A stretch of 64,000 nt of DNA from Planctomycetia bacterium (GTDB lineage Bacteria; Planctomycetota; Planctomycetia; Pirellulales; Thermoguttaceae): assembly GCA_030527185.1 (NCBI GenBank), contig JAUNBF010000004.1, positions 30,347 through 94,346 on the forward strand, written 5' to 3'. This document shows positions 1 through 64,000 of the stretch, piece by piece. The first letter of the stretch is position 1. Each line of letters begins with the position of its first letter. The notes under the pieces were generated by a model. That model did no database searches and was not told the origin of the DNA. It worked only from the letters and a program-made list of their open reading frames with translations. The position numbers were made by a program, and so were the translations under genes.

Positions 1-679
1 CATTCAGGTGTTTGTGCAACAACTCATTGGAACTTCCACCTGTAAATGGAGGACGCCCCGCAATCAACTCGAAGAGCGTGCAACCGAGACTGTACAAATC
101 GGCTCGCTGATCGACCGCTTGCCCACGAATCTGCTCTGGCGACATGTAACTGCGAGTTCCCTGGACTTTGTTCGATTTGCCGAGCAATCGTGTCCAGAAT
201 CCCTGCGACCGCACCGCAATCGCAAAGTCGATCAGTTTCAGACTGTCGTTTTCATCGTCGATCATGAAATTATCCGGCTTCACATCCCGATGAACCCACC
301 CCTGAGCATTGAAATAGGCCAGCGCTTCCGTCGCCGCCACCGCCAGCTTGGGAACGCGATAGGCATACTGCTCGGTTCCTTTACGGATGAGCGCTTTCAT
401 ATTCCCATGCGGGTACCACTCCATCACCAGGTAAGGCTGATTCCCATCGACCCCATAGTCCAACATCCGAATCACCTGAGGATGATCCAGTTTTTCTCCG
501 ACGGTATACTCCCATTTGAGCAAGGCCGCGGCCGCACGGTTCTTCATCTGTTTCTCAGAGAGCGTTTTGACAGCCACAAACCGATCTCCCCGATCGTCCC
601 GTGCCTGCCACAGTTGGGCATCCTGCCCAGTATTGACCGGGTTGAGCAAACGGTAGGAACCTAAATATTGTTTTGCCAT
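1..679 (-). CDS. Ser/Thr protein kinase, N-terminal catalytic domain; the gene continues past the window start
   Basis: Absent from the ORF track because it runs off the edge. The reverse complement from ATG 679-677 reads MAKQYLGSYRLLNPV..GDRFVAVKTL..GWVHRDVKPDNF..KVQGTRSYMSPEQIRG (Hanks kinase subdomains). The listed + ORF 8-664 is its antisense shadow. Confidence 0.85.
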   Translation of the reverse strand, partial: MAKQYLGSYRLLNPVNTGQDAQLWQARDDRGDRFVAVKTLSEKQMKNRAAAALLKWEYTVGEKLDHPQVIRMLDYGVDGNQPYLVMEWYPHGNMKALIRKGTEQYAYRVPKLAVAATEALAYFNAQGWVHRDVKPDNFMIDDENDSLKLIDFAIAVRSQGFWTRLLGKSNKVQGTRSYMSPEQIRGQAVDQRADLYSLGCTLFELIAGRPPFTGGSSNELLHKHLN

Positions 680-1091
680 AAAAGACCTAAAAATATCTTG
701 TGGTGAAACAGGGACGAAAACGAACTCCCTTCCCTGTTTGGAAACTGTCATTTTCCCCAAAAATTTCCATCTCTGAAAGCGGAATATCTCCCAGGACATT
801 CTGTCAATGGAACTTCATTTTAACAGATAAATGGATTTTGTTCAATGCGGGTAGGGAAGATTCCAGAAAAAATATTCCCCGGAAATAACCACAGACAAAA
901 TAAAGTAAAAAGACCCAGAAAAACGCAGACCGCCCATGGGAACCCCGACACACACGCAAGAGGACACTTATGGCTGCTGGCGCAAACCCCTGACCAGGTT
1001 CATGGTCTTACGTTGTGCGGAATCCCCATGGGCGATCCAACATTCCTCCATTCTAACAGAAATACGCCAAAAGAAAAGGGGGTACTTTGGG

Positions 1092-1106
1092 GGAATTATC
1101 AATTCC
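1092..1106 (-). repeat. Single TAATTGA-type unit within GGAATTGATAATTCC, 7 nt after the ubiX stop
   Basis: The sense (minus) strand reads TAA CAGGGGT GGAATTGATAATTCC. It has the same core as the tandem heptamer repeats at 25635, 28571, 42376 and 58083. Confidence 0.4.
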
Positions 1107-1113
1107 ACCCCTG

Positions 1114-1788
1114 TTAGCCAGCCGTTTCCAGAAAACTTTCTTCATTCCATCCTTCGGCAGCGATGTTATTTTGTCCACGCCAACGACGAATGAGATTGTT
1201 GTCGATTTCCAACTGATCACAAATCCGGGAAACGACGAAATTCACAATATCGCGCAGGTCTTTCGCACCATGATAAAACGCGGGAGTGGGGGGGAGAATC
1301 ACTCCTCCTGCCTGCGTTACGGTGAGCATATTTTGCAGATGGATGAGCGAAAGCGGCGTTTCGCGTGGGACGAGAATCAGTTTTCGACGTTCTTTCAAAT
1401 GCACATCGGCAGCGCGATGAATCAGGTTCAGATGGACACCTGACGCAATGCAACCCAACGTCCCCATCGTGCAGGGACAGACGACCATGCCGTCCGTTTT
1501 GTACGAACCACTGGCCACGGGAGCGGTAAAATCGTGGTTGGGGTGAAAATGAACCTGACCAGACGGAAAAATTTCAGAGACGCAGTTTTGCGACAGGCCG
1601 AGCTGAATCGGGTCGAAGGCTTCCGGGTTGAGCGTAACGTTTAGTTCCTTCTCCAATACTTTGTAGGCCGTATCGCTAATCATCAGATGGATGTCGCACT
1701 CGCTGGCTACCAGCACTTCAATCAACCGGACGGCATAGGCGACGCCACTGGCACCCGTAATTCCGATAACAATTTTTCGGTCACACAT
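1114..1788 (-). CDS. ubiX: Flavin prenyltransferase UbiX
   Basis: 224 aa. IVIGITGASG flavoprotein N-terminus and MVVCPCTMGTLG..LILVPRETPLS blocks are typical of UbiX/Pad1. ATG at 1788. Confidence 0.9.
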   Translation of the reverse strand: MCDRKIVIGITGASGVAYAVRLIEVLVASECDIHLMISDTAYKVLEKELNVTLNPEAFDPIQLGLSQNCVSEIFPSGQVHFHPNHDFTAPVASGSYKTDGMVVCPCTMGTLGCIASGVHLNLIHRAADVHLKERRKLILVPRETPLSLIHLQNMLTVTQAGGVILPPTPAFYHGAKDLRDIVNFVVSRICDQLEIDNNLIRRWRGQNNIAAEGWNEESFLETAG

Positions 1789-1952
1789 TTTCCATTTCTC
1801 CTTTTCGTAAAGACCCCAAATTTTTCTCTATTCATTATAGTCGATTCGAGAAGATTTCGGAAGTGGTGAAGATAAAAAAGGTTCCCAGAGGAGCTTTGTG
1901 GGATGGGGACTTTACAGGAAGAGGGAAATACCGCAAAATGAAAGGAGTGAAG

Positions 1953-4112
1953 ATGGAAAAGATGGTACGGAGGTTAAGAATGCGTTGGAGTGTGTTGGTA
2001 ATCGTAGGGGGAATCCTGGGAATGGGTTGGGCGGAAGCGCAGAATCTGGATCGGGAAAAGATCGTTCGGCGGCATACGCTGGAAAATCTTCCGATGGAGG
2101 TGGAAATTCCTCTCGGAAATGGGGAATTTTGCTTCAATGTGGACGGTACCGGCGTCCAGACGCTGCGGGGAAACACAATGGCTCATTGGGGCTGGCATTC
2201 GTTCCCTTTGCCGGAGGGATTTTCGGAAAAAGATATTCCCGCCACGGGGACTTTTCAGCAGGGGCGTAACACCCTTGCTGGCGATCACTCCTTTCCCCCG
2301 GAAAAACAGGCTTTACGGCAATGGCTTTTCGACAATCCTCATCGGGCGGATTTGGTCCGAATCCAATGGACGCGAGGGGATGGAACGGCCATTCCACCGG
2401 AAGCGATTCGGCAGGTTTCCCGAAAAATGGATTTGTGGACAGGGTTACATCGGTGTGAGTGGATTCTGGATGGAGAGACCGTGGTGGTGGAGACGGTGGT
2501 GGGAATGGAGAGTGACGCTCTAGCCGTGCAGGTACATTCCCCTCTTCTGGCGGTAGGAAAATTGATCGCAACGCTCGATTTTCCCTATCCGACGATCATT
2601 TCCGAGGCTTACTGCGGCAATTTTCAGGTTCCCGAAAAACATCGGACGACGCTGTTGTCGAAAAACGATGGGGATGGGGTCAAACTCCGGCGAAATGTGG
2701 ATGATTTGGAATATCGGGTTCAGGTTGGTTGTTGCGAAGCGGGAAAAGTGGCGGTTCAGCCCGAAATCCATAGGGTGACGATTACGTCCCATGGGGAAAC
2801 GCTTGCTTTTTTCTGCCACTGCGAACATCCGACCAGCCTTCATTTCCAGCCGAATGCCGAGGAAAGGGAAAATTTCGATTTTGCGAGGTGGAAGGAAAAA
2901 ACGGCGGAAAAATGGGTGGAATACTGGAAATCGGGAGCGGCGGTCGATTTTTCGGAGAGTACGGATTCACGATGGCGGGAATTGGAGCGTCGCGTGGTTC
3001 TTTCGCAGTATTTAATGCGGAGTAATTCTGCCGGAAGTTGGCCGCCGGCGGAAACGGGGCTGTTGGGGACAGACTTTTGGCGTGGGCAGTTTCACGGCGA
3101 GATGATTTACTGGCATTTGGCGCACTATGCCCTCTGGAATCGTTGGGAACTGGCTCAACCGGCGTTGAAGTGTTACGCTCGATTTTTGCCGACGGCCCGC
3201 CAACTGGCGTCGCAATTGGGGTATCGAGGAGCGCAGTGGCCGAAATCGGTTGGCCCGGAAGGACGTTCGGCACCATGGGTGGGGAATCAGGTTTTGTTGT
3301 GGAAGCAGCCGCATCCGATTCTTTTCGCGGAGTTGGAATACCGCCATGCTCCCACACGTGAAACGTTGGAAAAATGGGAAGAAATTGTCGAACAAACGGC
3401 GGAATTCATGGCGGACTATCCTGAAAAAGGGGAGGATGGGCTGTTCCATCTTCGACCCGTCATGCCACCGAGTGAGCAGGGAATTACGGTGGACAGTGTT
3501 TTCGATTTGGCGTACTGGCGGTGGGGGTTGGAACAGGCGAATCGTTGGCGGGAACGGTTGGGAAAAGAACGCAACGGCCAGTGGGACGAAATTCGCAAAG
3601 ACCTGGCACCTCTGCCGACGCTTCCCGGAACTCCTGAAAAGGTGACGGTTTACATCCATTCTGCCGAGTGGACGGACACGTACGAAAAGTATGCCTGGGA
3701 ACATCCCAATCCGGTGGGGGTTTATGGGATGATTCCTCCCACCGAAGGGGTCTGTCCTGAAATTGCCCGGCGAACGGTGCGGAAAATCCAGGAGACGTGG
3801 AATTGGGAACGGGTTTGGGGATGGGACTTTCCCTGGACTGCCATGGCGGCTGCGCGGACGGGACAACCGGAAATTGCGGTGGAGATTTTGCTGCATCCCA
3901 GCCCACGCAATGCCTATGATTTGCGAGGTGTGAACGCGAACAACCCCTGCCCGTATCTTCCTGGAAATGGCGGGGTTCTGTACGCGGTGGGGATGATGGT
4001 TGGGGGTTGGGAAGGTTGTCCTCAGGTGGATCGTTCCCGGGGTGAGGCTCCGGGGTTTCCACGCAATGGGAAATGGGTGATTCGCTGGGAAGGTTTTTGC
4101 CCCGCACCATGA
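1953..4112 (+). CDS. Secreted hypothetical protein, possibly an (alpha/alpha)6-barrel glycoside-hydrolase-like fold
   Basis: ORF 1863-4112. The best start is ATG 1953, preceded by AGGAG. Signal peptide MEKMVRRLRMRWSVLVIVGGILGMGWAEA. The W/H-rich helical region (FHGEMIYWHLAHYALWNRWE) resembles six-hairpin glycosidases. The function is not verified. Confidence 0.6.
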   Translation: MEKMVRRLRMRWSVLVIVGGILGMGWAEAQNLDREKIVRRHTLENLPMEVEIPLGNGEFCFNVDGTGVQTLRGNTMAHWGWHSFPLPEGFSEKDIPATGTFQQGRNTLAGDHSFPPEKQALRQWLFDNPHRADLVRIQWTRGDGTAIPPEAIRQVSRKMDLWTGLHRCEWILDGETVVVETVVGMESDALAVQVHSPLLAVGKLIATLDFPYPTIISEAYCGNFQVPEKHRTTLLSKNDGDGVKLRRNVDDLEYRVQVGCCEAGKVAVQPEIHRVTITSHGETLAFFCHCEHPTSLHFQPNAEERENFDFARWKEKTAEKWVEYWKSGAAVDFSESTDSRWRELERRVVLSQYLMRSNSAGSWPPAETGLLGTDFWRGQFHGEMIYWHLAHYALWNRWELAQPALKCYARFLPTARQLASQLGYRGAQWPKSVGPEGRSAPWVGNQVLLWKQPHPILFAELEYRHAPTRETLEKWEEIVEQTAEFMADYPEKGEDGLFHLRPVMPPSEQGITVDSVFDLAYWRWGLEQANRWRERLGKERNGQWDEIRKDLAPLPTLPGTPEKVTVYIHSAEWTDTYEKYAWEHPNPVGVYGMIPPTEGVCPEIARRTVRKIQETWNWERVWGWDFPWTAMAAARTGQPEIAVEILLHPSPRNAYDLRGVNANNPCPYLPGNGGVLYAVGMMVGGWEGCPQVDRSRGEAPGFPRNGKWVIRWEGFCPAP

Positions 4113-4140
4113 AATTTGGGAGAAATATTTTCCCCACCCG

Positions 4141-4169
4141 TTGACAGGAGCGGGGAGATAAAATAGACT
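4141..4169 (+). promoter_or_regulatory. Sigma70-like promoter TTGACA-17-TAGACT upstream of the first Gfo/Idh/MocA gene
   Basis: TTGACA 4141-4146, 17-nt spacer, TAGACT 4164-4169. About 65 nt upstream of ATG 4234. Confidence 0.5.
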
Positions 4170-4233
4170 GATTGTAGGAATATGTCCATTCAGGGCAGGA
4201 TTGTTTGTCAAACTATATAGAGGAGAAGTGAAC

Positions 4234-5595
4234 ATGAATTGGAAGACCCACCGACGTAATTTCCTGAAATCGACCGCTGTGGCAGGTGCCGGAGTGTTGA
4301 TTGTCAAGGATTTGCTGGCGAATGAATCCCCGAACGAGAAGATTGCCTTTGCCTGCGTCGGAATTGGTGGAAAGGGGAGCAGCGACTCGGCGGACGCGGC
4401 ACGGTTTGGTCAGGTCGTGGCGGTTTGCGACACGAACCGGAATCAACTCAAAGGGGGCGAAAAACGTTTTCCCGGCGCGAAGTTGTACGAAGATTATCGG
4501 GTGCTGTTCGAGGAGATGGGCAAAAGTATTGATGCCGTGACCGTCAGTACGACCGACCACATGCACGCTCCGATTGCGTCGATGGCGATGCGGATGGGAA
4601 AACATTGTTTTTGCCAGAAACCGTTGACGCGAACGATTTCGGAAGCACGGAAACTGGCGGAACTGGCGAAGGAAAACAACGTCGTGACGCAGATGGGAAA
4701 CCAGGGAACGGCCAGCACCAATTCCCGCGAAGGGGTGGCGTTGATTCGTAACGGGCTGGTGGGCGAAGTGAAGGAAGTGATGGTCTGGACGAACCGTCCG
4801 ATTTGGCCGCAGGGTGGTGAACGGGGCACCCCGGCGGAAGTCCCCGCGTATCTGAACTGGGAAGCGTGGCTGGGCTGCGCTCCCCAACGACCCTTTGTGC
4901 CGGGTGCGTATGATCCGTTTGCGTGGCGTGGTTGGTGGGATTTCGGCTCCGGGGCATTGGGAGATATGGCGTGCCATACCGCCAGCGTGGCGTATCGCGC
5001 GTTGGATATGAAAGACCCGGTGAGTGTCCAGGCCACGACCTCCGGCCACAACTACGACAGCTTCCCGAAATGGTCGACGATTGAGTTTGAATTCCCCGCC
5101 ACCGATTGGCGTCCCGGATTCAAGTTCACCTGGCTCGACGGCGGCAAACGGCCTGATCCCGAATTGTTGGGTGGAATCCAGCCTGCCGGTTCCGCGTTTT
5201 TGTTGATTGGAACGAAAGGGACGTTCTATTCGCCGGATGATTACGGCAATACCCGCACGATTATCGGAGCGGCGAAGGATGACGAGGCGGCGCTTTTGGA
5301 AAAAGTCCGTCCCGAAGTCCGCGTGGCTCAGGAAGGGCATTTCGGCGAATGGGTCGAAGGAATCAAGAAGAATGATCCGACGTTCCCGATGTCGAACATG
5401 ATTACGCAGGCAGGCGGCTTGACCGAAACGATTCTCCTGGGGAACCTGGCGGTCTGGGCGGCCAATAAACCGGAAGAATTGGGCGAAAAAGTGGAGTGGG
5501 ACGCCAAAAATCTGAAGATTTTGGGGAATCCGCAGGATCGGGAGCGGTTGGAATCGCTCGTCTTCCCGAAATATCGCGAAGGTTATACGCTGTAA
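4234..5595 (+). CDS. Tat-signal Gfo/Idh/MocA family oxidoreductase (paralogue 1)
   Basis: SD GAGGAG then ATG 4234. Twin-arginine signal HRRNFLKSTAVAGAGVL. Rossmann segment FACVGIGGKGSSD..VAVCD. Conserved STTDHMHA and CQKPL blocks. Confidence 0.9.
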   Translation: MNWKTHRRNFLKSTAVAGAGVLIVKDLLANESPNEKIAFACVGIGGKGSSDSADAARFGQVVAVCDTNRNQLKGGEKRFPGAKLYEDYRVLFEEMGKSIDAVTVSTTDHMHAPIASMAMRMGKHCFCQKPLTRTISEARKLAELAKENNVVTQMGNQGTASTNSREGVALIRNGLVGEVKEVMVWTNRPIWPQGGERGTPAEVPAYLNWEAWLGCAPQRPFVPGAYDPFAWRGWWDFGSGALGDMACHTASVAYRALDMKDPVSVQATTSGHNYDSFPKWSTIEFEFPATDWRPGFKFTWLDGGKRPDPELLGGIQPAGSAFLLIGTKGTFYSPDDYGNTRTIIGAAKDDEAALLEKVRPEVRVAQEGHFGEWVEGIKKNDPTFPMSNMITQAGGLTETILLGNLAVWAANKPEELGEKVEWDAKNLKILGNPQDRERLESLVFPKYREGYTL

Positions 5596-5608
5596 TTGTT
5601 TTTTTCAG

Positions 5609-5652
5609 CCTTCCCGTGGAACAGTGGTTTTGCGGGAAGGATTTTCTGCTTT
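5609..5652 (+). terminator. Putative rho-independent terminator
   Basis: Stem CCTTCCCG (5609-5616) pairs with CGGGAAGG (5633-5640). 16-nt loop, followed by ATTTTCTGCTTTT. Confidence 0.5.
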
Positions 5653-5669
5653 TAAAGAAGGAGTTTGAG

Positions 5670-7025
5670 ATGAAGACCCACCGACGTAATTTTCTGAAAT
5701 CGACCGCCGTTGCCGGGGCAGGGGTGTTGATTGCGCGTGATTTGCTGGCGAATGAGTCCCCGAATGAAAAGATCGCTTTTGCCTGTGTGGGAATTGGGGG
5801 GAAGGGGAGCAGCGACTCCGCCGACGCCGCCCGATTTGGTCAGGTGGTGGCGGTTTGCGACACGAACCGGAATCAGTTGAAAGGGGGCGAAAAACGGTTT
5901 GCTGGCGCGAAATTGTACGAAGATTATCGCGTGATGTTCGATGAGTTGGGCAAAAGTATCGATGCGGTGACGGTCAGTACGACGGATCACATGCACGCTC
6001 CGATTGCCGCCATGGCGATGCGGATGGGAAAGCATTGTTTTTGCCAGAAACCGTTGACGCGGACGATTTCGGAAGCACGGAAACTGGCGGAACTGGCGAA
6101 GGAAAACAACGTCGTGACGCAGATGGGGAACCAGACCACCGCCACGACCCCCTCACGAGAGTGCGTCGCGTTGATTCAGGCCGGTTTGATTGGCACGGTC
6201 AAGGAAGTAATTAGTTGGAGCAATCGTCCGGTCTGGCCGCAGGGTGGGGAACGTGGCACTCCGACGGAAGTTCCGGCGTATTTGAACTGGGAAGCGTGGA
6301 TTGGATCTGCCCCGATGCGACCGTATGTGGCAGGTGCGTACGATCCCTTTTCGTGGCGTGGTTGGTGGGATTTCGGTTGTGGAGCGCTGGGCGATATGGG
6401 TTGCCATCAGTTGAGTGTCCTGTATCGTGCCACCGATTTGAAAAATCCGGTCAGCGTTCAGGCCAAAACGTCCGGTCACAATTGCGACAGTCTGCCGAAG
6501 TGGTCGGTGATTGATTTCGTTTTCCCGGATACGGAACAACGGCCTGGGTTTACGTTTACATGGCTGGATGGTGGTCAGCGTCCGAATCCCGATTTGTTGC
6601 AGGGAGAGACGATGACGGGAAGTGGTTTTCTGCTCATTGGCGAAAAGGGAACGATGTTTTCGCCGGACGGGCAGGGTGCCAGCCGCAAGATTCTGGGTTC
6701 TGCGAAGGATGACGAAGCGGCCTTGCTGGAAAAAATCCGCCCGGAAATCCGTGTGGCGAAAGAAGGGCATTTCGGGGAATTTGTGGAAGGAATCAAGAAA
6801 AATGATCCGACGTTCCCGATGTCGAACATGATTACCAATTCCGGCGGCTTGACCGAGACGATTCTGCTGGGCAATCTGGCGGTCTGGGCAGCCAACAAAC
6901 CGGAAGAATTGGGCGAAAAAGTGGAATGGGACGCCAAAAATCTGAAAATTCTGGGAACGCCGAAAGATCGCGAACGGCTGGAATCGCTCGTTTTCCCGAA
7001 ATATCGCGAAGGATACACGTTGTAA
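5670..7025 (+). CDS. Tat-signal Gfo/Idh/MocA family oxidoreductase (paralogue 2)
   Basis: The track ORF starts at 5496 but overlaps paralogue 1. SD GAAGGAG then ATG 5670 gives MKTHRRNFLKSTAVAGAGVL, co-linear with paralogue 1 and highly similar throughout. Confidence 0.9.
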   Translation: MKTHRRNFLKSTAVAGAGVLIARDLLANESPNEKIAFACVGIGGKGSSDSADAARFGQVVAVCDTNRNQLKGGEKRFAGAKLYEDYRVMFDELGKSIDAVTVSTTDHMHAPIAAMAMRMGKHCFCQKPLTRTISEARKLAELAKENNVVTQMGNQTTATTPSRECVALIQAGLIGTVKEVISWSNRPVWPQGGERGTPTEVPAYLNWEAWIGSAPMRPYVAGAYDPFSWRGWWDFGCGALGDMGCHQLSVLYRATDLKNPVSVQAKTSGHNCDSLPKWSVIDFVFPDTEQRPGFTFTWLDGGQRPNPDLLQGETMTGSGFLLIGEKGTMFSPDGQGASRKILGSAKDDEAALLEKIRPEIRVAKEGHFGEFVEGIKKNDPTFPMSNMITNSGGLTETILLGNLAVWAANKPEELGEKVEWDAKNLKILGTPKDRERLESLVFPKYREGYTL

Positions 7026-7072
7026 TGATTAATGAACTAATGATTAATGGTTAGTGGTTAATGGTTGAAAAT
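7023..7072 (+). repeat. Heptanucleotide tandem repeat starting at the stop codon (TAATGAT-type units)
   Basis: TAATGAT TAATGAA c TAATGAT TAATGGT TAGTGGT TAATGGT TGAAAAT. The first unit contains the TAA stop of paralogue 2. Confidence 0.8.
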
Positions 7073-7109
7073 TGGGATTGTTCTTGTTTTTAGGGGGATT
7101 TTTTCCCTC

Positions 7110-7138
7110 TTGTGGGATTTTCCAAAATCGGATAGACT
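7110..7138 (+). promoter_or_regulatory. Possible promoter TTGTGG-17-TAGACT
   Basis: Same TAGACT -10 hexamer as at 4164. 17-nt spacer. Upstream of ATG 7203. Confidence 0.35.
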
Positions 7139-7202
7139 AACAAGAATCATGGGTGCGGTGCAAGTCCGTGTTTAATAGATGAAACCTCGAAGGAGAAAAC
7201 AG

Positions 7203-8567
7203 ATGACATTAAGAACCAACCGACGTAATTTTCTGAAGACCAGTGCCGTAGCGGGGGCGGGCGTGATGATTGTCAGCGACTTGCTGGCAAACGAATCGCC
7301 GAATGAACAGATTGCTTTTGCCGCCGTCGGAATCGGTGGAAAAGGCTCCAGCGACTCTGCCGACGCGGCTCGTTCCGGGCGAATGGTGGCGGTGTGCGAC
7401 ACGAACCGCAACCAGTTGAAAGGTGGCGAAAAACGTTTCCCCGGCGCGAAGTTGTACGAAGATTATCGGGTGATGTTTGATGAACTCGGCAAGAGTATTG
7501 ATGCGTTTACCGTCAGCACGACCGACCACATGCACGCGGTGATTGCGGCGGCAGGAATGCGGATGGGAAAACATTGTTTTTGCCAGAAGCCGTTGACGCG
7601 GACGATTTATGAAGCTCGCCGACTGGGTGAAATTGCCCGTGAAAACAAGGTGATTACGCAGATGGGCAACCAGGGTTCCGCGGGAAGTGGCCTTCGTGAA
7701 AGCGCGGCGCTGATTCGAGCCGGTTTGCTGGGCAAAGTTTCGGAAGTCATCGTCTGGAGTAACCGTCCGGTTTGGCCGCAGGGTGGCGAACGTGGACAGG
7801 AAGCTCCGGTGCCGGAATACCTGAACTGGGATTTGTGGCTGGGGAACGCCCCGAAACGTCCGTTTGTGCCGGGTGCGTATGATCCGTTTGCGTGGCGTGG
7901 CTGGTGGGACTTCGGTTCCGGTGCGTTGGGCGACATGGCGTGCCATACGGTGAACGTCGCGTTTGCGGCATTGGATATTCGGAATCCGACGTGGGTGGAA
8001 GCAATCACGTCCGGTCACAACTTCGACAGCCTGCCGAAATGGTCGAACATCACATTTGAATTCCCGGCCAACGATTGGCGTCCCGGCTTCAAGTTCACCT
8101 GGATGGATGGCGGCAAGCGGCCTGATCCCGAACTTCTGGAAGGGGAACAGCCGTCCGGTTCCGGGCTGGTGATTATTGGTGAGAAGGGTAAATTTTACTC
8201 CAAGAATGACTACGGTCAGGATCGGACGCTCTTTGGTGCGTGCAAAGAGGACGAAGCGGCGTTGCTGGAAAAAGTCAAGCCGACGGTTCCGGTGGCACCT
8301 GGTGGACACTTTGGCGAATGGGTCGAAGCGATCAAGCGAAACGATCCGAAACTTCCGTGGTCGAATTTCCCGGACTATGCCGGCCCGCTCACCGAAACGA
8401 TTCTGCTGGGCAACCTGGCCGTCTGGGCTGCCAACAAACCGGAAGAGAAGGGACAGCGCGTCAACTGGGATGCCAAGAATCTCCAGATTGTCGGCAATGT
8501 GGAAGATCGTGCGCGACTGGAGTCGTTGGTGAAACCGCAGTATCAGAATGGTTACGAGAACCTCTAA
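7203..8567 (+). CDS. Tat-signal Gfo/Idh/MocA family oxidoreductase (paralogue 3)
   Basis: ORF 7179-8567. SD GAAGGAG then ATG 7203 gives MTLRTNRRNFLKTSAVAGAGVM. Same conserved blocks as paralogues 1 and 2 but more diverged. Confidence 0.9.
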   Translation: MTLRTNRRNFLKTSAVAGAGVMIVSDLLANESPNEQIAFAAVGIGGKGSSDSADAARSGRMVAVCDTNRNQLKGGEKRFPGAKLYEDYRVMFDELGKSIDAFTVSTTDHMHAVIAAAGMRMGKHCFCQKPLTRTIYEARRLGEIARENKVITQMGNQGSAGSGLRESAALIRAGLLGKVSEVIVWSNRPVWPQGGERGQEAPVPEYLNWDLWLGNAPKRPFVPGAYDPFAWRGWWDFGSGALGDMACHTVNVAFAALDIRNPTWVEAITSGHNFDSLPKWSNITFEFPANDWRPGFKFTWMDGGKRPDPELLEGEQPSGSGLVIIGEKGKFYSKNDYGQDRTLFGACKEDEAALLEKVKPTVPVAPGGHFGEWVEAIKRNDPKLPWSNFPDYAGPLTETILLGNLAVWAANKPEEKGQRVNWDAKNLQIVGNVEDRARLESLVKPQYQNGYENL

Positions 8568-8594
8568 ACGAAGGTTTTCGGGTTACAACGGAAG

Positions 8595-8632
8595 GAGGCA
8601 AAGTGAGAGTGCTTTGCCTCTATTTTCATTTT
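8595..8632 (+). terminator. Rho-independent terminator
   Basis: GAGGCAAAG (8595-8603) pairs with CTTTGCCTC (8612-8620). 8-nt loop, then TATTTTCATTTT. Confidence 0.65.
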
Positions 8633-8657
8633 CCATAGATTTCATAAAGGAGTTTTC

Positions 8658-9833
8658 ATGTCCAAATTACCGGCATTCATGACAAGCCTGACACTTTTAA
8701 CCGCCCTGGCGACGAACGCGATTCCGGCGGCGGGAGAGTCTTCCATCACGGTCAAAACATGGGGCAAATTGCCCTCCGGGGAGGAAGTCAAACTTTACAC
8801 GCTCACGAACAATCTGGGAATGCAGGTGACGATTTCCAATTACGGCGGGTTGATTACGTCGCTTTGTGTGCCTGACAAAGAGGGGAAGATGGAGGATGTG
8901 ATTCTGGGGTTCGACACGCTGGAAGAGTACATGGAGAAGAGTCCCTATTTTGGAGCGGTCGTGGGGCGTTACGGAAACCGGATTGGCGGTGGAACGTTTA
9001 CGATTGATGGAACGGCCTATCAGGTCACGAAAAATGAGAAGGGAATCCAGTGCCTTCATGGCGGAAATGTTGGTTTCGACAAGAAAATCTGGGATGTGGA
9101 AGAAATCACCAGCGAAAACCTCCAGCACGACCGGATCGATACCGATAAAATCATCGGTTTGAAGTTGACGCTGATCAGTCCCGATGGCGAAGAGGGTTTT
9201 CCAGGGACGATCAACACGGTGCTGCATTACATGGTTCCGAAAGACACGAATCTGCTGGTGGTACTCTACGGAGCGACAACGGACAAGCCGACGCACCTGA
9301 ATTTGACGCAACATGCGTATTTTAACATGAAAGGGGCGGGAAATGGCGATATTCTGGATCACGAAGTGACGATTTGGGCAGACCGTTTCACGCCGGTGGA
9401 TGAAAATCTGATTCCGACGGGCGAATTGCGGGATGTGACCGGGACAGCCATGGATTTCCGTCAGCCGAATTTGGTGGGAGCCAGAATCGATGCCGACGAG
9501 GAACAGATCAAAATTGGCGGCGGCTATGATCACAACTGGGTTTTGAACGTGAAGGAAGGGGAGAATTTCCGTAAAGCGGCGAAAGTTCGTGACCCTGCCA
9601 GCGGTCGGACGATGGAAGTTTTCACCACGGAACCGGGCGTTCAATTCTACGCGGGCAACTTCATGAGTACCATGCCGGGAAAGGGTGGAAAAACCTATGT
9701 CAAGCGTGGCGGTCTCTGCTTTGAAACGCAGCATTTTCCCGATTCACCGAACAAACCGCAGTTCCCCTCCACGTTGGTAAAACCTGGGGAAGAGTACAAA
9801 TCAGCCACGATTTTCAAGTTCTCGGCGGAATGA
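8658..9833 (+). CDS. galM: Aldose 1-epimerase (galactose mutarotase), secreted
   Basis: SD AAGGAG. Signal peptide MSKLPAFMTSLTLLTALATNAIPAAG. GRYGNRI, LHGG..GFDKK.W, NLTQHAYFN and FETQHFPDSPN are mutarotase signature blocks. Confidence 0.9.
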   Translation: MSKLPAFMTSLTLLTALATNAIPAAGESSITVKTWGKLPSGEEVKLYTLTNNLGMQVTISNYGGLITSLCVPDKEGKMEDVILGFDTLEEYMEKSPYFGAVVGRYGNRIGGGTFTIDGTAYQVTKNEKGIQCLHGGNVGFDKKIWDVEEITSENLQHDRIDTDKIIGLKLTLISPDGEEGFPGTINTVLHYMVPKDTNLLVVLYGATTDKPTHLNLTQHAYFNMKGAGNGDILDHEVTIWADRFTPVDENLIPTGELRDVTGTAMDFRQPNLVGARIDADEEQIKIGGGYDHNWVLNVKEGENFRKAAKVRDPASGRTMEVFTTEPGVQFYAGNFMSTMPGKGGKTYVKRGGLCFETQHFPDSPNKPQFPSTLVKPGEEYKSATIFKFSAE

Positions 9834-9979
9834 TTCCGAACGTTTGAAAGGAATTTTTGAAAAAATTTCCCCTCCCGCTAATTTTCTGTAACATTCCTAT
9901 TTACAGAGAGTTACGTCGGAGGGATTTTTTATGAAAAGGTGAAAAGTAAAAATTTTTCAAAAATTTTCGGGGAAATTAC

Positions 9980-10008
9980 TTGACTTTCAAACAAAAGGAA
10001 CTTATACT
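9980..10008 (+). promoter_or_regulatory. Near-consensus sigma70 promoter TTGACT-17-TATACT
   Basis: TTGACT 9980-9985, 17-nt spacer, TATACT 10003-10008. Followed by SD AGGAG (10044-10048) and ATG 10056. Confidence 0.6.
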
Positions 10009-10082
10009 GAAGAAAATTCGTTTTGGGTGAAGGAAACTTTGAAAGGAGTGTTGAAATGAAGAACTTGGAACATTGCATTTTA

Positions 10083-10092
10083 CCCCCCCCCC
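10083..10092 (+). repeat. C10 homopolymer tract between ATG 10056 and the PEP-CTERM ORF frame
   Basis: Ten consecutive C. The ATG-10056 frame stops at 10098-10100, and the main ORF is one frame off. Confidence 0.95.
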
Positions 10093-10149
10093 TGTTTTAA
10101 CATAGAAACAGGTATTTCCGGGATTTTCTGGGGAGTTTTTCTTTCCCTG

Positions 10150-12321
10150 ATGCCAACTTTTGCCATGGAGCAAAACCCGTACGATGATCGGGAGCCGTAT
10201 GCCTCCTATACCGATGGTGGTGAATTTTCTCATCAGTCTCTGATAAATAGCCAGTTTTACTACAAAACGTCGGAAGACGCGACTTCGGGCATGTTGCGTG
10301 TGGGGGAGAATCGCGATAATGGGATTGCCGCTCTTTATCAGACCGCCGGAACGGTCCATGCCAACTCCAATTATCCGATTATTGGTCAGAGTACCAATGC
10401 TTCTGCCACAGGGCTACACTTCAGTCTGTATCAACTGAGCGGTTCTACCAAAGCATACATCGTGGGAAGTGGTGGTGCAAATGGACTTTATATGGCTACT
10501 GCCGACTACAATGACGCCGTACTGGAAATCCAGGAAAACTCTCCCGACACGGTTCTCTTTTGCTCGGATATTCGTTTAGGCTCATCCAGTGGCTATTCTT
10601 CCAATGCTCATGTTCAACAAGCTTCCGGTACGATTTACGCAACGACCATAACGACTCCGACTGCCGCAAAAGCAGGGTACGAATATGGTTATACCCTTTC
10701 CGACGGGAATCTTTTTGCAGGTGCCATCACGAATACTCCAATGACCTTTATCGGTGGTACGATGGCGTTTGAAACGTCCAACACCTCCCTGACGAACGAT
10801 GGCGGAACGCTGGAGATTTACGGGAATCTTGCCTCGGCACTCCAGAAGGAAACTTATACCTATGCCCTTTTTGCTGCGGGAAATACGCCAGGGTATACGA
10901 CGTATGGCACCTCCACAGTGACGGGAGATTACGTTCAAAAGAACGGAACGTTGGCATTGGATTACCATGCCGGGACACCAACAAATTCCGACAAACTGGC
11001 CGCCACGAACATAGCGCTGGAGGGGGGAAAGGTTCTGGTTCGTTCCAGCCTTTACGCCAATCATACCGGCTTGGAATCGTTTGACGGACTGGATGGAAAC
11101 ATCACGTCGAGTGCGACGGTACAAGCCTCCATGAGCGGATGGAAATGGAAACTGGACACCACGACCGGCACCCTTTCGACCGACATGAAGACGTGGAATC
11201 CCACCACCCAAACCACCATTGCGGACGGCGATTACCTGACGTTGTATTCCACATCAAAATTTGCCGGAAGTTTCAACATGACGGGGGGGTATTTGACAGG
11301 CCGATTTTATATGGGTACCGACACCGCGGATTTTACGATGAATCAATCCGGTGGTACCACCCTATTGAATCAGACAAGCTACTGGGCGGTGCTTTTGGAA
11401 TCCGGTACAAGTGGTCGACAGGCCATTTGGAATCTTTCCAACGATGCCAAATTCTACGTTTTCGATAACCAGTCCTACAACGGCGAAGATCGACGTATGA
11501 ATATCGGAAAAGGTTATCTTGGGAAAATCACCATTGCGGATAACGTCGTTTTTCATGCCGATGCTGTGGGGTTGGGAGTAAATAATGGAAGCAGTTACTA
11601 CGGACGTGGCATTGTCGAACAGTCTGGCGGTGAGGCCTATTATCATCTACTCCGAATGTACACCCGAAAGGAATCTGTAGGTACGTCCGACCCCTCTTCC
11701 TATACCCTTACCGATGGGAGACTCGTGGTTCGCAAACTGGAATCTTACGCTCCCGACACTTCCGCCACGATTCAACCTCTTTTCCAACTCCAGGGTGGCA
11801 CCGCAACGATTGTGGAGAGTAACATGTCTCTGGTGAACGATGGCTCCACCATTCAAATCCAATCGGTTGGCGATATTCTGGACGATTTTCGTTACCTCAA
11901 CGACGGTGACGAGACGACCGATCGTCCTCTTGGGTTCACGAACATCGGCACCATGGATGTAACCGGTACATTCACGCAAAACAGGGGTATCATCGAATTT
12001 GAAATAGACAGTGAAACACTTTTGGACACGCTCAATGCGTCTGAGGGGATTTTCCTCAATGGCGGCGACCTGTTCGTGGAGTACCTTGGGGAGGAAATTC
12101 TGGCGGAAGGTACCACATTCGCCATTTTTGGAGAAAGTCCCTCCGTCACGTTTGGCGAGTTGTTCAATACTCTCGTTTCCAATCGTGAGGGAACGCAATT
12201 TTGGCAATTGAACACTTGGGGAGCAACCTACGTTGGAAGTGAAATAGCCGTCCCCGAACCTGCATCGTGGCTTCTTCTCGTTCTGGGGCTGGGATACTTT
12301 CTGAAGCGACGTTGGGCATGA
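10150..12321 (+). CDS. PEP-CTERM sorting-domain surface protein with beta-strand-repeat body; 5' end frameshifted relative to the likely true start at 10056
   Basis: The C-terminus VPEPASWLLLVLGLGYFLKRRWA is a PEP-CTERM motif plus TM plus basic tail. T/G/S/N-rich repeats. ATG 10150 gives no signal peptide. The in-frame upstream extension encodes GISGIFWGVFLSLMPTFA but has no start codon. Confidence 0.8.
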   Translation: MPTFAMEQNPYDDREPYASYTDGGEFSHQSLINSQFYYKTSEDATSGMLRVGENRDNGIAALYQTAGTVHANSNYPIIGQSTNASATGLHFSLYQLSGSTKAYIVGSGGANGLYMATADYNDAVLEIQENSPDTVLFCSDIRLGSSSGYSSNAHVQQASGTIYATTITTPTAAKAGYEYGYTLSDGNLFAGAITNTPMTFIGGTMAFETSNTSLTNDGGTLEIYGNLASALQKETYTYALFAAGNTPGYTTYGTSTVTGDYVQKNGTLALDYHAGTPTNSDKLAATNIALEGGKVLVRSSLYANHTGLESFDGLDGNITSSATVQASMSGWKWKLDTTTGTLSTDMKTWNPTTQTTIADGDYLTLYSTSKFAGSFNMTGGYLTGRFYMGTDTADFTMNQSGGTTLLNQTSYWAVLLESGTSGRQAIWNLSNDAKFYVFDNQSYNGEDRRMNIGKGYLGKITIADNVVFHADAVGLGVNNGSSYYGRGIVEQSGGEAYYHLLRMYTRKESVGTSDPSSYTLTDGRLVVRKLESYAPDTSATIQPLFQLQGGTATIVESNMSLVNDGSTIQIQSVGDILDDFRYLNDGDETTDRPLGFTNIGTMDVTGTFTQNRGIIEFEIDSETLLDTLNASEGIFLNGGDLFVEYLGEEILAEGTTFAIFGESPSVTFGELFNTLVSNREGTQFWQLNTWGATYVGSEIAVPEPASWLLLVLGLGYFLKRRWA

Positions 12322-12332
12322 GGGGAAATACC

Positions 12333-12719
12333 ATGAAAAGAAAACCTGTACCAGTACTGTTTCTACTTATCTTTGCCGTGGGTTGCGGACAGAAAACCGG
12401 CACGGTTTCCGGCACGGTTTTGTGGGAGGGAAAACCTGTGGAAAATGGGGTGATCGAGTTTGTGCCGCTGGATGATAAAACGATTCCAGCGACCCCCGCC
12501 CAAATTATCGACGGAAAATATCAGGCCACTGTCCCGCTCGGACGGATGCAAGTGCAATTGACCTGTTATGCGGACGAAGGGAGTTATTATCCTTCAGGAC
12601 CGACAGGACCGAAAATCAAGCCGTTACGGAACGTGATTCCCCCGGAGTGGAATGTGGAGTCCAAACTGGAATATACGGTTTTGAAGGGAGAGCAAAAATA
12701 TGATTATCCGAAAAAATAA
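12333..12719 (+). CDS. Small lipoprotein, carboxypeptidase-regulatory-like beta-sandwich candidate
   Basis: ATG 12333 gives [20 protein letters not shown] (lipobox FAVGC). [19 protein letters not shown] is typical of the small partner proteins of DUF1559 genes. Overlaps the next gene by 20 nt. Confidence 0.7.
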
Positions 12720-13659
12720 TGCTTTCACGTTGGTGGAACTCCTGGTTGTGATTGCTATTATCGGGATGCTGGTGGGGCTACTCCTTCCCGCGGTACAACA
12801 GGCACGGGCGGCTGCGCGTCGGATGCAGTGCGCGAATAAAATGCGTCAATATGGTCTCGCTTTTTTGAACTACGAAACCCAAAATCAGAAATTTCCGTGG
12901 GGGACGCAGCGAGGCGATGGAAAGACCAATCCGCCGGACGGTTCGGGGGGCTGGGTTGCGGGAAGCGGAGCCAAAAATCAAATACGTCGTTCGTTTCTCG
13001 TTTGGATTTGGCCTTATTTGGAACTGAACGCGAACTACCAGGAATTCAACTTCGACTACAATCCCGGCAATTGGCAAAACAGCAACAACATGTCCCTATG
13101 TCAACCCGTGGCGATTTACTTTTGCCCGGACGACCGACCGAATGCACTGTGGTCACCGTCGGATGGAACAAAAAGTAGTTATTCCAAAGGGAATTACGTC
13201 GTCAATTTCGGTGAACTCGACCTTTCCAAAAGCAAGCTGAATCTGAACTGCCAACTGAAGAAAGCCCCTTTCGATATTAACCTTCGACGTACCGCAGGTG
13301 AATTTCGCGACGGACTTTCCAACTGCGTATTTCTGTCGGAAGTGCTGATTTCTCCACTCGATTCCGACTACGATATGCGGGGATTGGTCTTTTATGAAGT
13401 CGATGCGGGGGCTCACTTTATGACCAATCAACAACCCAACTCCGGCTGGGATTACCAGATTTGCCAGGGGGAACCCATTCCCGGTGTCACCTGTTCAGGA
13501 GGTACTCCTTATCGGATTCCTGCCCGAAGCAATCACTCCAATGGGGTGAATGCCGTACGTGGTGACGGTTCCGTATCGTTTGTCAGTAACTCCATTGACC
13601 TCGACGTTTGGAAAAGTCTGGGAACCATCTGTGAGGGAGATATTGTCAGCGAATTTTAG
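12700..13659 (+). CDS. DUF1559 / H-X9-DG protein with prepilin-type N-terminal methylation motif
   Basis: N-terminus [31 protein letters not shown]-terminal [12 protein letters not shown] (H-X9-DG). Confidence 0.9.
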
Positions 13660-13694
13660 TCGCTTGTTTGAGAAAAAGATAGGAATGGAGAAAA

Positions 13695-16247
13695 ATGAAG
13701 AATCGATTGAAGAAGTTGCTTGCCTGCCTTTGGGGGGTTGCGGGGATGATTTGTCCACTTTCCGCAAAAGAGGATTTTCAGTATGTTCTGGAACGGGATT
13801 GGATGCGGCAGGATGCGGAAAAACTGGATGTTTCCCACTGTTTTACCGCTTCGGAAGGGAATGCCTGGGAATATCGGATGGTGGAAAAGGTTCTTCAGGA
13901 ACTTTCCGCCAAAGAGCCTTTTCAAGAGACACTGCGATCGTTAAAAGAGGTTCCAGGAAAGGATGCGCGTTGGAAAGAACTGTATCGACAAGCCTGTAAA
14001 GCACGTCGAATCCAACGGTTGCGGCCTCTTTTGGAGAAAACCTCTCAACTGATTTATTGTCAACATTGTCCGATAGGTGCCGCCGGAAATATCGCGGGGA
14101 ATCACTTTCCCACGGATCGTCGCCGTCCGCCTCATCGACAGGATACTTCTCAACCATTGCATAAAACCTGGAAGAAAGGGAGTCAGCTCCGTCTCCTAAC
14201 GATTGCGAAAGATGGGTCTGTCCACGAAGATATTTTGGCGGAAACCCCGGAAGGCTTTATTCGTGATCCGGCACTTTCGTGGGATGGAAAAAAAGTATTG
14301 GTGGCCAGGCGGGACTCGTTTTTAACCGACGATTACCAGATTTACGAATTGGATTTGACCTCCCGCCAATGGCATCCGATAACCTGTTCGTTGGAAAAGG
14401 ATGGCAAAGTTTATCCCATCAGTTGCGTGGAGCCATGTTATCTGCCCAGTGGGCGAATTATTTTCCAATCGACGCGGTGTGCTCAGTTAGACCCTTGTGG
14501 TTGGGATGTTTCAGGAAATCTTTATTCCTGCGAGCCAGATGGTTCGGGAGTGCGACGTCTGGGATTTGATCAGGTAACGACAATGTTTCCGCAGGTTCTC
14601 GACGATGGTCGGATTCTCTATACGCGATGGGAATACAACGATCGAACACCCATTTTTATCCAACCCCTCTTCGTCATGAATGAGGATGGAACGGGACAGA
14701 CCGCTTTTTATGGGAATAATTCCTGGTTTCCCGTTTCACTCCTGCACGCGCGTGGTGTGCCGGGAAGTACGCTGGTCATGGCGATTGCTTCTGGCCATCA
14801 CACGCTTCAAAAGGGGAAATTGGTATTGGTCGATCGTTCTCGCGGAACAGATGGTGATGTGGGAATCACGTTTTTGGGGGAACCATTTTCATCCCCTCTA
14901 ACTCAGGCAAAAGAGAAAAGTACGGAATTGGATGGTTTTGGACAGGGAGGTGGGCAATTTGCATACCCGTATCCTTTGGATGAGAGATATTTTCTCGTTT
15001 CCTTTACACCAGACGGTTATCAGGGACATGTCAACTATGCCGAACACCTTTATCCCAATACGACAGGGCAACCCTTCGGTGTTTATTGGATGGATGCTTC
15101 TGGACGGCGGGAATTGCTGGCGTTCGATTCGGAAAACTGCTGTATGCAGGCAATTCCCGTTATGGCACGTCCCATTCCGCCTGTACGCAGTTCGCAGATC
15201 AACGAAAACGTAACAACAGGGACGTTTTATGTTCAGAATATTTATCTGGGACCAGGCTTAAAAGGAGTTCCCCAGGGAACCATTCGGAAATTGCGAGTCG
15301 TAGCTCTGGAATATCGGGCCGCGTGGGCAGGAAGTAACAATAACCACGGAGAGGGGGGAGGGTCCTGCGTTCAGACTCCGATTGGAGGAAATAATGCCTG
15401 TTGGGATGTGAAACATGTCCTTGGAGAAGTGGATGTGGAGGAAGATGGGAGTGCTTTCTGGGAAGTGCCTGCCAGAACACCGGTTTATTTCCAGATGTTG
15501 GATGAGAAAGGACGTTGCGTCCAGACCATGCGCAGTTGGACAATGCTCATGCCAGGAGAAAATTTTGCTTGTCTGGGTTGCCATGAACCATCTTCACAAG
15601 TGGGACCGGCCATGCAATCTCAGGGAACGCTGGCAATGAAAAAACCTCCTCAAAAACTCCAGCCAGTGGATGGGAGGCCGCACCCACTTTTGCTGCGAAA
15701 ACCGAACGCTCCCCTTTCTGTAGAAGACTATCTTGGCATCCAGCGTCCAAGAAAAATGGATCCCGACGCGCCTGTGGAAGGTTTCAGTTTTTTGCAAAAG
15801 ATTCAACCCATTTTGGACAAACATTGCGTCCACTGCCATTCGGAACAGGGAAACGGTGAACATCGTTCCGATTTCTGCCTGACTTCCGAGCGAGTACGGG
15901 ATGAGCGGGCGCAACGTCTCTTTACCCGTTCCTATCTCCAATTGACGAATCATGGTAAGGAGGGGAAATGGATTTTCTGGATTCAACCCGAAAGTCGTCC
16001 GACATTGTTACCTCCCTGGCATACAGGTTCGACTCGGAGTAAGTTGATGGATTATCTGGAGCCAACACATTATGAAGTACAGGTTTCCGAGCAGGAGAAA
16101 AAGACCGTGGCTTGCTGGATTGATTTGGGGGTTCCTTTTTGCGGTGCCTATCCCGAAGCCCATCTCTGGAATGAGGAACAAAAAGCTGCCTATGATTTTG
16201 CCCAGCAAAAACGTCTTTTGTATGCCGAACAGGAAGATTACCAGTAA
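13695..16247 (+). CDS. Secreted beta-propeller (PD40/TolB-like) protein with two CxxCH haem-c motifs
   Basis: Signal peptide MKNRLKKLLACLWGVAGMICPLSA. PD40-like DPALSWDGKKVLVARRD..YQIYELDL. CLGCH (15570-15584) and CVHCH (15825-15839). Confidence 0.8.
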   Translation: MKNRLKKLLACLWGVAGMICPLSAKEDFQYVLERDWMRQDAEKLDVSHCFTASEGNAWEYRMVEKVLQELSAKEPFQETLRSLKEVPGKDARWKELYRQACKARRIQRLRPLLEKTSQLIYCQHCPIGAAGNIAGNHFPTDRRRPPHRQDTSQPLHKTWKKGSQLRLLTIAKDGSVHEDILAETPEGFIRDPALSWDGKKVLVARRDSFLTDDYQIYELDLTSRQWHPITCSLEKDGKVYPISCVEPCYLPSGRIIFQSTRCAQLDPCGWDVSGNLYSCEPDGSGVRRLGFDQVTTMFPQVLDDGRILYTRWEYNDRTPIFIQPLFVMNEDGTGQTAFYGNNSWFPVSLLHARGVPGSTLVMAIASGHHTLQKGKLVLVDRSRGTDGDVGITFLGEPFSSPLTQAKEKSTELDGFGQGGGQFAYPYPLDERYFLVSFTPDGYQGHVNYAEHLYPNTTGQPFGVYWMDASGRRELLAFDSENCCMQAIPVMARPIPPVRSSQINENVTTGTFYVQNIYLGPGLKGVPQGTIRKLRVVALEYRAAWAGSNNNHGEGGGSCVQTPIGGNNACWDVKHVLGEVDVEEDGSAFWEVPARTPVYFQMLDEKGRCVQTMRSWTMLMPGENFACLGCHEPSSQVGPAMQSQGTLAMKKPPQKLQPVDGRPHPLLLRKPNAPLSVEDYLGIQRPRKMDPDAPVEGFSFLQKIQPILDKHCVHCHSEQGNGEHRSDFCLTSERVRDERAQRLFTRSYLQLTNHGKEGKWIFWIQPESRPTLLPPWHTGSTRSKLMDYLEPTHYEVQVSEQEKKTVACWIDLGVPFCGAYPEAHLWNEEQKAAYDFAQQKRLLYAEQEDYQ

Positions 16248-16264
16248 AAAGGAAAAAGAATAAA

Positions 16265-19200
16265 ATGCAACGGCTTTTTTTCGGAATATGTTGGAGTAGG
16301 GTGTTGACCGTATGGTGTGTGGCAGTTCCTGCCATGGCTATCGTGACAGAGGTTTCCGCCAATGAGGAAAAATCGCAGAATTTTATCCTTCATCGTCGTC
16401 AACTCCCCTTTCCTCAAACCCGGCTGATTCAAGACTGGATGAGACAGGATCGCGGCCAATTGGATGTTTCTACCTGTTTTCAGAGCGAATCGAGTACGGC
16501 AGAAGAAAAAATGATTCGCCGTGGCCTGGCGGAAATTCAAAAACGGGGCGGGGATACGGCTGATTTGGAAAAAGAATTGCGGAGACTGTTGAAAAAGAAC
16601 GTTCCGGGAAACGATCCCGCGTGGCGGGAATGCTACCTGCAAATGGGAACGTTTCGGCGACAGCTTCGCTTGCGGGAAGTGAGAAAATTCTGCTCGGAAT
16701 ATCTTTTTACCAAGCATTGCCAACTTTCCAATCAGCCCTGTTTTGCTTCCACGGCATTTTTGTCCGATTCCGTATACCAGGATAGATTGGGGGACTGGCG
16801 GATGGGTTCGGAACTCTACCATTTAACCATTTCCGATTCCGCGGAAGTTACGATAACTCTGCTTCACGAGGAAAAAAACGGGATTATCCGCGATCCGGCA
16901 GTGTCCTACGATGGAGAAAAAGTCGCTTTTTCCATGCGTCGCAGCGAATTGCAAGACGACTATCACCTTTACGTGATGGACTGGAAAACCCGCCGGATAA
17001 CACCGATTACCTTCGGGCCTGGAGTGGCGAATTTCGAACCTTGCTGGCTTCCAGACGGAGATTTGATTTTCGCTTCTTCGCGGTGTGATCAGTGTGTGCC
17101 ATGCTGGTCGAGCGATGTGATGAATCTCTATCGTTGCGACGCGGAAGGACGTTATTTGCGGCGTTTGACTTACGATCAGGCACATAATCTCTACCCTCAG
17201 CCGATGGCCGACGGTCGGATTCTTTATACCCGTTGGGAGTATAACGACCGCGTTTCAGGGAAAGTCCACAAACTTTTCATCATGAATCCTGATGGGACGG
17301 CTCAGACGGAATATTACGGCAACAATTCCCATGCTCCCCGTTCGATTATCCATGCGCGAGCCATCCCAGGAAGTTCCCGGGTAATGGTAATCGGAGCAGG
17401 GCACCATACCGACCAGAGCGGGAAATTGATGCGGATGGATCGCAATTGGGGGACACAGGAAAATGAGGGATTGGAATACGTCGCTCCTGTCCGATGGTTT
17501 GAACCGGTGAAAGATGACCTGTTTGGTAAAGAGGGGGAACTTTTTCAGTATCCTTTTCCTATCGACGAAGAAAACTATCTCGTTTCGTATTTGCCCGAAG
17601 GTGGTCCGGCACGTTCCTTTTATCCGATTCCGTTTGGAATTTACTGGATGAATTCGGCAGGAGATCGGGAGTTGCTGGTCTATGATCCGACGATTTCTTC
17701 CGGCCAGATCGTCCCTCGAATGCCACGTGAAAAACCACTGCAAAAGGCCGACGGTTACGATTTTTACCAAAATAAGGGTTTCTTTTATGTTCAGGATGTC
17801 TATTATGGCCCCGGCTTGAAAGGAATTCCACGTGGGACGATCAAGAAAATGCGTGTGATTGCCCTTTCTATTCGAGCGATGTCGGCGGGGGTCGATTACA
17901 ATCAGCCCAGTTCCCAAATCCATACACCTGTCTCTATCGGGAACGGAAGCTGGGATGTCAAGCATGTTCTGGGAACAGTCGACATCGAAGAAGATGGTTC
18001 TGCCTACTTCCAGGCTCCTTCGCGAATGCCTCTTTACTTCCAGCTTCTGGACGAAAAGGGACGAATGGTGCAGACCATGCGCAGTTGGACAATGCTCATG
18101 CCAGGAGAAACGTTTGGTTGTATCGGCTGTCATGAGAATAAAAACGATACCTTCCTCAATCATAAACCGATTACGATGGCTTTGAAAAAACCTCCACAGA
18201 CCATTCAGCCCTTTTATGCCGAGGGAGAAATTGCGATACCGGAATTCTATCCGCTTCTCAACGATTCGCAGAAACGGGCAATGAAATACTTGAATGTCAA
18301 TGCCCCCCAGGCCAACGATGTTCCGCAGGGGTTCAGTTACCTCCGAGAAATCCAGCCGATTTGGGATAGGCACTGCATTGCTTGCCATACGGGTGGCAAA
18401 AGGGATGATGGCACGCTTGCCCCCTTCTCACTTTTGGGAGATACACGCAACTATGGTTGGAAAGAGTGTTGGGAAGGGATTGCGTCACGTCCCTGGTCCA
18501 AAGAACACATCTATCCCCAAACAGGCAAAGACAGAAATCCAGGGCGGAATTACGCTGCCTCGTACCTGGAACTGACCCGATATGGTCGACTTCGATCGGA
18601 TGATAAAAAAAACACGTTTGTCCCGGAAAGTCCATGGCTGAACTGGCTGCCAATGGCAATTGCGGAACCACCCATGCTGCCTCCTTATACCTGGGGCGCG
18701 TTTAAGAGCAAACTGATGGAGTATCTGGAGCCAGAACATTACGGTGTCCAGCTTACCGAACGTGAAAAAGGACGGATTGCCTGTTGGATCGACCTCTGCG
18801 TTCCGTACTGTGGTTCCTACATGGAAGCGAACCAATGGGACCAGATTTCTCATGGTTACATCCATTTTTACCAAAATCAACTTCGTCCTGCCTATCTTTT
18901 TCAGGAGGCCAAACGGCTCCATCACGCGGAGGTGGAGTGTGAGCATCTCGAACGTTTTCAACAGCATTGCGAAGAGGGGAAAAACTTCCAACTGGTAGAT
19001 TTTCCAAAAGATACGGTGGGGGGGAAAGAAATGCGGCAAAATTTTGTGCAAGCCTGGGAAAATCTCCCTCAGACCGTGCCGATTTACGGACTGGCAGAGG
19101 GAAGGGACGCACGCGGTGGCTCCAACATTGCGGGAAACCCCATTCGGAACCTGGCACGGAATCCCCATGCCGCGATTTTTTCCCTTCGATCGTATCCTGC

Positions 19201-19597
19201 TATCACCTCCAATTCACACTACCGGTACTTGCACGAATACGCTCCTACCAGGGCCATTGACGGAGAATTTTCTCGTGAAAAATACTGGAAACCTCTGCGA
19301 CGTACCGATTTGTGGCTGAAATTGGAGTTCGGACGGGAAGTGGAGGTAGAACGGATGGTTTTGACACTTCACTTACAACCGGGACAGACGAAAACCTGGC
19401 AAAATGTCGTCCTGGAATTTTCTCATGGTGAGAAACTCCCTCTGAAACTCCTCTGTTCGGAAAAACCTCAGGAATTCACCTTTCCGACAATGCAATGTTC
19501 GTGGATACGATTGGCAGGTTGGCAAGAACCTTTCCCTTTGAGTGAAAATGGCCTGGCCGAGTGGGAAGTTTATGGAAAAGATTTGCCCAAACCATGA
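16265..19597 (+). CDS. Paralogous secreted beta-propeller/di-haem protein with an extra C-terminal discoidin (galactose-binding-like) domain
   Basis: Shares the blocks ILYTRWEYNDR, MRSWTMLMPGE, KLMEYLEP and ACWIDLCVPYCG with the preceding gene. CIGCH and CIACH motifs. The C-terminus (AIDGEFSREKYW..LAEWEVYG) is discoidin-like. Confidence 0.8.
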   Translation: MQRLFFGICWSRVLTVWCVAVPAMAIVTEVSANEEKSQNFILHRRQLPFPQTRLIQDWMRQDRGQLDVSTCFQSESSTAEEKMIRRGLAEIQKRGGDTADLEKELRRLLKKNVPGNDPAWRECYLQMGTFRRQLRLREVRKFCSEYLFTKHCQLSNQPCFASTAFLSDSVYQDRLGDWRMGSELYHLTISDSAEVTITLLHEEKNGIIRDPAVSYDGEKVAFSMRRSELQDDYHLYVMDWKTRRITPITFGPGVANFEPCWLPDGDLIFASSRCDQCVPCWSSDVMNLYRCDAEGRYLRRLTYDQAHNLYPQPMADGRILYTRWEYNDRVSGKVHKLFIMNPDGTAQTEYYGNNSHAPRSIIHARAIPGSSRVMVIGAGHHTDQSGKLMRMDRNWGTQENEGLEYVAPVRWFEPVKDDLFGKEGELFQYPFPIDEENYLVSYLPEGGPARSFYPIPFGIYWMNSAGDRELLVYDPTISSGQIVPRMPREKPLQKADGYDFYQNKGFFYVQDVYYGPGLKGIPRGTIKKMRVIALSIRAMSAGVDYNQPSSQIHTPVSIGNGSWDVKHVLGTVDIEEDGSAYFQAPSRMPLYFQLLDEKGRMVQTMRSWTMLMPGETFGCIGCHENKNDTFLNHKPITMALKKPPQTIQPFYAEGEIAIPEFYPLLNDSQKRAMKYLNVNAPQANDVPQGFSYLREIQPIWDRHCIACHTGGKRDDGTLAPFSLLGDTRNYGWKECWEGIASRPWSKEHIYPQTGKDRNPGRNYAASYLELTRYGRLRSDDKKNTFVPESPWLNWLPMAIAEPPMLPPYTWGAFKSKLMEYLEPEHYGVQLTEREKGRIACWIDLCVPYCGSYMEANQWDQISHGYIHFYQNQLRPAYLFQEAKRLHHAEVECEHLERFQQHCEEGKNFQLVDFPKDTVGGKEMRQNFVQAWENLPQTVPIYGLAEGRDARGGSNIAGNPIRNLARNPHAAIFSLRSYPAITSNSHYRYLHEYAPTRAIDGEFSREKYWKPLRRTDLWLKLEFGREVEVERMVLTLHLQPGQTKTWQNVVLEFSHGEKLPLKLLCSEKPQEFTFPTMQCSWIRLAGWQEPFPLSENGLAEWEVYGKDLPKP

Positions 19598-19617
19598 ACG
19601 ATCCGAAATTCTCCAGT

Positions 19618-20958
19618 TTATCGCCACGGCTGCGTCCAGGCAATGGGAGTGGTGGGGTGTTCCCATTCTTTCTGCACACCTTTTTGGGTGAAAATTTTGG
19701 CTCGCACATAAAGGTCGTCCGGCTGGAGTGTGTAGGAAGCCTGGTTTCCGTGAACTTCGTGGAGAACCTGCCCGATGGAATCGGAGTATCGTTTCAGCTT
19801 CCGCTTCGGCAGCACGCCCCCTTTCCACCACGCTGGCATCTCCCCCTGAGCCTGATATTCCACCTCTTCCAACGGCTCGGCCTCGAAATCTTTTTTCGTT
19901 CCGATAAACTGGATGGTATACTCATATCCCTCTTCGGGGGCTACCTCCACCGAAAGGGTTTTCGTCGTCGCGTTCCAATGAACGTCTTTCAACGTCAAAC
20001 CTGTGGAAGCGTAAAAATCCCCGCCGTGCATCGATCGCATCAGAGCCGGAATCGAAAGTTCCTCGCTGCGAACCATGACGTAGCCTAAAAACGCGGGTTT
20101 TCCGTAGAACATGTCGTAACTGTGCGTGTCGTCCGTGGCCAATCCGTACAAAAGCGGCGACCCCTGCCGGGCACGAAAGGCGTTGACAATATCCCAGAAT
20201 CGGTCATGCGTCCAAAAAGAGTCCGGGGCATGAAACAACGGTCTGGCCTCCACATTGGCCACTTCAAAAAACTGAATGGATGTCTCCCGTACCAAATCCA
20301 TCGGGTCAATGTCATAAAAACGCCATAACGGATGGTTTAACGTGGTCAGCGTGTTGGGATTTCGTTCTCCCATCAGGCGATTCCGAATCTCCAACGTCCA
20401 GGCCAGGTTGGCAGACGCGTTTTCCAGCGATTTCCACGGATGACCTACCGGAGTGTTGATCATGTTGACATGCACTTCATGCCGATTTTGCGCAGGTCCG
20501 CTCAATTCCATCCCGGAAATAATCAGAAATTTCTCCCGCTCATTCAGAAGATACTCCAGTTCCTCAAAATTCTTCAGACGGCAAAGCTCTTTTCCCGACT
20601 CCCGCTTCACATCCAGAGGAAAATCAAACTGTTCACGGAACCGGGCATAATTTCGCTCCGTCAAATGCCGTTCTCCCACCGCTACCCAGCGATTGGGGTT
20701 GTCATGCGTCACATTATGATCCGAAAAGGCAATAAAATCATACCCCAGCCGACGGTACAAGGCCGCCGCTTCCTCCGCAAAGGCCATTCCATCCGAACGC
20801 AGCGTGTGCATGTGCAAATTGCCGCGATACCAACGTTTTTTTGCACATGGAGAGGGGGAAGAGGCCAAACAGCCATCTTCCGCACGAGCCAAAGAACCAC
20901 TCCTTTCAGCCATTGCCGCAACTGAGACCGTTTGCATAAACATACGACGGTTTAACAT
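19618..20958 (-). CDS. PHP-domain metal-dependent phosphoesterase with Tat-like signal
   Basis: The track start at 20973 is TTG. ATG 20958 gives MLNRRMFMQTVSVAAMA. The GNLHMHTLRSDG and FSDHN motifs belong to the PHP/CehA-type metallohydrolase fold. Confidence 0.75.
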   Translation of the reverse strand: MLNRRMFMQTVSVAAMAERSGSLARAEDGCLASSPSPCAKKRWYRGNLHMHTLRSDGMAFAEEAAALYRRLGYDFIAFSDHNVTHDNPNRWVAVGERHLTERNYARFREQFDFPLDVKRESGKELCRLKNFEELEYLLNEREKFLIISGMELSGPAQNRHEVHVNMINTPVGHPWKSLENASANLAWTLEIRNRLMGERNPNTLTTLNHPLWRFYDIDPMDLVRETSIQFFEVANVEARPLFHAPDSFWTHDRFWDIVNAFRARQGSPLLYGLATDDTHSYDMFYGKPAFLGYVMVRSEELSIPALMRSMHGGDFYASTGLTLKDVHWNATTKTLSVEVAPEEGYEYTIQFIGTKKDFEAEPLEEVEYQAQGEMPAWWKGGVLPKRKLKRYSDSIGQVLHEVHGNQASYTLQPDDLYVRAKIFTQKGVQKEWEHPTTPIAWTQPWR

Positions 20959-20992
20959 TGGGAATCCTTTCAATCAATGACAGAAAAGAGGT

Positions 20993-21916
20993 TTATCTTT
21001 TCAAAAATCGAGAAAATTCCTCTTCGATCTGCTTCTTTTGCTCCTCCGTCAAACCGGGAAGCGGAAGCCGTGGTGGTCCCATCTCGAAGCCCAGCAACGT
21101 GCAGAGATATTTTTGCACCGCGTGGAAAGCGCCGAAAGAATTGCACCAACGGACGTATTGCCAGCTTTCCGCCTGATATTTTCGCGCGTTTGCCAGGTCG
21201 CCACCACTCCACGCTTCCCAAAGTTGCCGGTACACATGAGGAATCAACGCATACGTACTTCCGATTCCTCCCTGGGCACCCAGCACCAACGCGGAAAGGA
21301 GCATTTCATCGCAACCCCAGAGAATCTCGTATTTTCCGGCCTTCCACTCCAGACATTCCTGGTACTCAAACGCACGGGTATCGGTAAACTTAATCCCGGC
21401 CAGATTCGGGATACGTTCTTCCGCTAATTGCAAAAATCGAATCATATCCAGAGCCGCTCCCGTAAATGCTGGAATATGATAATAGTAAAACGGCAATTCT
21501 CCCGCCGCCGCGGCCAGGGGTGCCATGAAATCGACCAACATCTTTTCCGTGCCGACCTTAAAATAACTGGGAGCGGTGGCGCTGATAGCGCTCGCTCCTG
21601 TTTTCCAGGCATGGGAGGCCAGTTCGCAACATTCCGCCAGGCTATTCGCTCCCACCTGCACCACCACCGGCAACCGTCCATCCGACGCGGCCAAAAATGC
21701 CTCCACAACCGCTTGACGCTCCGAAACGCTGAGGCTGACCCCTTCCCCCGTGGTGCCGCAAACGTACATCGCGTTCATCCCGGAGGCCAAAAGATAGTCC
21801 ACATAGGAAGGAATTACCTTCAAATTCAATTCCCCCGTCTCGGTCATGGGGGTATAAGTCGCTGCTGTCAATCCTTTTAATAACATCCTGAGTTCCTGAT
21901 TCTGGGGAATTTCCAA
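20993..21916 (-). CDS. DapA-family class I aldolase, N-acetylneuraminate-lyase-like
   Basis: CGTTGEG motif, GIKFTD Schiff-base lysine region and YYYHIP. The track start is TTG; the alternative ATG is at 21886. NAL versus DHDPS cannot be settled by eye. Confidence 0.75.
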   Translation of the reverse strand: MEIPQNQELRMLLKGLTAATYTPMTETGELNLKVIPSYVDYLLASGMNAMYVCGTTGEGVSLSVSERQAVVEAFLAASDGRLPVVVQVGANSLAECCELASHAWKTGASAISATAPSYFKVGTEKMLVDFMAPLAAAAGELPFYYYHIPAFTGAALDMIRFLQLAEERIPNLAGIKFTDTRAFEYQECLEWKAGKYEILWGCDEMLLSALVLGAQGGIGSTYALIPHVYRQLWEAWSGGDLANARKYQAESWQYVRWCNSFGAFHAVQKYLCTLLGFEMGPPRLPLPGLTEEQKKQIEEEFSRFLKR

Positions 21917-21923
21917 ATTTTAA

Positions 21924-24497
21924 CTATTCTTCCGACAACTCTTTCGTGGGGGTGGGGCCTACAAAGGAATGGAAATTATCCCGTCCCAGTTTCGGCCATT
22001 CTCCGCCCAAATCTGCCGATTCGCACCGCATCCCGACCAGAACATCGTCGTCCAACGCATACGTCAACAGGTTCGGTGCCACAATCGTCCCCGCGGAACG
22101 AACCGCCGCCTCATATTTTACCGCCCACTTCTTGTCACCGCGTGGCGAAAGGGCATAAACCCACCCCGCGTTGTCTCCAAAATAGATCGTGCCATCGTCG
22201 CCAACGACCGGCGTGCTTTCAATCATCTCTTCGGCCTGATACTGCCATCGGATTTTATGGGAAGTGCCATCCACACTCACCAGGTATCCCTGACCGCCCT
22301 GGCGGGTGGAGAGACTTGCTCCCACGTAAATATGGCCGTGCGAATCAATCACCGGTGATCCCAGCAATTGCCCTGGCATGTGTACTGTCCACGCCACTTC
22401 CCCATTGGAATGAAAACCGATCAGTTTTTCTGTCCGGGAAGCGACGACAATGGTTCCCTCTTTCGTGATAGCTGGCGAGGAGTTCAAAAATCCGCCCGCG
22501 TAACCGACTTCACGACCCTGATCCCACAAATTCCGCCCGGAAACATCACCCAGTTGAATGGCAAAAAGATACCCTTCTTCCGAACCGATGTAAAGCGTAT
22601 CTCCCGCAATCACGCCCGACGAGTCGAGTTTGGCACGACATCGGAAATAGGGACGCGAATCCTTACGCCCTTCATTCGAGACGCGAATCAGCCCGCCGTT
22701 GTAGTCGCTGATGATCGTGTTTCCCCACGCATCGACAATCGGAGCCGCGTAACCCAGAGGTTCGCCTACCTGAACCGGCATCCACGACTGTTTGCCACTG
22801 GACGTGACGCAGTGCAAATAACCGTCTGCCGAGTGGAGATGATAGTCCCCATTGGCATCCACCACAATCGGCCCTGGCACGTGCGACTTGATCACATATT
22901 CCCAGGAAACTTCCGGTTCTGGGCGGGAAATATCGAGTGCGTAGAGACTTCCCTGCGACACCAGAATCATCCGCCCCTTGCTGTCCACCACCGGAGCGTT
23001 TCGCATCGGGCGGGCATGGACGGTGAAAGGTGGCTCTTCGGGGAATCCCCAAAAACATCGTTCGGGACGATCAATTTCCGGTCGAATTTCCGGTCGCGGC
23101 TCCGGGGGACGATACCGGGGCCGTGCTTTCGGATCGTTCGCGGAGGCTGGACGCCCTGCCGGAGTTTTCGGGACAGGTTTCCCCATCACATGAATCCCCG
23201 GCTTCTTCAACACCGGTTTTTTCGCAGGTTTTTCCCCTTCTTCCACAGGAGGGGCGGGGAAATTTTGCCGTGGCGGTGCTTTCGGCATGGGACGCTGCTG
23301 CGCCGGAGCAGGGCGGGGCGAAACCGCGGGTCGCGGCTGTGGTACGGATGGACGCAACTGCGGAGGAGCCGAGGGAGGGGCTGACGGGGGAGCCGAAGCT
23401 GATGGCGGCATCGGATTTTTCACCGGAAGAACCGTTTCCTGATTCGTTGCCTCCGTTCCCGTTCCCTGAAAAGACGCAGGGGAAGGAGGCATCGGTACAG
23501 GTGCTGTTGGATAGGAAGGTGGGGTCATCGAAGGTGGCTCAGGTGCCGGCTGTGTTGGCTGTGTTGGCTGCGGCGACATCGGCAGGGTGGGGGAAACAGG
23601 CATGTTCGGCATGGGACTGGGAGTCGAGGGAAAGCCGTTGTACGCATTTCCACCCATGGGATTGCCAGGCATGGAAGGTCCCGAAGGTGCCGACGGCGTA
23701 TTCATCGGGGCGGACGGCATTCCTCCAAAATTCCCCCCCATTCCAGCATTCATTCCTCCAGGCATACTTCCCATCGAACCCGTTCCACCCATATTCCCAG
23801 GCATCCCCGCATTTCCAGGCATGGGGGAAGGCGACATTCCCGCATTACCCATCGGCGTCCGTGGATTCATGGTACCGCCGGGAAAATTGCCCCGAATGGC
23901 TCCACCGGGAATCCCACCGCCAGGAATCCCCCCACCGGGCGTTGTTCCGAAATTGCCGCCGTTGTTTCCGAAACCGCCATTGCCCGGAGGATTTCCCATC
24001 GGTTGTTGCGTGGGGGTGCCAAACGGACTTTGCGGAGGACGAAAACCACCACCTGCCGGATTATTTCCGTACGGAGAGGGATTCCCAAACGGCGTATTGG
24101 GCGGAACGTTGCCATAGGGTGGATTCTGCTGCTGCGGCGAACCAAAATTTTGCTGTTGCGGCTGTTGGGAGCGACCAAAAGAGACATTGGGATTCGTATT
24201 GCCAAAGCCCCCCGAAGGCTGTCCGAAATTCCCCGAAGGCTGTTGCGGAAAACCTTGCTGAGGACGAAAACCGCCCGCATTGCCAAAGCCACCGGACGGT
24301 TGCGAGGGATAGTTGCCACCACCAAAATTGCCCGGAAAACCACCCCCGGAAGGTTGACCATACCCTCCCTGCGAACCGTAATTGTCGGGAAGAGCATGAA
24401 ACAGGCCGATTCCCTGGCTCCCACACTGAGGACAACGGAACGGCTCGGTCGGCTGCTGCAAACAACCACCACATTTGCTACATTGATAGGTTTTCAT
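21924..24497 (-). CDS. Zinc-ribbon protein with a long G/P/N/Q-rich disordered region and C-terminal PQQ-like beta-propeller
   Basis: N-terminus YQCSKCGGCLQQPTEPFRCPQCG. Residues ~40-480 are low complexity (GGFGN, PQQ and MPGN repeats). The C-terminal ~370 aa has repeated G.IY.G/DG.LYAL beta-propeller strands. No signal peptide or TM. Confidence 0.8.
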   Translation of the reverse strand: MKTYQCSKCGGCLQQPTEPFRCPQCGSQGIGLFHALPDNYGSQGGYGQPSGGGFPGNFGGGNYPSQPSGGFGNAGGFRPQQGFPQQPSGNFGQPSGGFGNTNPNVSFGRSQQPQQQNFGSPQQQNPPYGNVPPNTPFGNPSPYGNNPAGGGFRPPQSPFGTPTQQPMGNPPGNGGFGNNGGNFGTTPGGGIPGGGIPGGAIRGNFPGGTMNPRTPMGNAGMSPSPMPGNAGMPGNMGGTGSMGSMPGGMNAGMGGNFGGMPSAPMNTPSAPSGPSMPGNPMGGNAYNGFPSTPSPMPNMPVSPTLPMSPQPTQPTQPAPEPPSMTPPSYPTAPVPMPPSPASFQGTGTEATNQETVLPVKNPMPPSASAPPSAPPSAPPQLRPSVPQPRPAVSPRPAPAQQRPMPKAPPRQNFPAPPVEEGEKPAKKPVLKKPGIHVMGKPVPKTPAGRPASANDPKARPRYRPPEPRPEIRPEIDRPERCFWGFPEEPPFTVHARPMRNAPVVDSKGRMILVSQGSLYALDISRPEPEVSWEYVIKSHVPGPIVVDANGDYHLHSADGYLHCVTSSGKQSWMPVQVGEPLGYAAPIVDAWGNTIISDYNGGLIRVSNEGRKDSRPYFRCRAKLDSSGVIAGDTLYIGSEEGYLFAIQLGDVSGRNLWDQGREVGYAGGFLNSSPAITKEGTIVVASRTEKLIGFHSNGEVAWTVHMPGQLLGSPVIDSHGHIYVGASLSTRQGGQGYLVSVDGTSHKIRWQYQAEEMIESTPVVGDDGTIYFGDNAGWVYALSPRGDKKWAVKYEAAVRSAGTIVAPNLLTYALDDDVLVGMRCESADLGGEWPKLGRDNFHSFVGPTPTKELSEE

Positions 24498-24528
24498 CGT
24501 TTTATTTCTTTATATCGAAGAGAAAAAT

Positions 24529-25335
24529 TTACTGAACATCAACCAAGGCTTTGGAATAGACCGAACCATTCCCGCGAAGAACCACCCAGCCATGAACCTG
24601 AGTCACTTCCACTCCCCGCGACGTCGAACTATGCCGACTGCTGTCAAATCGCTGTCCCACCCGAACGATTTCCACACTGTTGGGCAACCCCACACTCTCG
24701 CACAACATCTGTGCCCACTGAGCCAGAATCGATTCAAACATCTCGCAATGGTACGGCGCATGAGCATTCCAGCGATAAAATGCCTCCCCCAAATCTTTCA
24801 ACAACAGAACCATCTTTTCTGGTGTCGAAGACTGAAACATCATCAAAAGACCCGCAAAATAACGACTATCCACGTCATTGGCCAGTACCCCCTGCAAAAG
24901 TGCCTGGCGTTCGCCTGCAATTTCGGGAACTCCCATCAGAGATTCGCCAAAAATGGCACTTTCCAGCCCGGATACGGACGCTGCCGGAACAGAAGTGGAG
25001 GTCTGGGAAGGTGGCGACGGAACCGACTCTCGGCCATTGCCAACTCGATTCAACTGTTCTTCCAGACGGCTGAATCGTTCCCACAACGTTTCCCCCAGCA
25101 TCTCTCCCAACGCATCCAAACGCTCTATGACTGGCGAAAGTGCCTGTGAAAAAAGACGTGAATCGATAGCCGTTTCCGAACCACCGGAACCGGTCGCTTT
25201 GCTTTTCCGCTCTTCCTGCTGAAGCAGATAGTCGGCAATCTGTTGTTGGGATTGCGTTAAAAGAGCATACAAACCGCCCAGCGAAACCGAATCCGACACG
25301 GCGTTTTCTTCCAACTTTTTCCATGAAAAGGACAT
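24529..25335 (-). CDS. GrpE-like protein (candidate nucleotide-exchange factor)
   Basis: The N-half is coiled-coil-like (IERLDALGEMLGETLWERFSRLEEQLNRV). The C-terminus VRVGQRFDSSRHSSTSRGVEVTQVHGWVVLRGNGSVYSKALVDV parallels the GrpE beta-domain pattern G..FDP..H......V..V...GY...g.v.R.A.V.V. SD GGGAG lies before ATG 25335. Confidence 0.55.
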   Translation of the reverse strand: MSFSWKKLEENAVSDSVSLGGLYALLTQSQQQIADYLLQQEERKSKATGSGGSETAIDSRLFSQALSPVIERLDALGEMLGETLWERFSRLEEQLNRVGNGRESVPSPPSQTSTSVPAASVSGLESAIFGESLMGVPEIAGERQALLQGVLANDVDSRYFAGLLMMFQSSTPEKMVLLLKDLGEAFYRWNAHAPYHCEMFESILAQWAQMLCESVGLPNSVEIVRVGQRFDSSRHSSTSRGVEVTQVHGWVVLRGNGSVYSKALVDVQ

Positions 25336-25634
25336 CTTTTTCTCCCTGTTTTTCTGATTTTGTTGTTCGGATACAAAAGCCCCTGCCTCCGGGAAGGGTG
25401 AAATGAACGCATGAAGCTCGAATAAGGATCAATTTAACGAGGCTCTGGAGCATTTCTAAAAAACATTCTCCCTATTTGGTTATCCATATTGAAAATGGTT
25501 ATATCCCTACCCTATAAAATTTCCATGTCCAATCCCAGGTTCAAATATCCGCCGAGAAAAAAGTAGGAATGGAAATATCTCCATCTTCTGCGGAAACTCT
25601 CCTACGCTGTCAAAATATCAAATGTGGTATGAAC

Positions 25635-25660
25635 ATCAATAATTATCAATTATCAATTAA
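25635..25660 (-). repeat. (TAATTGA)n heptamer repeat 9 nt after the stop of the Hsp70-fold gene
   Basis: The sense strand reads TAG AGCTTTGCT TAATTGA TAATTGA TAATTAT TGATG. Confidence 0.85.
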
Positions 25661-25668
25661 GCAAAGCT

Positions 25669-28485
25669 CTAACCCAACTCAATATTATCCAAACCACCGG
25701 TGTCGAGATAATAACGTTCATCCGCCAGCGTCCGCCAGGTAAAGAAGACGTTTTCTCCCAATACCGCGTCCTGACCTGCCACGATTCCACTGACCGATTC
25801 CACTTCCAGCCCCTCTTCCTGATTTTCGATTGCCTTGTGACGCTTGATTTTGATGGAAACCTGCGTCCGACCAATCCGATCGCCAACGTCCATCTTGATA
25901 ACATAAATCGGCGTGGCCTGGGCTGTTTCCACATCGCTCATCTTGCGACCGATAATCACACGCTGGGAACTGGTCGTGAATTCCGTGATTTCTTCCCGCG
26001 AGCCTTCTTCCGCCGGAGAGAACAAAATCCGCTCCTTCCGAATGCCGCTCGTCGAGTCGCTCATCACGCCCCAGTAATACGTATTCTCTTCCGATTTTCC
26101 CGTCATTTCAAACTTGAACTGTGGCAACATTCCATGCGCTGCCATGAATCCAATCGCCGCACCGACCACCACCGGACTTTTCGGATCGATAATCACACCA
26201 GGAGACATCCCCTTTTCATCCTGATAGGGATACCAGTTTCCCGCGTAGTGGTGGAACATCGGAACAATCCGGGACGGCGAAAGCGGAAGGTACATCCGAA
26301 CCAACTTCTGGATATAACTCAATTTGGAAGGTTGCCCTGCCAGCAAAACGACATCGACTTCATATTCCATACAGCGTTTGCAGAAATCGAACAGCAACTC
26401 GTCGAAAACCTCGTGAACCACCCCCTCAAACTCTGCCTGATGGACATACAGTTCCATATCCTGTTGAAGATTGTAGTAGCCGGGACCACGAAGTTTGTCG
26501 AATGCCTGCTGAAGGGATTCCAGAACCGCCGGATCGATCAGTTCCGGGTCCATGTGATTGATCGGTTCCGTCGTGATTCCCTCCGTCGCCAGCGAAAGAT
26601 AGTGTTGCGTCAACGGAATCAAAAGACGGTTCATCCACATCACTCGCTGGTTCCGAAATTCCCGGTTGCGCGGAACTTCCGGCCCAAAAAGAAGAAGGAC
26701 GTCCTCTTCCTCCATGGCAATGGCATCCCCAAACGCTGGCACAATAATCCGTTCCAACAAACGTTTGGCCAGTTGGTCGCCTGCCAGGGCAATGCCGTCC
26801 TGATGGAGCACTTTGCCACGAACATAGTCGTCAATCTTCGACTCGAAATTGTACTTCGCAATCATCAGGTCGGACGTACCTCCGCCAATATCAATACAGG
26901 CAATGCGGACTTCGTGCTGTTTGTCGCCAAATTCCTCCACTTTATTGGCCGTCGAGCCGCGAACCGCTCCCATCCGACGGCGTGACGCGGGCGAACCCAA
27001 CATCGGAGCGGTATCCACTTTCGGCTCCTCCACTTCCGGCTTGCGACGTTCCTGGTGCAGTGACTCAAACCAAATTCGCGGGTCTTGCCCCAAAAGCCGC
27101 AATTCACTCCAGATGTACGTCAGGTGAACCGCACTCGCCTCGTCAATCGAAAGATTCAACAACGGTTTGACATGCTGGTATTTCCCCAGCGTCAGATTAA
27201 AAATCTCGATCGCCTTTTGGACTTGAGCCTGCAACCGTTCCCGCTCTTCAGGAATCATGCCGCTAGGATACGTCAATGTCAATGTGCGGATTTCCCGCGC
27301 ACGACCAGCATCTCCCGATTGCGTGCGGTACTGAATCGAATTCAGGTACGTGTAAGCCTGCGTCAGAAGTTCGTAAATCGCGGCTGTCATCAGGACTCGC
27401 GGAGCATGTCGCGGTTTCAACGGCATTTCCGGCGCAAAATCGGTCGGTTTCACGCCACTTTCCCGCAGCAGAAAATCGTTGTCGTCCTCATGAATGTATT
27501 TCAACAAAGCTCCGTGCAGCGTCGAACAATACGTCCGCGTTCCCGCGCGGTCATGGGGATCGGCCATGTGCCAGTTGGCGCCTTCCAACCAACTCGAATC
27601 GTCCGCCCACAAATAACGTTTCGGAGAACTAACCCCGGTACGAATATCGTCTGATGTGGCAATCACCTGCAACACATCGTCCGCTTCCTTACCCATACGG
27701 ACTTGCGACAAATCCTCAAACATCGGCGGACGAACCGTCACTTCCACTTTGTTCATCCGCGACTTGCTGCCGCTCCCCCAACTGCTGAACCAACCCTTTT
27801 TCTCGCCCCCCTCATCCACCTGATGATACTCAATTTTCTTCATCGGCATGGGAGAAAGGTACGGCGTGTTGCACCAGTGCGTCTTGGAGGAAAACCAGCG
27901 TGCCGACGGATTCCGAACCGGCTCACCATCGTCGTTCCACGAATCCAGATGATAACGATTCGTCAACTCAAACGGCAACATCTGGGGTGTCTGGGAAATC
28001 TCGCCCGCCACTTCCAGCAACAACGCTCCCGTTCGGCTGTTCCCAAAATCGACCACCATGTGAACATGCTTCGCGTCCCCTGCCGTGGCGGCTGCCGGGC
28101 GAATGCAAATTTCAATCTGCCCCACGCCACGCAAGGGTTGGCCGTTGAGGTCGTGGATATTCTCCAGAACCAACTGGAAATCCCCTGTCAGGGCGTTCGC
28201 GTCGCAAAAATAGCCGACTTCCGGGTCGCCGCACGTCGTGTCCACCGCCAAAAATAGTTTGGACGTCGTTCCCTGAATGATTTGCCATTGGATGAAGGGA
28301 TAGTCCATTCCCGTCGGGGTGGCTGGGGCATTTCCACGTTTCTTACCCCCCGTGTCCGCTTCTTCCGCCAGACCACAGTGACATCGCTGCCAACCATTAC
28401 CGACTTGATGAATATTATAACGTGCCCCTCCCTTCAAGGGAACACACACCACCTGAACTCCGGTATTTGCAAAAAGTACGTACAT
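25669..28485 (-). CDS. Hsp70/actin-fold (ASKHA) ATPase, large, SrfB-like by recollection
   Basis: 938 aa. Phosphate-1 motif VVDFGNSRTG (res ~144-153), connect motif SIDEASAVHLTY (res ~446-457), phosphate-2 motif IDIGGGTSDLMI (res ~531-542) and adenosine-like motif VLLAGQPSKLSYIQ. No Hsp70 substrate-binding domain is recognisable. Confidence 0.75.
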   Translation of the reverse strand: MYVLFANTGVQVVCVPLKGGARYNIHQVGNGWQRCHCGLAEEADTGGKKRGNAPATPTGMDYPFIQWQIIQGTTSKLFLAVDTTCGDPEVGYFCDANALTGDFQLVLENIHDLNGQPLRGVGQIEICIRPAAATAGDAKHVHMVVDFGNSRTGALLLEVAGEISQTPQMLPFELTNRYHLDSWNDDGEPVRNPSARWFSSKTHWCNTPYLSPMPMKKIEYHQVDEGGEKKGWFSSWGSGSKSRMNKVEVTVRPPMFEDLSQVRMGKEADDVLQVIATSDDIRTGVSSPKRYLWADDSSWLEGANWHMADPHDRAGTRTYCSTLHGALLKYIHEDDNDFLLRESGVKPTDFAPEMPLKPRHAPRVLMTAAIYELLTQAYTYLNSIQYRTQSGDAGRAREIRTLTLTYPSGMIPEERERLQAQVQKAIEIFNLTLGKYQHVKPLLNLSIDEASAVHLTYIWSELRLLGQDPRIWFESLHQERRKPEVEEPKVDTAPMLGSPASRRRMGAVRGSTANKVEEFGDKQHEVRIACIDIGGGTSDLMIAKYNFESKIDDYVRGKVLHQDGIALAGDQLAKRLLERIIVPAFGDAIAMEEEDVLLLFGPEVPRNREFRNQRVMWMNRLLIPLTQHYLSLATEGITTEPINHMDPELIDPAVLESLQQAFDKLRGPGYYNLQQDMELYVHQAEFEGVVHEVFDELLFDFCKRCMEYEVDVVLLAGQPSKLSYIQKLVRMYLPLSPSRIVPMFHHYAGNWYPYQDEKGMSPGVIIDPKSPVVVGAAIGFMAAHGMLPQFKFEMTGKSEENTYYWGVMSDSTSGIRKERILFSPAEEGSREEITEFTTSSQRVIIGRKMSDVETAQATPIYVIKMDVGDRIGRTQVSIKIKRHKAIENQEEGLEVESVSGIVAGQDAVLGENVFFTWRTLADERYYLDTGGLDNIELG

Positions 28486-28570
28486 CGTTTTTCTCTATAA
28501 AAAATAAGGTGTCTTGAAAATGTCGTGAATCGTTGAAAAACCATTACATTGTGTCCACGGCTCCCATCGG

Positions 28571-28596
28571 CAATTATCAATTATCAATTATCAATT
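28571..28596 (-). repeat. (TAATTGA)n heptamer repeat, three units, 7 nt after the stop of the P-loop gene
   Basis: The sense strand reads TAG CTTGTCA AATTGA TAATTGA TAATTGA TAATTG CCGATGG. Confidence 0.9.
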
Positions 28597-28603
28597 TGAC
28601 AAG

Positions 28604-31198
28604 CTAGTTCTTTTTCATCTGCGCCAAAATACTTTCAAATGGCTCCAGAATCCGAATCAAATCCTCGTTGCCCGGCGGAATCTGGATATGGTCGCCCGCT
28701 CCCAACGCCAGCGCTTCCGGCAAACGTTCACACCAGCGTTTCACAAACGAGGCTGTCAAACCGTAATTGCCATAATACTCCAACGGCTTTTCATGCGGCT
28801 CTTTCTCGTCATCTTCCACGTCCAACTGCGGCGGGGCAATCGCTTCCTGCGTCGGGCCGGGGTTCATGATGTAGTCTTCCATAATCATCTTCACGTATTT
28901 CCGACGCGCATATCGACGTGCCGCCTCATCCCGTGTCTTCAAATTGACCACCGGACTTAAATCATCTATCAGCGTGTCGATACAATGCTGACTCTGCAAG
29001 TAGTCCCGCAGATACCGCACAAACGTGTTCAAATCGTTCCCGTCCAGCCACGGCGCACCATCGTCATGGCCTTTGGTATAATCTTCCCAACGTTTCGGAA
29101 CCTGTTTGGTCGCCCATTCGTGCAGGAACGCCCGCAGATTCTTCGGCAACGGGTCGCCGTGACGTTTGCCCGTGTCCGCGCAGTCCGCCAACTGCCAGTT
29201 TTCCCCTTCAGGAACACTCAACGCTTCCTGGAGAGCATACACCCTGGCATACGCCGCTTCCGGGTCGTCCGTCAACCAGTTCACCACCCGTTCCGCCGCG
29301 CGTACCCGCTTTTCCCGATCCACGTTCGCGTCCGGGTCCACCACCCAATCCCGTGCCAGCAAAAGGAGGCGATCCAGAACCTGATTGATTTCCATCTCCA
29401 ACTGATTCTGCTTGTCCGTGGCCGTTGTCACCGCTCGAATCCCCGCGGAAATCAGCGAAAGTCCACCGTCGCCATCCGTCATGGCGGTACTCCAGCGTTG
29501 TGCCGGATTGACCATGAAATCCTGAACCATTTCAGATTCCATAAACGCCTTTCCCGCACGAACCCACTTTTCAGGATCATCCGCCTGACGCTGTTCCTCA
29601 TCCGTATCCCACGTTCCCGGATACCGGATCGGATAGGTGTTCGTAAACGCTTTGCCGCGACCACCAAAATCGGTCATCACCGGTCCCAGCGTATCGACCA
29701 ACTGCCGCAGTCGTTGCTGGTACAGACCTTTGTCCGCATATTCCTGACGATTCCGAAATTCCTCATCAATTCCCGTCATTCCAATGAACAACGCGGGCAT
29801 ATCATCCTGCACCTTCGACGGCCAATACTTCTCACCATAACGGGCACGACCCCATTTGTCAATATGGTACTTCATTTGCGAAGTCACTTCCAGGTTGCCG
29901 CCACGCGAAAGAAGAATCAACGTCTGGATCTGCAACTCGTCCGTAAATCGTTCAAACAGGTAAGCCACCTTACCACGTTTGACAATCTCCATCTGCTCTT
30001 CCAGTTTGTCCGCGTCCTGCCGTTTTCCCTGTTCCGCTCCCTGACGTCCGGCTCGCATTCCGGGAATGTCCAGAAAGTCCATCTGCTCGATCACTTTTCG
30101 CCAGTCATCGTTCAATCGGTGCGGCAAAACCGGCAAAACCAGTTCCAACATCGCCGCCTGAATCGTTTCCAGGTCTTCCTCACCATTCCCACTTCCCGGA
30201 ACGTACTCCAGAACGTACCAATCCTTGCGCTGCCGCAAATGGAAATCTGCCCAATCGACCCGCGTAAAACATTTGGAGGTCTTCCGCTCGTGTACCTTCG
30301 CACGCTGCGAATCCAGCAGGAAACGAACCCCCGCCCAGTGTACCAGAATCGCTGGCTCGTGCGACGCGGAAAGTTTTTCCAGAAATTTATTGATTCGGAC
30401 AAACAGACCATTCAACGTTGACCAACCACCCCAGAAAATCTGCCCAGCCGCGTGAATGTATCCCTCCTCCGAAAGCGGATAACGACTCAAAAGAGCGTTC
30501 AGAATCGCTTCTTTCGTCGGAAATCCGCGTCGATCCACCGTCCGCATGTACGAATACGCGTCGAGAATGTCCATCCGCCAGCGTCGATCCACGCTCGTGC
30601 CGGGATATTGCCGGGAAACGTCTTCCAACATCTTCTCCAAATGCGGCTCGTCCCACGGAAAGTCCATCCCACGGCATTCCACCTGAAATCCACGTGCCAG
30701 CACACGAATCCACTCCACTCGCGTCAGGGCCTTCACCATCACCGGATATTCCGGCGAAACGCTTTCCGCAATACGGTCTTTCGTGGTAAATCGCGTTACC
30801 AGTGCCGTGGCTTCATTGGAACCACTTTGCGGATTCAGGTCGTTGTTGAAAGACAAGTCCTTATAATATGCCGGTTCGCCATGAGCCTCGTCCCGACCCA
30901 GAGGGCTGAACTGCTCGCTCTGAGCACGCAAAACCTGGCCCATGAAAAGACTTTTTCCCACCTGTGACGGACCATAAACTGCCGCCGCGACAGGAACTTT
31001 TGACGAGGTATAAAGACTGCGTGCCAGACGCCTCAACTGGAGAACCTCAAATTCGTCGCTCTCCGCAATCGGTAATAAATCAAGTTTCCGACGGTCGCTG
31101 TTGTACTCCGCAAGCCAATCACAAATCTCTGTCGCCAGATTCTCCACACGTTCTGCCTGTCGAATGATCTGACGATCCCGTTCATCTGGAAATCCCAT
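28604..31198 (-). CDS. Large P-loop NTPase (GTPase-like), SrfC-like by recollection
   Basis: 864 aa. Walker A AVYGPSQVGKSLF (res 73-85, nt ~30953-30976). DxxG-type motif FLDIPGMRAG. The remainder is helical. No signal peptide or TM. Confidence 0.7.
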   Translation of the reverse strand: MGFPDERDRQIIRQAERVENLATEICDWLAEYNSDRRKLDLLPIAESDEFEVLQLRRLARSLYTSSKVPVAAAVYGPSQVGKSLFMGQVLRAQSEQFSPLGRDEAHGEPAYYKDLSFNNDLNPQSGSNEATALVTRFTTKDRIAESVSPEYPVMVKALTRVEWIRVLARGFQVECRGMDFPWDEPHLEKMLEDVSRQYPGTSVDRRWRMDILDAYSYMRTVDRRGFPTKEAILNALLSRYPLSEEGYIHAAGQIFWGGWSTLNGLFVRINKFLEKLSASHEPAILVHWAGVRFLLDSQRAKVHERKTSKCFTRVDWADFHLRQRKDWYVLEYVPGSGNGEEDLETIQAAMLELVLPVLPHRLNDDWRKVIEQMDFLDIPGMRAGRQGAEQGKRQDADKLEEQMEIVKRGKVAYLFERFTDELQIQTLILLSRGGNLEVTSQMKYHIDKWGRARYGEKYWPSKVQDDMPALFIGMTGIDEEFRNRQEYADKGLYQQRLRQLVDTLGPVMTDFGGRGKAFTNTYPIRYPGTWDTDEEQRQADDPEKWVRAGKAFMESEMVQDFMVNPAQRWSTAMTDGDGGLSLISAGIRAVTTATDKQNQLEMEINQVLDRLLLLARDWVVDPDANVDREKRVRAAERVVNWLTDDPEAAYARVYALQEALSVPEGENWQLADCADTGKRHGDPLPKNLRAFLHEWATKQVPKRWEDYTKGHDDGAPWLDGNDLNTFVRYLRDYLQSQHCIDTLIDDLSPVVNLKTRDEAARRYARRKYVKMIMEDYIMNPGPTQEAIAPPQLDVEDDEKEPHEKPLEYYGNYGLTASFVKRWCERLPEALALGAGDHIQIPPGNEDLIRILEPFESILAQMKKN

Positions 31199-31330
31199 AA
31201 TACTCTCTGCTTCGGTTGGTTAAAATAAAAAAGACTCGATTCCAAAAAGTTTACTCCAGGGGAAATTCTTCCCAAGAGAAGGAAATCCAGACGGTTAAAA
31301 ATTCAACCGCCTGAATTTTTGTTGCTTTTT

Positions 31331-34300
31331 TTAATCCACACGTTTAATCATTCCGCCTATTCTGAAATTATACGGATATTTCTGAATGTTGCTACCCCCC
31401 GCAGTCCGCGATTCGATAATCAGGGTATATTGATCGTTTCGCCCGCGATACGCAATGGCCGGGCTGGAAAGGAGTACATTCAGACCATCCGCCCCAGGGG
31501 TGCCTGCCACCCAGACTTCCGGGGGGGCCGTATTCGCCTCGTAAACGCGATATTCCAACGCCCCTTCGCCCTGGCTGGCCGAAACGGAAAGCGTGACCGT
31601 GAAGTCGTTGGCATTTTCGTTCAACTGACCATCCACACTCAGATAACGTTCCCCCGCCACCGCCACCGTAGCGTACAATTCCTGCCCGCCATACGCGGCG
31701 CGAATCTGGCTCTTGCCCAGCGAAACCGCCCGGAAGCGGGATGGATCGAGGCTGTCCTGCTGCAAAATCGTCTCATCCGTCGAACTTATCGTGGCGCTGA
31801 CCGGGAAACTCTGCCCTGTTTCGTCGCGTGCCGTGACCACAAACGACGGCGTCGTTTCGCCCACCCGCAGCGTAATATCCATCGGCGAAAGCGACAGTTG
31901 CAACGGCTTCGTCACCGTGACCGGAACATACGTTGTCAAATTGTCGTAAACTCCTTGCGGATCGATCGAACTGACTTGCAAACGTGCCGTTCCGGGAGCA
32001 TTGGCACGAATCGTGTTTCCTTCCACGCTGACCACTCCCGCGTTCTCCACCACACTCACACGATACGCCACATCCATCGGCATCATTCCCGACGACGGCA
32101 TCACTCGCACCGAATCAAACGTCATGGTATTTCCCACGCTCATTTCAAGCGCTCCGGGCAGAACTGCCAAAATGGCTCCTTCCGCAGCCACGTTCCCCAC
32201 CTGAACGAACAGCGGCAATGCCGTCCGGTCGCCCAGTTGAGCGCTGACACGTCCTGTCCCCTCCTTGCCGTTGGGAACGAGCCGATAAATCCCGTTTTCG
32301 CCCCGTTCCAGCGTGAAGAGCGACGAACTGCTGCTCAACTCCAGACCAGGATCCGCCGAAACATCCCGCCCCGGCCGCCCGTCCGAGTATTCCTCCAAAA
32401 TCTGGAGCGGAACCGCCCCCGACGTTTGGGAAAGACGCATCGACGCCGGATTGAACCGCAATCCTGTCACCGAGCCAATCGAGTAACCATCCGTCGTCAC
32501 GTAGTCCACCGCACGATCTCCGAAAACGTCGGTACTGGTAACGCCATGATAACCTCCGTCCAGAATCGTATCTCCCGTCCGGTACGTTACCGCCGCGTTG
32601 GGATCGACATATGCCGACTCCACCGAAACCGGAATCGCCGACACTTCGACCACCTCAATCGTCCCTTCCGAAACCAGACCCGCAAAACGTGCCACGACGT
32701 TCGTCTTACCCACCGTCTTGCCGAAAATCATATTTCCCTGAACGACCGCGATATTCGGGTCTGCCGTTGTAAGCTGCAACCCCGTTTCCGGCTGGAGAAC
32801 GTACAGCCGCCCGCCACGCAACGCCGTCACCTGATACGCCCGACCTTCGCCCACAGCCACCGTTGTGTGTACCGGATCAATCGCCAGATTCGTGTACGGA
32901 TTGTCGTCCACCTCCACGCTTACCGCACGTTGCAAACGATTTTCCCAGTCAATCTGCACCGTCGCTTTCCCTGCCGCAACCGCTTCGACGCTTTGGATAC
33001 CGTTCATCTTCGCCGCGTTGCCATCGACCGAAACTTTCAACTTCGGTTGGGCAAAGAGCGGACGCAGACCACTGTTGCTGCGACCCTGAATGAAGAGGTT
33101 GGAGCGATCTCCCGTCGACATCCGAATCGCCCCCGGTTCCACCACCAGTTCCGAAATCGGATGTTCATCGACCGTAATCGTCGCCTTGCCTGCCTTCCCT
33201 TTTCCGGTAATTTCAGGAATCATCACCGAAATCTCCACCGGGCCGCCCGGTTTCAATCCACACAATTGCAGCCCGCGAACTTCGCAGACCGTCGAATCAC
33301 CACTTCGGAAAACCGCACTGGCGGTGCGTTCCAGCCGCACCGTCCGGTCTTTCGATACCGCGTAAACCCGCAGTTCCGTCGCCTGACCTGCCGAAATCGT
33401 GCTGTTGGCAGGTTCGACAAGAATCTCCCCTTCCTCACGCAAAAGCGTCAACGTTTCCTGATCCACGCCGCCGACAATCACTCGCATCGTCGCTTTTTTG
33501 TCCGCCATCGTGAAAATCACGTCCGTCGCGCCCGGCGTTTTGCCTACCAGTGCGTGACGTGCCGCGTCGTACTCGCAAATGCCCGGCACAAGCGGCGTCA
33601 CTTTGCACTGCATACTGAAATCGACGTTCCCGCGAATCAACGCAAAATCTTTCCCGACCAGCTTGCTTTCGCCGACCATCATCTTGATCACATTGTCGGT
33701 GGGACCCAGTTTTTCGTCAATCGTCGCCACCACTTCCACGGCAGCAGGAGCACTCGTGATTCCCTGCAATTCCGCCGTGATTCCCGCTTTTCCCAGAGCC
33801 ACGGAAGTCGTCACCGGTCCCTGCGGCGCGGCCACTGCCGGATCACTCGATTTCCAGACGATATTTCCCATGGAGGTCAACACGCCGACCGATTTTTTCT
33901 CCTTGTAGCCATGCAACTGGAATGTCACCGTCTCACCCGGCAACATCCGAATATCTTTTTCCGGCACCAACCGCAATTCGTCGATATCGACCGTTTCCGT
34001 CACGTTGAGTGTCAAAGGCGGCTCCTCACTGTCCACCCCTTTGTACTCCGCGATAAACGTCACTTTCCCCGGCTTGGCCGCGACCAACTCACCGTTGGAG
34101 GGGCTGACAATCGATTTATCTCCGGCAATGGCGTGTAAATTCGCGTCCTTGGTGACAATCCGCACAAATCCGTCGGGGTACTCCGCCTCCACACGATAAT
34201 CGACGTATTTCGCCCCCACCGGCATGGAAACTTCCGTCCCGCTGTTACTGATAATCCGCACCGCTGACGGTTCTCCTTCCCGTGGAGCCGGTTTTTCACC

Positions 34301-37300
34301 TGGCACGAACGGATCCATCGTCTGCGTCCAAAAACGAACCATCCGATCTCCCACGTTGGCCTGAAGCCACTGAATATGCCCCGGTTTGAGCGCTTCGAGT
34401 ACCGGAGCCGTCCAAACGACCGATTCTCCTTCAAAATCAGGCATCCACCGGACATTCGGAGCCGGTTCCTCCACCTCCCCTTTCCGCATCCAGATCGAAT
34501 AGGCCTGTGACGCACCTGTCGGCAAAAGTTTTCCGCCCGGTTCCCGTTTCACAAAAAGCTCCACCTCCGGGTCGGCAGGATTCAGCGTGGGCGTCCCCAC
34601 CGTAATCCGACATTCCGCCGTTTTGCCGCGATATTGGGCACGAAGTGTGAAAACACCGCTCTCTTCCCCCGCCACTTCCGCCGATGGTCGCAAAAGCCCG
34701 GACGGAGCACGCCAGAAGAGCTTCTCCGGCACCTTCCACAAAACTTTTTCCGGCAAAACTTCCGTAAACGTTTCCGAACCCTCCAACTGCTCTTCCACCG
34801 CCAAAGAAATCGACTGTCCCGGTGCGAGCGTCACTTCCGAAGGTACGACGCGAAGTGTCTGTGGAGGATTCGTGGCCGTGACGGTCACACGTGCCTGAGC
34901 CGGATTTTTCAAATAAGGCAAAAACGAAGCGGATACATCAAACGGTTCGGAAGCCTGCTTCCCAAACAAAAGAGGACTCTGCCACTGCACCGCGTCCCGA
35001 TTTCCAAAGGAATAGTACACCCCCGGAGACTCCATCGCCACGCTCCACTCGCTCTCCTCCCCCTCCCCGGCATCGGGATTTCGACCTTCCAACATCAGTT
35101 CCAACGGAGCCACTTCCCCAACTGCCACCTGCACATCCGTCGGCTGCCAGTAAAGTCGGGCATTTCGTGGATGAACCACCCGTAAATCGACGCTGGCCGG
35201 ATTTTCCGAAGCAGGGTGTTCCGCAGTCAAGGTGGCTGTGCCTGCCGCGACCGCCTTGTAAGCTCCCCTATTTTCCCCCGCGACCGCCACCACTTCCGCG
35301 TTGCCAGAGGCATATTTTCCCACATTCGGCACCAGTTCCACATCCCCCTGAGCCGTTTTTCCCGTCAAAATCGCCATTCCCGGTTCGCCCGCCACACGCA
35401 GCGACCGATCCACCTCCAACGCCAACATCACCTCCGCTCGTTCCACCGTCGTCAACTCCGCGTGATTCGACTCCGTTCCCAGATAATTCCCCCAGATATT
35501 GACCGGCCCGGCCCCCACATCAAGTGCCATCGCCTTGCCATGGACAAAGTCGAAACCTTCCACTTCGTCGGGCAGGGGATTCGTGTTCCACTGCATTCGG
35601 GTGTACGGAACGAGCGTACTCACACCATCACCATACGTTGCCCAACCGTCAAACGTCTGGCACAGTCCCAACGGCAAAGCCACTTTCCCTCCCGGACGGA
35701 TTTCCAGCCGCATCGGCGCTGGAATCACCTGCACAGACGAGGCTTTTTTCTGTCCCTGGTACGAGAAAACAATCTGTTGCGGGTCGTCCTGTGTCGTCGG
35801 ATTCAGCCCACGAATTCCCATGCGGCGAAAGTCCATCCCGGCGTAACGAACGTTCGGCAACGACTCCGCTCGAACAGCACCGGTATCCAGTGCGTAAAAC
35901 CGCGACGCTCCACATCGGGCAAAAAATTCCGGGCAAATCTCATGATCCACCGCCACGGCTGCCACGGGAGGATACATCATCAGCCCATCCGCTTTCAATG
36001 CTGCCACCGTCACGGGAAGCGTGATTTCCTGCGTCCCATCCGTCACGGTAATTTCCGCCGACCCCGCCTTTTTTCCAATCAGATAACGATTCTTTTCCAC
36101 CCGCACCACATTCGGCTGGCTGCTGGTGACGCTCACCGCCGACTCGTCCCCGCAAATCCACGACAACGGGTATTTCTGATCCACCGCCAGCGTAATCTGA
36201 GCTTCTTTCCCCGCAGGATAGACACGCAATCGCGCGTCGGTTGCCTTCTGTTCAATTGTCAAAACCGTCTCTGCCGTCTGTATCACCGTGGCTGCCGGAG
36301 TGCCGTCGGTCAGTGCGACCTGCAATCGCCCCGTTCCACTCTGCAACGTTCGCAGATGATTCCCGCCGTAGCGTGCCATGGCAGGAGGGTCGATCCCCCA
36401 CTGCAAATGCGACGACCCGGTAAATTCGTACTTTTCCCCCTCCGCCGTCCTGCCGAAAACCTGGAGACCAACCTTTTTCCCCACAGGCAACGTCGCCGTT
36501 CCCAACGCAATTTCCAGCGACGTGATGGCTGCCGTGCCGACACTCACCGTGGCCGACGCGTCCATCCAGCTATCCTGCGGCGTGGCGCGGTAGCGGGCGG
36601 AAATCGTACTTTCCCCCGGCTGCAAACCTTCGACAAAACCTTGGTAAAAATAGACCGTTCCATCATTTTTGGCATTCCAGTCCGCCGCGTTCGACAACTC
36701 ACTGATCCGGCCATCCTCCCATTCCCCCATCAGCCGCACCTGAGCCGTGGAACCATCCGCCAGCGTCAAGTGTTCCGGTTCCAGCCAAATCCGTTGGGGA
36801 TTGACCGCCGCCGCAACCGTCACCGGGACGCTCTTCCGCCGCCAGCCGTGAAAAAAGTGAATCTTCGTCTCCCCTTCGCTGCACGCCAGGGCTGTTCGTG
36901 AATCTTCCTGAAAAAAAGCTATCGTCGGGTCTTCCACCGCCTGAAGCACACGGTCCGTCACATCTTCCGACAGGAAAAAGCCAAAACCGTCCCATCCCGG
37001 CGTGATGACACGGAACGTTGCCGTTGCCCCGACACTCGTTTTCCACGGCCCCGGAACCACTTTCAGCGTCAATTGATTCCACAGAACCCACCCCGCCAAA
37101 AACAACAGAAACAACACCGCCAGAATTCGGCGATTTCTTCGGCGAGCAGCCTCCCGTGCCTTCCGTTTGGCTGTCGGAACTTTCAGACAAATCGGACAAC
37201 GTGCTTTTGCTCCTGGCAGACGGACGTACAACTCGTTACATGCCTCATCGTCACAAATCAACGGCGTGCCGAACTCCTGATGAATCGGATGGTAGCCTGG

Positions 37301-37753
37301 AATCCAGACCAGACGCCACAATCCGCCCGCGTCCTGGTACTTGAAAAAATAGTATGTCCGATCCGGCCGTCGTTTGTTTTCGATCAAATCCTGAAATTCT
37401 TCCGACAATTTCTGGTAGAGAATCTTCTCCGTCGTCGAGGAGGGCTTGATCCGCTCAAAACGCAATTGTAATCGTTCGATCTCACTCGATAACTTTTCGT
37501 TCAAATCTTCATTATTGACCGTCGTGCAGGTTATCTCTTCAATCCGCCCACCCTGGTCGTTCCGAATATAAAAAGAGAGAATTTCGCCATTTTCATCCCA
37601 TTCCGGTTCCGGGGTCATGCCGCCAAACCATCGAAACAGAATCCGATCGTTGGCGTTCGTGGGATCGAAAAGAGGGCAACCAGGTTCCAGTGCCACGGGA
37701 CGGAAGAATTGTCCAGATTCCGAAAGATTGATACGTACAAACGCTTTGGCCAT
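31331..37753 (-). CDS. Giant single-pass membrane protein: cytoplasmic N-domain with zinc ribbon, TM helix, ~1900 aa of Big_2-like Ig repeats
   Basis: 2140 aa. C167/C172..C186/C189 (CDDEAC..CPIC). Basic stretch KRKAREAARRRNRR then TM ILAVLFLLFLAGWVLW (nt ~37076-37129). Many repeats end in motifs like GKKAGSAEITVTDG and GKAGITAEL, typical of bacterial Ig-like group 2 domains. Confidence 0.85.
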   Translation of the reverse strand: MAKAFVRINLSESGQFFRPVALEPGCPLFDPTNANDRILFRWFGGMTPEPEWDENGEILSFYIRNDQGGRIEEITCTTVNNEDLNEKLSSEIERLQLRFERIKPSSTTEKILYQKLSEEFQDLIENKRRPDRTYYFFKYQDAGGLWRLVWIPGYHPIHQEFGTPLICDDEACNELYVRLPGAKARCPICLKVPTAKRKAREAARRRNRRILAVLFLLFLAGWVLWNQLTLKVVPGPWKTSVGATATFRVITPGWDGFGFFLSEDVTDRVLQAVEDPTIAFFQEDSRTALACSEGETKIHFFHGWRRKSVPVTVAAAVNPQRIWLEPEHLTLADGSTAQVRLMGEWEDGRISELSNAADWNAKNDGTVYFYQGFVEGLQPGESTISARYRATPQDSWMDASATVSVGTAAITSLEIALGTATLPVGKKVGLQVFGRTAEGEKYEFTGSSHLQWGIDPPAMARYGGNHLRTLQSGTGRLQVALTDGTPAATVIQTAETVLTIEQKATDARLRVYPAGKEAQITLAVDQKYPLSWICGDESAVSVTSSQPNVVRVEKNRYLIGKKAGSAEITVTDGTQEITLPVTVAALKADGLMMYPPVAAVAVDHEICPEFFARCGASRFYALDTGAVRAESLPNVRYAGMDFRRMGIRGLNPTTQDDPQQIVFSYQGQKKASSVQVIPAPMRLEIRPGGKVALPLGLCQTFDGWATYGDGVSTLVPYTRMQWNTNPLPDEVEGFDFVHGKAMALDVGAGPVNIWGNYLGTESNHAELTTVERAEVMLALEVDRSLRVAGEPGMAILTGKTAQGDVELVPNVGKYASGNAEVVAVAGENRGAYKAVAAGTATLTAEHPASENPASVDLRVVHPRNARLYWQPTDVQVAVGEVAPLELMLEGRNPDAGEGEESEWSVAMESPGVYYSFGNRDAVQWQSPLLFGKQASEPFDVSASFLPYLKNPAQARVTVTATNPPQTLRVVPSEVTLAPGQSISLAVEEQLEGSETFTEVLPEKVLWKVPEKLFWRAPSGLLRPSAEVAGEESGVFTLRAQYRGKTAECRITVGTPTLNPADPEVELFVKREPGGKLLPTGASQAYSIWMRKGEVEEPAPNVRWMPDFEGESVVWTAPVLEALKPGHIQWLQANVGDRMVRFWTQTMDPFVPGEKPAPREGEPSAVRIISNSGTEVSMPVGAKYVDYRVEAEYPDGFVRIVTKDANLHAIAGDKSIVSPSNGELVAAKPGKVTFIAEYKGVDSEEPPLTLNVTETVDIDELRLVPEKDIRMLPGETVTFQLHGYKEKKSVGVLTSMGNIVWKSSDPAVAAPQGPVTTSVALGKAGITAELQGITSAPAAVEVVATIDEKLGPTDNVIKMMVGESKLVGKDFALIRGNVDFSMQCKVTPLVPGICEYDAARHALVGKTPGATDVIFTMADKKATMRVIVGGVDQETLTLLREEGEILVEPANSTISAGQATELRVYAVSKDRTVRLERTASAVFRSGDSTVCEVRGLQLCGLKPGGPVEISVMIPEITGKGKAGKATITVDEHPISELVVEPGAIRMSTGDRSNLFIQGRSNSGLRPLFAQPKLKVSVDGNAAKMNGIQSVEAVAAGKATVQIDWENRLQRAVSVEVDDNPYTNLAIDPVHTTVAVGEGRAYQVTALRGGRLYVLQPETGLQLTTADPNIAVVQGNMIFGKTVGKTNVVARFAGLVSEGTIEVVEVSAIPVSVESAYVDPNAAVTYRTGDTILDGGYHGVTSTDVFGDRAVDYVTTDGYSIGSVTGLRFNPASMRLSQTSGAVPLQILEEYSDGRPGRDVSADPGLELSSSSSLFTLERGENGIYRLVPNGKEGTGRVSAQLGDRTALPLFVQVGNVAAEGAILAVLPGALEMSVGNTMTFDSVRVMPSSGMMPMDVAYRVSVVENAGVVSVEGNTIRANAPGTARLQVSSIDPQGVYDNLTTYVPVTVTKPLQLSLSPMDITLRVGETTPSFVVTARDETGQSFPVSATISSTDETILQQDSLDPSRFRAVSLGKSQIRAAYGGQELYATVAVAGERYLSVDGQLNENANDFTVTLSVSASQGEGALEYRVYEANTAPPEVWVAGTPGADGLNVLLSSPAIAYRGRNDQYTLIIESRTAGGSNIQKYPYNFRIGGMIKRVD

Positions 37754-38040
37754 GAGTTTTATCCATTAACGATTTTAATAGCTTGTCATAATTCCTGTCC
37801 ATCCTCCTCGAATCTCCTTCCCTGGAGCCAAAAAAGGTGACTTTCGATAGGAAGTCGGGGAATGGACAGAACTCCCTGATGAGTGAAAAAAAGGAATACT
37901 CTTTATAGCTTAACTCTTTACCCCGAAAATTTCAAGAACGTTCCTCCCAATTTTGCCAAAATTTTTGAAAATTTTTGAGACTTCCTCCCCACTCTTCCGC
38001 TTTCTTGCCAAAATTTTCACAACTTCCGCTTTCCGTATGC

Positions 38041-38068
38041 TTGACGTGAGGAAAAAATCACTTAAAAT
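38041..38068 (+). promoter_or_regulatory. Candidate promoter TTGACG-16-TAAAAT for the SDR gene
   Basis: TTGACG 38041-38046 and TAAAAT 38063-38068. ATG at 38153. Confidence 0.4.
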
Positions 38069-38152
38069 AGAACTGGATTCTGTGTTTAAAAACTCCTCAG
38101 AGTTTCTATCCCCCCGATAGAACTCTCTTGAATACGAAAGGGAAAAACTTCC

Positions 38153-38959
38153 ATGAGTGAAAAACGAAAACCTCTGGCTGTCGTCACTGGTGCATCCAGT
38201 GGTCTGGGAATGTGTTTTGCACGTCAATTGGCCGCGGAAGGATACGATTTGCTTCTCGTTGCCCGACGTGGTTTTGTGCTGGAGTCGCTCAAAGAAGAGC
38301 TGGAAAGGCTCTACCCCATTGCCGTCGAAACGTTTGAGGCCGACCTTTCCGAAAAAGAACCTCTGCGTGAATTGGAAAAAAAGATCGAGTCGAGCGAAAA
38401 TCTCCTCTACCTCATCAACAATGCCGGGTTCGGAACGGGAGAAAGCTCTTTTCCCAACGTCGATGTCGAACAGGAAACGCGAATGCTGGCTCTGCACAAT
38501 CTTGCCCCGATGCGGTTGTGTCGGGCGGCGCTGATTCCCATGGCGGTCAATAATATGGGATACATCATCAACGTCGCTTCTGCTGCGGCCTTTCTCGCCT
38601 CTCGTGGGGCTGCCGATTACAGTGCCACGAAAGCGTTCCTCGTCTCTTTTTCTCGTGGGTTGCAGTGTGACTGTATCGACAAAGGGGTTCATGTCCAGGC
38701 TCTTTGCCCAGGATTTGTCCGTACCGGTTTTCATCAGTCCGAAACGATGAAAAATAGCGGTACTGGGGAAAAAGTGCCCCACTGGCTCTGGCTGGAAGCA
38801 CCCTGGGTCGCGCAGAAGTCTTTGCGGCAGGCGCGAAAAAAATATCTTCGACGGGTGGCCTATGTTCCTTCCCTACGATATAAAATAATCGTTGCGTTTC
38901 TTGCTTCCCGATGGTTGTCGCCACTGCGTGTTCTGCTGTCTTGCGGACGTGCCCGATAA
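38153..38959 (+). CDS. Short-chain dehydrogenase/reductase (SDR) family oxidoreductase
   Basis: AVVTGASSGLG cofactor motif, NNAG, and YSATKAF catalytic Y-x3-K. Confidence 0.9.
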   Translation: MSEKRKPLAVVTGASSGLGMCFARQLAAEGYDLLLVARRGFVLESLKEELERLYPIAVETFEADLSEKEPLRELEKKIESSENLLYLINNAGFGTGESSFPNVDVEQETRMLALHNLAPMRLCRAALIPMAVNNMGYIINVASAAAFLASRGAADYSATKAFLVSFSRGLQCDCIDKGVHVQALCPGFVRTGFHQSETMKNSGTGEKVPHWLWLEAPWVAQKSLRQARKKYLRRVAYVPSLRYKIIVAFLASRWLSPLRVLLSCGRAR

Positions 38960-38973
38960 ATCCCCAGAAAATG

Positions 38974-39006
38974 GCTCCTTTCGCGGGAACTGTCTGGGAA
39001 AGGAGC
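38974..39006. terminator. Bidirectional hairpin between convergent genes
   Basis: GCTCCTTTC (38974-38982) pairs perfectly with GAAAGGAGC (38998-39006). 15-nt loop. Lies between the SDR stop (38959) and the WYL gene stop (39009). Confidence 0.5.
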
Positions 39007-39008
39007 TT

Positions 39009-40202
39009 CTACGATTGGTATATCTTCGTCATGTTTTTGACATGTTCGATGATTTTATCCCGTAATTCCGGCGGGCGAAGGACTTCCACCTGATCTCCAT
39101 AGCCTAAAATCCACCATTGAATTTCTTCCAGCCCGGAGACTTCCAAATAATAATCCAGCGTTCCGTCGGCTCGTTCGTCAAATCTCCCCGTTCGGTGCCA
39201 GCGTACACTGCGGACATTCGGGGCGACTTTGGCACTGAATCGCAGATGAACCTTGGTATCTTTCTCCTCACGAATCATGCACCACGCATTTCCGAGAGAT
39301 TTTTCATAACTCCAGCCCAAAGGAACCGTAAAACGCTCGTTCGTGACCGTCAAACTCCGAATTCTTTCGATATGAAACGTCCGAATCGCGTTGTGAAGCG
39401 TACTGCGACCTGTTATATACCACGCTCGGCGGGTGAAATGAAGGTGGTAGGGAAGAAGTGTCGTCACGATCGTTTTTCGCTCAAAAACACTATCGTATTC
39501 CATCCTTACCTGAAGACGATTGTTGTGCGCATAAAGAATCTGATGAAAAATGCGTCCATCTTCAGAAGGAAAGGCTGTGGCGCATCCTTGAATACTCATA
39601 CGCTGCAACGTGCCATCCTGTTTCTTTACTCGAAATTCCTCCGAGAACAAACAACTCAATTTATAAATAGCACTTTGTGTTGCCTCCAGGTAAGGAATGG
39701 ACGCGTAATCATTACCACAAGCCAGACAAAGAAGGTACAGTGCCAATGCTTCCTCACAGGTTAAATCCAACGTGAGAAAAAAGCGACCTTCCTTCGAGAT
39801 TAACCGATACTGAGAGCGAATGTTCTTCGTCAGTTGAATCTGCAAGATCGTTTCAATACTCTCAAAGTCTCGATAAATCGAACGTTCTGAACAATTCAGT
39901 TTTTGCGACAAAACCCGAACAGAATACCAATCCTCCTGTAAATACTGAAGCACTCTTAAAACACGAATCACGCGTCGCGCAAGGCTTTCCGAGTTATTTT
40001 CCTCCTCCTCGTCGACCTTTTTCTTCGGCGGTCTCCCGCGACGAACCACTTTCGTCTCCGACTTTTCAGGAATGCTCTTTTTCTTCCCTTTCCCAGGATA
40101 GTTGCTGGAACTCACCATCGTTTCTTCATCGGCAACTTTCTTCGTGACTCTCTTCTTCGGTTTATCGGAAGTATTCCTGGAATCTGTCTCTTTTTTTCTC
40201 AT
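39009..40202 (-). CDS. HTH + WYL-domain transcriptional regulator with basic AT-hook-like N-terminal tail
   Basis: The track ORF extends to 40295 and overlaps argF. ATG 40202 gives MRKKETD... RRGRPPKKK (AT-hook core RGRP). HTH VRVLSQKLNCSERSIYRDF. WYL signature RRAWYITGRSTLHNAIRTFHIERI. Confidence 0.8.
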   Translation of the reverse strand: MRKKETDSRNTSDKPKKRVTKKVADEETMVSSSNYPGKGKKKSIPEKSETKVVRRGRPPKKKVDEEEENNSESLARRVIRVLRVLQYLQEDWYSVRVLSQKLNCSERSIYRDFESIETILQIQLTKNIRSQYRLISKEGRFFLTLDLTCEEALALYLLCLACGNDYASIPYLEATQSAIYKLSCLFSEEFRVKKQDGTLQRMSIQGCATAFPSEDGRIFHQILYAHNNRLQVRMEYDSVFERKTIVTTLLPYHLHFTRRAWYITGRSTLHNAIRTFHIERIRSLTVTNERFTVPLGWSYEKSLGNAWCMIREEKDTKVHLRFSAKVAPNVRSVRWHRTGRFDERADGTLDYYLEVSGLEEIQWWILGYGDQVEVLRPPELRDKIIEHVKNMTKIYQS

Positions 40203-40224
40203 CGTTTCGTCCCCGACAAATCGT

Positions 40225-41136
40225 TTACCGTTGACGCAATAACCAGACAATCGCTCCTTTTTGAGCATGCATCCGATTTCCCGCTTCCTGAACAATCACG
40301 CTCTGTTTCCCCTGCATCACCTCATCCGTCACTTCCAACCCGCGCCGTGCCGGAAGGCAGTGCATGAAATAAGCCTGCGGACAGTGAGCCATCAATGCCG
40401 CGTTGACCTGATATGGAGCAAACGCCTTTTCCCGCTTCGCTTTTTCCTCCTCCTGCCCCATGCTGACCCAGACATCGGTATAAACCACGTCCGCTCCCGT
40501 CACCGCTTCCACCGGGTCCTGCGTCACCCGCAATTTCCAACCAGGTTGATTCTCCGCAATCAATTGAAGCGTCTCGTCGGAAAACTGGTACTCCTTGGGA
40601 ACCGCCAGACTCATCTCAATCCCCAGTTTGCCACAGATAAACGCCAGACTCAACGCCACATTATTCGCGTCTCCCACCCACGCCAGTTTTCTCCCTTGCG
40701 TATCTCCCAGCAATTCCCGCATCGTGAAAATATCTGCCAATGCCTGGCACGGATGGCAAAAATCGGTCAACCCGTTGATTACCGGAATCGGCGACCAGTG
40801 CGCAAATTCCACCACATCTTCGTGATGTTTGGCTCGAATCATGACCAGATCGACCATCTCTCCCAAAACCCGCGCAAAGTCGCAAATCGGCTCCCGTTTT
40901 CCAAAGCCAACCTCCTCCGCCAGAAAAATGGCCGACCCGCCCAGATGAGTCATCCCTGCCTCAAAACTGACGCGCGTCCGCAACGACTGTTTCTCAAAAA
41001 TCATCCCCATCACATAACCGGGATACAACGGTTCGCGAATACCACGACGATACCGTTCCTTCAATTCCCGACCCGTCGCCAGGATTTCTTCGATTTCCAA
41101 TGGACTCAAATCTTTTAGCGTCAGCAAATGTCGCAT
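40225..41136 (-). CDS. argF: Ornithine carbamoyltransferase
   Basis: The track start at 41154 is TTG. ATG 41136 gives MRHLLTLKDL. SLRTRVSFE, HPCQALAD and HCLPA motifs. Confidence 0.9.
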   Translation of the reverse strand: MRHLLTLKDLSPLEIEEILATGRELKERYRRGIREPLYPGYVMGMIFEKQSLRTRVSFEAGMTHLGGSAIFLAEEVGFGKREPICDFARVLGEMVDLVMIRAKHHEDVVEFAHWSPIPVINGLTDFCHPCQALADIFTMRELLGDTQGRKLAWVGDANNVALSLAFICGKLGIEMSLAVPKEYQFSDETLQLIAENQPGWKLRVTQDPVEAVTGADVVYTDVWVSMGQEEEKAKREKAFAPYQVNAALMAHCPQAYFMHCLPARRGLEVTDEVMQGKQSVIVQEAGNRMHAQKGAIVWLLRQR

Positions 41137-41169
41137 GATAACGTTCCTTGACAAGAATTTTTAAGGGTT

Positions 41170-42348
41170 TTACACACTCTTCAAAACATCGCACAAAATA
41201 TCGCAGCCCGCATGAACTTCCGCTTCCGTCAAAATAGCCGCAGGCAAAAGCCGAAGCACCGTACCGTGCGTGCAGTTGATCAGCAGTCCCCGTTCCATAC
41301 ATCGTTGGACAATTTCCGTACCGTTCATGTTCAGCTCGATACCGATCATCGCTCCCCGACCGCGGACATCTTCAATCAAGTCGCACGTCTGCTGCAATTC
41401 CCGGAAACGCTGGAGGAATATCTCGCAGTTCCGATTCGCGTTTTCGAGAAGATTTTCCTCTTCAATCATCTGAATCGTGGCAATTCCGCCTGCCGCCGCA
41501 ATCGGATTCCCGCCGAACGTCGCCGCGTGCATTCCAGGCCGAAGCGAAGTTGCCAATTCCGAACGGCACATCAACACCCCTGCCGCCAGTCCTCCCGAAA
41601 CTGCCTTGGCCAACGACATCGTGTCCGGCGTCACGCCCAGTCGCTGATACGCAAACCACGTCCCGGTACGGCCACACCCTGTCTGCACCTCGTCAAAATG
41701 CAACAACAGCCCTTTCTGGTCACACAACGTCCGCAGCCCCTTCAAAAATTCCTCCGACGGAATCCGAACGCCCCCTTCGCCCTGAATCGGCTCCAGCATG
41801 ATGGCGGCAATCTCTTTGTCGTTCTCCACAATTTCCTTCACTGCCTGCAAATCATTGTACGGTGCATAGACAAAACCAGGCAAAAGCGGTCCCAATCCTT
41901 CATGGTACTTGGCCTGTGCCGTGGCGGAAAGCGAACCCATCGTCCGACCATGAAAACCACCTTCAAACGTGATGATTTTGTACTTTTTCTCACTGCTATA
42001 GTGCAATCGAATCAGTTTGATGGCCGCTTCGTTCGCCTCCGTGCCGGAATTGCAGAAAAAGCACTTTCCGCCAAAACTCCGCTCCGAGAGCATCTGTGCC
42101 CACTCTCCCTGAACGCGAGAGTACCACGAATTCGGAATGTGAATCAATTCGCCCAACTGCTTCCGAACCGCTTCCACCACACGTGGCGGGCAATGTCCCA
42201 ACAGATTGCACCCCCAACCGGGGAAGAAATCCAAATACCGTTTGCCATCTTCATCCCAGATGTACGAACCTTCGCCACGCACCAGTGTGACCGGGTAACG
42301 AGTGTAATTGGGAATCACGTACTTTTCAAACAAATCCAAAGTTTTCAT
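41170..42348 (-). CDS. argD: Acetylornithine aminotransferase (class III PLP)
   Basis: FFCNSGTEANEAAIKL and DEVQTGCGRTG, with the SLAKAVSGG PLP-lysine region. Confidence 0.9.
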   Translation of the reverse strand: MKTLDLFEKYVIPNYTRYPVTLVRGEGSYIWDEDGKRYLDFFPGWGCNLLGHCPPRVVEAVRKQLGELIHIPNSWYSRVQGEWAQMLSERSFGGKCFFCNSGTEANEAAIKLIRLHYSSEKKYKIITFEGGFHGRTMGSLSATAQAKYHEGLGPLLPGFVYAPYNDLQAVKEIVENDKEIAAIMLEPIQGEGGVRIPSEEFLKGLRTLCDQKGLLLHFDEVQTGCGRTGTWFAYQRLGVTPDTMSLAKAVSGGLAAGVLMCRSELATSLRPGMHAATFGGNPIAAAGGIATIQMIEEENLLENANRNCEIFLQRFRELQQTCDLIEDVRGRGAMIGIELNMNGTEIVQRCMERGLLINCTHGTVLRLLPAAILTEAEVHAGCDILCDVLKSV

Positions 42349-42375
42349 CTCTCTATGCCTTTACTAGCCACCAAA

Positions 42376-42395
42376 CAATTATCAATTATCAATTA
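42376..42395 (-). repeat. (TAATTGA)n heptamer repeat beginning at the argB stop codon
   Basis: The sense strand reads GAA TAATTGA TAATTGA TAATTG TTTGG. The first TAA is the argB stop. Confidence 0.85.
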
Positions 42396-43307
42396 TTCCG
42401 GGTGTACGAAATGCGACGAATATTTTCCATTGCTGGCAATAATTTCTGTCCCAATTCCAACCGTCGTGAAAATTTCCAACATCAGGGAGTGCCGCAGACG
42501 TCCATCGACGATATGGACTTTCCGTACCCCTTTGTGAATCGTGTCGAAACAGGCCTGCACTTTCGGAATCATCCCGGAGGAAATCGCTCCCGAGGCAAAC
42601 ATTTTCTCCGCCATTTCCTGTGTCAGCGTCGGAACCAGCGAATCCGGGTCGTCTTTGTCCAGCCGCACGCCATTGACATCGCTGAGATAGACCAGTTTTT
42701 CAGCCCGAAAAGTCTGTGCCACCACCTTCGCCACCGTGTCGGCATTGACATTCAGCTTCATCCCATCCTCTGTCATGCACATCGATGGAATGACCGGAAT
42801 GACGTTCCGTTTCAGCAACTCCTGAATTGGTTCGGTATGGATATGCGTTGCCTCACCCACAAATCCCAAATCGAGAAGCTCCCCATTTTCCCCCTTCAAC
42901 TGGATCGGCTTCCCAAAAACCACATTTTCCGTGTTGAAATTCAGCGACTTGGCATTGCCACCCAGAATGGTGATCTGTTCCACGAGTTGCTCATTGATTT
43001 CCGTGGCCAGCACCTTTTCCACAATCTGGAGCGTCCGCTCGCACGTATAACGCCGCCCCTGCACAAAACGGGACTCCAACCCCGCTTCCACCATTGCCCG
43101 ATTGATTGCCGGTCCGCCGCCATGCACCACAATCGGCTTGATTCCCACCGTCTCCATGAAAACCAAATCTTGCAGCAAATGCGACATCGCCAACGGATCG
43201 GTCATCAAGCTCCCACCCAATTTAATAACGAATATCTTGCCACGAAATTCTCGAATCCAGTACAGAGCCTCAATCAGAATATCCGCTTTCTCTATCGCAT
43301 CCAGCAC
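42393..43307 (-). CDS. argB: Acetylglutamate kinase
   Basis: GTG start. FVIKLGGS, VVHGGGP and NVNADT motifs. Confidence 0.9.
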   Translation of the reverse strand: MLDAIEKADILIEALYWIREFRGKIFVIKLGGSLMTDPLAMSHLLQDLVFMETVGIKPIVVHGGGPAINRAMVEAGLESRFVQGRRYTCERTLQIVEKVLATEINEQLVEQITILGGNAKSLNFNTENVVFGKPIQLKGENGELLDLGFVGEATHIHTEPIQELLKRNVIPVIPSMCMTEDGMKLNVNADTVAKVVAQTFRAEKLVYLSDVNGVRLDKDDPDSLVPTLTQEMAEKMFASGAISSGMIPKVQACFDTIHKGVRKVHIVDGRLRHSLMLEIFTTVGIGTEIIASNGKYSSHFVHPE

Positions 43308-43416
43308 GGCACTTCTCCCAAAAACCAGAGTCCGACAATAATAAGGTAAACTTTTATTCTACCACTCCCCTCCCCAAATGTCAAGCGGGAAGTGAGAAAC
43401 CCTGACTTCAGAATTT

Positions 43417-43452
43417 CCCCTATTCTTCCACCATTTCGCACTGCGGCAGGGA
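43417..43452. repeat. 36-bp direct repeat (copy 1), a duplicate of the dinG 3' end
   Basis: CCCCTATTCTTCCACCATTTCGCACTGCGGCAGGGA is identical to 45635-45670. Confidence 0.95.
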
Positions 43453-43814
43453 CAATCATGGAGGATAGAATGAATGAGCAAATAACTTTTGCGGATTGGG
43501 GAATCTGTGAGACGGAAGCGGAGTACGAGATGGGAAACGTTTTGACGGAAGATGATAGGAGATGATCTCCGTGGAAAACGTGGGCGTCCTCCACGGGATA
43601 AATCACCAGTTTTTTACGCATACAAGTTCCCTATTTTCAAGCACTTGCGAAACTTCTTCTTTGCGAAGCTCCCGATGTGCTTACGAGCGGGGTAAATATC
43701 GCGTTTTACGAGGGATAACAGGTATTTTCAAGAAAATCGATCGGTAAACGTTGATTTTTTGAAATACGACTTTCCATGGCAAAATCAGAGATTGGTTCAG
43801 CGATTCACTAAAAA

Positions 43815-45548
43815 TCACGATTGCGCCAATTCATTACTTTTCAAATATTCAATAAACTCATCCAATATCTGTTGATTTCGTGCTAGAATACTTTCTTCTG
43901 TAAAATCGGATTCCCTTTCAGCCAGGACTTGCAATTCCTGAATATTGGTTCCTTTTTTGCGAGAATCAGGAGTCCCCAGATAGTACCTTTTTTTATCGGC
44001 AAATTTATAATCGGAAGCTCTTATGTTGATTTTCTTTTCCAGGAGAGATTTGTTGCCAAGTAAAGTTAAGCTTTTGGGATTTTGAAGGGTTCTTTCAAAT
44101 TCCAAACGATTTCGCGCATAAATGTGTTCAATGTCAAAAAGGTCATAGATTGAAAGCAGTTCCTGATCCTCATTCTGAAATGCCCACCACGCGAGCATGG
44201 ATTTGGTGATAGGCCGTCGGTTGTTAAACTCGTAGGTTTGGAGTAAACTTTTAAGTGCTTCGACATCAAATTTATGATTACCAAAAGTTACTGGTACCCC
44301 TTTTACGATGTTACACATTTCTGGGTAAATGGGGGTTCTCAATGCGTTAACACCCGGATTAACAATCGCATAAGCCCAGATAAATGCGGTGATTTTATTC
44401 AGGAACGCATAAAAAGTATCGTCATCAAGGTTTCCGCTGGTGTCTTTATGATGCATAAAATATACGGAAACAAGATAAGTCCACATCCCATTAGGGGCAT
44501 AATTTAAAACGAAAAACCTTTGAAGAATACGGTTTGAAAAACGGTCTTCATTCTGAGAAAAGACATCACTCCAAAAATTTGCCAGCAAGACCAGATTTTC
44601 AAAGGTTTCTTCCTTTTTCAACAGGCGGTAATGATCTTTTTCATAAAATAATCTCAGCCCCTCCGTCGTCGTGGAGGTTTCGCCTTGCAAAGCACGTTCA
44701 TAATACATGTACTCTGTAAAGAGAGACTCCATGCCCCAAGAGAAGGTTTTTTCGCAAAGCTCATCCAAATCCTTCCAGCGTTTGATAAATTCATTCTTTT
44801 TATCGCGATTCACGTAAAATTTATAGAATTGAGCCTTGAAAATATCCGTATCCGACAAAGGGAGTCCCCGGTCGTTCAAGGTCATAAAAATCCGAAAAGC
44901 GGAATCCTGCGAGTTGGCTTCAATCGGCAAAAGAACGCAGTTATTTAAAATACGTGTGGGAAAAAGAGCGAAATAAGCGGAATACTCTTCCAAAAAATTT
45001 TCGATTTGTTCCCGGAAAAATTTATAATTGATGGCGTAATTGCTTTCCTGTTCTTTATAGGCCGTACCTTCCGAACCATCACGCAGGATGGAAAGAAACT
45101 CATCCGTATCCTTCTCGGTGGCAACTTCGGAATCTATTTTGAAGGAATCCTGATCTGGATTGTCAAATTCATCGGTCATCCAGATACACTTTGCGATATT
45201 TTCTCTTGTGGTGCGGGAATTTTTATCCTGTTGTTTCTGTCCGAACTCGTAAAAAGCTCGGAGTAACAATGTCAAGGTGATCAAACGCTGCTGACCATCG
45301 ATGACTTCCAGTTTTCCACTGCTGTTTTTGAACGTTACAATAGGGCCAAGAAAATATTCGTCGTTGGTACTGTCAAAACGGTTACAATCACCTCCAGGAA
45401 AGGCGAAGGTGAAAAAATCTTCCCAAAGTGTTTGACATTCATCTATCTCCCATGCGTAAGGACGCTGATAGTCTGGAATGAGAAAGCCTAATTTCGTATC
45501 TCGAAATAGAGCATTGACCGTTTTTTGCTCAATCGTTAGGCGGGACAT
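43815..45548 (-). CDS. DUF262 + DUF1524 (GmrSD-like) nuclease, candidate type IV restriction/defence protein
   Basis: N-terminal ParB-like DUF262 motifs IPDYQRPYAWE and IDGQQRLITL. The C-terminal DIEHIYARN..LGNKSLLEKKIN is an HNH/His-Me-finger-like DUF1524 motif. Confidence 0.8.
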   Translation of the reverse strand: MSRLTIEQKTVNALFRDTKLGFLIPDYQRPYAWEIDECQTLWEDFFTFAFPGGDCNRFDSTNDEYFLGPIVTFKNSSGKLEVIDGQQRLITLTLLLRAFYEFGQKQQDKNSRTTRENIAKCIWMTDEFDNPDQDSFKIDSEVATEKDTDEFLSILRDGSEGTAYKEQESNYAINYKFFREQIENFLEEYSAYFALFPTRILNNCVLLPIEANSQDSAFRIFMTLNDRGLPLSDTDIFKAQFYKFYVNRDKKNEFIKRWKDLDELCEKTFSWGMESLFTEYMYYERALQGETSTTTEGLRLFYEKDHYRLLKKEETFENLVLLANFWSDVFSQNEDRFSNRILQRFFVLNYAPNGMWTYLVSVYFMHHKDTSGNLDDDTFYAFLNKITAFIWAYAIVNPGVNALRTPIYPEMCNIVKGVPVTFGNHKFDVEALKSLLQTYEFNNRRPITKSMLAWWAFQNEDQELLSIYDLFDIEHIYARNRLEFERTLQNPKSLTLLGNKSLLEKKINIRASDYKFADKKRYYLGTPDSRKKGTNIQELQVLAERESDFTEESILARNQQILDEFIEYLKSNELAQS

Positions 45549-45597
45549 GCTATTTCCTTTCGCAAAGAGTTGTGAATTTGTTTCTAATGAACCATAG

Positions 45598-45625
45598 ATT
45601 GTACCACATTAAAAATTTTTGTCAA
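45598..45625 (-). promoter_or_regulatory. Consensus promoter TTGACA-16-TACAAT for the DUF262 gene
   Basis: Minus strand: TTGACA (45625-45620), 16-nt spacer, TACAAT (45603-45598). About 50 nt upstream of ATG 45548. Confidence 0.55.
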
Positions 45626-45634
45626 GAAAATACC

Positions 45635-45670
45635 CCCCTATTCTTCCACCATTTCGCACTGCGGCAGGGA
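45635..45670. repeat. 36-bp direct repeat (copy 2), covering the last 10 codons plus stop of dinG
   Basis: The minus strand reads SLPQCEMVEE* across this repeat. Confidence 0.95.
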
Positions 45671-47692
45671 ATTCAGGAACATTTTGCCGTAAAACTTTTT
45701 TTTGATTCGAGGGTCGAGAATCACGACCATGCCGGTATCCTGTTTGGTGCGGATGAGGCGGCCGAAACCTTGTTTCAACTTGATGACCGCTTCGGGAATC
45801 TGGTACTCCAGAAATGGATTCCCGCCACGAGCTTTGATGGCATCCACGCGAGCTTCCACCAGAGGATGGTCGGGAACGCGAAACGGCAGCTTCGTGATGA
45901 TCACATTCCGCAACGCATGACCCGGAACATCGACCCCTTGCCAGAAACTGTCCGTCCCGAAAAGGACGCTGCGGGGATTCCGTTTGAATTGTTCCAGCAT
46001 CAGCGATCTGGCCATCCCTTCTCCCTGTGAGAAAATGCCCAGATTCTGGTTGACGAGCCACGGCGTCAATTCCGCCACCATCCGATTCATCAGGCCGTAG
46101 CTGGTAAACAGCACAAACGCATGGCCGTCCGTCATTCCCACATACCGACAGATTTTCTCCGCCAATCGCTTTTCATACGCCGCCGGTTCAGAAACGGGGT
46201 CTGGCATTCCGGTGCCCAACACGAGACGTGCCTGGTGCTGGTAGTCGAACGGACTTCCCAACGCCATTGTTTCCGCCTGCGTCAAACCAATCCGTTGCCG
46301 AAAATAATCGAAATTCGCTTCCGTCCCTGGCTTGGCCGATTTGGCGGTGGTCAGTGTCGCGCTGGTCATCACCACGGAATCGGTCGTGTTGAACAACATT
46401 TGCCGCATGAGTGGTCCGACATCCACCGGCGCACCGCAAAGTTCCACTCGTGGCACTTTCCGACCACTTCGACTTCCCGAAAAGACGTTCAGCCAATAGA
46501 CAAAACCCTCTTCCGACTGCGAAATCCACGTATCGATTCCCAAAGCCAGGGCATTCAGCCGTTCCGCCACCGATTCCAATTCCAGACGTTCTTCGGGAAG
46601 GTCTTTTCCCTGCGCATCGTTGAAAATGCACCCCGCCAGCTTGGACAAGGCCACGCTCAACTCGTTTTCCACGATTTTTCGCTGCCGCACCCGCAGTTCA
46701 CTGGAATGGAATGTTGCCTGCAACTGAGCCGTTTTTGCTTCGTACCATTCGCTCAAGTCCCAGAAAAAATTGTCCATCGTTACATAGCATTCCATCGCCA
46801 GACGCCGTGCTTCCGGCAAATCGTGCTGTACCAGAATCCCCTTGTGTGTCCGCAAATTGTAGAGCCGTCGCAACAGGTACTCCACCTGACCGTTGGAAAT
46901 GCCAATACCGAGATGGTCGCCCGCGACGCTTTCCATTGAGTGCGCTTCGTCAAAAATCACCGCGTCGTACTGCGGCAAAATCGCTCCCCCCGCGTTCCGT
47001 ACGGCCAGATCGCTGAAAAACAACGCATGATTCACCACCAGAATCTGCGCATTGCGAATCCGGCGGCGGGCACTCTGGTAAAAACATCGATTGTAAAAGG
47101 GGCACTTTTTCCCCAGACAATTCCCCGTTTCGCAGCAAATTTCCTCCCAAACCCGAGAATCGTATTTGAAATGCAGGTCGGCCAACGTTCCATCCTGCGT
47201 CTGATTGGCCCAGACACGAAAATCTTCCAGTTGCTCCAGGTCGTTTAACTCCGTAAACAACGTCCCCCCATGTTTTCGAGCATTTTCCAGACGACGCAGG
47301 CAGAGATAGTTGGAACGTCCCTTCACCAGCACAAAACTGAACTCCAACGGCAAAAGTGCGCTTAAAAAAGGAAGGTCTTTCTGAATCAGTTGTTCCTGCA
47401 AACTGATTGTCTGCGTCGAGACGATGATTCGGCGAAAAAGCGTTTTCGGAGCCTCCTCCGTCAGGGAGGGATATTCCTGCGACGTGGCCAGAATGGCGGG
47501 AACCAGATACCCGAAACTTTTGCCAACCCCCGTCCCCGCTTCCAGGACCAGATGATGTTTCTTCTGAAACGCTTCCAGAATCGCCTGTCCCATCGTCACC
47601 TGTTGCGGACGGACTTCGTAATCCACCTTCCGCGACGACAGCAAACCTCCTTCGCCAAGAATATTCTCCGGGGTATAAAACGTCTCGGACAT
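45638..47692 (-). CDS. dinG: DinG/XPD-family ATP-dependent DNA helicase with Fe-S cluster cysteines
   Basis: The track start at 47740 is TTG. ATG 47692 gives MSETFYTPE. Walker A EAGTGVGKS, DEAH box VIFDEAHSME, and a Cys cluster CCETGNCLGKKCPFYNRC. Confidence 0.85.
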   Translation of the reverse strand: MSETFYTPENILGEGGLLSSRKVDYEVRPQQVTMGQAILEAFQKKHHLVLEAGTGVGKSFGYLVPAILATSQEYPSLTEEAPKTLFRRIIVSTQTISLQEQLIQKDLPFLSALLPLEFSFVLVKGRSNYLCLRRLENARKHGGTLFTELNDLEQLEDFRVWANQTQDGTLADLHFKYDSRVWEEICCETGNCLGKKCPFYNRCFYQSARRRIRNAQILVVNHALFFSDLAVRNAGGAILPQYDAVIFDEAHSMESVAGDHLGIGISNGQVEYLLRRLYNLRTHKGILVQHDLPEARRLAMECYVTMDNFFWDLSEWYEAKTAQLQATFHSSELRVRQRKIVENELSVALSKLAGCIFNDAQGKDLPEERLELESVAERLNALALGIDTWISQSEEGFVYWLNVFSGSRSGRKVPRVELCGAPVDVGPLMRQMLFNTTDSVVMTSATLTTAKSAKPGTEANFDYFRQRIGLTQAETMALGSPFDYQHQARLVLGTGMPDPVSEPAAYEKRLAEKICRYVGMTDGHAFVLFTSYGLMNRMVAELTPWLVNQNLGIFSQGEGMARSLMLEQFKRNPRSVLFGTDSFWQGVDVPGHALRNVIITKLPFRVPDHPLVEARVDAIKARGGNPFLEYQIPEAVIKLKQGFGRLIRTKQDTGMVVILDPRIKKKFYGKMFLNSLPQCEMVEE

Positions 47693-47740
47693 CGTTTTTG
47701 CCAATAACCTTCCTCTGGTTTCTCTGGAATTCCTTTCCAA

Positions 47741-49096
47741 TCAGAACGTAAATCCCAGACCGGGTTCGTCCAGCACCTCCGTTTGGATACTCCCGTCGGA
47801 AATACGGAAAATTTCGGGATATTTTTCCGCGTAACCCGCGTTGGCACAGGGGCAATACTGCCGTCCATTTCCTTCAATCGCCGCAACTGTCGGAATGTGA
47901 GCGGCCAGCGACGCACTGTGCAAAAACGACGCTCCCGGACAGGTCAAATCCTGAACGCAGAGGAAAAGTCCATATTTTTGTGCCGCCGCCCCCATCAGGA
48001 GCGCTTCTGAATGCCCTTTGCATGCCTTCAGCGCCACGCCGCTATACCCCAACTCCCGGCTCAGCAACAACGACTCCAAATCGACCAGCGACTCATCGAT
48101 CACGACCGGACGTTGCCGTGCCACCCGAAACATCTCCACTCGCGGCAAAGCCTTCAAATCCCGATTCGTCGGCTGCTCGATGTACTGCAAACAGGCCAAC
48201 ATGTGCGGAGAGCGTTCCTCCATCTTCCGCAGCCACTCCAGAACATACTCCTCGTCCCGACATTTTTCGTTGAAATCCGCCGAATAGTACCACTCTTTCA
48301 CGCCACGTTGGGACTGTGCCGCAGAGGTGATCGTCTCGATCGCCACGCACCGCTCGACATCCTGCCGCAAATCTTCCCCGTTGAGCTTGATTTTCAAATG
48401 CGTCAGTCCATCCGCCAGAATCCATTCCTCCAGCGTCTCCGGCAAACCATCGTTCAGCCGCTTCGGAATATCCGCCTCCGTCAGCGGGTCCAGACCACCG
48501 ACGAGATGATACAACGGCATCCGTTTCTTCGGGTGCGGCAAAACGTACTGTTCCAGATATTCGCCCTGAAAATCGTCGCCCAAATAAGCCGACAAATCGG
48601 TGTTGACGAAATCCGGCCCCAGCAGCTGAAAACTGCTCCGTCCCAACATTTTACCATAAGCGTCAAACATCGCTGCTTCCAGAGGACTGGCCGCCACCAG
48701 TTGTGCCAATCGCGGAAACGCCTCGGAAAAACCGACCTCTTCACGTACATCGTCTGCCACGCTCTGGTAATGTTGCGAAAACTGCTGGCACCACTCCAAC
48801 GGATGATGAAAACCGGAAAGCGTCGATGCCCATTCCCTCACCTTTTGCCCAAAATCGACCATGGCAGAGAGGGTCTGATCGTTCGTCATCGCGGAAGAAA
48901 TCCATGCCCACGCATTTCCCATCGTCATGGAGCCGTAGCCCACTCCGCGCTTTCCATCCCGCGACTCGACTTCCGCGCAGACGTTCAGAATCGTCACCGA
49001 ATCAACCACCCGCCCGCCAAATTTCATCGGCGCACGGTAGGTGTAATTCTCGATTCCACTGGCTATATTTTTAATGGCAATATCGGTATTTTTCAT
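47741..49096 (-). CDS. Enolase-superfamily protein (mandelate racemase/muconate lactonizing enzyme-like)
   Basis: Capping-domain start YRAPMKFGG..GVGYG. Barrel motifs HLKIKLNG (KxK), YIEQP and VIDESL (metal ligands). Confidence 0.7.
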   Translation of the reverse strand: MKNTDIAIKNIASGIENYTYRAPMKFGGRVVDSVTILNVCAEVESRDGKRGVGYGSMTMGNAWAWISSAMTNDQTLSAMVDFGQKVREWASTLSGFHHPLEWCQQFSQHYQSVADDVREEVGFSEAFPRLAQLVAASPLEAAMFDAYGKMLGRSSFQLLGPDFVNTDLSAYLGDDFQGEYLEQYVLPHPKKRMPLYHLVGGLDPLTEADIPKRLNDGLPETLEEWILADGLTHLKIKLNGEDLRQDVERCVAIETITSAAQSQRGVKEWYYSADFNEKCRDEEYVLEWLRKMEERSPHMLACLQYIEQPTNRDLKALPRVEMFRVARQRPVVIDESLVDLESLLLSRELGYSGVALKACKGHSEALLMGAAAQKYGLFLCVQDLTCPGASFLHSASLAAHIPTVAAIEGNGRQYCPCANAGYAEKYPEIFRISDGSIQTEVLDEPGLGFTF

Positions 49097-49128
49097 TATT
49101 TTTTCGCAGATTTGGAAAGTGGGGTTCG

Positions 49129-49638
49129 TTAGTTCATCGGCGGGTCGATAATCATATCGTATGCCATAAACTCATGAAGCATGAAAAAGATTCCCAACAG
49201 CAGTACCGCTACGGAAATCCACAACATCACCTCATACGGTGAGGCTTGCGTTAATTTCTGGAAAAAGGAGGGCTTTTCCTCTTTTTCGACAGGACTCTCC
49301 CCATCCGAAACTTCGTCCGAATCCTCCTGGTATTCCGATTCCTCTTCTTCGGCAACGTCCTCATCCGGTTCTTCGGGGTATTCCTCCCCATCCTCTTCCT
49401 GGGGATAATCTTCTTCGGGATACTCTTCTACCGCATCCTCACTCCCTTCCTCCGAGTATTCTTCTTCCGCGTATTCCTGCGGTTCTTCCTCGTACTCTTC
49501 GTAATATTCCTCTTCTTCCGAGGGTTCCTCCCCCCCATCTTCCACAGCTTCGTATTCTTCTTCAGGCATCCATTCTTCCTGGTATTCGTTTTTCTCGTTC
49601 GGATCAGCCATGAAATCTCTCCCTTGAATGTTTTCCAA
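49129..49638 (-). CDS. Extremely acidic E/Y/D-rich protein with a C-terminal TM anchor
   Basis: About 115 aa of EEEYYEEYEEEPQEYAEEEYSEEG-type sequence, then the TM MLWISVAVLLLGIFFML. An alternative start is MADPNEK. Confidence 0.55.
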   Translation of the reverse strand: MENIQGRDFMADPNEKNEYQEEWMPEEEYEAVEDGGEEPSEEEEYYEEYEEEPQEYAEEEYSEEGSEDAVEEYPEEDYPQEEDGEEYPEEPDEDVAEEEESEYQEDSDEVSDGESPVEKEEKPSFFQKLTQASPYEVMLWISVAVLLLGIFFMLHEFMAYDMIIDPPMN

Positions 49639-49822
49639 TTATTTTGACTACACTTCTTGCCCGATTTTTATACACCATCTCTATTATAACCGAAAATCCC
49701 CCTTTTTGGCAAGTGTTTATCGCCATTTCAAAGAAACTTTTTCAAATCTTGGGCAGAATACACCTGTTGTAACAATTATGTCGGCAGAAAATCGCCTCTT
49801 TCATGAATCGAATCTGTTTTCA

Positions 49823-50458
49823 TCATTCCTTTTCCAGCAAAAGGCCACATCCCAGGAAAATGTACAAAAGGCTGCACACGGAATTCATACGGCGAGAATA
49901 GTTCGGATTTTTCAAAAATCTCTCGCCTAAAAAATGACTCACCGAAACGACCAGAATCAGCCACAACGTTCCAATTCCATAAAATGTCCAGCCCAGCAAC
50001 AATATCGGCCATGGACTTTCCACATATTGCGGATTGACAAACTGCGGCAAAAAGGCCAGAAAAAAAAGTGCCACTTTCGGATTGAGGAAATCGACCAAAA
50101 CGCCCTGAAAAAAATCTTTCCACAGAGAATGGTTCTCGATTTTTTTATAATTGGTCGTCGGAAGGAGATGACGCTGCCGCCATGTTTGAATCCCCAGGTA
50201 GAGAAGGTAACACGCTCCCAAAATTTTGATCGTCTGAAAAAGCCAGAGCGACTGTGCGACAAGCAGCGTGATTCCCAGCGAAACACATAGCGTATGAAGC
50301 AAAATCCCCGTCGTGATTCCTAGGGAGGAAATGATCGGTGAAATCCACGTCCGCGTCGAAAGCGTTTTCCCTAAAATGTAAAACGTATCCACACCCGGCG
50401 TCAAGCACAATAGAATCGACGACAAAATAAAAAGTCCGTAATGTTCTATTCCAAACAT
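49823..50458 (-). CDS. LysE/RhtB family amino-acid exporter
   Basis: SD GAGGTGA before ATG 50458. The MFGIEHYGLFILSSILLCLTPGVDTFY N-terminus is typical of the family. Six hydrophobic segments. Confidence 0.8.
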   Translation of the reverse strand: MFGIEHYGLFILSSILLCLTPGVDTFYILGKTLSTRTWISPIISSLGITTGILLHTLCVSLGITLLVAQSLWLFQTIKILGACYLLYLGIQTWRQRHLLPTTNYKKIENHSLWKDFFQGVLVDFLNPKVALFFLAFLPQFVNPQYVESPWPILLLGWTFYGIGTLWLILVVSVSHFLGERFLKNPNYSRRMNSVCSLLYIFLGCGLLLEKE

Positions 50459-50540
50459 CGTTTCACCTCGCAAACTCATTTTGCGGAAATATCAGGAGGC
50501 TGCCTGGAAAAAACAACCCCCTGAATCCTGTGGTGAGCCA

Positions 50541-51800
50541 TCAGCCACCGAAATCGTCGAAGTAAATATTCTCCCGCTCCACACCGAGAGAATCGAGCAG
50601 TTTCAACACCGCTTTCGTCATCATCGGCGGGCCGCACATGTAATACTCACACAATTCCGGCGTCGGATGGTCTTTCAGATACTCATCGTACAACACCTGA
50701 TGGATGAAACCCGTCGGTCCCTGCCAGTTGTCCTCCGGGAGCGGGTCGCTCAAGGCCAGGTGCCAACTGAAATTGGGAAATTCCTTCGCCAGAGCTTCAA
50801 ATTCCTCCGCGTAAAAGACCTCCCGCAGACTTCGGGCACCGTACCAGTACGAAATCTTCCGTTTCGTCTTCAGCCGTTTGAGCAAATCGAAAATATGCGA
50901 CCGCAAAGGTGCCATTCCTGCGCCGCCGCCGATGTAAACCATCTCCGAATCGGTGTTCGATGGGAAAAATTCGCCGTACGGACCGCTGATCGTCACTTTA
51001 TCCCCCGGTTTGAGGCTGAAAATGTACGACGACATCACCCCTGGAGGAAACTTGGTATTTGGCGGGGGGGACGCGATACGGACGTTGAGCATGATAATCC
51101 CTTTTTCCTCAGGATAATTTGCCATGGAGTACGCCCGCAGATCGGGATGATCCACTTTCGACACATAGTCCCACACATGAAAACGATCCCAGTCAGGATG
51201 GAATTTCTCGTCAATATCGAAATCCTTGTACGCCACCTCATACGGCGGGCATTCGATCTGGATATAACCGCCCGCCTTGAAGTTGACTTCCTCACCTTGG
51301 GGAATTTCCAGCACCAACTCTTTGATAAACGTCGCCACATTCCGATTCGAGCGAACCGTGCACTCCCATTTCCTCACGTCAAACACTTCGGCGGGAATCC
51401 GAATTTTCATATCCTGTTTCACAGGCACCTGGCAACTCAACCGCCAGTGATCCCGAATTTCGCCACGGGTAAAATGGTCTTTTTCCGTGACCAGAATATC
51501 ACCGCCACCCTCAATCACCTGAAGACGACACTGCCCGCACGTCCCTTGACCACCGCAGGCACTGGCGACGAAAATCTTCTGCGACGCAAGCGTCTGTAAA
51601 AGTTTCCCACCGGCAGGAACCTGCAACGTCTTTTCAGGATCATCGTTAATTTCTATCTTGATGTCGCCCGTGGCAACCAAAAAACTGCGTGCGATGAGAA
51701 TTGCCACGACCAGGAGCATGACGACGACGGTAAACATCATCACCCCCAGGCCGATCTGCATTCCCGCCGACACAGCCAAAATAACCGAAAAATCAAGCAT
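50541..51800 (-). CDS. nqrF: Na+-translocating NADH:quinone reductase subunit F
   Basis: N-terminal TM, 2Fe-2S motif [11 protein letters not shown], and FAD/NAD blocks RAYSMAN and GGGAGMAP. Confidence 0.93.
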
Positions 51801-51830
51801 ATCGAAAACCTTCTCGTTTGTTGTTAATGA

Positions 51831-52421
51831 TTAAATCCCGGAAAATACCATAAACGCCATGGCAATCAAGCCTACCGTGATGAACGTGATGCCCAATCCC
51901 CGCAGACCGGCTGGAACTTCGCTATACTTACACCGTTCCCGAACCGCCGCCAGAATGACGATTGCCAACGCCCAGCCCATGCCACTGCCGAATCCGTAGC
52001 AGACGCTCTCCGCCAGGTTGTAATCCCGCATTTCCATAAAGAGCGAACCGCCCAAAATCGCGCAGTTCACCGTAATCAGCGGAAGAAAAATCCCCAGAGC
52101 GTTGTAAAGTGACGGAAAATAACGATCCAGCGTCATTTCCAAAATCTGCACCATGGCCGCAATCACGCCGATGAAGCTGATCAGCGAGAGAAAATTCAGG
52201 CTCACCCCTTCAAACAGGGCATTTTCCTTCAAAACCGTATTCAAAATGATATTGTTCACCGGAATGGTAATTGTCTGAACGACGACGACCGCAATTCCCA
52301 GCCCAATCGCCGTTGAAACCCGTTTGGAGACGGCCAGGAACGTACACATTCCCAAAAAGAAGGAAAGTGCCAGGTTTTCGATAAAAATCGAACGGACAAT
52401 AATCGATATATAATGTTCCAT
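51831..52421 (-). CDS. nqrE: Na+-NQR subunit E
   Basis: 196-aa polytopic protein in the Rnf/Nqr D/E family. Operon position is between nqrD and nqrF. SD AGGAGG. Confidence 0.9.
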
Positions 52422-52432
52422 CGTTTCCTCCT

Positions 52433-53050
52433 TTAATCTTCAATCTGTTCCGGGCGATACGTGCGGAGAATCCAAATGAAAAATCCGATCAGGAAAAACG
52501 CACTCGGTGCCAGCAGCATGATTCCCCACGGCTGATACCAACCACCGTCGTTGACCGTCTGGAAAATCGTCATTCCGAAAAGTTTCCCGGAACCCAGCAG
52601 TTCTCGAATCGCGCCAATGACCAGCAAAACCAGACTGTAACCCAATCCATTTCCAATGCCGTCCATGAAACTGGCCACCGGAGGATTTTTCATCGCGTAG
52701 GCCTCCGCTCGACCCATGATAATGCAGTTCGTGATGATCAGCCCCACAAAAACCGACAACTGACGGCTGATTTCAAACGCGTACGCCTTCAAAATCTGAT
52801 CCACCACGATCACGAACGACGCGATAATCACCATCTGGACAATCATCCGAATCGAATCGGGAATGAAATTCCGAATCAGGCTGATCGCCCAACTGGAACA
52901 GGCCGTTACCAATGTCACCGCCAGCGACATCGTAAACGCCGTCTCCAATTTCGTCGTCACCGCCAGCGCCGAGCAAATCCCCAGCACCTGCAGCGCAATC
53001 GGATTGTTCTTGAAAATCGGATCCAATAATACGGAAGAATATTTACTCAT
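52433..53050 (-). CDS. nqrD: Na+-NQR subunit D
   Basis: 205 aa. [18 protein letters not shown]-terminus. ATGA overlap with the nqrC stop. Confidence 0.9.
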
Positions 53051-53838
53051 TGAACGTTACCTCCCTCTTCTGCAAATTTCTTGAGGAACGGTTGATATTG
53101 CGATAACCAGTATCCGACCGTCGCGTTGACACCGTTGCACGTCAATGTCGCGCCCGAAATGCCATCCACCGCGTAAGGATCGTCGGCAGAGGCCGCGCCC
53201 TTAATGATATGCACGGCAGGATGCGAGCCGTCAAACGCTTTTTTGCCGACCCAGCGTGCTTGCCAGTTTTTGTTCTCGATTTCGCCACCCAAACCAGCCG
53301 TCTCACCATGTTCGTAGAACAACAGGCAGCCAATCGTGTTCACATCCGCGTCCAGAGCCAGAAAACCGGACATGATCGACCAGAGTCCTTTTCCCACAAT
53401 CGGAATCACAATCCGCGAAACCTGTTTCGTCTCCGGGTCCAGCGAAACGTACAGCAAACCGCATTTTCCCCGTGTCGGGAGGCCGACGGGATACGTCGTT
53501 CCCGCAATTTCCGCGTTTTCGCCCGGCGTTTTGGCGGCCTGGCGTTCGTCGTACTTCATCGCTTCCGCACCTTCCGCAACCACTTTTCCCGTAGCAAAAT
53601 CGATTTGCAGTACACGGACACTTTCCAGCCGTTTGTCCACTTCCGTTGCGGAAAGACGCTCTCCCGCTTCCAGAAGTCCACACGCCAGGAGGATATTTTT
53701 ATTCTTGAACAATTCCTGATTCTTCTGCTGAATCGGACGCAACGCCACCGCCGCTGCCGACACGAAAACGGAGCAGATGGCACACGTCAGAAACGCCACC
53801 AGAAAGGTTCGGAAAATACTATCTTTTTTATCAGACAT
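53047..53838 (-). CDS. nqrC: Na+-NQR subunit C (FMN-binding)
   Basis: The track start at 53898 is GTG. ATG 53838 gives MSDKKDS plus a TM. Covalent-FMN motif DGISGATLT. Confidence 0.9.
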
Positions 53839-55135
53839 TTCGCAGCTCCCTTCTCTTGATATTGGCCTGAACCACAAAGTAATCGATGGTTGGGGCACAA
53901 ACGTTTCCTAACAGAATCGCCAGCATGACCCCTTCAGGATAGGCCGGATTGACCGCTCGTACCAGAAGAATCACCACGCCGATGAGAAATCCGTAAATAT
54001 ACTGCCCCAGATACGTCATGGAGCCAGTAACCGGATCGGTCGCCATGAAAATCATCCCAAACGCCAGCCCTCCCAACACAAAGTGCCAGTGTGGGAAAAC
54101 GCCGTAAACGGGCGACGTGACCATTCCCGTGGCGTACATGAAGTAGAACACGAACGCCATTCCCATCGAACCGACCAGCAAACTGCTCATGATTCGCCAC
54201 GACGCAATGCCGGTATAGACCAGCAATACCGCCCCAATCAGACAGGCCAGTGCCGAGGTTTCCCCCATCGAGCCGGGAATGAAGCCAAAGAAAGAGTTGA
54301 ACCAGTATTGCATTTCCGTCAGGTGCTGTTGATACGCCAACTGCCGAATCCCTTCCATACCGTCCGTCAGCGCCAGACCCAACGGCGTCGCGGCAGTAAC
54401 ACCATCCACCGCCACCCAAATCGTGTCGCCGGAAATCTGTTGCGGGAACGTGAAAAAGAGAAACGCTCGCGCTGCCAACGCCGGATTGAGGAAATTGCGT
54501 CCCGTTCCACCAAAGAGTTCTTTCGCAACCACCACACCAAACGTAATCGCAATGGCAACCTGCCAGAGCGGAATCGTGGCGGGAAGCGTCAGGGGAAACA
54601 GAAGCGAAGTCACAAAGAAACCTTCGTTGATTTCATGCCCGCGAACCGACGCGAAAAGCAACTCCCAGAGAATCCCCACCACAAACGTCACAATATAAAT
54701 CGGCAGAAAAAATAACGCTCCATACACGAAACAGGCCAGCCAATTCTGCGGGTCGGTGGTCAGCGCCAACGCTCCCCAACCTTCCGTCAACGTTACCAAC
54801 TGCTGCATGAACCAACTCTGCCAGACAAACGAAAACCATCCGCCGCACGTTTCCGGCAGGGCGGTCGCCAGTTTCGCACCACTTTGCTCCATCAGCAAAA
54901 AGGCCTGATAACCGGTATTGTACATTGCCATCAGCACGCACGGGAGCAGGGCAATCATGACCGTCGTCATCGTCCGCTTCAAACAGAGCGAATCCCGAAC
55001 GTGAACACTTCCCGAAGCGACCTGTTTTGGCGTATATAAAAAGGTGTCGATCGCGTCGTAGGCCGGATAGAGAGGATGAAGCAACTTCCCCTTCTCGAAC
55101 CACGGAGCGATTTTATCCATGAGTGAACGCAACAT
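53831..55135 (-). CDS. nqrB: Na+-NQR subunit B
   Basis: The track start at 55156 is TTG. SD AGGAGG before ATG 55135. GGTGRNFLNPALAARAFLFF block and SGAT-type FMN site region. Confidence 0.9.
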   Translation of the reverse strand: MLRSLMDKIAPWFEKGKLLHPLYPAYDAIDTFLYTPKQVASGSVHVRDSLCLKRTMTTVMIALLPCVLMAMYNTGYQAFLLMEQSGAKLATALPETCGGWFSFVWQSWFMQQLVTLTEGWGALALTTDPQNWLACFVYGALFFLPIYIVTFVVGILWELLFASVRGHEINEGFFVTSLLFPLTLPATIPLWQVAIAITFGVVVAKELFGGTGRNFLNPALAARAFLFFTFPQQISGDTIWVAVDGVTAATPLGLALTDGMEGIRQLAYQQHLTEMQYWFNSFFGFIPGSMGETSALACLIGAVLLVYTGIASWRIMSSLLVGSMGMAFVFYFMYATGMVTSPVYGVFPHWHFVLGGLAFGMIFMATDPVTGSMTYLGQYIYGFLIGVVILLVRAVNPAYPEGVMLAILLGNVCAPTIDYFVVQANIKRRELRNV

Positions 55136-55139
55136 AAAA

Positions 55140-56498
55140 TCAACCCTCCTTTTCAATCGTGGTCAGAACCTCCCGAAGCATGGCTCCGAAATCGTTCTTG
55201 CCGGGGTCCACAAACGTACACAGTGCCAAATCCTCTTCCTCCAACTCCAACGCACCCAGCGATTCCGCCTCCTCCAAATCCTTGTACGCCAGCGAACGGA
55301 GCAGGTACGTCGGAAGAATATCCAACGGCATCATCTCCTCGAAACTCCCAATCGGAACGATCGCGCGGTGGCCGCCGTGCAGATTCGTGGACATCTGGAA
55401 TTTCTTGAAAGGAATCAGACGTGACGCATTGACCCACTTGAAGGCAAATTTCGTAAATCCAGGCAAGAGCCATCCAAAGAGATACCGTTTATCCCCCTCT
55501 TCCAGCACGGAAATCTGGTGGTGATAACGTCCCAAATATCCCAGCGCGTTGTCGGCTGTTCGACCATTGAGTACGGAACCGGAGACGATTCGATTGTCCT
55601 CTTTTTCCAACTCCTCCTTCGTCAGGCAACGTACGCACGCTCCCAGCCGCGTCTGGAGCAGCCGTGGCTTCTTCACGCGTGGCCCGGCGAGCGAAATCAC
55701 CCGTGTCGTGTCCAAATTTCCCGTCAAAAAGAGCTTTCCAATGGCGATAACATCCTGATAATGGATGTACCACGCGGTATGTTTTCGACTGGCCGGGGCG
55801 AGGAAGTGGATGTGCGTTCCCGGAAGTCCGGCAGGGTGCGGGCCTTTGAAGGAAACCTCTTCCAAAGAGGCGATTCCCAACTCTTCCCCAGGAATCGTCT
55901 CCGCTCCACTGGCTCGGCAGACGTACATCTTTTCCGCTCCGATTCGGGAGAGGACTTTCAATCCGGCAGCAAACGCTTCCCGGAACATGGAAATGACCAC
56001 TTCCGCGTCGGCTGCCAGGGGATTCGTGTCCATGGCGGTCACCAATAACGCTCGCGGCGTGGAGTCAATGGTGGGAATTTTTCCAAACGGGCGGGTTCGC
56101 AGAGCAGTCCAGAGACCGCTCTCGACAAGATTTTCCACCACTTGTTCGCGTGAAAGAGTTTCCAGGGCACGTTCTTCATACTTCTGGAATGCGATGGCCT
56201 CGTCCCCCTCCAGCTTGATGACAAGCGACAAAAACGCCCGCCGTTCGCCTCGGTTGATCGATTCCACCGTCCCGCAGCCGGGTGAGGTGAATTTCACGCC
56301 GGGATTCTTCATGTCCGTAAACAGAAGTTGTCCCGTCTTGACTTTCTCCCCAACAGCCACCGCAAACGACGGCCGCAGCCCGACATAATCAGGTCCCAAC
56401 AACGCGACTTTACGCACGGGTTTCGGTTCCTGAACTTCCTGCACCGGAACTCCGGCAATCGGAAGGTCGAGACCTTTTCTGATCGTAAATTTCTGCAT
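55140..56498 (-). CDS. nqrA: Na+-NQR subunit A
   Basis: N-terminus [18 protein letters not shown] is characteristic of NqrA. 452 aa. First gene of nqrABCDEF. Confidence 0.92.
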
Positions 56499-56926
56499 GG
56501 TTCTATTTTCTTTGGGTGAAATAAAAACGAATCGTAAAGGAAGCCCGGAGACAGAAATGACCTCCTGACTCCGGCACGTTCAATAATTTACTGTTCATTC
56601 TAGCACACACCCCGATTTTTTTCGATGGGGGAGGGAGGGGTTTTTAGAAAAAATAGTAAAAATTTATCAAAATTCCAAGAGTATGCCTACCAAAACTCTT
56701 CCGTCAAAAGCGATCTGGAGACATCGGAAGTTATTTTTAACAAAATAGGGAATCCCCCTCTCTCCCTTTCTATCGATCAATCATAATCCCGCACTTCCCA
56801 AGAATGGCTTCCGTTTCCACCAGAAAAACCGCTTCTGTTTTCCCATTATTTTTTGAGTAGGCGGAGTTGTTTTATCAACCAGATACAATAGGGAGAGAGT
56901 GACCAAAAAGACCACCCTCTCCAAGA

Positions 56927-58039
56927 TTACTTTTTCAAAGCTTCCAAAAGAATATCAATCCCCTTTTCAATCACGGCATCGTCGGCTGCAAAAGAGATAC
57001 GGAAATGGGTATCGTGTCGGCTGAAAACGTTACCGGGAATCACGAGAAGCTGGTATTCCTGAATCATCCGCGTGACGAACTCCGTCGCACTGGTGGTGGG
57101 AGCTTTCGGAAAAGAGTAAAACGCACCTCCCGAACGGACGATTTCGTAGTCGTTTTTCAAGCCTTCGTAAACCAAATCCCGCTTGTGGCGATAGGCGTTC
57201 AGATACGGTGTCATATCCGTTTCCAAGGCCGCGCACGCTCCCAATTGCAAGGCACTGGGGGCACAGACGAACGTGTATTGCTGAAATTTGAGCATTTGCT
57301 GGATGATTTCCCGTGGCCCATGCGCAAAACCAATCCGCCAGCCCGGCATTCCGTAACATTTGCTGTAGCCATCCAGCACCAGCACGTCCTGATTGTACTT
57401 GGCAGGGGAGGCAAACGTTCCGTCGTAGCAGAAAAATTTGTAAATTTCGTCACTGACCAGCATGACATTCTTCTCTTTTGCCAGCAGAGCCACTTCCCGA
57501 ACCACCTCTTCCGACGCCACCATCCCGGTCGGATTGGCGGGCGAATTGAAGATAATCATCTTCGTTTTCGGTGTAATCGCATCCCGGACTTTCTGCACGT
57601 CGATCTGAAAATCGGGATACGTCGAAATATAGACTGGCTTGGCTCCCAGCATTTTGACCAACGATTCGTACATGACGAAATAAGGGTCGAACAGAATGAC
57701 CTCATCGTCTGGATCGACCATGCTCATCAGGGCAAGCAAAAGTCCACCGCTGGTGCCACTGGTGATGAACGCCTCCCGAATTCCGGCTCCGTACTGGGCA
57801 TCCACCTGCTGTTGGACTTTCTGACGCAGTTCCGCCGCACCCTGAGCCTGCGTATAACCGTTACGTCGGGAGGAAATCGCCTCAATCGCCGCCTGCCGGG
57901 CAACTTCCGGCGCGTCGAAATCGGGCTGCCCAATCGACAGATTGACCGGATGAGCCAGTTTGGCCGCCAAATCAAAAACTTTCCGAATTCCCGAAGCGTC
58001 AAAATAGTGCGTCCGCTCCGCCAACCAATGTTCGTACAT
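56927..58039 (-). CDS. Class I/II PLP-dependent aminotransferase (aspartate aminotransferase-like)
   Basis: LSIGQPDF, NSPANPTG and YSKCYGMPGWRIGF (PLP lysine) motifs. Confidence 0.85.
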   Translation of the reverse strand: MYEHWLAERTHYFDASGIRKVFDLAAKLAHPVNLSIGQPDFDAPEVARQAAIEAISSRRNGYTQAQGAAELRQKVQQQVDAQYGAGIREAFITSGTSGGLLLALMSMVDPDDEVILFDPYFVMYESLVKMLGAKPVYISTYPDFQIDVQKVRDAITPKTKMIIFNSPANPTGMVASEEVVREVALLAKEKNVMLVSDEIYKFFCYDGTFASPAKYNQDVLVLDGYSKCYGMPGWRIGFAHGPREIIQQMLKFQQYTFVCAPSALQLGACAALETDMTPYLNAYRHKRDLVYEGLKNDYEIVRSGGAFYSFPKAPTTSATEFVTRMIQEYQLLVIPGNVFSRHDTHFRISFAADDAVIEKGIDILLEALKK

Positions 58040-58082
58040 GAGAAAACCCTTTCTTATAATGAATTAATGATATTTCGGAAAC

Positions 58083-58117
58083 TCCACTCCCCACTATCCA
58101 CTATCAATTATCAATTA
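58083..58117 (-). repeat. Heptamer repeat array overlapping the 3' end and stop of the UPF0126 gene (TAATTGA x2, then TAGTGGA-type units)
   Basis: The sense strand reads AAA A TAATTGA TAATTGA TAGTGGA TAGTGGG GAGTGGA. The first units encode ..IIDN and the TGA stop. Confidence 0.85.
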
Positions 58118-58778
58118 TTTTGTCTTTCCCCATGGGAGGGATGAAAATTCTCGGCAAGCGAATGTCGCGACGAATGGCGACGATTCGTAAACCGGTCGTG
58201 AGGGTAAAGGCGGTCAGGAAGCCAATCAGTTCGTTCGCCTCGCCACCCCAGCCGAAGTAGTGAACCATCATCAGAGCCAACGCACCGATAATCACGGGAA
58301 TAACGTACAACTCGTCACTCAACGGTAACGACGGTTTGTCAATCATCACATCCCGCACCACCCCGCCGCCGCAGCCGGTCAAAACGGCCAGAATCATCAC
58401 GGCAAAGCAGTTCATCGACGGGTCCTGAACGCCCAGATTGGCCGCCACGCCGGAAAATGCTCCGAAACCGAAAGCGTCGAAATATTTGAACAGATTCAAC
58501 CGCTTCCAGAAGGAACGTGGGAAACAGTACAAAAATACCACGGAGGCCAAAATGACGTACATGTAATTGACATCGGTCAACACGCGAGCCTGATTCCCCA
58601 GAATTCCGTCCCGAATCATCCCCCCGCCGATAGCCGTGACACCTGCCAGAATCAGAATGCCGATAAAGTCGGGACGACGATCCAACGCGCGCAATCCTCC
58701 CGAAAACGCGAACGCTGCCGTTCCAATCAGGTCAAAGCTATAAATAATCCAGTAAGTATAGTCCATCCCTCCTATCAT
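58104..58778 (-). CDS. UPF0126 (YadS/TRIC-like) trimeric cation channel family membrane protein
   Basis: Two internal repeats, each with G.TAIGGGMIRD / GCGGGVVRD motifs. Seven hydrophobic segments. Confidence 0.8.
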   Translation of the reverse strand: MIGGMDYTYWIIYSFDLIGTAAFAFSGGLRALDRRPDFIGILILAGVTAIGGGMIRDGILGNQARVLTDVNYMYVILASVVFLYCFPRSFWKRLNLFKYFDAFGFGAFSGVAANLGVQDPSMNCFAVMILAVLTGCGGGVVRDVMIDKPSLPLSDELYVIPVIIGALALMMVHYFGWGGEANELIGFLTAFTLTTGLRIVAIRRDIRLPRIFIPPMGKDKIIDN

Positions 58779-58867
58779 AGCACGTTGTGAAAATTTTTCA
58801 AGTGAAGGTATGACAGAAAAGAAATTCCTGGGGACACGCTCCAGGCAAGTCGGCCATCCAGAGTCGT

Positions 58868-58905
58868 AAACGCGGCTCAGCGCAAGTCATGGCTGCGCCG
58901 CGTTT
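58868..58905 (-). terminator. Long hairpin 10 nt downstream of the PEP-CTERM gene stop
   Basis: AAACGCGGCTCAGC pairs with GCTGCGCCGCGTTT (14-bp stem, one mismatch, 10-nt loop). T-rich on the plus side, TTT on the minus side. Confidence 0.5.
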
Positions 58906-58914
58906 CTTTTCCGC

Positions 58915-60309
58915 TCACGCGGTTCGTGGCCGTCGCACTCGAAACACTGCGAGGAATCCCATAATAAGAAGACACCAGGTGGATGGTTCCGGGAGTTCGT
59001 TTTCTTTTCCGATAACGAATCGACCTTCCGTACTTACTACCTGAAAACCGTTCGGAAGGCTCAGATTTCCCAGAATTTCCAGATTCTCCGCAGTGAAAAT
59101 CTCGAATTGGGAGCCATATGCGGAACTCCACGGCTGTACGAAGGAAACTTGCAGCGTCCCGTCAATATTTACCTCGTCAAAGTGGATTACGTCGGGATTC
59201 TCAAAGTCATAGAGAATATCCAGCCAGCCATCGGAAGTGGTGTTCAACTCACCACCGGTAGTATCGAAAAAATCAATCGTCTGCCGGGCACCGACATTCA
59301 ACACACCGTTCGTAAGCAGTGTTAGCTGGTCGAACGCGTCGCCAGGATTCGTGGCGTTGATATTCAACGTGCCATAAGCGCGAACCTGCGTCGCCGTGGT
59401 ACTGTCGATGGAACCACCCTCAAAATTCACGACGGCAGGATACTCCGCGGTTGCCGCGTTACCTCCGACAAGGAGTGCGTCCAGCGTCACTGCCGTTCCA
59501 GAAAAATTCGTCGTCCCGGAATATGCCGCCACTTTTTGGGTCGTCGTAAGATTACCGCCGTTGAGGTTCACTTCGCCATTTCCGACGCGGAGGTGATCAT
59601 TCATGGAGACCACCCCACTGGTGAGTGTGAAAGTTCCTTTTCCCGTGGTACGTTTGTTGGAGTTATCGCAACCGACATAAATGGCACCGGAATTCAACGT
59701 GCCGTTGTCGATGAAGACATACCCATCACCGGAAAGACTGGCAACCCGAACCGCGTTGGTCACGAAAACCGCTCCGCCCTGGCTGATATTCAATGTGCCG
59801 GAAATACCGGAGTGGGTGAGATTACTGCCGAGCCTCAAACCGTCGTTGCCCTGGATTGTCAGGACGGAGTTGGTGCCTGTGACCGTCAGGGTACCTTTTC
59901 CACCCGAGGCATATCCTACGTCTGCCTTGCCAGCAACCGTTACGGCAGAGCCATTTTGAATCGTAAGCGTCCCATTACCATACATTCCAATCCAGAATGA
60001 GGAGTCCGCGTTTATTGTGGCGGCATCCACGACGACCTGGCTGGTATTCTTGTTGTAACGGCCAACCCCAAGGCCTTTGAGGGTAAATATGCCATTGCGG
60101 ATGGTGTGCGTGGAGGTTGTACTTCCCCCCGTGTCCACTTCTTCACCCTGCAACCAGATTTGAGTATTGGTACCGGGTGTGTACGTACTTGTCGTGTTCC
60201 AGGTTCCTCCGGTACTCTCCTCGCCATTTTTTAAATAATGGTGTGTCTGCCCATGAGCTGAAAATGCCAGAAAAAGCATGGTCGCAAAAATTGCCATTCG
60301 TTTGTTCAT
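58915..60309 (-). CDS. PEP-CTERM sorting-domain surface protein with autotransporter-like beta-strand repeats
   Basis: Signal peptide MNKRMAIFATMLFLAFSAHG. Repeated G.LT..G / GTL.I units. C-terminus LPEPSTWCLLIMGFLAVFRVRRPR. Confidence 0.85.
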   Translation of the reverse strand: MNKRMAIFATMLFLAFSAHGQTHHYLKNGEESTGGTWNTTSTYTPGTNTQIWLQGEEVDTGGSTTSTHTIRNGIFTLKGLGVGRYNKNTSQVVVDAATINADSSFWIGMYGNGTLTIQNGSAVTVAGKADVGYASGGKGTLTVTGTNSVLTIQGNDGLRLGSNLTHSGISGTLNISQGGAVFVTNAVRVASLSGDGYVFIDNGTLNSGAIYVGCDNSNKRTTGKGTFTLTSGVVSMNDHLRVGNGEVNLNGGNLTTTQKVAAYSGTTNFSGTAVTLDALLVGGNAATAEYPAVVNFEGGSIDSTTATQVRAYGTLNINATNPGDAFDQLTLLTNGVLNVGARQTIDFFDTTGGELNTTSDGWLDILYDFENPDVIHFDEVNIDGTLQVSFVQPWSSAYGSQFEIFTAENLEILGNLSLPNGFQVVSTEGRFVIGKENELPEPSTWCLLIMGFLAVFRVRRPRTA

Positions 60310-60341
60310 CGTTTTCCTTTCTATTTTTTATTTTCTGTCTG

Positions 60342-61292
60342 TTAGGGAGAAAGAGTTGCGACTTGTCCATCGTTCCGACTTCCCAAGTAGCGATAAACCG
60401 TTTCCCAATCAATGTCATACGCGACGCGTCGCACTGAACCATCGCATAAGGCCATGCCAAACGATCCGGCATGACAACTTCCAAAATTACGATAAACGTA
60501 AAGCCCCGAACGATCCTGACGCGGCTGATACAGTTCCCGATTGTCCCCTGATTGAATCGTATAAGTGAAACGATGCACGTCCGTATCGAATCCCTGAAAC
60601 GCGCTCTGATTATCACAAGCGTCGGTGCCCGTTTCGTAATTCTCTGGCATGAGGTACTTCTCACCAAGTAAAAAAGTATTGGAAGTACCGTCTCGAATTT
60701 CACCGATGGAAACCTGGCTGCGGGAATAGATTACCCCGTCAAAATCCGAATCCTGAAATTGCCATAAAGAACTGTGAGAATCGGAATACTTCGCCAAATC
60801 ACCCGCAGAAGAGGGTTTGTCGACCGCCAAACGTCCCAGAGAACCACTGTTGGCCGCGTAATCCGTTTTCAGACAACCTTCTTTGGAAATATCGTCGCAG
60901 TTGACGTATTTACAGACATGGGAATAGCTTTTCACCGCACGACGGGAAGGGCATATCAGGAAAGACAACACTTCCTTTTCCCGGTGGGCGGCCCCCGTCT
61001 TTTGTTCTGGAGTCACCGTATCGGGCTGACCGTCCGCACCGAGCTGATACAACGCTCCCTGTTCCATGTACGGGAGAATTCCATAAATCCATCCGCCGGT
61101 CTGTTTTTTCCCCTGTCCCCGATCGGGATCGCCCGTCCAATAATAATTCCATCCGCCACTGGGAAAGGCACGACACGAAGATTCGCAATTCAGACAGGCT
61201 ATCGCCATTTGACGTAAGTTGTTTTGGCACCGCATGTTCCGTGCCGCTTCACGTGCCTGTTGTACTGCCGGAAGAAGAAGTCCGACAAGCAT
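60342..61292 (-). CDS. DUF1559 / H-X9-DG protein; N-terminal prepilin motif and true start (ATG 61405) separated by a frameshift at a G11 tract
   Basis: The track ORF begins at an internal Met of ..[27 protein letters not shown]. The in-frame upstream extension encodes [15 protein letters not shown] but has no start codon. C-terminal HAGSFGMALCDG (H-X9-DG). Confidence 0.8.
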   Translation of the reverse strand: MLVGLLLPAVQQAREAARNMRCQNNLRQMAIACLNCESSCRAFPSGGWNYYWTGDPDRGQGKKQTGGWIYGILPYMEQGALYQLGADGQPDTVTPEQKTGAAHREKEVLSFLICPSRRAVKSYSHVCKYVNCDDISKEGCLKTDYAANSGSLGRLAVDKPSSAGDLAKYSDSHSSLWQFQDSDFDGVIYSRSQVSIGEIRDGTSNTFLLGEKYLMPENYETGTDACDNQSAFQGFDTDVHRFTYTIQSGDNRELYQPRQDRSGLYVYRNFGSCHAGSFGMALCDGSVRRVAYDIDWETVYRYLGSRNDGQVATLSP

Positions 61293-61371
61293 ACCGATAA
61301 TGGCAATGACGACCAGAAGTTCGACAAGAGTAAATCCTACGCGATTTTCGTGAAGAAAACACGCATTTTTA

Positions 61372-61382
61372 CCCCCCCCCCC
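61372..61382 (-). repeat. G11 (plus-strand C11) homopolymer tract just after ATG 61405
   Basis: Eleven consecutive C on the plus strand. The leader frame MVWKSVKLGGGVKMRVFFTKIA* stops at 61339-61337. Confidence 0.95.
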
Positions 61383-61482
61383 AACTTAACAGATTTCCAG
61401 ACCATTTTTACTCCTTTGCAAACAATGTCTATCGACGAAATTTTTTTGGTTCAAGGGAACCATTCCCCCAAACCATCATTCT

Positions 61483-61511
61483 ATCATAGTCCACATCCCC
61501 GGAAATGTCAA
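61483..61511 (-). promoter_or_regulatory. Consensus promoter TTGACA-17-TATGAT for the DUF1559/PEP-CTERM pair
   Basis: Minus strand: TTGACA (61511-61506), 17-nt spacer, TATGAT (61488-61483). SD AAGGAG (61416-61411) lies 5 nt before ATG 61405. Confidence 0.6.
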
Positions 61512-61613
61512 GTAAAAAACCTTCAATTTTATCCAGTGAATAAAATCAAAGGTTGTATTCCATGGTTGCGTCGGAAAATTGGGGAGTGGAATCAGGAGAT
61601 TTTCCCCCATGAC

Positions 61614-61641
61614 TGGACAAAAGTGAAAATCGTGATAGAAT
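61614..61641 (+). promoter_or_regulatory. Candidate promoter TGGACA-16-TAGAAT for argC-argJ
   Basis: TGGACA 61614-61619 and TAGAAT 61636-61641. ATG at 61696. Confidence 0.45.
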
Positions 61642-61695
61642 AGTAGTCTTTGTTCTGTTTGAGTTTTACGTTGCATTTTCTGGAAGGAAAAAATC

Positions 61696-62706
61696 ATGGT
61701 TCGCGTTGCTGTCATGGGAGCCACCGGTTATACGGCTCTGGAGACGATTCTTTTGCTGTTGCGTCACCCGGAAGTGGAAATTACCGCCCTGACGACCCGG
61801 TCGGAGGAGCGACCGCACGTTTCCCAGATTCATCCGCAACTGGCTGGCCGGCTCGATTTGTGTTTGGAGAATCTTTCGCTGGAGGAGATTGCACAGCGCA
61901 GCGATTGTGTTTTTTCCTGTTTGCCGCACAAAGCCTCGGCAGAGCGGATTCCGGGGCTGCTCGACGCGGGGTGCAAGGTGATTGATTTAAGTGCCGATTA
62001 TCGGTTGGACAGTCCGGCGGTGTTTGAGCAGTGGTACGGTGTGCCTCACCCCGACGCGGCACGTTTGGGGAAGGTACCCTATGGTCTGCCGGAACTGTTT
62101 CGTGAGGAGATTGTGGGAAGTCCTCTGGTGGCGAATCCGGGGTGTTATCCGACCAGTGCGATTGTGCCGCTTTCGCCGTTGTTGAAGAAGGGTTGGATCG
62201 AGCCGTTTGGGATCATCATTGATTCCAAGAGCGGTGCCAGTGGAGCGGGAAAAAGCCTGAAACCGCATTTGCTGTACTGCGAGCTGAACGAAGGTTTTTC
62301 GGCCTACGGTGTCGGCGTTCACCGGCATACCCCGGAAATTGAGCAGATTTTGGGCAAAATGGCTGGGGGACGTGTGGAGGTTATTTTTACCCCACATCTC
62401 GTGCCGATGGAGCGTGGCATTTTGACAACCACGTATTCGCTTCCGGTAAAACCACGGACGCAGGAGGAGATTCTGGAGGAGATGCGGGCGTTTTATGCGG
62501 GGGAACCGTTCATTCGGATTGTCGATAACCTGCCGAATACGCGGGATTGCCGTCACTCCAATTTCGTCAATGTCACCGCTCGGATTGTCAAGGATCGGAT
62601 CGTCACGATTTCGTGCCTCGATAACCTGATCAAGGGAGCTTCCGGCGCGGCGGTTCAGAATTTCAATCTTTTGTACGGTTTCGATGAAAAAACCGCGTTA
62701 CTATAA
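61696..62706 (+). CDS. argC: N-acetyl-gamma-glutamyl-phosphate reductase
   Basis: VAVMGATGYTALE N-terminus and active-site region ANPGCYPTSA. Confidence 0.92.
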   Translation: MVRVAVMGATGYTALETILLLLRHPEVEITALTTRSEERPHVSQIHPQLAGRLDLCLENLSLEEIAQRSDCVFSCLPHKASAERIPGLLDAGCKVIDLSADYRLDSPAVFEQWYGVPHPDAARLGKVPYGLPELFREEIVGSPLVANPGCYPTSAIVPLSPLLKKGWIEPFGIIIDSKSGASGAGKSLKPHLLYCELNEGFSAYGVGVHRHTPEIEQILGKMAGGRVEVIFTPHLVPMERGILTTTYSLPVKPRTQEEILEEMRAFYAGEPFIRIVDNLPNTRDCRHSNFVNVTARIVKDRIVTISCLDNLIKGASGAAVQNFNLLYGFDEKTALL

Positions 62707-62715
62707 GGAGTGATC

Positions 62716-63903
62716 ATGGCTCATTACATTCCTCAGGGTTTTCGGTTCGCTTCGCTTTATAGTGGAATCAAGCAGGACACGTCGAGATCGGATATGACGT
62801 TGATCGTTTCGGACGTCGACGCGGTGGGAGCCGGGGTTTATACGCAGAATCTCGTCTGTGCCGCCCCTGTCGTGTTGGATCGCAGTCGGACGCCGGGATC
62901 GCATTTCCGCTCGATTTTTGCCATTTCGGGAAACGCGAATGCCTGTACCGGAGAGCGGGGTTATCGGGATGCCGTTCGGATGGCGGAGTTGGCCGGGGAG
63001 GTTTTGGGAACTCCGGCAGAATCGACGCTTGTCCTCTCGACCGGAATCATCGGCCATTTCCTCCCGATGGAGACGATTGAAAAAGGTTGCCGGGAAATCG
63101 TTCCCCATCTGGCCAGCGACGAAACGGCTCTCGACGGCGTAGCTCGCGGCCTGATGACGACCGATACGGTGCCGAAGTGCTTTACGAAAAAAGTCCTCAT
63201 CGACGGTGTTGAAATTACGCTGGCTGGCCTGGCAAAAGGCTCTGGGATGATTGCTCCGAACATGGCGACTTTTTTGGGCGTGGTGCTGACCGACGCGAAA
63301 TTGAACCCGGCAGCCGCGCAGAAACTGCTGCAAAATGTGGCGGACAAGACGCTCAATTGCGTGACGGTGGAAGGGCATACCAGCACCAACGATACGCTCC
63401 TGATGTTGGGAAATGGCCTGTCGGGAAGTGCGGACGTGACGGAAAATCCGGCGTTCGTGGCGGCGGTGGAAGAAATTTGCGAAGCGATGGCTCGCTCCAT
63501 TGCCAGCGATGGCGAAGGGGCGTCGCACCTGGTCACGATTCACGTTCACGGCACGAAAACGGTCTCGGACGCTCGGAAAATTGCCCGGGAAATTGCGGAA
63601 AGCGCACTGGTGAAGTGTGCGTTTACCGGCAACGATCCCAACTGGGGGCGAATTGTCTCGGCGGCGGGTTACGCGGGCGTGGCGTTTGATGTTGCGCAAG
63701 TTTCGCTCGATGTCAACGGTTTCCGGTTGTTTGAAAAGGGGTCGCCTGTTGCGTTCGACGCGGCGGAAGTCTCCCGTTCCATGCGGGAAAACCGGGAAAT
63801 TACGGTCGATTTGCGCTTGGGCGAAGGGACGGAAGAGATTCGGTTCTGGACGTGCGATTTGACAACGGAATATGTTCACATCAATGCCGATTACCATACA
63901 TGA
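62716..63903 (+). CDS. argJ: Bifunctional glutamate N-acetyltransferase / amino-acid acetyltransferase
   Basis: The track start at 62710 is GTG. SD AAGGAG before ATG 62716. Autoprocessing-site region GMIAPNMATFLG. TTDT and NDPNWGRI motifs. Confidence 0.9.
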   Translation: MAHYIPQGFRFASLYSGIKQDTSRSDMTLIVSDVDAVGAGVYTQNLVCAAPVVLDRSRTPGSHFRSIFAISGNANACTGERGYRDAVRMAELAGEVLGTPAESTLVLSTGIIGHFLPMETIEKGCREIVPHLASDETALDGVARGLMTTDTVPKCFTKKVLIDGVEITLAGLAKGSGMIAPNMATFLGVVLTDAKLNPAAAQKLLQNVADKTLNCVTVEGHTSTNDTLLMLGNGLSGSADVTENPAFVAAVEEICEAMARSIASDGEGASHLVTIHVHGTKTVSDARKIAREIAESALVKCAFTGNDPNWGRIVSAAGYAGVAFDVAQVSLDVNGFRLFEKGSPVAFDAAEVSRSMRENREITVDLRLGEGTEEIRFWTCDLTTEYVHINADYHT

Positions 63904-63908
63904 TTGCC

Positions 63909-64000
63909 ATGCAGGAAAATCCCCTTCACACGCATTTGCGGCTGATTCTGGTTCCCGGAGTGGGGCCGCGCACGCGAAAAAATCTCCTGGACTATTTTGG
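63909..64000 (+). CDS. dprA: Probable DNA-processing protein DprA, N-terminal fragment (runs off the window end)
   Basis: ATG 63909. MQENPLHTHLRLILVPGVGPRTRKNLLDYF matches the helix-hairpin-helix-like DprA N-terminus. Only 30 codons are visible. Confidence 0.45.
   Translation, partial: MQENPLHTHLRLILVPGVGPRTRKNLLDYF

Follow-up and report, generated by a model that had tools for sequence, protein, structure and literature searches.

TAATTGA heptanucleotide arrays next to stop codons in a planctomycete: anatomy, turnover and orientation

Described heptamer repeats and the arrays of the window

Tandem repeats of heptanucleotides are frequent in several bacterial phyla, and for more than 30 years no function has been accepted for them. 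The STRR (short tandemly repeated repetitive) heptamers of heterocystous cyanobacteria were reportedly described by Mazel et al. in 1990, and the STRR units have the sequences CCCCAGT, TTGGTCA and CAACAGT. According to Mrazek 2007, as relayed in PMC4679880, heptanucleotides outnumber the other long simple repeats in most or many prokaryote genomes, possibly because of the polymerase footprint, and such repeats are attributed to polymerase slippage. The TAACTGA direct repeats of Cand. Maribeggiatoa are nearly all intergenic and are aimed at the downstream start codon (MacGregor 2015, PMC4679880). Among 170 sets, 132 point toward a start codon without a ribosome-binding site and a further 15 toward one with such a site, and 14 sets overlap the end of the upstream ORF. 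Moreover, TAACTGA repeats were also reported in Cyanobacteria and Bacteroidetes, their neighbours had no functional theme and no function was assigned, and TAATTGA, which differs in one base, was seldom repeated in Maribeggiatoa, where it formed six doublets only (PMC4679880). The GGGAATC unit of Xanthomonas contains no stop codon and is also reported directly next to stops, in the orientation of the coding strand (Rehm et al. 2015, PMC4692102).

In the present study, TAATTGA arrays were analysed in a 64-kb window, by which we mean the whole stretch of DNA under analysis, from a host that belongs to the Planctomycetia by its ArgD, SrfB and TRIC homologues. Their unit differs at one base from that of the published TAACTGA repeats, and they are located in a planctomycete and at the stop codon. 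As in the TAACTGA repeats (PMC4679880), the 7-nt unit contains both TAA and TGA, the antisense strand is stop-free, the arrays are intergenic with some lying over an ORF end, they are in sense to the flanking genes (five of five in the window), and the neighbours share no functional theme. The TAACTGA sets contain 2-6 copies and are likewise often interrupted by related heptamers. The distribution over phyla is also patchy: the matches listed for TAATTGA in the scan described below are mainly from Cyanobacteria and Bacteroidota, with a single one from Parabeggiatoa. The arrays differ from the TAACTGA repeats in the unit itself, in their position, which abuts the upstream stop whereas the TAACTGA sets occupy the position of the downstream start or ribosome-binding site, and in their host, because the planctomycete phylum is not named as a heptamer-repeat host in PMC4679880 or PMC4692102.

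An earlier note on this DNA had proposed the STRR heptamers as the closest analogy. The neighbourhood was right, as both are dispersed, non-coding tandem heptanucleotides with several unit families per genome, and the window arrays showed the tandem units, the dispersal and the whole-unit variation of STRR-like prokaryotic simple-sequence repeats. However, STRR in the strict sense differs in host and unit, and the TAACTGA repeats are closer still (PMC4679880). Similarly, GGGAATC of Xanthomonas and GGGGA(T/C)T of Nostoc are mostly intergenic heptamers, with about four units preferred, whose copies lie downstream of ORFs on the coding strand, within 0-50 bp of the stop or over it, but they are stop-free and form G-quadruplexes, and the position of GGGAATC is conserved between two Xanthomonas species whereas the window arrays turn over rapidly (PMC4692102). 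Contingency-locus repeats resemble the arrays in changing copy number by whole units between strains and in that the repeat can lie within a predicted promoter; unlike them, the window arrays have no link to a surface or antigen gene except possibly the srf operon, and most are outside promoters and ORFs.

Tandem Repeats Finder (TRF) at period 7 found four (TAATTGA)n arrays on the minus strand and one TAATGAT/TAATGGT array on the plus strand (Table 1). Read on the minus strand, the site between the SrfC-like gene and srfB runs TAG, CTTGTC, AAATTGA, TAATTGA, TAATTGA and TAATTGC in succession. The units of the plus-strand array are, in order, TAATGAT, TAATGAA(C), TAATGAT, TAATGGT, TAGTGGT and TAATGGT. 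When up to two mismatches were allowed, the double unit TAATTGATAATTGA occurred 10 times in the window against 0.33 expected from shuffles, and its four exact copies were all on the minus strand. Together with TRF, this excess confirmed the four tandem arrays that the earlier note had seen at the ends of minus-strand genes. A single TAATTGA unit showed no enrichment in the window (10 seen, 7.25 expected), and the TAATTGT at 5593-5599, which the earlier note had listed as the stop of Gfo paralogue 1, is therefore a chance-level match. Likewise, the supposed single unit after ubiX at 1092-1106, between ubiX and the SRP RNA gene, is really two degenerate units within the palindrome GGAATTgatAATTCC and is at chance level. 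Each of the five arrays lies in a spacer, so that the window carries five dispersed and mostly non-coding heptamer arrays in 64 kb. No sequence in common was found in the flanks of the five arrays, and they were therefore counted as independent origins. The plus-strand array had been overlooked in the earlier note.

Table 1. Coordinates of arrays, flanking genes and the predicted promoter match in the window
Feature	Position	Strand	Basis and details
(TAATTGA) array, srfC|srfB	28571..28598	-	TRF 28571-28596, 3.7 copies, 100% match; plus degenerate first unit AAATTGA
(TAATTGA) array after srfB	25639..25659	-	TRF 25641-25659, 2.7 copies; plus degenerate TAATTAT
(TAATTGA) array, argB|argD	42375..42396	-	TRF 42376-42396, 3.0 copies; 2.9-3.0 units
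Composite array, UPF0126|aminotransferase	58083..58118	-	TRF 58102-58118, TAATTGA x2.4, then TAGTGGA/TAGTGGG/GAGTGGA units at 58083-58105
Mixed array after Gfo/Idh/MocA paralogue 2	7023..7066	+	TRF, about 6 units
SrfC-like (Virul_Fac) gene	28604-31198	-	Pfam
srfB (SrfB)	25669-28485	-	Pfam
argB	42393-43307	-	Pfam
argD	41170-42348	-	Pfam
TRIC/UPF0126 gene	58104-58778	-	Pfam
Aminotransferase (class I/II)	56927-58039	-	Pfam
Sigma-70-like promoter match TTGTCA-18 nt-GATAAT	28573..28602	-	Consensus scan, 10/12; predicted, points at srfB

Stop codons and reading frames at the arrays

Pfam-verified, co-directional genes lie on both sides of all five arrays, and Pfam also verified argF and three tandem TAT-signal Gfo/Idh/MocA oxidoreductases. 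All five arrays were in the sense orientation, which in so small a sample corresponds on its own to a p of only about 0.03 to 0.06. The arrays lie 0-9 nt from the upstream stop or are themselves the stop, and the next start is 27-305 nt away. The TAG stop of the SrfC-like gene is followed 5 nt later by the array, with the srfB start 85 nt further downstream, and the TAG stop of srfB is followed after 9 nt by an array on the upstream side of a spacer of 333 nt. Moreover, the argB stop TAA (42393-42395) is the first TAA of its array, with the argD ATG 27 nt downstream, and the stop TAA of Gfo/Idh/MocA paralogue 2 is the array start, with paralogue 3 lying 112 nt downstream. At the TRIC/UPF0126 gene, the array itself is translated and supplies the final four codons (IIDN) together with the TGA stop. 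The claim that the repeats always stand in sense and adjoin a stop thus held for the five arrays and fell away for the two single-unit sites, which are at chance level.

All three frames were closed within 23-50 nt after the five array-bearing genes, against a median of 117 nt for comparison genes (19 others with all frames closed within 400 nt), and the antisense strand (TCAATTA)n is stop-free in every frame. The idea that the units place stops in every frame was borne out by this rapid closure but not for frame 0 of argB, where the array of 2.9 units supplies no second frame-0 stop and the next one in this frame lies 48 nt on. Consequently, the array at argB would catch frameshifted ribosomes and not read-through.

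We consider it probable that the arrays are slippage-driven heptanucleotide repeats that are tolerated flush to ORF ends only in the stop-rich orientation. Such arrays would grow, shrink, arise and vanish by slipped-strand mispairing in 7-nt steps. Each sense unit carries TAA and TGA (or TAG), and two units would shut all three frames, so that a sense array could abut or replace an ORF end and the upstream protein would gain a few residues at most; this limit would hold at any copy number and also after small indels or deletions. An antisense array would not be tolerated at an ORF end, since (TCAATTA)n is stop-free in every frame. In the spacer RNA, a sense array would be C-free, AU-rich and unstructured, and would probably be harmless inside operons. 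As side effects, the arrays would supply stops or short C-terminal tails, and at about four or more units a sense-directed sigma-70-like promoter is predicted to arise. The stop-rich sense strand would account for the rule that flush arrays are in sense, for ORFs that end inside arrays in three frames, and for the tail of the UPF0126 protein. The filter, however, accounts less well for arrays lying 5-9 nt downstream of the stop than for those overlapping it.

The earlier note had instead favoured a function at the mRNA or termination level. Taken as a selected fail-safe, by which ribosomes would be halted in whichever frame or transcription would end directly after the gene, we judge this idea to be very unlikely. 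The early closure of all frames and the UPF0126 reading frame, which does end inside the array, speak for it. Furthermore, each stop in the units has T as the next base (TAAT, TGAT, TAGT), and a stop followed by T is an efficient termination context in E. coli. These points are set against the missing second in-frame stop at argB and against about 35 other genes of the window that have no array. The sense-only pattern is trivial in this respect because stops are present on that strand only.

No intrinsic terminator, that is, a GC-rich hairpin with a U-tract, was found within or immediately beside any array, which also speaks against a fail-safe; the terminator scan of the array regions gave just two hits, both inside srfB and 0.9-1.9 kb from the arrays. 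RNA folds of each array with its flanks were no better than those of shuffles (z from -1.5 to +1.3). The arrays therefore have neither a terminator nor an RNA structure of their own, and a dedicated termination function was not supported. An Rfam scan of the window gave nothing at the arrays, its sole gathering-level hit being the SRP RNA at 932-1029, and a known structured RNA family was rejected on this ground. A Fur box was also rejected: TGATAAT is a half-site of the 7-1-7 arrangement, but by eye the 19-bp consensus fits (GATAATT)n over the first six bases only.

Gain, loss and copy number among close relatives

The best homologues of ArgD, TRIC and SrfB were from Planctomycetia and Thermoguttaceae metagenome-assembled genomes (MAGs), and the comparison of turnover covered the four minus-strand arrays, with that at 7023-7066 left out. 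Between argB and argD, an ENA contig (L121) whose ArgD is 99% identical has at least 7.9 TAATTGA units at the contig start, against 2.9 in the window, followed by nearly the same 30 nt. The copy number thus varies between strains, as the earlier note had suggested checking. The argB|argD array was absent in L122, L123, L124/L125 and L126 (ArgD 76-79% identical), where the spacers have 8, 188, 22 and 535 nt, respectively. The array after the UPF0126 gene was absent from L127, whose protein is 94% and DNA 82% identical; the protein ends GKDSK* there and GKDKIIDN* in the window, with IIDN* coming from the repeat. This array was also absent in L128-L131. The array after srfB was missing from the closest relative, L132, with a spacer of 43 nt there against 333 nt in the window, and no further copy of the 290-nt segment of this spacer turned up in the window or among the loci compared. 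The flanks of the arrays also differ, and a mobile element carrying the arrays was therefore rejected.

The srfC|srfB array, by contrast with these three of the four compared arrays, was kept in L132 with identical sequence and 3.7 copies, where SrfB is 97%, SrfC 100% and the DNA about 95% identical, and was absent in the MAG S1R_St_37 (L133), where the spacer has 40 nt. The DNA is about 95% identical to that of L132 along most of the block; identity declines to 83-90% in the final 2 kb of srfB and to 70% beyond. A JGI metagenome scan found no alleles of the srfC|srfB array, and exact-protein look-ups with the argB and argD products of the window gave no match. Given their absence at orthologous spacers of close relatives, the arrays are young, and they are gained and lost between close relatives. 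This rapid turnover and the whole-unit polymorphism fit a microsatellite, and they weigh against a fail-safe, as do 2.9 to at least 7.9 units at a site where two would suffice. The unchanged srfC|srfB array at about 5% nucleotide divergence, together with its promoter match, speaks against a neutral reading and is compatible with constraint.

The polymorphic copy number also suggests that the arrays could be copy-number-dependent internal promoters of the contingency-locus type, with slippage switching the downstream gene on or off. At least four units would create TTGATA-N17-GATAAT in the sense direction. In line with this, the long L121 allele has four overlapping 10/12 TTGATA-17-GATAAT sites reading into argD and the 2.9-unit allele of the window has none; the srfC|srfB match, with its predicted -35 TTGTCA from the flank and -10 GATAAT from the last repeat unit across an 18-nt spacer, is conserved in L132. 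On the other hand, three of the five arrays have no promoter-like match in the sigma-70 consensus scan, the hexamers cannot form from TAATGGT or TAGTGGA units, and only 22 of 129 arrays elsewhere, among the matches listed, reach at least 4.14 units. Moreover, consensus matches are cheap in AT-rich repeats, and all were scored against the sigma-70 consensus, which may not be that of the planctomycete. This reading of the predicted sites as promoters appears decidedly improbable.

Orientation and unit identity in other genomes

A scan for TAATTGATAATTGATAATT with one genome per species gave at least 120 loci, and the matches listed comprised 51 cyanobacterial loci (Okeania, Dapis, Rivularia, Lyngbya, Trichodesmium, Chamaesiphon and others), 39 from Bacteroidota and one from Parabeggiatoa. 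Others came from Ignavibacteria, Calditrichaceae, the candidate phyla radiation (CPR), Fibrobacter and a few more groups, and the members of the PVC (Planctomycetota-Verrucomicrobiota-Chlamydiota) group among the matches listed were Sedimentisphaerales, Kiritimatiellales, Akkermansiaceae and Planctomycetia S1R_St_37. The repeat hence occurs across phyla. Genes in the comparison loci were called by our own heuristic, an amino-acid-composition score that was checked on Pfam-verified genes and their antisense shadow ORFs, and orientation was counted for TAATTGA arrays between co-directional genes. Among the matches listed, sense and antisense arrays numbered 19 and 6 in Bacteroidota, 8 and 1 in other phyla, and 0 and 3 in PVC, and the count for all non-cyanobacterial matches was 28 sense and 11 antisense (p = 0.009); Cyanobacteria, with 9 sense and 13 antisense, had no orientation bias.

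Among the non-cyanobacterial matches listed, 13 of 28 sense arrays and none of the 11 antisense arrays lay within 15 nt of the upstream stop, so the sense and stop-adjacent placement first noticed in the window recurs in other genomes. Six of these 13 stop-flush sense arrays overlap the stop, with offsets of -3, -7 and -14, which represent all three entry frames. When the flush arrays were removed, the sense to antisense ratio among the same matches was 15:11. In the cyanobacterial matches listed, the stop-flush fractions were 4 of 9 for sense and 3 of 13 for antisense arrays. Measured by the nearest gene end, 15 sense arrays and one antisense array lay at 3' ends, a count partly inflated by longest-ORF start calling, and the distance to the upstream stop was therefore preferred as being independent of start calling.

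Orientation was not strict even within the lineage. S1R_St_37 is the nearest relative bearing arrays (ArgD 77% and SrfB 88% identical to the window), and its genes are plus-strand genes (by Pfam for PGK and ApbE, by the composition score for an L066 gene), but the minus strand carries its TAATTGA and TAATGGT arrays, which stand upstream of pgk, the ApbE gene, the L066 gene, argJ and argB. In its locus L124, the array at 1836-1872 lies between two co-directional plus-strand genes and is antisense to both, and the same spacer also holds, 17 nt past the upstream stop, two units in sense. This layout, sense on the stop side and antisense on the start side, is the one reported for GGGAATC repeats (PMC4692102). 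The strict orientation relative to the gene that the earlier note had asserted is thus broken by S1R_St_37, and also by the Cyanobacteria among the matches listed.

That all 13 stop-flush arrays in the non-cyanobacterial matches listed are in sense would again suit a fail-safe. The lack of such a bias in the Cyanobacteria among the matches listed and the stop-flush placement of the stop-free GGGAATC (PMC4692102) do not. The argument for a termination function over a random microsatellite has in fact been turned around: copy-number change, turnover, the absence of terminator and RNA structure, the antisense units of S1R_St_37, the unbiased Cyanobacteria and GGGAATC (PMC4692102) all point the other way.

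Among the matches listed from Bacteroidota and other phyla, the distance from the array end to a following start codon is 0-15 nt in 9 of the 28 sense arrays. This observation suggests that the arrays might be cis-regulatory RNA elements for the downstream gene, as proposed for TAACTGA, in which the unstructured, AU-rich (UAAUUGA)n would bind ribosomal protein S1, a cold-shock or RRM-type (RNA recognition motif) RNA-binding protein or a nuclease and thereby tune the translation or stability of the next cistron. A co-directional and probably co-transcribed gene lies downstream of all five window arrays, the Maribeggiatoa sets overwhelmingly face the downstream start codon (PMC4679880), a conserved binding partner would explain unit specificity across phyla, and deletion of heptamer repeats of other units modestly changed the output of Nostoc recO reporter constructs (bioRxiv 10.1101/2022.06.06.494920). 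However, the window arrays hug the stop and not the next start, ordinary Shine-Dalgarno-like sequences precede several window genes, the arrays are not conserved at orthologous spacers, no functional theme links the flanking genes, and the S1R_St_37 units are antisense to the downstream gene. We regard an RNA element as unlikely.

The recurrence of one unit is a difficulty for slippage with a tolerance filter. TAATTGA seeds four independent spacers within 33 kb and recurs across Cyanobacteria, Bacteroidota, PVC and other groups among the matches listed, which plain slippage does not explain; the same unit-specificity puzzle was raised by MacGregor for TAACTGA (PMC4679880). A broader proposal, which we find distinctly doubtful, is that TAATTGA and TAACTGA arrays form one sequence-specific system in Cyanobacteria, Bacteroidota, Beggiatoaceae and PVC, in which the arrays would be kept or generated through a conserved partner that reads the heptad on the sense strand, either an RNA- or DNA-binding protein or an enzyme that adds or targets repeats. 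Stop-flush sense arrays would then be an intercistronic module that releases ribosomes in any frame and sets the fate of the downstream message, and in Rho-bearing bacteria perhaps only the C-free orientation would be allowed. Cyanobacteria do not have the termination factor Rho, while it occurs in the FCB group (Fibrobacterota-Chlorobiota-Bacteroidota) and in PVC. With no G in its sequence, the antisense array is similar to a site at which Rho loads, and could be disfavoured for this reason, an idea that is weakly supported and is weakened by the heptamer arrays of other units at the same loci, which showed no clear orientation bias by G/C or stop content in either group.

The arrays might also be a strand-polar DNA feature, either directed by replication or made or targeted by a horizontally spreading, sequence-specific machinery such as a mobile element or a repeat-adding enzyme. 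In the window, the minus arrays lie in a block of minus-strand genes and the plus array in a block of plus-strand genes, and the GC skew turns where these blocks meet, at about 19.6 kb. The GC skew, however, tracks the strand of the genes, and does so also within the short plus block (60-64 kb), and replication direction is therefore not readable from the window. An identical unit in distant phyla with a patchy distribution like that of TAACTGA, the conserved ACCTCT... element that in Okeania, Dapis and Trichodesmium comes directly 3' of the array, the position of the array at 25641 where a replaced segment (relative to L132) is joined, and the chromosome-consistent TAACTGA orientation in a Microcystis sample (PMC4679880) would be in keeping with such a feature; the arrays nevertheless share no flanks, no transposase or reverse transcriptase lies beside them in the window, and the 290-nt segment is without a second copy. 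A strand-polar feature is, in our estimation, highly improbable.

The window arrays add to the knowledge of heptamer repeats a planctomycete host and a clean whole-unit change of copy number between near-identical strains. They also offer a simple and testable rule, namely that an array in contact with an ORF end always has the orientation that contains stops, and in some cases provides the stop itself. If only a tolerance filter is at work, the repeats would be a useful strain marker, and if unit specificity reflects a binding partner, they would belong to an unrecognised regulatory layer common to several phyla. For genome work, the arrays call for caution, as they move annotated stop codons. 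In addition, contig ends coincide with many arrays (L121, L124, L066 and several scan matches), as is typical of repeat-caused assembly breaks, which indicates that the arrays break assemblies.

Sequences adjoining the heptamer arrays

In the Okeania, Dapis and Trichodesmium loci of the cross-genome scan (one genome per species), a conserved element starting ACCTCT(G/C)... lies directly 3' of the TAATTGA array (L002, L040-L042, L056, L061, L093, L098, L101, L113 and L119), and the array-to-element junction always falls after ...GATAATT. This looks like a small mobile element that either was inserted at the TAATTGA repeat or carries the repeat with it.

The heptamer array 3' of srfB was compared with the srf locus of the closest relative, L132, whose spacer is 43 nt; approximately 290 nt of the srfB spacer are missing from it. 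The DNA identity to L132, approximately 95% for the greater part of the block, decreases to 83-90% in the final 2 kb of srfB and to 70% in the next gene beyond the spacer. This fall from approximately 95% to 70% suggests that a recombination or replacement junction adjoins the array. A second copy of the approximately 290-nt segment was not found in the window or the compared loci.

In the argB spacer of the related planctomycete MAG S1R_St_37, two heptamer units in the sense orientation of the flanking genes lie 17 nt past the stop of the Pyridox_ox_2 gene, and an antisense array of 5 units follows approximately 60 nt beyond them. The two units and the array, being an inverted pair, could fold into a long hairpin; a promoter-like site, TTGACA-17-TAAAAT, is located downstream of the pair.

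Heptamer units in coding sequence and near ubiX

One scan match was coding, not intergenic: in locus L006 (4374-4393), 2.9 antisense units encode ...NTIINYQLP... within an apparent type IX secretion C-terminal sorting domain of an Ignavibacteria protein. Thus, some short "arrays" are ordinary coding sequence. The "single unit" of TAATTGA listed near ubiX (1092-1106) lies between ubiX and the SRP RNA gene, within the palindrome GGAATTgatAATTCC.

Gene strand and other features of the window

Across the window (1-64000), coding-strand GC skew was strong: the plus-gene block shows values of about +0.1 to +0.2 and the minus-gene block values of about -0.1 to -0.23, with the switch near 19600, where convergent genes meet (19597/19618). 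At 60-64 kb, in a second, small block of plus-strand genes, the skew again tracks gene strand, and replication direction is therefore not inferable from it. The two 15-nt repeat runs imply that the ORF containing them would encode a small protein with a pentapeptide repeat. Gfo/Idh/MocA paralogues 1 and 2 end in identical C-terminal residues, YTL*.

Coordinates of the features, in the window unless another locus is named
Feature	Position	Strand	Remarks
Small SRP RNA gene, bacterial	932-1029	-	Rfam RF00169, 46.8 bits; directly 3' of ubiX
Gfo/Idh/MocA oxidoreductases	4201-8567	+	TAT-signal; three tandem paralogues
Aldose 1-epimerase	8658-9833		3' of the three paralogues
Spacer 3' of srfB	25336-25668		compared with L132
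GmrSD-type (DUF262/DUF1524) restriction endonuclease gene	43815-45548	-	upstream of argB-argD-argF-WYL regulator cluster; gap to argB 507 nt
15-nt tandem repeats, two runs, CTCTTCTTCGGGATA-like	49393-49476		inside ORF 49129-49638 (-)
Pyridox_ox_2 gene/argB spacer	L124 1744-1995		MAG S1R_St_37

Follow-up and report, generated by a model that had tools for sequence, protein, structure and literature searches.

What is the role of a 2140-aa protein made of a soluble head, one transmembrane helix and a long array of Ig-like domains, and encoded just upstream of two cytoplasmic NTPases? This question is raised by a locus of a gut planctomycete, which lies within the window (the whole stretch of DNA analysed, 64,000 nucleotides) and which the initial annotation described as coding for a giant Big_2 protein with an 'inverted topology'. 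The analysis reported here suggests that the protein is probably the planctomycete counterpart of SrfA, i.e. of the bitopic protein that anchors the SrfB/SrfC system to the membrane. The N-in position of the head was correctly recognized, but it is no oddity of an adhesin, since the same plan is normal for the SrfA system.

In part directly and in part through strong indirect evidence, the product of the gene is established as a membrane protein with one transmembrane helix, which separates a small, predicted zinc-binding head in the cytoplasm from an array of about 20 Ig-like domains beyond the cytoplasmic membrane. The gene and its parts are:

31331-37753, minus strand: ORF of 2140 aa
37274..37753, minus strand: head, soluble alpha/beta domain, aa 1-160 (from the AF2 model and the family profile)
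37178..37273, minus strand: zinc-ribbon-like element, aa 161-192, C167-x4-C172 ... C186-P-x-C189 (from Cys conservation and the AF2 model)
37127..37177, minus strand: basic stop-transfer stretch, aa 193-209, AKRKAREAARRRNRR (from the K/R count)
37070..37126, minus strand: single transmembrane helix, aa 210-228, ILAVLFLLFLAGWVLWNQL (from hydropathy)
31643..37069, minus strand: extracytoplasmic stalk, aa 229-2037, built of some 19-20 divergent ~90-aa Ig-like modules of the Big_2 type (from jackhmmer tiling)
31334..31642, minus strand: conserved C-terminal tip, aa 2038-2140 (from family conservation)

The annotation as a single 2140-aa protein was borne out, as the gene is one continuous ORF with an ATG start and an unbroken reading frame. 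Because all the homologues open with the residues MA[KT]xF at position 1, the start of the ORF is correct, and the head is not an ORF of its own. The head family comprises 290 clusters (50% identity), independently assembled genomes included, and since the head is found at residue 1 in every one of them it is not mis-joined either; the concern that the N-terminal 205 aa could be a misannotated separate ORF has thus been dispelled. The length of the protein falls between 2005 and 2250 aa in 47 of 61 loci. The 2140-aa protein has neither an N-terminal signal peptide nor a C-terminal sorting or anchoring signal.

The head was modelled with confidence by AF2 (pLDDT 91.5, pTM 0.81), and its family motifs are MAxRFxRxDLS, AEPEW and FFKYRDxxGxWRLVWCWGYQR. 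The head encoded in the window has no match in Pfam, NCBIfam or PADLOC, and the fold search that had been proposed for it, performed with Foldseek, returned weak matches to HipA/HipT-type kinases (E > 0.01). The zinc ribbon annotated from CDDEAC..CPIC proved to be a conserved four-cysteine element within a soluble head of ~190 aa: conservation among 28 family heads reaches at least 90% for each of Cys167, Cys172, Cys186 and Cys189 (one lineage has lost them), and in the AF2 model the four are placed on two beta hairpins (E163-166 and E174-178). The element gave weak, non-significant matches to zinc-binding Cox5B and to RING fingers. The head therefore appears to carry a Cys4 zinc ribbon, with two knuckles on beta hairpins, for which metal binding is predicted. 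Cys4 zinc ribbons are typical of the reducing cytoplasm.

With a 19-residue Kyte-Doolittle mean of 2.08, aa 210-228 are the sole strong hydrophobic segment of the protein; just one other segment exceeds 1.4, and it is weak and lies within an Ig module. Of the 15 residues that precede the helix nine are K/R, against two of the 15 that follow it. The same bias is found in the family (means of 4.9 and 1.6 K+R, respectively, with more before the helix in 153 of 164 members), and all the full-length relatives have the helix at aa ~201-217. The topology was called from hydropathy and the positive-inside rule, which support an N-in, C-out signal anchor, in agreement with the cytoplasmic N-terminus previously deduced from the Arg/Lys-rich stretch and the single helix. 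Planctomycetes are diderm, and the ectodomain would therefore lie in the periplasm if it does not traverse the outer membrane. Hence, of the annotated exposure of the Ig array at the cell surface, the location outside the cytoplasmic membrane holds, while exposure at the surface itself would require such a crossing. A reversed topology, with the N-terminus out, or a head mis-joined from another ORF found no support and is hardly credible: the first is contradicted by the charge bias in those 153 members and would imply export of a folded 200-aa zinc-binding domain without a signal peptide, which is implausible, and the second by the continuous frame and by the fusion of the head at residue 1 throughout the family.

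The Big_2 label given to the Ig-like domains is valid at the level of the family profile, but not for the 2140-aa protein alone, whose match to Pfam Big_2 is marginal (12.7 bits, E 0.12, cut-off 22.8). A repeat HMM was built over the family by jackhmmer iteration from aa 506-590. Its consensus matches Pfam Big_2 (PF02368) with an E-value of 6.7e-7 and 29.6 bits, above the gathering score of 22.8, and precomputed matches to Big_2 or HL_N-beta (PF21461) are found in most homologues; it is from these profiles that we infer the Ig fold of the stalk. The HMM tiles aa 227-2037 with 19 units of ~90 aa (14 with E <= 1e-9, and one more with E 2e-6), interrupted by an atypical, unmatched stretch of ~90 aa (aa 590-680) and by a ~55-aa linker (aa 1707-1763). 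If the unmatched stretch and the C-terminal tip are added to the 19 units, the annotated 'about 20' is a fair count of the predicted beta-sandwich modules.

Orthologues from Pirellulales align colinearly from end to end (35% identity over ~2180 columns), and each module has its best match in the module at the same position of the 35%-identical orthologue. Scores to the orthologous module are 81-222, compared with a mean of 30 and a maximum of 63 among modules within the 2140-aa protein. To judge from these comparisons, the Ig array is ancient, its modules are orthologous position by position and its length is nearly fixed. In 93 family members, which range from 484 to 2312 aa, the sequence ends with the last Ig module and the tip; the latter shows the motifs LEYRvy..G..p..W, L.SP, Y.L.iEaR and YP..Frl. 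It has no match in Pfam, and its matches in the PDB are confined to non-significant ones to Ig variable domains. The tip profile is not similar to that of the C-terminal lipocalin of SrfA (hhalign E 0.21).

The genes around the giant gene are as follows:

38153-38959, plus strand: short-chain dehydrogenase, the real upstream gene (PF00106, 4.7e-36)
37754..38152, no strand: gap of ~400 bp between the divergent dehydrogenase and giant genes, which presumably contains the promoter of the latter (from the orientation of the flanking genes)
28604..31198, minus strand: SrfC-like P-loop NTPase, 864 aa (PF10139 Virul_Fac, 1.4e-53)
25669..28485, minus strand: SrfB-like ATPase, 938 aa (PF07520 SrfB, 2e-79)
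24529..25335, minus strand: conserved 268-aa partner (no family match)
21924..24497, minus strand: 857-aa zinc-ribbon/IDR/propeller protein (PF13360, PF13570)

A 290-aa ORF at 37910-38782 (minus strand) has no matches and an odd composition.

The downstream genes had been annotated as NTPases, which they are, but their identity as SrfC-like and SrfB-like had been missed. The SrfC-like protein has a Walker A motif, GPSQVGKS, at aa 76, and in the SrfB-like protein a phosphate-loop motif of the actin/Hsp70 type, DxGxS/T, occurs twice, at aa 146 and aa 532; the maximum 19-residue Kyte-Doolittle means of these proteins are 0.86 and 1.48, respectively, and none of the four partner proteins of the operon has a hydrophobic segment. 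The 268-aa partner has no match in Pfam, NCBIfam or PADLOC; tblastn detected related sequences in six more loci, and a gene for ~290-320 aa follows SrfB in L003, L004 and L006. The 857-aa protein consists of an N-terminal Cys4 zinc ribbon, a low-complexity region of ~440 aa rich in G/P/N/Q and a PQQ/BamB-like beta-propeller, and neither sequence nor hydropathy indicates a transmembrane helix or a signal peptide; a PQQ-type propeller gene also closes the cluster in the same three loci. When the five operon proteins were compared with PADLOC, no match was found except a non-significant one of PDC-M61B to SrfB (E 0.009).

In the window, the giant gene is followed on the same strand by the SrfC-like and then by the SrfB-like gene (order A-C-B), and the same five-gene set is present in related loci with 30-72% identity. 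SrfC lies at most 1.5 kb downstream in 50 of the 57 related loci with enough flanking sequence, and is not adjacent in the remaining seven. Among 61 related genomes, 21 contain the head family, 22 SrfB and 20 both, so that the two occur together in 20 of the 23 genomes having either; the other three are 68-82% complete. The annotated tie to the downstream NTPases is therefore substantiated, as a functional tie, by synteny and by co-occurrence across genomes, and we infer that the giant protein is also physically linked to them.

The seven loci without a downstream SrfC, and in particular L035, where the giant gene adjoins recR and rpoN, could nevertheless be taken to mean that the neighbourhood reflects co-regulation only, and that the protein works on its own, as an adhesin of the envelope or surface or as an S-layer-like fibre, with an N-terminal signal anchor. 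Big_2 arrays are typical of adhesins, and the stalk agrees with this reading. We regard it as decidedly unlikely, because it would leave the conserved, folded ~190-aa cytoplasmic head with no role, and because co-occurrence with SrfB is nearly perfect and SrfB is retained where the locus is split: in L035 the same contig carries SrfC-SrfB at a distance of ~26 kb, and the three other genomes checked in which adjacency is lost, those of L033, L038 and L093, keep SrfB elsewhere. Individually orthologous modules and a nearly fixed length are also unlike the variable, recently amplified repeats of many adhesins, and a C-terminal sorting or anchoring signal is missing.

A trans-envelope signalling receptor akin to anti-sigma factors or sensors, whose zinc head would hold or regulate a cytoplasmic factor and free it upon a signal at the stalk or tip, with SrfB and SrfC as downstream effectors that are not docked, is an unlikely alternative, if slightly less so than the adhesin. 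An NCBIfam anti-sigma model gives weak matches to four of 28 heads (best E 1.4e-6), which probably stem from the ribbon and the transmembrane helix, but the window's own head is not one of the four. Genes for an ECF sigma factor, a Ser/Thr kinase or a PP2C phosphatase lie upstream in L003, L004 and L007, and published Srf neighbourhoods include the TagQRST/PpkA signalling genes (PMC3608642). However, the upstream genes vary among loci, whereas SrfC and SrfB are constant, and in the window no sigma factor, kinase or phosphatase gene stands beside the operon.

Because the NTPases encoded downstream are SrfC-like and SrfB-like, the giant protein occupies the slot of SrfA. SrfA is bitopic, with an N-terminal cytoplasmic docking domain (SrfA-N), a transmembrane helix at ~208-251 and a periplasmic domain, and AF3 models place SrfB, and then SrfC, on SrfA-N (bioRxiv 10.64898/2026.09.18.752743). 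Several observations count against the protein being its counterpart: there is no sequence-level homology to SrfA-N, the gene order is A-C-B rather than A-B-C, and SrfC is not adjacent in the seven loci mentioned above. The SrfA model NF040486 found nothing, even at E <= 10, in the window's head and 28 family heads, while the positive controls scored 557 bits (Rahnella SrfA), 78.9 (Cereibacter SrfA-slot protein) and 86.5 (head of a Runella S8 fusion). When the head was compared with SrfA-N by hhalign, the E-value was 0.07-0.3 whether or not secondary structure was added, so that homology is not demonstrable by sequence.

It is conceivable, then, that the head is a convergent replacement of SrfA-N, i.e. 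an unrelated zinc-ribbon domain recruited as the membrane adaptor of SrfB/SrfC, with the same function and a different ancestry. The lack of a sequence signal (NF040486 silent although its controls work, hhalign E 0.07-0.28), the lack of a zinc ribbon in canonical SrfA-N and the different gene order would all agree with this, and we consider it possible, if doubtful. Against it, the two heads align colinearly over 142-147 columns when hhalign includes secondary structure (E 0.21), and the most conserved motifs coincide: MAKxF at residue 1, AEPEW with AIPQPNE, and WG[YF] at the end of a hairpin. The models of the head and of Rahnella-type SrfA-N (AF2, pLDDT 77) show the same elements in the same order and at nearly the same positions, with shared strands at 49-52 and 58-62/63, a long helix at 81-101 in the head and 77-102 in SrfA-N, a further helix at 107-125 and 107-121, respectively, and a final hairpin ending in WGY and WGF. 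Both models also retrieve weak kinase-like matches from Foldseek (E > 0.01), HipT 8ezr_B being in both lists; the fold of SrfA-N is that of a degenerate, protein-kinase-like alpha/beta domain. It should be noted that this comparison of folds consists of secondary-structure order and weak Foldseek matches.

If the giant protein is indeed the counterpart of SrfA, its head would act in the manner suggested for canonical SrfA-N and dock two cytoplasmic enzymes at the membrane, namely the SrfB-like ATPase with its actin/Hsp70 fold and the SrfC-like P-loop NTPase, and the 268-aa and zinc-ribbon/IDR/propeller proteins would be further cytoplasmic partners. The rigid stalk would set the distance of the tip from the cytoplasmic membrane at roughly 70-80 nm, considering that the invasin rod measures ~3.6 nm per Ig module and that there are ~20 modules, and the tip might bind a component of the envelope, e.g. 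the outer membrane or the wall. With the NTPases docked on the head and the envelope reached by the stalk-borne tip, the assembly could couple envelope contact to nucleotide-driven machinery in the cell, by inward sensing or outward force. In this way, with the giant protein replacing SrfA, the poorly understood SrfB/SrfC NTPase system would gain a testable layout across the cell envelope.

A bolder and rather unlikely version makes the protein a fixed-length, periplasm-spanning tether, a ~70-80-nm rod of about 21 position-specific Ig modules with its tip on the outer membrane or wall and its head on a dynamin-like NTPase and an Hsp70/actin-like ATPase. The planctomycetal periplasm is unusually large. 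If this were true, the planctomycete Srf system would be a trans-envelope mechanical or distance-sensing machine, which might determine or gauge how wide the periplasm is, or else power the remodelling of the cytoplasmic membrane, and the shorter stalks of other lineages (538-1960 aa) would track other envelope dimensions.

Among known systems, EssB (type VII secretion) and the zinc-binding anti-sigma factors likewise combine a cytoplasmic pseudokinase-like or zinc-binding domain, a single transmembrane helix and an extracytoplasmic domain, and the cytoplasmic fragment of EssB is among the weak Foldseek matches of SrfA-N; however, there is no significant similarity, and the window contains neither T7SS genes nor a sigma factor gene. 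Giant Big_2 adhesins (invasin/intimin type; BapA/SiiE-like) share the long tandem rod of Big_2-type beta-sandwiches and a distinct terminal domain. In contrast to them, the planctomycete protein lacks a signal peptide, beta-barrel or T1SS export signals and a C-terminal anchor, is anchored N-in in the cytoplasmic membrane, on whose inner side it has a conserved domain, and has modules that diverged anciently and are orthologous by position, whereas those of many adhesins were recently amplified.

Closer in plan is a fusion on a plasmid of Runella sp. SP2 (Bacteroidota, L009:13955-16552), an S8 peptidase encoded after SrfB-SrfC in which a true SrfA-N head (NF040486 86.5 bits; hhalign probability 96.6%, E 6.6e-10) is followed by a transmembrane helix and the protease. 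Like the planctomycete protein, it has a cytoplasmic head, one helix, a large lineage-specific periplasmic module and SrfB/SrfC nearby, but its head is recognizable as SrfA-N, its module is a subtilase instead of an Ig rod, and its gene follows srfC. Since this peptidase bears an SrfA-N head, heads of the SrfA type carry varied periplasmic modules.

Canonical SrfA (NF040486; plasmid of the soil bacterium Rahnella victoriana, L010:6660-8021) differs in the absence of significant sequence similarity and of the Cys4 zinc ribbon added to the planctomycete head, and in a periplasmic part that is a ~120-aa lipocalin-like barrel with four Cys (FLNGxW motif) in place of ~1900 aa of Ig modules and a new tip. 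Its system includes vWA, Lol-like ABC and SUMF1 genes where the planctomycete has the 268-aa and zinc-ribbon/IDR/propeller proteins, and its gene order is A-B-C. The two proteins are nevertheless alike in being encoded beside srfB and srfC, in the succession of a cytoplasmic N-domain of ~130-200 aa, a basic or disordered linker, a single transmembrane helix (~205-250) and a C-terminal part in the periplasm, and in the predicted secondary-structure order of the head, with its N-terminal MAKxF and WG[FY] hairpin.

The 2140-aa protein (P0001) of the initial annotation is encoded by a single uninterrupted ORF, and its soluble N-terminal domain, basic stretch and single transmembrane helix were borne out; the strand, previously unstated, is minus. 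It is the first of five co-oriented genes, with the following features and neighbours:

31331-37753, minus strand: giant gene, a continuous ATG-initiated ORF encoding 2140 aa
aa 210-228 of the giant protein: transmembrane segment ILAVLFLLFLAGWVLWNQL, the sole strong hydrophobic segment (mean 2.08, 19-residue Kyte-Doolittle scan)
First gene after the giant gene, same strand: SrfC-like protein, 864 aa, PF10139 (Virul_Fac), E 1.4e-53
After SrfC, same strand: SrfB-like protein, 938 aa, PF07520, E 2e-79
After SrfB, same strand: 268-aa protein with no matches
21924-24497, minus strand: 857-aa protein, last gene of the operon, with an N-terminal Cys4 zinc ribbon (CSKCGG...CPQCG) and a PQQ/BamB-like beta-propeller
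Beyond the 857-aa gene: DHDPS gene
38153-38959, plus strand: short-chain dehydrogenase (SDR, PF00106, 4.7e-36), the real upstream gene, divergent from the operon

A 290-aa ORF at 37910-38782 on the minus strand was rejected as a sixth operon gene, and is regarded as a spurious shadow ORF, because the plus-strand SDR gene covers the region.

The N-terminal region preceding the membrane helix, hereafter the head, defines a large family. A phmmer search with aa 1-240 against 1.84 billion representative proteins returned 290 clusters at E <= 1e-3, 255 of them at E <= 1e-10, and query residue 1 was paired with target residue 1 in almost all the matches listed. This N-terminal position rules out a mis-joined ORF, and thereby disposes of the concern that the N-terminal 205 aa might be a separate ORF. 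An alignment of 28 heads revealed the conserved blocks MAxRFxRxDLS, ALEPGxPLLD, AEPEW and FFKYRDxxGxWRLVWCWGYQR, as well as four cysteines (Cys167, Cys172, Cys186 and Cys189, arranged CxxxxC...CPxC) that are each at least 90% conserved and are lost in one lineage. The AF2 model built on this alignment (pLDDT 91.5, pTM 0.81) comprises a mixed alpha/beta domain (aa 1-156), two hairpins bearing the Cys pairs (aa 163-178) and a single long helix (aa 195-229) formed by the basic stretch and the membrane segment. The head had no match in Pfam, NCBIfam or PADLOC, and its best 17 Foldseek matches in the PDB were all HipA/HipT-type kinases, at weak scores (E 0.015-1, TM ~0.2).

Nine K/R residues occur in the 15 residues preceding the helix (AKRKAREAARRRNRR) and two in the 15 following it. 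The same bias was found among the 164 family members with a clear helix (mean K+R 4.9 in the 15 residues before vs 1.6 after), the N-terminal side being the richer in 153. No signal-peptide-like stretch was found at the N-terminus of the giant protein. Because of this charge bias, the lack of a signal peptide and the putative Cys4 metal site, which would be typical of the cytoplasm, the N-in/C-out topology suggested by hydropathy and the positive-inside rule is favoured over the alternative that the topology has been misassigned; a cytoplasmic N-terminus and an extracytoplasmic Ig array had also been proposed in the initial annotation. Planctomycetes are diderm, and therefore the 'outside' of the giant protein would be periplasmic.

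When the giant protein was searched alone, Pfam gave HL_N-beta, a T2SS pilus-N match and Ig_TMEM132 near aa 536-583, with Big_2 marginal (E 0.12). A jackhmmer profile started from aa 506-590, with iterations across full-length relatives, tiled aa 227-2037 with 19 units of ~90 aa, fourteen of them at E <= 1e-9 and one further at E 2e-6. The profile consensus matched Pfam Big_2 at 6.7e-7 (29.6 bits, above the cut-off of 22.8), and precomputed Big_2 or HL_N-beta matches are present in most homologues. The predicted figure of about 20 Ig-like domains is therefore fair, while the Big_2 identity holds at the profile level but not for the single protein. The whole protein aligns end to end with its Pirellulales orthologues, at 35% identity over ~2180-2230 columns, and each module best matches the module in the same position of the orthologue P0026 (scores 81-222), whereas modules compared with one another inside P0001 reach a mean score of 30 and a maximum of 63. 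This position-wise orthology, together with the low within-protein scores, rules out a recent repeat expansion.

The last ~185 aa consist of the final Ig module and a ~105-aa domain, the tip (aa 2038-2140), with the motifs LEYRvy..G..p..W, L.SP, Y.L.iEaR and YP..Frl. Final module and tip are conserved, and C-terminal, in 93 family members ranging from 484 to 2312 aa. The tip had no match in Pfam and, by hhalign, no link to the lipocalin-like C-terminus of SrfA (E 0.21); PDB sequence searches with SrfC, SrfB, head and tip returned nothing significant. In the species-representative genome collection, 61 loci carry both head and tip, at a head-to-tip span of 538-2250 aa; the span is 2005-2250 aa in 47 of them, with a mode of ~21 modules. 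Genuine short forms, each followed by SrfC, include a 566-aa ORF (locus L044, head-to-tip 538 aa) and a 1012-aa ORF (L058), and an 882-aa form (L007) is also followed by SrfC. Members of intermediate length cannot be dismissed as mere fragments: they begin with the head, at residue 1, end with the tip, and sit in loci that continue with SrfC (L044, L058, L062, L087, L088 and L098). The design is thus a head, a transmembrane helix, a lineage-specific stalk (mostly of ~21 modules) and a conserved tip.

At six loci of long-read 'MFD' MAGs (L049, L057, L060, L070, L075 and L086), the head-bearing ORF ends after 247-951 aa, and the tip or the SrfC gene is found 3-6 kb downstream of the head (~6 kb except in L049). 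These short ORFs are probably frameshift errors or pseudogenes of long-read assemblies rather than true short forms, the frameshift appearance of all but L049 resting on the position of the tip ~6 kb downstream of the head. Two MAGs contain two head genes each (L056 and L073; L081 and L095): a long gene of 2215 or 2009 aa is accompanied by a short one of 1075 or 884 aa, which has no adjacent SrfC within the available flanking sequence.

As regards the partners, the SrfC-like protein carries a Walker A motif (GPSQVGKS, aa 76), and the SrfB-like protein two actin/Hsp70-type phosphate loops (DFGNSRTG, aa 146; DIGGGTSD, aa 532). In the 857-aa protein, whose ribbon is the second zinc ribbon of the operon besides that of the head, a ~440-aa G/P/N/Q/M-rich low-complexity region separates ribbon and propeller, and neither signal peptide nor transmembrane helix was found. 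No hydrophobic segment was found in any of the four partners, which are therefore expected to be cytoplasmic. The SrfC-SrfB intergenic region (28486-28603) contains a (TAATTGA)n heptamer run at 28571-28596.

A Pirellulales MAG (L003), a contig from a JGI metagenome (L004) and a relative at 72% identity (L006) share the gene set of the operon. In 50 of 57 loci, the start of SrfC is no more than 1.5 kb from the tip. Of 61 related genomes, 21 carry the head family, 22 carry SrfB and 20 carry both; the three discordant genomes are 68-82% complete. An autonomous adhesin was considered as an alternative and is unlikely in view of this co-occurrence. In a goat-duodenum Thermoguttaceae MAG (L035), the operon is split: recR and rpoN come next after the 2140-aa gene, a GrpE-like relative occurs ~4 kb downstream, and SrfC-SrfB are found ~26 kb from the giant gene on the same 229-kb contig (L035/L105). 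SrfB is likewise kept in all three other checked genomes in which SrfC is not adjacent to the giant gene. In several distant relatives (L003, L004 and L007), genes for a Ser/Thr protein kinase, a PP2C phosphatase or an ECF sigma factor lie immediately upstream of the giant gene, whereas none adjoins the operon of the window. They recall the PpkA/TagQRST genes that have been reported beside srfABC in host-associated Deltaproteobacteria (PMC3608642). A role in anti-phage defence (PADLOC, PHROG-type) was rejected: the operon had no PADLOC match, and the nearby GmrSD and WYL genes are set apart from it by arg genes and the SDR gene.

The genome collection contains 101 relatives, all of them Planctomycetota (Thermoguttaceae and Pirellulales) apart from one 'Nealsonbacteria' record that is probably a binning error, and the nearest relatives come from goat, deer and stool MAGs. 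In the genome sample, the gene is single-copy in 13 of the 14 genomes of the same genus, and was found in 7 of 23 other genera of the family and in 2 of 24 other families of the order. A head search of a phylum-wide sample gave 0 of 300, a weak negative with nine candidates scored per genome; the search among related genomes and the scan of the genome collection carry more information. Our literature search found no paper linking SrfB with planctomycetes.

The domain anatomy is thus demonstrated, as are the conservation of head, transmembrane helix, stalk modules and tip and the synteny and co-occurrence with SrfC and SrfB. SrfB and SrfC would be docked on the head, as they are on canonical SrfA in the published AF3 models. 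With the invasin value of ~3.6 nm for each Ig module, the extended rod might measure roughly 70-80 nm, and the tip may bind a putative ligand in the outer envelope. Either a signal passed inward or a force exerted outward would be compatible with such a layout; an anti-sigma-like receptor was also considered and is unlikely. What the initial annotation observed was confirmed, and its interpretation was supported in part.

For 25 years SrfA, SrfB and SrfC have carried the annotation "virulence factors" with no mechanism behind it, and one group has reportedly described a toxin. A 2026 preprint makes the case that SrfA is a membrane-anchored scaffold, the canonical protein comprising a ~130-165-aa degenerate kinase-like N-terminal domain (SrfA-N), a disordered linker, a transmembrane segment at ~208-251 and a periplasmic lipocalin-like domain; the AF3 models presented there place SrfB, then SrfC, on SrfA-N (10.64898/2026.09.18.752743). 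As yardsticks for the SrfA slot, only environmental bacteria were used, namely plasmids of soil Rahnella victoriana (L010), river Cereibacter (L008) and freshwater Runella (L009). The SrfA-slot protein of Rahnella, annotated 'SrfA family protein', matched the NCBIfam SrfA profile NF040486 with 557 bits, that of Cereibacter with 78.9 bits and the N-terminus of a Runella S8 peptidase with 86.5 bits. The Runella head matched SrfA-N by hhalign (probability 96.6%, E 6.6e-10) and is followed by a transmembrane helix and then a subtilase, and therefore SrfA-type heads are modular carriers of differing periplasmic domains. It should be noted that on this plasmid (Runella sp. SP2 pSP2_1, L009:7828-16552) SrfB-SrfC precede the peptidase, with no separate srfA, and that the cluster directly follows a BREX system (pglZ, brxL) and a restriction endonuclease, and one may ask whether certain Srf cassettes are mobilised as part of defence islands.

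The planctomycete head had no match to NF040486, and thus falls outside that family. Comparisons with SrfA-N (profile against single sequences, profile against profile, and hhalign with DSSP strings, in global or low-MAC modes) gave non-significant E-values of 0.07-0.28, and cross hmmsearch 2-5 non-significant bits. Nor did the Runella head provide a bridge: its homologue search returned only itself, and it did not match the planctomycete head, though SrfA-N matched. In the AF2 models, the order and positions of secondary structures are nearly identical (SrfA-N, 15 sequences, pLDDT 77: E4-10, H24-37, E49-52, E58-63, E69-71, H77-102, H107-121, E128-131, E134-137; planctomycete head: E6-9, (E17-23), H34-46, E49-52, E58-62, E76-78, H81-101, H107-125, E136-140, E146-150). 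hhalign with DSSP strings gave a colinear alignment of 142-147 columns (E 0.21), pairing MAKxF at residue 1, AEPEW with AIPQPNE and WRLVWCWGY with PVLTFWGF, and SrfA-N, too, found only weak kinase-like Foldseek matches (MPS1, CDK6, the PAN3 pseudokinase, EssB and HipT). A convergent adaptor was considered as a less probable alternative. In our reading the head corresponds to SrfA-N in position and architecture, and is probably related to it by very remote homology, at non-significant sequence scores, with an added zinc ribbon.

The most fitting description of the giant protein is a new form of SrfA-type membrane anchor, specific to planctomycetes, whose giant Ig stalk was fixed anciently. SrfB and SrfC are thus retained as a pair in a phylum that is free-living or commensal, and are tied there to an anchor whose outer part is an Ig rod of ~1900 aa ending in a conserved tip. 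This layout suits a secreted toxin poorly and a machine coupling cytoplasm and envelope better, so that calling the system a 'secreted toxin/effector' seems inapt in this planctomycete lineage. The analysis defines two unannotated domain families, head and tip, and reveals no new kind of system, yet gives a clear trans-envelope geometry to the unexplained Srf system. It points to a general rule, in which a small cytoplasmic docking head and one transmembrane helix carry a lineage-specific periplasmic module (lipocalin, S8 protease or Ig rod).

Follow-up and report, generated by a model that had tools for sequence, protein, structure and literature searches.

A GmrSD-superfamily gene bracketed by copies of the dinG 3' end in a ruminant-gut planctomycete: a probable relic in an old att-type slot

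A duplicated gene end around inserted DNA is the classic mark of site-specific integration at the 3' end of a gene. IMEs with tyrosine integrases often target the 3' ends of housekeeping genes, with one of the two flanking repeats holding the gene end, and such IMEs decay to CIMEs that retain attL and attR (PMC5704250). The nucleases of the GmrSD family are recognized by their GmrS/DUF262 domain, which is marked by the motif (I/V)(I/V)DGQQRLTT (PMC4619093). Little has been described of the mobile elements and defence systems of the planctomycete phylum, and here we analysed a gene of this family in a ruminant-gut planctomycete of the Thermoguttaceae, where it lies between two copies of the end of a dinG/yoaA-like gene.

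The window, that is the whole stretch of 64,000 nucleotides that was analysed, contains at 43417-45670 a repeat-flanked islet of 2.2 kb whose sole intact gene is an ORF of 577 aa of the GmrSD superfamily. The islet had been predicted to be AT-rich and its GC content is indeed 40%, compared with ~52-55% in the flanks and 52% in the whole window; at third codon positions the GC fraction is 0.42 in the inserted gene and 0.62-0.64 in its neighbours. The features of the locus are as follows.

42393-43307, minus strand: argB (acetylglutamate kinase), the other conserved flank of the slot
43356-43384, minus strand: native argB promoter, TTGACA-17-TAGAAT with upstream TG, conserved in the relatives L029, L030 and L031
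43394-43416, minus strand: junction segment B', between the distal repeat copy and the conserved argB promoter
43417-43452, minus strand: distal repeat copy (copy 1) in attR-like position, non-coding, 36/36 identical to the proximal copy
43453-43462, minus strand: degenerate continuation of the distal copy, TCCATGATTG against TCC-TGAAT- in dinG
43453-43761, no strand: distal filler found in the window lineage only, 309 bp, 43% GC, no supported gene
43762-43814, minus strand: 3' flank of the GmrSD gene shared with the relative L018, whose homology stops at 43762
43815-45548, minus strand: GmrSD-superfamily gene, intact, 577 aa, with a DUF262 N-terminus, a helical linker and a DUF1524 C-terminus
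45549-45634, minus strand: AT-rich leader and promoter region of the GmrSD gene, promoter at 45625-45598
45635-45670, minus strand: proximal repeat copy (copy 2) in attL-like position, last 10 dinG codons, stop and 3 nt
45638-47692, minus strand: dinG/yoaA-like target gene for an XPD-like helicase of the DinG/YoaA family (Pfam), 684 aa, ATG at 47692

The 36-mer CCCCTATTCTTCCACCATTTCGCACTGCGGCAGGGA is the top-ranking direct repeat of the region and occurs in the window only at 43417-43452 and 45635-45670, even with 3 mismatches permitted, whereas none of 100 shuffled controls contained a 36-mer match. Both positions had been given in the original prediction, and a dispersed repeat, which would have spoken against insertion, is not what was found. 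Copy 2 reads SLPQCEMVEE followed by the stop codon and 3 nt on the minus strand, the stop being TAG at 45640-45638, so the identification of this copy as the dinG end holds. Copy 1 is non-coding, again as predicted, and lies 109 nt upstream of the start of argB (43307), the first gene of an argB-argD-argF-WYL block. Beyond the 36 bp, the copies share ~10 nt more of degenerate similarity, TCC-TGAAT-T against TCCATGATTGT (43453-43462), and this stretch may, suggestively at best, be older and decayed duplicate sequence beside 36 bp that were renewed. An independent assembly, a Logan contig of the same strain (L001), matches 43627-45664 exactly and ends 30 nt (k-1) inside copy 2, which is where a contig should stop if the sample truly contains the 36-mer as a repeat; the same contig also breaks at 43627.

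The islet had been described as free of recombinase genes, and the searches agree with this: Pfam scans of the islet and of 28 window ORFs detected no integrase, recombinase or transposase domain, and tblastn with tyrosine and serine integrase queries gave zero matches in the 64-kb window. GmrSD is alone in the islet in having a family match, the small ORFs having neither a Pfam nor a PHROG match, and no excisionase, relaxase or conjugation gene was seen there either. Two plus-strand ORFs that overlap by ATGA, together with a ParE-like 'VLHG' string, had raised the idea of a toxin-antitoxin remnant at 43459-43747, which was dismissed for lack of Pfam or PHROG support, the frameshift-corrected peptide included. 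The distal filler folds somewhat better than its shuffles (z -3.2) and contains one strong hairpin with a 12-bp stem (43569-43596) but nothing assignable, and a known or structured RNA was discounted, the only Rfam match in the islet being a sub-threshold tmRNA hit within the GmrSD coding region. Inspection for terminal inverted repeats or a cassette boundary returned weak, internal pairs and none at the repeat edges. At the other end of the islet, the predicted promoter of the GmrSD gene was recovered as TTGACA-16-TACAAT with an upstream TG at 45625-45598 on the minus strand, matching 11 of 12 consensus positions.

The 577-aa protein matched both Pfam domains expected of a DUF262/DUF1524 gene, with intact motifs. 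PF03235 (GmrSD_N) was found at 7.8e-39 over residues 12-241 and PF07510 (GmrSD_C) at 2.8e-05, the latter barely above threshold with 24.5 bits against a cut-off of 23. The DUF262 motif VIDGQQRLITL occupies residues 82-92 and its D84-R88 stretch is invariant in 20 homologues, as are E474, H475, N499 and N508 of the His-Me finger motif IEH...LGN...KIN in the C-terminal DUF1524 domain. Foldseek gave a probability of 1.0 for DndI (9JFL), SspE (6JIV, 7DRR and 7DRS) and one BrxU chain (7P9M_B), and 0.96-0.99 for the remaining BrxU chains; the TM-scores are just ~0.3 owing to the multidomain nature of the protein and a mean model pLDDT of 71, and the AlphaFold model is unreliable in the nuclease region (residues 474-514), where pLDDT is <50. 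Phosphorothioate-sensing effectors of the SspE/DndI type are linked to the modification genes sspABCD or dndBCDE, but no Dnd or Ssp component was detected among the 28 window ORFs scanned by Pfam, and GmrSD is flanked by dinG and argB. The protein is most likely a stand-alone modification-dependent (type IV) restriction enzyme directed against phage or foreign DNA, and as a superfamily member it would be expected to cleave modified DNA, such as glc-HMC DNA, with stimulation by NTP and to restrict phage. The nearest homologues, 60-63% identical, are found in low-GC gut Firmicutes, Bacteroidota and Fibrobacter, which together with the AT-rich composition supports the view that the islet is foreign DNA acquired horizontally. 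On its substitution pattern (dN/dS 0.067, window against L018) the gene is under strong purifying selection and a functional resident.

Two of the homologues are in the company of recombinases: in L020 the gene sits as cargo at the end of an IME that also encodes a tyrosine integrase, NikA and Mob_Pre, and in L032 (MT839491) a large serine recombinase is its immediate upstream neighbour. No common sequence was found in the GmrSD flanks of five other contexts, and among the contexts compared only L020/L021 had a short flanking repeat for the homologue.

In order to follow the slot through related genomes, relatives were reached via cluster members, as exact-protein look-ups of the window DinG and ArgB gave no contigs. 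Three lineages have the distal copy and junction equally far from the conserved argB promoter, in progressive stages of decay. In L030, a relative at dS ~0.3, the distal copy is 26/36 identical and collinear over at least 55 nt, with an alignment score of 45 against a null of 17.5 +/- 3.6 (0/1000 shuffles). In L029 and L031, at dS ~0.9, it is down to a remnant of ~17 nt together with B', scoring 30 against a null of 16.3 +/- 3.1 (4/1000 and 1/1000 shuffles), and GmrSD is absent. The boundary between conserved and variable sequence on the argB side is at 43393/43394, B' being orthologous though diverged in L030 and L029/L031.

The cargo between the copies is unrelated from lineage to lineage. 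The window slot holds GmrSD and 309 bp of filler that show no similarity to the corresponding DNA of L018/L030, L029 or L028. In L018/L030 the slot holds GmrSD and at least 1 kb that includes an orphan ORF of 175 aa, for which searches returned no homologues or domains, and in L029/L031 it holds a different filler of 680 bp, with ~600 bp of AT-rich DNA and no called gene in L029. L028, a relative without GmrSD, retains ~55 nt after the dinG stop, all that is kept there of the GmrSD leader, and is then rearranged. A candidate distal copy at 16574 in L028 was rejected as chance similarity in a gapped alignment (score 36, highest shuffle 28); judged by eye, that segment looks like PEP-CTERM-type coding sequence. 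The original prediction had proposed looking for an empty site with a single 36-bp copy, for which the junction would read ...CTTCAGAATTT followed by the 36-mer and ATTCAGGAAC..., but a search of the dinG-argB junction in L018/L030, L029/L031 and L028 gave no clean example with dinG, one copy and argB. Carriage of the same gene at the same place without repeats and with ordinary composition was not encountered either: in the L018/L030 carrier the repeat is decayed and the composition is AT-rich as in the window. No integrase was seen at the locus in any relative, the islet of L018/L030 being in two contigs with an unsequenced gap between them.

The divergences allow the cargo and the repeat to be dated separately. 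Between the window and L018, dS is 0.31 for GmrSD and 0.23-0.31 for dinG, an MR_MLE gene and argB. As the dS of GmrSD equals that of the neighbouring core genes, GmrSD was present before the L018/L030 lineage branched off, and the comparison places it at its present position since before the separation of lineages at dS ~0.3. A neutral 36-mer of this age is expected to carry ~5 substitutions, and the distal copy of the sister lineage is changed at 10 of 36 positions. The stop codon is TAG in the window dinG, the window distal copy and L028, and TAA in L018, the L030 distal copy and L029; since the window distal copy has the derived TAG, it was made or converted once the L018/L030 lineage had separated. 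These substitutions indicate that the exact 36/36 distal copy is younger than the residence of GmrSD. The duplication itself is older than GmrSD, because L029/L031 lack the gene and have the remnant of the distal copy with its junction, and the distal copy has presumably been regenerated in the window lineage. Of the site-specific insertion footprint that had been predicted, the duplicated gene end around foreign DNA thus stands, but the exact repeat is not the untouched footprint of GmrSD delivery.

Taken together, we favour, with moderate confidence, the view that the dinG 3' end marks an ancient att-type slot, which has seen turnover of its cargo and is now occupied by an integrase-less, CIME-like relic with a recently renewed distal copy. 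The space between dinG and argBDF would be a long-lived insertion slot that presumably originated when a mobile element integrated site-specifically into the dinG 3' end. The element would have brought its own copy of the dinG end, leaving dinG intact and a second, non-coding copy at the argB-side junction, so that the two repeats would represent attL and attR. Subsequently the slot would have exchanged its content and lost all recombinases, and what is present today would be a 2.2-kb relic without an integrase between att-like repeats, resembling a CIME, with the GmrSD cargo probably expressed from its own sigma-70 promoter. Renewal of the distal copy could have come about through gene conversion over a short tract, with the dinG end as donor. 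Alternatively, the distal att copy may have recombined again at a later time, in an event that swapped the distal 309 bp and was followed by loss of the incoming element's own genes. Several observations count against an att slot. IMG/VR and the JGI metagenome contigs yielded no integrase-bearing element that carries this att sequence; the 30-nt repeat core is absent from both, and the argB promoter pattern had no match in the latter. The argB-side boundary lies 23 nt past the repeat edge, although the segment in between is orthologous and simply evolves fast. Among GTDB representatives, whose best DinG is <=66% identical, neither argB nor GmrSD lies beside dinG and the dinG end is not duplicated, and as these distant Thermoguttaceae lack both the synteny and the duplication, repeated use of the site by an element family is hypothetical.

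The same pattern could have arisen with no recombinase at all. An old local duplication of the dinG end or terminator region, produced by illegitimate recombination or slippage, would have created repeats that were never att sites, homologous recombination between the dinG and argB flanks would then swap foreign cargo in and out, as at a hotspot with core-gene flanks, and gene conversion from the dinG end would preserve or restore the identity of the distal copy. The failure to find an integrase or a cognate element, the conserved flanks with cargo that varies between lineages, and the fact that the window copy was homogenised after duplication under any model are all in keeping with this, and defence hotspots without an identifiable mode of mobilisation are on record (PMC10121019). 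However, the inserts lie exactly between both copies in every lineage, which follows directly from integration and is a coincidence here, a tandem duplication lacking an insert was seen in no relative, and GmrSD-family homologues reside on the integrase-bearing IME of L020 and beside the large serine recombinase of L032. We consider this explanation rather unlikely.

If the islet were instead a minimal element that is still mobile, a cis-mobilisable unit of 2.2 kb on which an integrase encoded elsewhere in the genome or by a co-resident element acts in excision and re-integration, the repeats would record a recent integration cycle. With its 36/36 identity the repeat looks much younger than the cargo, att cores are typically as long as these 36 bp, the break of the same-strain Logan contig at 43627 and in the repeat hints at structural heterogeneity in the population, and accretion with related elements is a known route of CIME mobilisation (PMC5704250). 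The agreement between the dS of GmrSD and that of the flanking chromosome indicates, however, vertical descent at the site, the 64-kb window is without an integrase, an excised or empty form is absent from all the data sets examined, and the decay of the distal copy in the sister lineage implies that mobility is not a conserved property; on this evidence continued mobility is improbable. Distinctly improbable, too, is the broader notion that the dinG 3' end is an active att site of an undescribed family of planctomycete elements, with the GmrSD islet as a minimal cargo unit that is still moved in trans or refreshed through recombination with those elements, which, if true, would explain a pristine 36-bp repeat around a resident as old as dS ~0.3.

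A false join in the MAG contig, connecting the argB side to the GmrSD side through the common 36-mer, is very hard to sustain. Only the window itself attests the segment 43453-43626 and the way it joins copy 1, and in the relative L028 MAG assemblies around the locus are broken up or rearranged. Against this, the adjacency of dinG and GmrSD is reproduced at 93% identity in L018, an independent sample, L001 is exact over 43627-45664, L030, which is another strain, has a homologous distal copy upstream of argB, and L029 has dinG and argB as neighbours on a single contig. Finally, direct repeats around a nuclease gene might also suggest a transposon-like insertion that duplicated a 36-bp target site, or homing driven by the HNH nuclease, but either is scarcely credible: a transposase and inverted repeats at the repeat-proximal ends are absent, 36 bp far exceeds the bacterial target-site duplications known to us, homing does not produce flanking duplications, and the other genomic contexts of the family have no flanking sequences in common.

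Read as an old att-type slot, the locus offers a small, well-dated case of cargo turnover, with four states and relatives at dS 0.1, 0.3 and 0.9, in which a ruminant-gut planctomycete appears to have acquired a type IV restriction-like gene horizontally from low-GC gut bacteria and kept it long-term. It also carries a lesson: the time at which a cargo arrived cannot always be read from the perfect repeat around it.

Otherwise, the locus fits established concepts, namely decayed integrative elements, defence hotspots and GmrSD-family enzymes. Like a CIME, the islet is flanked by direct repeats, one of them supplied by the 3' end of an intact housekeeping gene, lacks integrase and transfer genes, has a small accessory cargo and shows evidence of turnover or accretion at one site across lineages; it differs in that a parent ICE or IME sharing its att is not known and no empty attB was seen, in its planctomycete host, its dinG/yoaA-like helicase target and its single-gene cargo, and in that the att copies of the window are unequal in age, the distal one being renewed. 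With defence hotspots it shares a fixed slot between conserved genes, varied cargo and, as in some occupants of hotspots, the lack of detectable mobility genes, although the slot is tiny (0.7 to >3 kb), is bracketed by a duplicated gene end and has so far yielded a single defence gene. The L020 IME (tyrosine integrase, NikA, AAA_25 and Mob_Pre) and MT839491 carry cargo of equal length that is 60-63% identical, placed in L020 at the end of the element, whereas they have retained their recombinases and have no flanking or att-like sequence in common with the window. The single-chain type IV enzymes GmrSD and BrxU (PMC4619093; PDB 7P9K/7P9M) resemble the window protein in their DUF262-linker-DUF1524 arrangement within one polypeptide of ~580 aa, in the ParB/Srx-like NTPase with DGQQR, in the His-Me finger E/D-H-N-N and in being encoded by a stand-alone gene, here within a foreign islet. 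The window protein is only ~11-17% identical to the solved members, its best structural and sequence matches being the phosphorothioate-sensing DndI (9JFL) and SspE.

The window contains the 36-mer CCCCTATTCTTCCACCATTTCGCACTGCGGCAGGGA at exactly two positions, 43417-43452 and 45635-45670, and this 36-mer ranks first among the direct repeats of the region; no third copy was found in the 64 kb with up to 3 mismatches allowed (0 in 100 shuffles). The dinG-proximal copy covers the SLPQCEMVEE-encoding end of the helicase gene, its stop codon and 3 nt more; the distal copy, 109 nt upstream of argB, is non-coding. All genes of the dinG-argB region are on the minus strand, in the following order.

Genes of the dinG-argB region, in minus-strand order
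47741-49096, minus: MR_MLE-type enzyme
45638-47692, minus: DinG/YoaA-family helicase, 684 aa
43815-45548, minus: DUF262/DUF1524 (GmrSD-family) protein, 577 aa
downstream of the DUF262/DUF1524 gene, minus: argB, argD, argF and a WYL regulator, in this order

GC content is 40% between the copies, 52% in the window as a whole and 51-57% in the flanks, and the GC3 of the inserted gene is 0.42 against 0.62-0.64 for its neighbours. Its promoter, TTGACA-16-TACAAT with a TG extension, matches 11 of 12 consensus positions. Neither the islet nor any of the 28 window ORFs scanned carries a recombinase or transposase domain, and tblastn with one tyrosine and one serine integrase gave no match. The original prediction of two exact copies, one coding and one not, around an AT-rich islet with a single gene, its own promoter and no integrase, recombinase or transposase was thus borne out. 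About 10 nt of degenerate similarity (43453-43462) adjoin the perfect 36 bp and may be an older copy of the dinG end; the 309 bp at 43453-43761 are specific to the window lineage. A strong hairpin with a 12-bp stem (CCGTGGAAAACGTGGGCGTCCTCCACGG; 43569-43596) lies ~220 nt downstream of the GmrSD stop, pairs better on the minus-strand RNA and lacks a U-tract; the whole 421-nt filler that contains it has a folding z-score of −3.2. Elsewhere in the window, the HTH-WYL-WCX regulator (39009-40295), directly downstream of argF and in the same place in the relative L029, matches PADLOC models for WYL and Cas3c-associated domains, its context being an arginine-biosynthesis operon. A large minus-strand block at 25669-37753 is similar to SrfABC-type 'virulence factor' clusters, here in a planctomycete; it includes an SrfB-like protein (938 aa, PF07520) and ORFs of 864 aa and 2140 aa.

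Four relatives were retrieved via cluster look-ups and exact-protein look-ups, with divergence calibrated by synonymous rates. DinG relatives in GTDB genomes come from Thermoguttaceae/Planctomycetia MAGs of ruminant guts, at up to 66% identity and without synteny.

Relatives of the window at the slot between dinG and argB
L028 (NCBI GCA_030533045.1): dS to window ~0.10; 98% identity to window 45583-56685
L018 and L030 (two Logan contigs, sample SRR22588136): dS 0.23-0.31; same leader and GmrSD gene, 96% amino-acid identity
L029/L031: dS ~0.9; a single contig has both dinG and argB, with 680 bp of unrelated AT-rich sequence between them

After dinG, L028 keeps ~55 nt of the GmrSD leader, followed by unrelated DNA and normal-GC planctomycete genes, with neither GmrSD nor argB. 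These genes (JAUNKA010000004.1, 11098-18024, departing from the window ~55 nt past the dinG stop) encode a DUF1559/N_methyl protein, a Metallophos protein and a GH42-like protein; argD lies on a 1.8-kb contig of this MAG, and the departure reflects a MAG misjoin or else a genuine deletion or rearrangement at the slot. Homology of L018 to the window stops at 43762, and L030 shows, in order, an orphan 175-aa ORF, AT-rich DNA, a decayed second dinG-end copy and the argB promoter; the two contigs do not overlap, and the islet of at least 3 kb is not closed. The orphan ORF (175/177 aa; L030 56-589, 49% GC) has no Pfam, PHROG, PADLOC or NCBIfam match and a single fragmentary homologue among 5.8 billion clusters. 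No gene was called in the 680-bp insert of L029/L031. The inserts are mutually unrelated, except that the window has the leader-GmrSD module in common with L018 and that L028 retains a 55-nt remnant of the leader. A second AT-richer presence/absence segment (49795-50485), carrying a LysE-family exporter gene (49823-50479, minus), is found in the window and L028, with a 20-nt filler in its place in L018 and no flanking direct repeats.

The original prediction stands in kind, as a foreign islet that carries a type IV-like nuclease, lacks an integrase and shows an att-like duplication, but not in its history, since the perfect repeat is far younger than both the slot and the duplication. We aligned the dinG ends with argB-upstream segments across lineages, taking nulls from 1000 shuffles. 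The copy in L030 is collinear with its own dinG end over at least 55 nt; it matches that end at 40 of 51 nt and the window 36-mer at 26 of 36 (score 45 against a null of 17.5 ± 3.6; 0/1000 shuffles). L029/L031 keep ~17 nt of the copy and the adjoining segment (window 43394-43416), equally far from the argB promoter (score 30 against 16.3 ± 3.1; 4/1000 and 1/1000 shuffles), and the junction between copy and segment is placed identically, to the nucleotide, in every lineage. Hence the duplication is older than the dS 0.9 split and, as GmrSD is absent from L029, than the presence of GmrSD. Between the window and L018, the dS of GmrSD (0.31) is the same as that of the adjacent core genes (dinG 0.23, MR_MLE 0.31, argB 0.28), indicating vertical inheritance at this site since before their split; with a dN/dS of 0.067 the gene is under functional constraint. 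By our estimate, a neutral 36-mer of that age would have gained ~5 changes on the window branch (P(none) ~e^-5), and the sister copy in L030 has 10 changes in 36 nt. The stop codon is TAG in both window copies and L028 but TAA in L018, the L030 distal copy and L029, so the 36/36 identity reflects later renewal, the dinG end having served as template for copying or conversion of the window distal copy once the window and L018 lineages had split. Renewal could have occurred by short-tract gene conversion. Equally, a second element could have integrated at the old distal copy, with deletion afterwards, and this would explain the lineage-specific 309 bp as well.

The standard result of integrase-mediated insertion at a gene 3' end is foreign DNA bracketed by a duplicated gene end, the gene itself remaining intact. 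Elements that lost their integrase but keep attL/attR are known as CIMEs (PMC5704250). We lean, by a little, towards a relic of site-specific integration with cargo turnover and a renewed distal copy: the variable DNA lies exactly between two dinG-end copies in every lineage, and the same GmrSD subfamily is the end cargo of an integrative mobilizable element with a tyrosine integrase (L020) and, in MT839491/L032, immediately follows a large serine recombinase. Against a firm assignment, we found no cognate integrase-bearing element, no empty site with a single copy was seen among the relatives, the repeat core does not occur in IMG/VR or JGI metagenome contigs, and the duplicated dinG end was not seen in more distant relatives. 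Recombinase-free duplication with hotspot exchange and gene conversion is unlikely but deserves consideration; that the element is still mobilised in trans, beside a vertically inherited GmrSD, is rather improbable. An assembly artefact is very improbable: a Logan contig (SRR24915838) with 100% identity to window 43627-45664 ends exactly 30 nt (k-1) inside the proximal copy, as expected of a k=31 graph at a true repeat. The other end of this same-strain contig, inside the lineage-specific filler, marks a second break and hints at population heterogeneity or a repeated 30-mer there. A transposon or homing event, with no transposase domain in the islet, has next to no probability.

The inserted protein contains both Pfam GmrSD domains, with the motifs VIDGQQRL and a His-Me finger, IEH...LGN...KIN (definitions from PMC4619093), and its key residues are invariant in 20 homologues. 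The best PADLOC matches are the Orf5 model, the HEC-06 model and the SspE N-terminal domain, and in both sequence and fold the nearest solved proteins are DndI (9JFL), SspE and BrxU; the AlphaFold model reaches a moderate pLDDT of 71 and is poor across the nuclease motif. There are no dnd or ssp genes nearby, and our default reading is a putative stand-alone modification-dependent (type IV) restriction nuclease. Homologues of 60-63% identity are plentiful in low-GC gut anaerobes (among them Paludibacteraceae, Lachnospiraceae, Eubacterium and Fibrobacter), in agreement with the islet composition, which suggests acquisition within the gut community. In L020, from another bacterium (5901-5929 and 7737-7765; also L021), an imperfect direct repeat of 29 nt, 12 nt of which form an exact core (TTTTTGCAGTTA), brackets the homologous gene, its downstream copy overlapping the GmrSD stop codon; such a repeat was not seen in the other GmrSD contexts examined. 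The locus, of modest interest, adds an example from an under-studied phylum to known kinds, namely the decayed integrative element or defence hotspot and the GmrSD superfamily.

Follow-up and report, generated by a model that had tools for sequence, protein, structure and literature searches.

A run of eleven guanines (G11) near the start of a DUF1559 gene in the window, by which we mean the whole 64,000-nucleotide stretch of DNA that was analysed, is probably a hypermutable contingency tract. It lies on the minus strand in the region encoding the cleaved leader of a pilin-like protein, and the sequence data suggest that it would serve as a slippage-driven on/off switch of this gene. Tracts combining poly-G with a prepilin motif were found to recur at more than 200 loci in related gut Planctomycetota, with more than 240 tracts over two scans. 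At the level of sequence comparison, the recurrence of the tract in the family, the mixed frame states of the genes, the intact bodies of the OFF genes and the differences in tract length between orthologues are what a contingency locus typically shows in such comparisons, and they support slipped-strand phase variation, as had been suggested in a sequence-only reading of this DNA.

The features of the locus are collected in Table 1. Direct reading and scanning of the sequence confirmed the promoter, the Shine-Dalgarno sequence, the ATG and the G11 tract at the coordinates proposed in that reading, together with the 22-codon frame of the OFF state. Following ATG 61405, the codons GTC TGG AAA TCT GTT AAG TTG lead into G11, which begins 21 nt past the ATG and is an uninterrupted homopolymer, as is typical of contingency loci, whose tracts measure at least about 8–9 nt. 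The G/C runs across the 64-kb window comprise 17 of length 6, seven of length 7 and none of length 8, followed by single runs of 10 and 11, both of which sit a few codons past a start codon with a good RBS and promoter. The runs of 10 and 11 are isolated outliers in 64 kb, and the G11 tract is not a chance occurrence. The hairpin upstream is located between the promoter and a break of synteny at 61588, and it may insulate the operon against upstream transcription.

Table 1. Sequence features of the G11 locus and of the second long tract (positions are those of the window)
Feature	Position	Strand	Basis
Sigma-70-like promoter, TTGACA-17-TATGAT	61483..61511	minus	Promoter scan; 11/12 positions match, near-consensus
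Hairpin with 17-bp stem, followed by a T run	61518..61554	minus	Terminator-like scan; abuts the -35 box upstream
Shine-Dalgarno sequence AAGGAG	61411..61416	minus	Read directly; 5 nt ahead of the ATG
Leader start codon ATG	61403..61405	minus	Read from sequence, with frame analysis
G11 homopolymer, proposed slippage site, encoding the leader Gly run	61372..61382	minus	Sequence; also in Logan contig L001
Conserved 5′ flank TCTGTTAAGTT	61383..61393	minus	Same as the family motif (A)ATGTTAAANT
22-codon ORF of the assembled (OFF) state, MVWKSVKLGGGVKMRVFFTKIA, ending at TAG 61339–61337	61337..61405	minus	ORF analysis
ON-frame remainder of the prepilin leader, KNACFLHENRVG, up to Gly(-1)	61335..61371	minus	In silico repair
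Prepilin cleavage/methylation motif and N-terminal hydrophobic helix	61263..61334	minus	Profile and PDB matches
Mature DUF1559 body, 330 open codons	60342..61334	minus	PF07596 match
Next gene downstream, encoding a secreted protein of 464 aa that has T5SS/PEP-CTERM-associated repeats and a PEP-CTERM-like tail	58915..60309	minus	Profile search
C10 sister tract after ATG 10056 of the 723-aa PEP-CTERM gene (10150–12321)	10083..10092	plus	In silico repair

The tract was replaced in silico by 8 to 14 G, and the resulting ORFs were measured. The results showed that G9 and G12 gave ORFs of 353 aa and 354 aa, respectively, and that G8, G10, G11, G13 and G14 gave ORFs of only 11–23 aa; as in known contingency loci, a length change of one unit takes the reading frame from full-length to truncated or back. 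The repaired protein reads MVWKSVKLGGG(G)KNACFLHENRVG, with cleavage after ...NRVG and the DUF1559 body behind it, which bears out the earlier claim that G12 or G9 joins a complete prepilin N-terminus to the DUF1559 ORF. At G11, the body is in frame 3, which carries a TAA stop codon at 61388–61386, and the body frame between this stop and Met 61292 contains no ATG, GTG, TTG, CTG or ATN codon. The assembled gene is therefore OFF by any criterion, so that the OFF state proposed earlier was confirmed by both frame and rare-start analysis. A second assembler gave the same tract length: the Logan assembly of SRR24915838, which probably shares reads with the window assembly, is 100% identical over 10,155 bp and likewise has G11. 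The NCBI annotation covers 60342–61292 alone (316 aa, MDO4582782.1), starting at an internal Met, and the Logan gene call for the same gene also begins at an internal Met and gives 241 aa, a practical warning that annotation pipelines silently shorten such genes. Several of the homologues P0001, P0039, P0046, P0056 and P0089 begin within the FTLVELLVV helix, and out-of-frame tracts elsewhere may have produced the same artefact in them.

DUF1559 proteins are reported to have undergone a huge expansion in Planctomycetota and to form the most expanded and least understood family of this phylum. Profile matches identify the product of the repaired gene as a DUF1559 prepilin-type protein. It matched PF07596 over model positions 1–266 of 268 (E = 3e-42, 145.9 bits, cut-off 23.3), and the prepilin motif G/FTLxE (the slash marks the cleavage site) with its hydrophobic helix was present solely in the repaired frame, where TIGR02532 scored 20.3 bits (cut-off 16.3) and PF07963 scored 20.1 bits, just under its cut-off of 21.2. 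In a comparison with PDB structures, only the N-terminal helix matched (type IV pilins, geopilin and GspG), and residue 1 of the mature pilins aligned with F25, suggesting that residues 1–24, including the Gly run, form a leader for removal by prepilin peptidase. By eye, the C-terminal CHAGSFGMALCDG agrees with H-X9-DG; the profile search gave TIGR04294 for the paralogue at 12700–13659 and not for this protein.

The tail of the downstream protein reads ...LPEPSTWCLLIMGFLAVFRVRRPRTA and scored below the cut-offs of both PF07589 (18.6, cut-off 20.7) and NF035944 (21.5, cut-off 35), and its TIGR04393 repeat scored 29.3, above the cut-off of 23. A gap of 32 nt separates the DUF1559 gene from this gene, and the scan found no promoter or terminator within it; on this arrangement the two genes are probably co-transcribed. 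In relatives, the gene after the DUF1559 gene mostly encodes a 135–175-aa lipoprotein, and among the 62 scorable loci (61 relatives and the window) a PEP-CTERM-like gene follows in the window alone. A general DUF1559/PEP-CTERM module was rejected on this count of 1/62. The earlier view of a tract in the first gene of such a module applies to the G11 locus but does not extend to the lipoprotein-associated loci elsewhere.

The neighbourhood of the locus was compared with that of its relatives. Logan contig L002 (SRR22588136) is 94.5% identical to the window across argC-argJ, and synteny is lost at window position 61588 (L002 position 2759), beyond which the contig carries other genes (encoding a 390-aa protein and an epimerase) and lacks the whole two-gene module. 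The promoter falls just inside this break. A break of synteny just outside the promoter in a strain of 94.5% identity suggests that the two-gene DUF1559/PEP-CTERM module is accessory and strain-specific. No orthologue of the exact locus was found in the collections searched, and a search of JGI metagenomes with the exact flanks and a variable tract gave 0 matches. The nearest homologue, P0002, is 64% identical and lies in a different, non-syntenic neighbourhood; P0123, considered as a representative of the neighbour's cluster, was rejected as an unrelated clustering artefact. The nearest homologues (50–64% identity) have short leaders such as MKRG without a tract, and the mature protein of the window shares no more than about 30% identity with the bodies at other poly-G loci, which together imply that the leader cassette is found on very divergent DUF1559 subfamilies. 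A separate observation concerns P0006, P0011, P0030, P0061, P0062, P0074, P0101 and P0115, which have long, mutually similar N-terminal extensions (GGQKRSACLPTPLATGGSRSVPPRTRGREARS, sometimes twice) that look as if a repeated intergenic DNA element, lying ahead of the DUF1559 genes of related MAGs, had been translated.

Poly-G tracts were searched for in one genome per GTDB species with a pattern of G9, a gap of 9–39 nt and the back-translated motif F-T-L-[VI]-E-L-L-V-V-I, and in JGI metagenomes with the flank motif described below as an additional requirement. Both scans demanded G9 or longer, and the data were short-read MAGs or metagenome contigs. The genome scan yielded at least 119 tracts in at least 117 stretches. 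Among the matches listed, about 6 were pilin genes of other phyla and the rest belonged to Planctomycetota MAGs from animal guts, namely Thermoguttaceae of goat, roe-deer and water-deer hindgut and rumen and termite-gut 'Planctomycetaceae'. The S1R_St and S4R_St MAGs are also among the matches listed, and their accession series includes the MAG encoding P0002. Single genomes held several tracts, with at least 17 in Kf353_bin130, at least 9 in S4R_St_16 and at least 6 in S1R_St_28. Tract lengths among the matches listed in the genome scan were 9 (16 tracts), 10 (13), 11 (23), 12 (43), 13 (15), 14 (4), 15 (4) and 17 (1), and this peaked distribution with a mode of 12 argues against chance decay. 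The JGI metagenomes yielded at least 122 tracts with the same length profile; among the matches listed, nearly all of them came from a handful of samples, one of which, Ga0099364, is also the source of termite-gut MAGs found in the genome scan. DUF1559 genes with G12 and the same flank, located 101–143 nt upstream of the FTL motif, were also seen in L031 (6639), L065 (2723) and L069 (7240); their leaders are too long for the scan pattern, and they stand outside the counts.

The frame state of each gene was determined by following the body frame back from the F codon until an in-frame start or stop was reached. No in-frame ATG, GTG or TTG was present in 38 of 110 tract-bearing genes (about 35%), compared with 1 of 25 tract-less prepilin genes at the same loci (4%); the Fisher test gave p = 0.0013, computed on the tract-bearing count of 39/113 from the matches listed in the genome scan. 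The sole tract-less exception has G12 about 100 nt further upstream. In the JGI metagenome set, 18 of 103 genes among the matches listed were OFF. At least 290 open codons were retained by 40 of 41 OFF genes (median 363) and by 119 of 124 ON genes, and the OFF allele of the window, in the manner of a contingency locus, likewise has its 330-codon body intact.

Tract length differed between close relatives. In three pairs of orthologues, each drawn from two species representatives, the tract is the only place of difference: L022 with G11 and L106 with G13 (95.8% flank identity over 600 nt), L046 with G11 and L076 with G12 (93.8%), and L004 with G11 and L100 with G13 (92.8–93.0%). Among flank pairs of 90–97% identity, all from family loci other than the window locus, 10 of 14 differed in tract length, and no difference was seen at 97% identity or above, where the pairs number only three (3/3 equal), which gives no sign of very fast switching. 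Codon usage in the tract differs from that in the rest of the gene: GGG accounts for 14% of the Gly codons in the mature parts of tract genes, and the leader Gly run is all GGG. With GGG so infrequent elsewhere, a run of 3–5 GGG codons is unlike a mere poly-Gly linker.

Alignment of the tracts revealed shared flanks, 5′-(A)ATGTTAAA-N-T on one side and YAA on the other, for which the window has TCTGTTAAGTT and TAAAAA. The sequence-only reading had overlooked this conserved motif and the frame-shifted second start that it gives most relatives. In L008 (S1R_St_28) even the spacing equals that of the window, i.e., AAAGGAG, 5 nt, ATG, 12 nt, GTTAAGTT, Gn and TAAA. The genome set had been collected without selection for the flank, and among the matches listed 62 of its 113 loci read x-V-[K/N]-[L/M/I] against the tract. 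The codon before Val ended in T in 60 of these 62 loci, with an AAT:AAC ratio of 40:1 against a background of 47:53, and GTT was the Val codon in 54 of the 62, where the background is 39%. The idea of a motif at the level of the peptide alone (N-V-K) was rejected, since the third-position bias goes far beyond codon usage. Owing to the nucleotide conservation of T-GTT-AAA, frame 2 always has NTG (ATG 46, GTG 6, CTG 6, TTG 2) followed by TTA AAN, and frame 3 of the conserved flank reads TGT TAA. The flank of the window accordingly reads S-V-K-L in frame 1, CTG TTA AG. in frame 2 and TGT TAA, a stop, in frame 3. In the 178 motif loci among the matches listed, the body was in frame 1 in 92, in frame 2 in 66 (41 with a usable ATG) and in the stop frame 3 in 20; in some genes, such as L100 (MKSPKMLKWGGGGKKNRLG/FT), an upstream ATG plainly puts frame 2 in the ON state. 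A reasonable reading of these sequences is that the flank would give two ON frames and one OFF frame. With CTG as its frame 2 codon, the window probably has one good ON frame, the stop frame being that at G11. The flank is similar to an extended -10 element (TGnTAnnnT) as well, and the constraint on it may come from either a three-frame design or such an element.

In the 1.4 Mb of DNA analysed, nearly every G run of 9 or longer has the flank. On the minus strand of L059, at about 3213 in plus-strand coordinates, G11 with the same flank (CTGTTAAACT) is located near the start of a non-DUF1559 gene (MKANAAFTRLSFSRALLNWGGG...), suggesting that the cassette is not strictly tied to one family. We tentatively propose, at a confidence just short of even, that gut Planctomycetota of Thermoguttaceae-like lineages from ruminants and termites have a large phasome in which a single portable leader cassette is reused. 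This cassette would lie in the cleaved prepilin leader of many highly divergent DUF1559 paralogues, and now and then in secreted proteins of other kinds, and would give each gene two ON frames and one OFF frame.

The C10 tract at 10083–10092 was analysed in the same way. C9 or C12 links ATG 10056 to the 723-aa PEP-CTERM ORF and adds a signal-peptide-like N-terminus. The two tracts had been taken as two cases of the same architecture; this stands with respect to the control of the frame by C9/C12, but at the first locus it is the PEP-CTERM gene itself, and no DUF1559 gene, that contains the C10 tract. In its minus-strand reading, the sister tract is TGTTAAAACA-G10-TAAAATGC and resembles the DUF1559 locus: ctaTGTTAAAAca-G10-TAAAATGCAATG (TGTTAAAACA-G10-TAAAATGCAATG) stands against tcTGTTAAGtt-G11-TAAAAATGCGTG (TGTTAAGTT-G11-TAAAAATGCGTG), which suggests a copy of the cassette antisense to its PEP-CTERM gene. 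Further along, a 150-aa lipoprotein-like ORF at 12267–12719 overlaps the start of the tract-less DUF1559 gene at 12700–13659 (leader MIIRKNNA); relatives show the reverse order, with the DUF1559 gene first and the small lipoprotein after it.

In the mechanism that we propose for the G11 locus, replication slippage would add G's to the tract or remove them. At G9, G12 or G15, translation from ATG 61405 would read M-V-W-K-S-V-K-L-(Gly)n-K...R-V-G/F-T-L-V-E, and this precursor could be cleaved by prepilin peptidase and then exported; as the Gly run would be lost with the cleaved leader, the length of the tract would cost the mature protein nothing. At G11, the body frame would meet the TAA of the flank and the ATG frame would end after 22 codons, so that no functional protein would be made, and the co-transcribed PEP-CTERM gene would probably be lowered by polarity. 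The window locus would represent one copy of a cassette, NTG-TTA-AAN-N followed by poly-G and YAA, that is present in many DUF1559 paralogues, and independent switching of each copy would produce mixed surface repertoires. Slippage as the cause, its reversibility and rate, the polarity, the surface exposure of the product and any benefit of switching are all inferred.

The OFF state of the window might instead be a short-read homopolymer artefact, the true tract being G12 and the gene intact. Homopolymers of 11 or longer are error-prone, the window is a MAG contig, the Logan contig is probably from the same run and G12 is the commonest length in the family among the matches listed; but two different assemblers give G11, and over many independent projects and assemblers the out-of-frame state is tied to tracts (38/110 versus 1/25), which makes a miscount unlikely. 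If the tract were truly G12, it would remain an uninterrupted, slip-prone GGG run, so a miscount would alter the present state and not the nature of the element. Long homopolymers are known to cause transcriptional slippage, and the gene might be expressed without any change of the DNA, through slippage of RNA polymerase or ribosomal frameshifting, with the tract tuning the level of expression and not switching it. This would agree with the finding of all three frame states in otherwise intact genes. However, programmed recoding sites keep a fixed out-of-frame arrangement in orthologues, whereas here most copies are in frame and the lengths range from 9 to 17; no slippery heptamer or stimulatory structure was found from the tract to the stop, Rfam gave only a sub-threshold PYLIS_5 (23 bits, threshold 60), and the stop frame is depleted (20/178 among the matches listed), as expected if the DNA frame matters. 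A programmed -1/+1 frameshift was rejected for want of a slippery site and of a consistently out-of-frame family, and we regard expression without DNA change in general as quite unlikely to replace switching, though transcriptional slippage or recoding may add leakiness atop it.

The gene might also be dead, a recent frameshift having turned it into a pseudogene of an accessory island that cannot regain its function; the frame broken as assembled and the absence of the module from the 94.5%-identical strain, with synteny ending at 61588, speak for this. The tract is the sole lesion, however, with the 330-codon body, promoter and RBS intact; OFF genes of the family are as intact as ON genes, and gut lineages of termites and ruminants have kept uninterrupted G runs, with a mode of 12, which neutral decay would break up. 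A pseudogene is thus very unlikely. The tract could also be imagined as a 5′-UTR element serving as the RBS for a start at ATG 61366, given that GGGGTAAAAATG mimics GGAGTAAAAATG and the two RBS contexts are alike in sequence. Frame analysis refuted this start: ATG 61366 shares its frame with ATG 61405, out of the body frame, and yields only MRVFFTKIA-stop (9 codons). An in-frame start between tract and motif occurs in only 3 of 119 loci among the matches listed, and a role in the 5′-UTR can hardly be entertained. Slippage-driven switching of the DUF1559 gene through its leader tract thus remains our preferred reading.

The mechanism proposed for the locus is of the known pilC/opa type. In Neisseria gonorrhoeae, pilC carries a homo-G tract in its signal-peptide coding region and undergoes RecA-independent on/off switching by frameshift (PMC5354566). 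The likeness to the window locus lies in a poly-G within the coding region of an N-terminal export signal that is cleaved off a pilus-associated protein. The sequences are not homologous, and the protein here, for which switching is predicted, is itself pilin-like, with a prepilin leader instead of a Sec signal peptide and many paralogues instead of two. The multi-copy opa surface proteins of Neisseria have CTCTT repeats in the leader-peptide region of each copy, and a cell expresses none or several of them (PMC5354566). Gut Planctomycetota likewise have many mixed-state copies per genome, but the opa repeat is a pentamer and not a homopolymer, and the Opa proteins are outer-membrane beta-barrels without homology to those described here, in another phylum and host. 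In the phasomes of the gut-associated Campylobacter and Helicobacter, G/C homopolymers of about 8–13 nt are reported to lie in surface-related reading frames, with mixed ON/OFF states in genomes (PMC6321876, PMC8355987); those tracts are spread over many unrelated families and positions, in contrast to the one family, one position and conserved flank found here, and there is no homology. Orsi et al. (2010) proposed that prokaryotes in general inactivate genes by way of homopolymeric tracts in the coding sequence, and this work is, going by its abstract, a statistical survey that does not concern this family, cassette or lineage (PMC2831843).

New here are the phylum and the protein family, together with the scale of the occurrence and a flank that differs in its three frames. 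The open-access literature searched contained nothing linking Planctomycetes, Thermoguttaceae or DUF1559 to phase variation or homopolymer tracts, consistent with the earlier remark that no description of such variation in Planctomycetota was known; the same search returned no report for the DUF1559 family. Our study would add a phylum, and gut commensals not yet in culture, to the known range of homopolymer contingency loci. The maintenance of a frame-controlling poly-G in the leader of dozens of gut DUF1559 genes suggests fluctuating selection, for example by phages, host immunity or changing substrates. If the cassette phasome is real, it would amount to combinatorial variation of DUF1559 proteins. 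The tracts would also offer a handle on the biology of this family, through a comparison of ON and OFF subpopulations.
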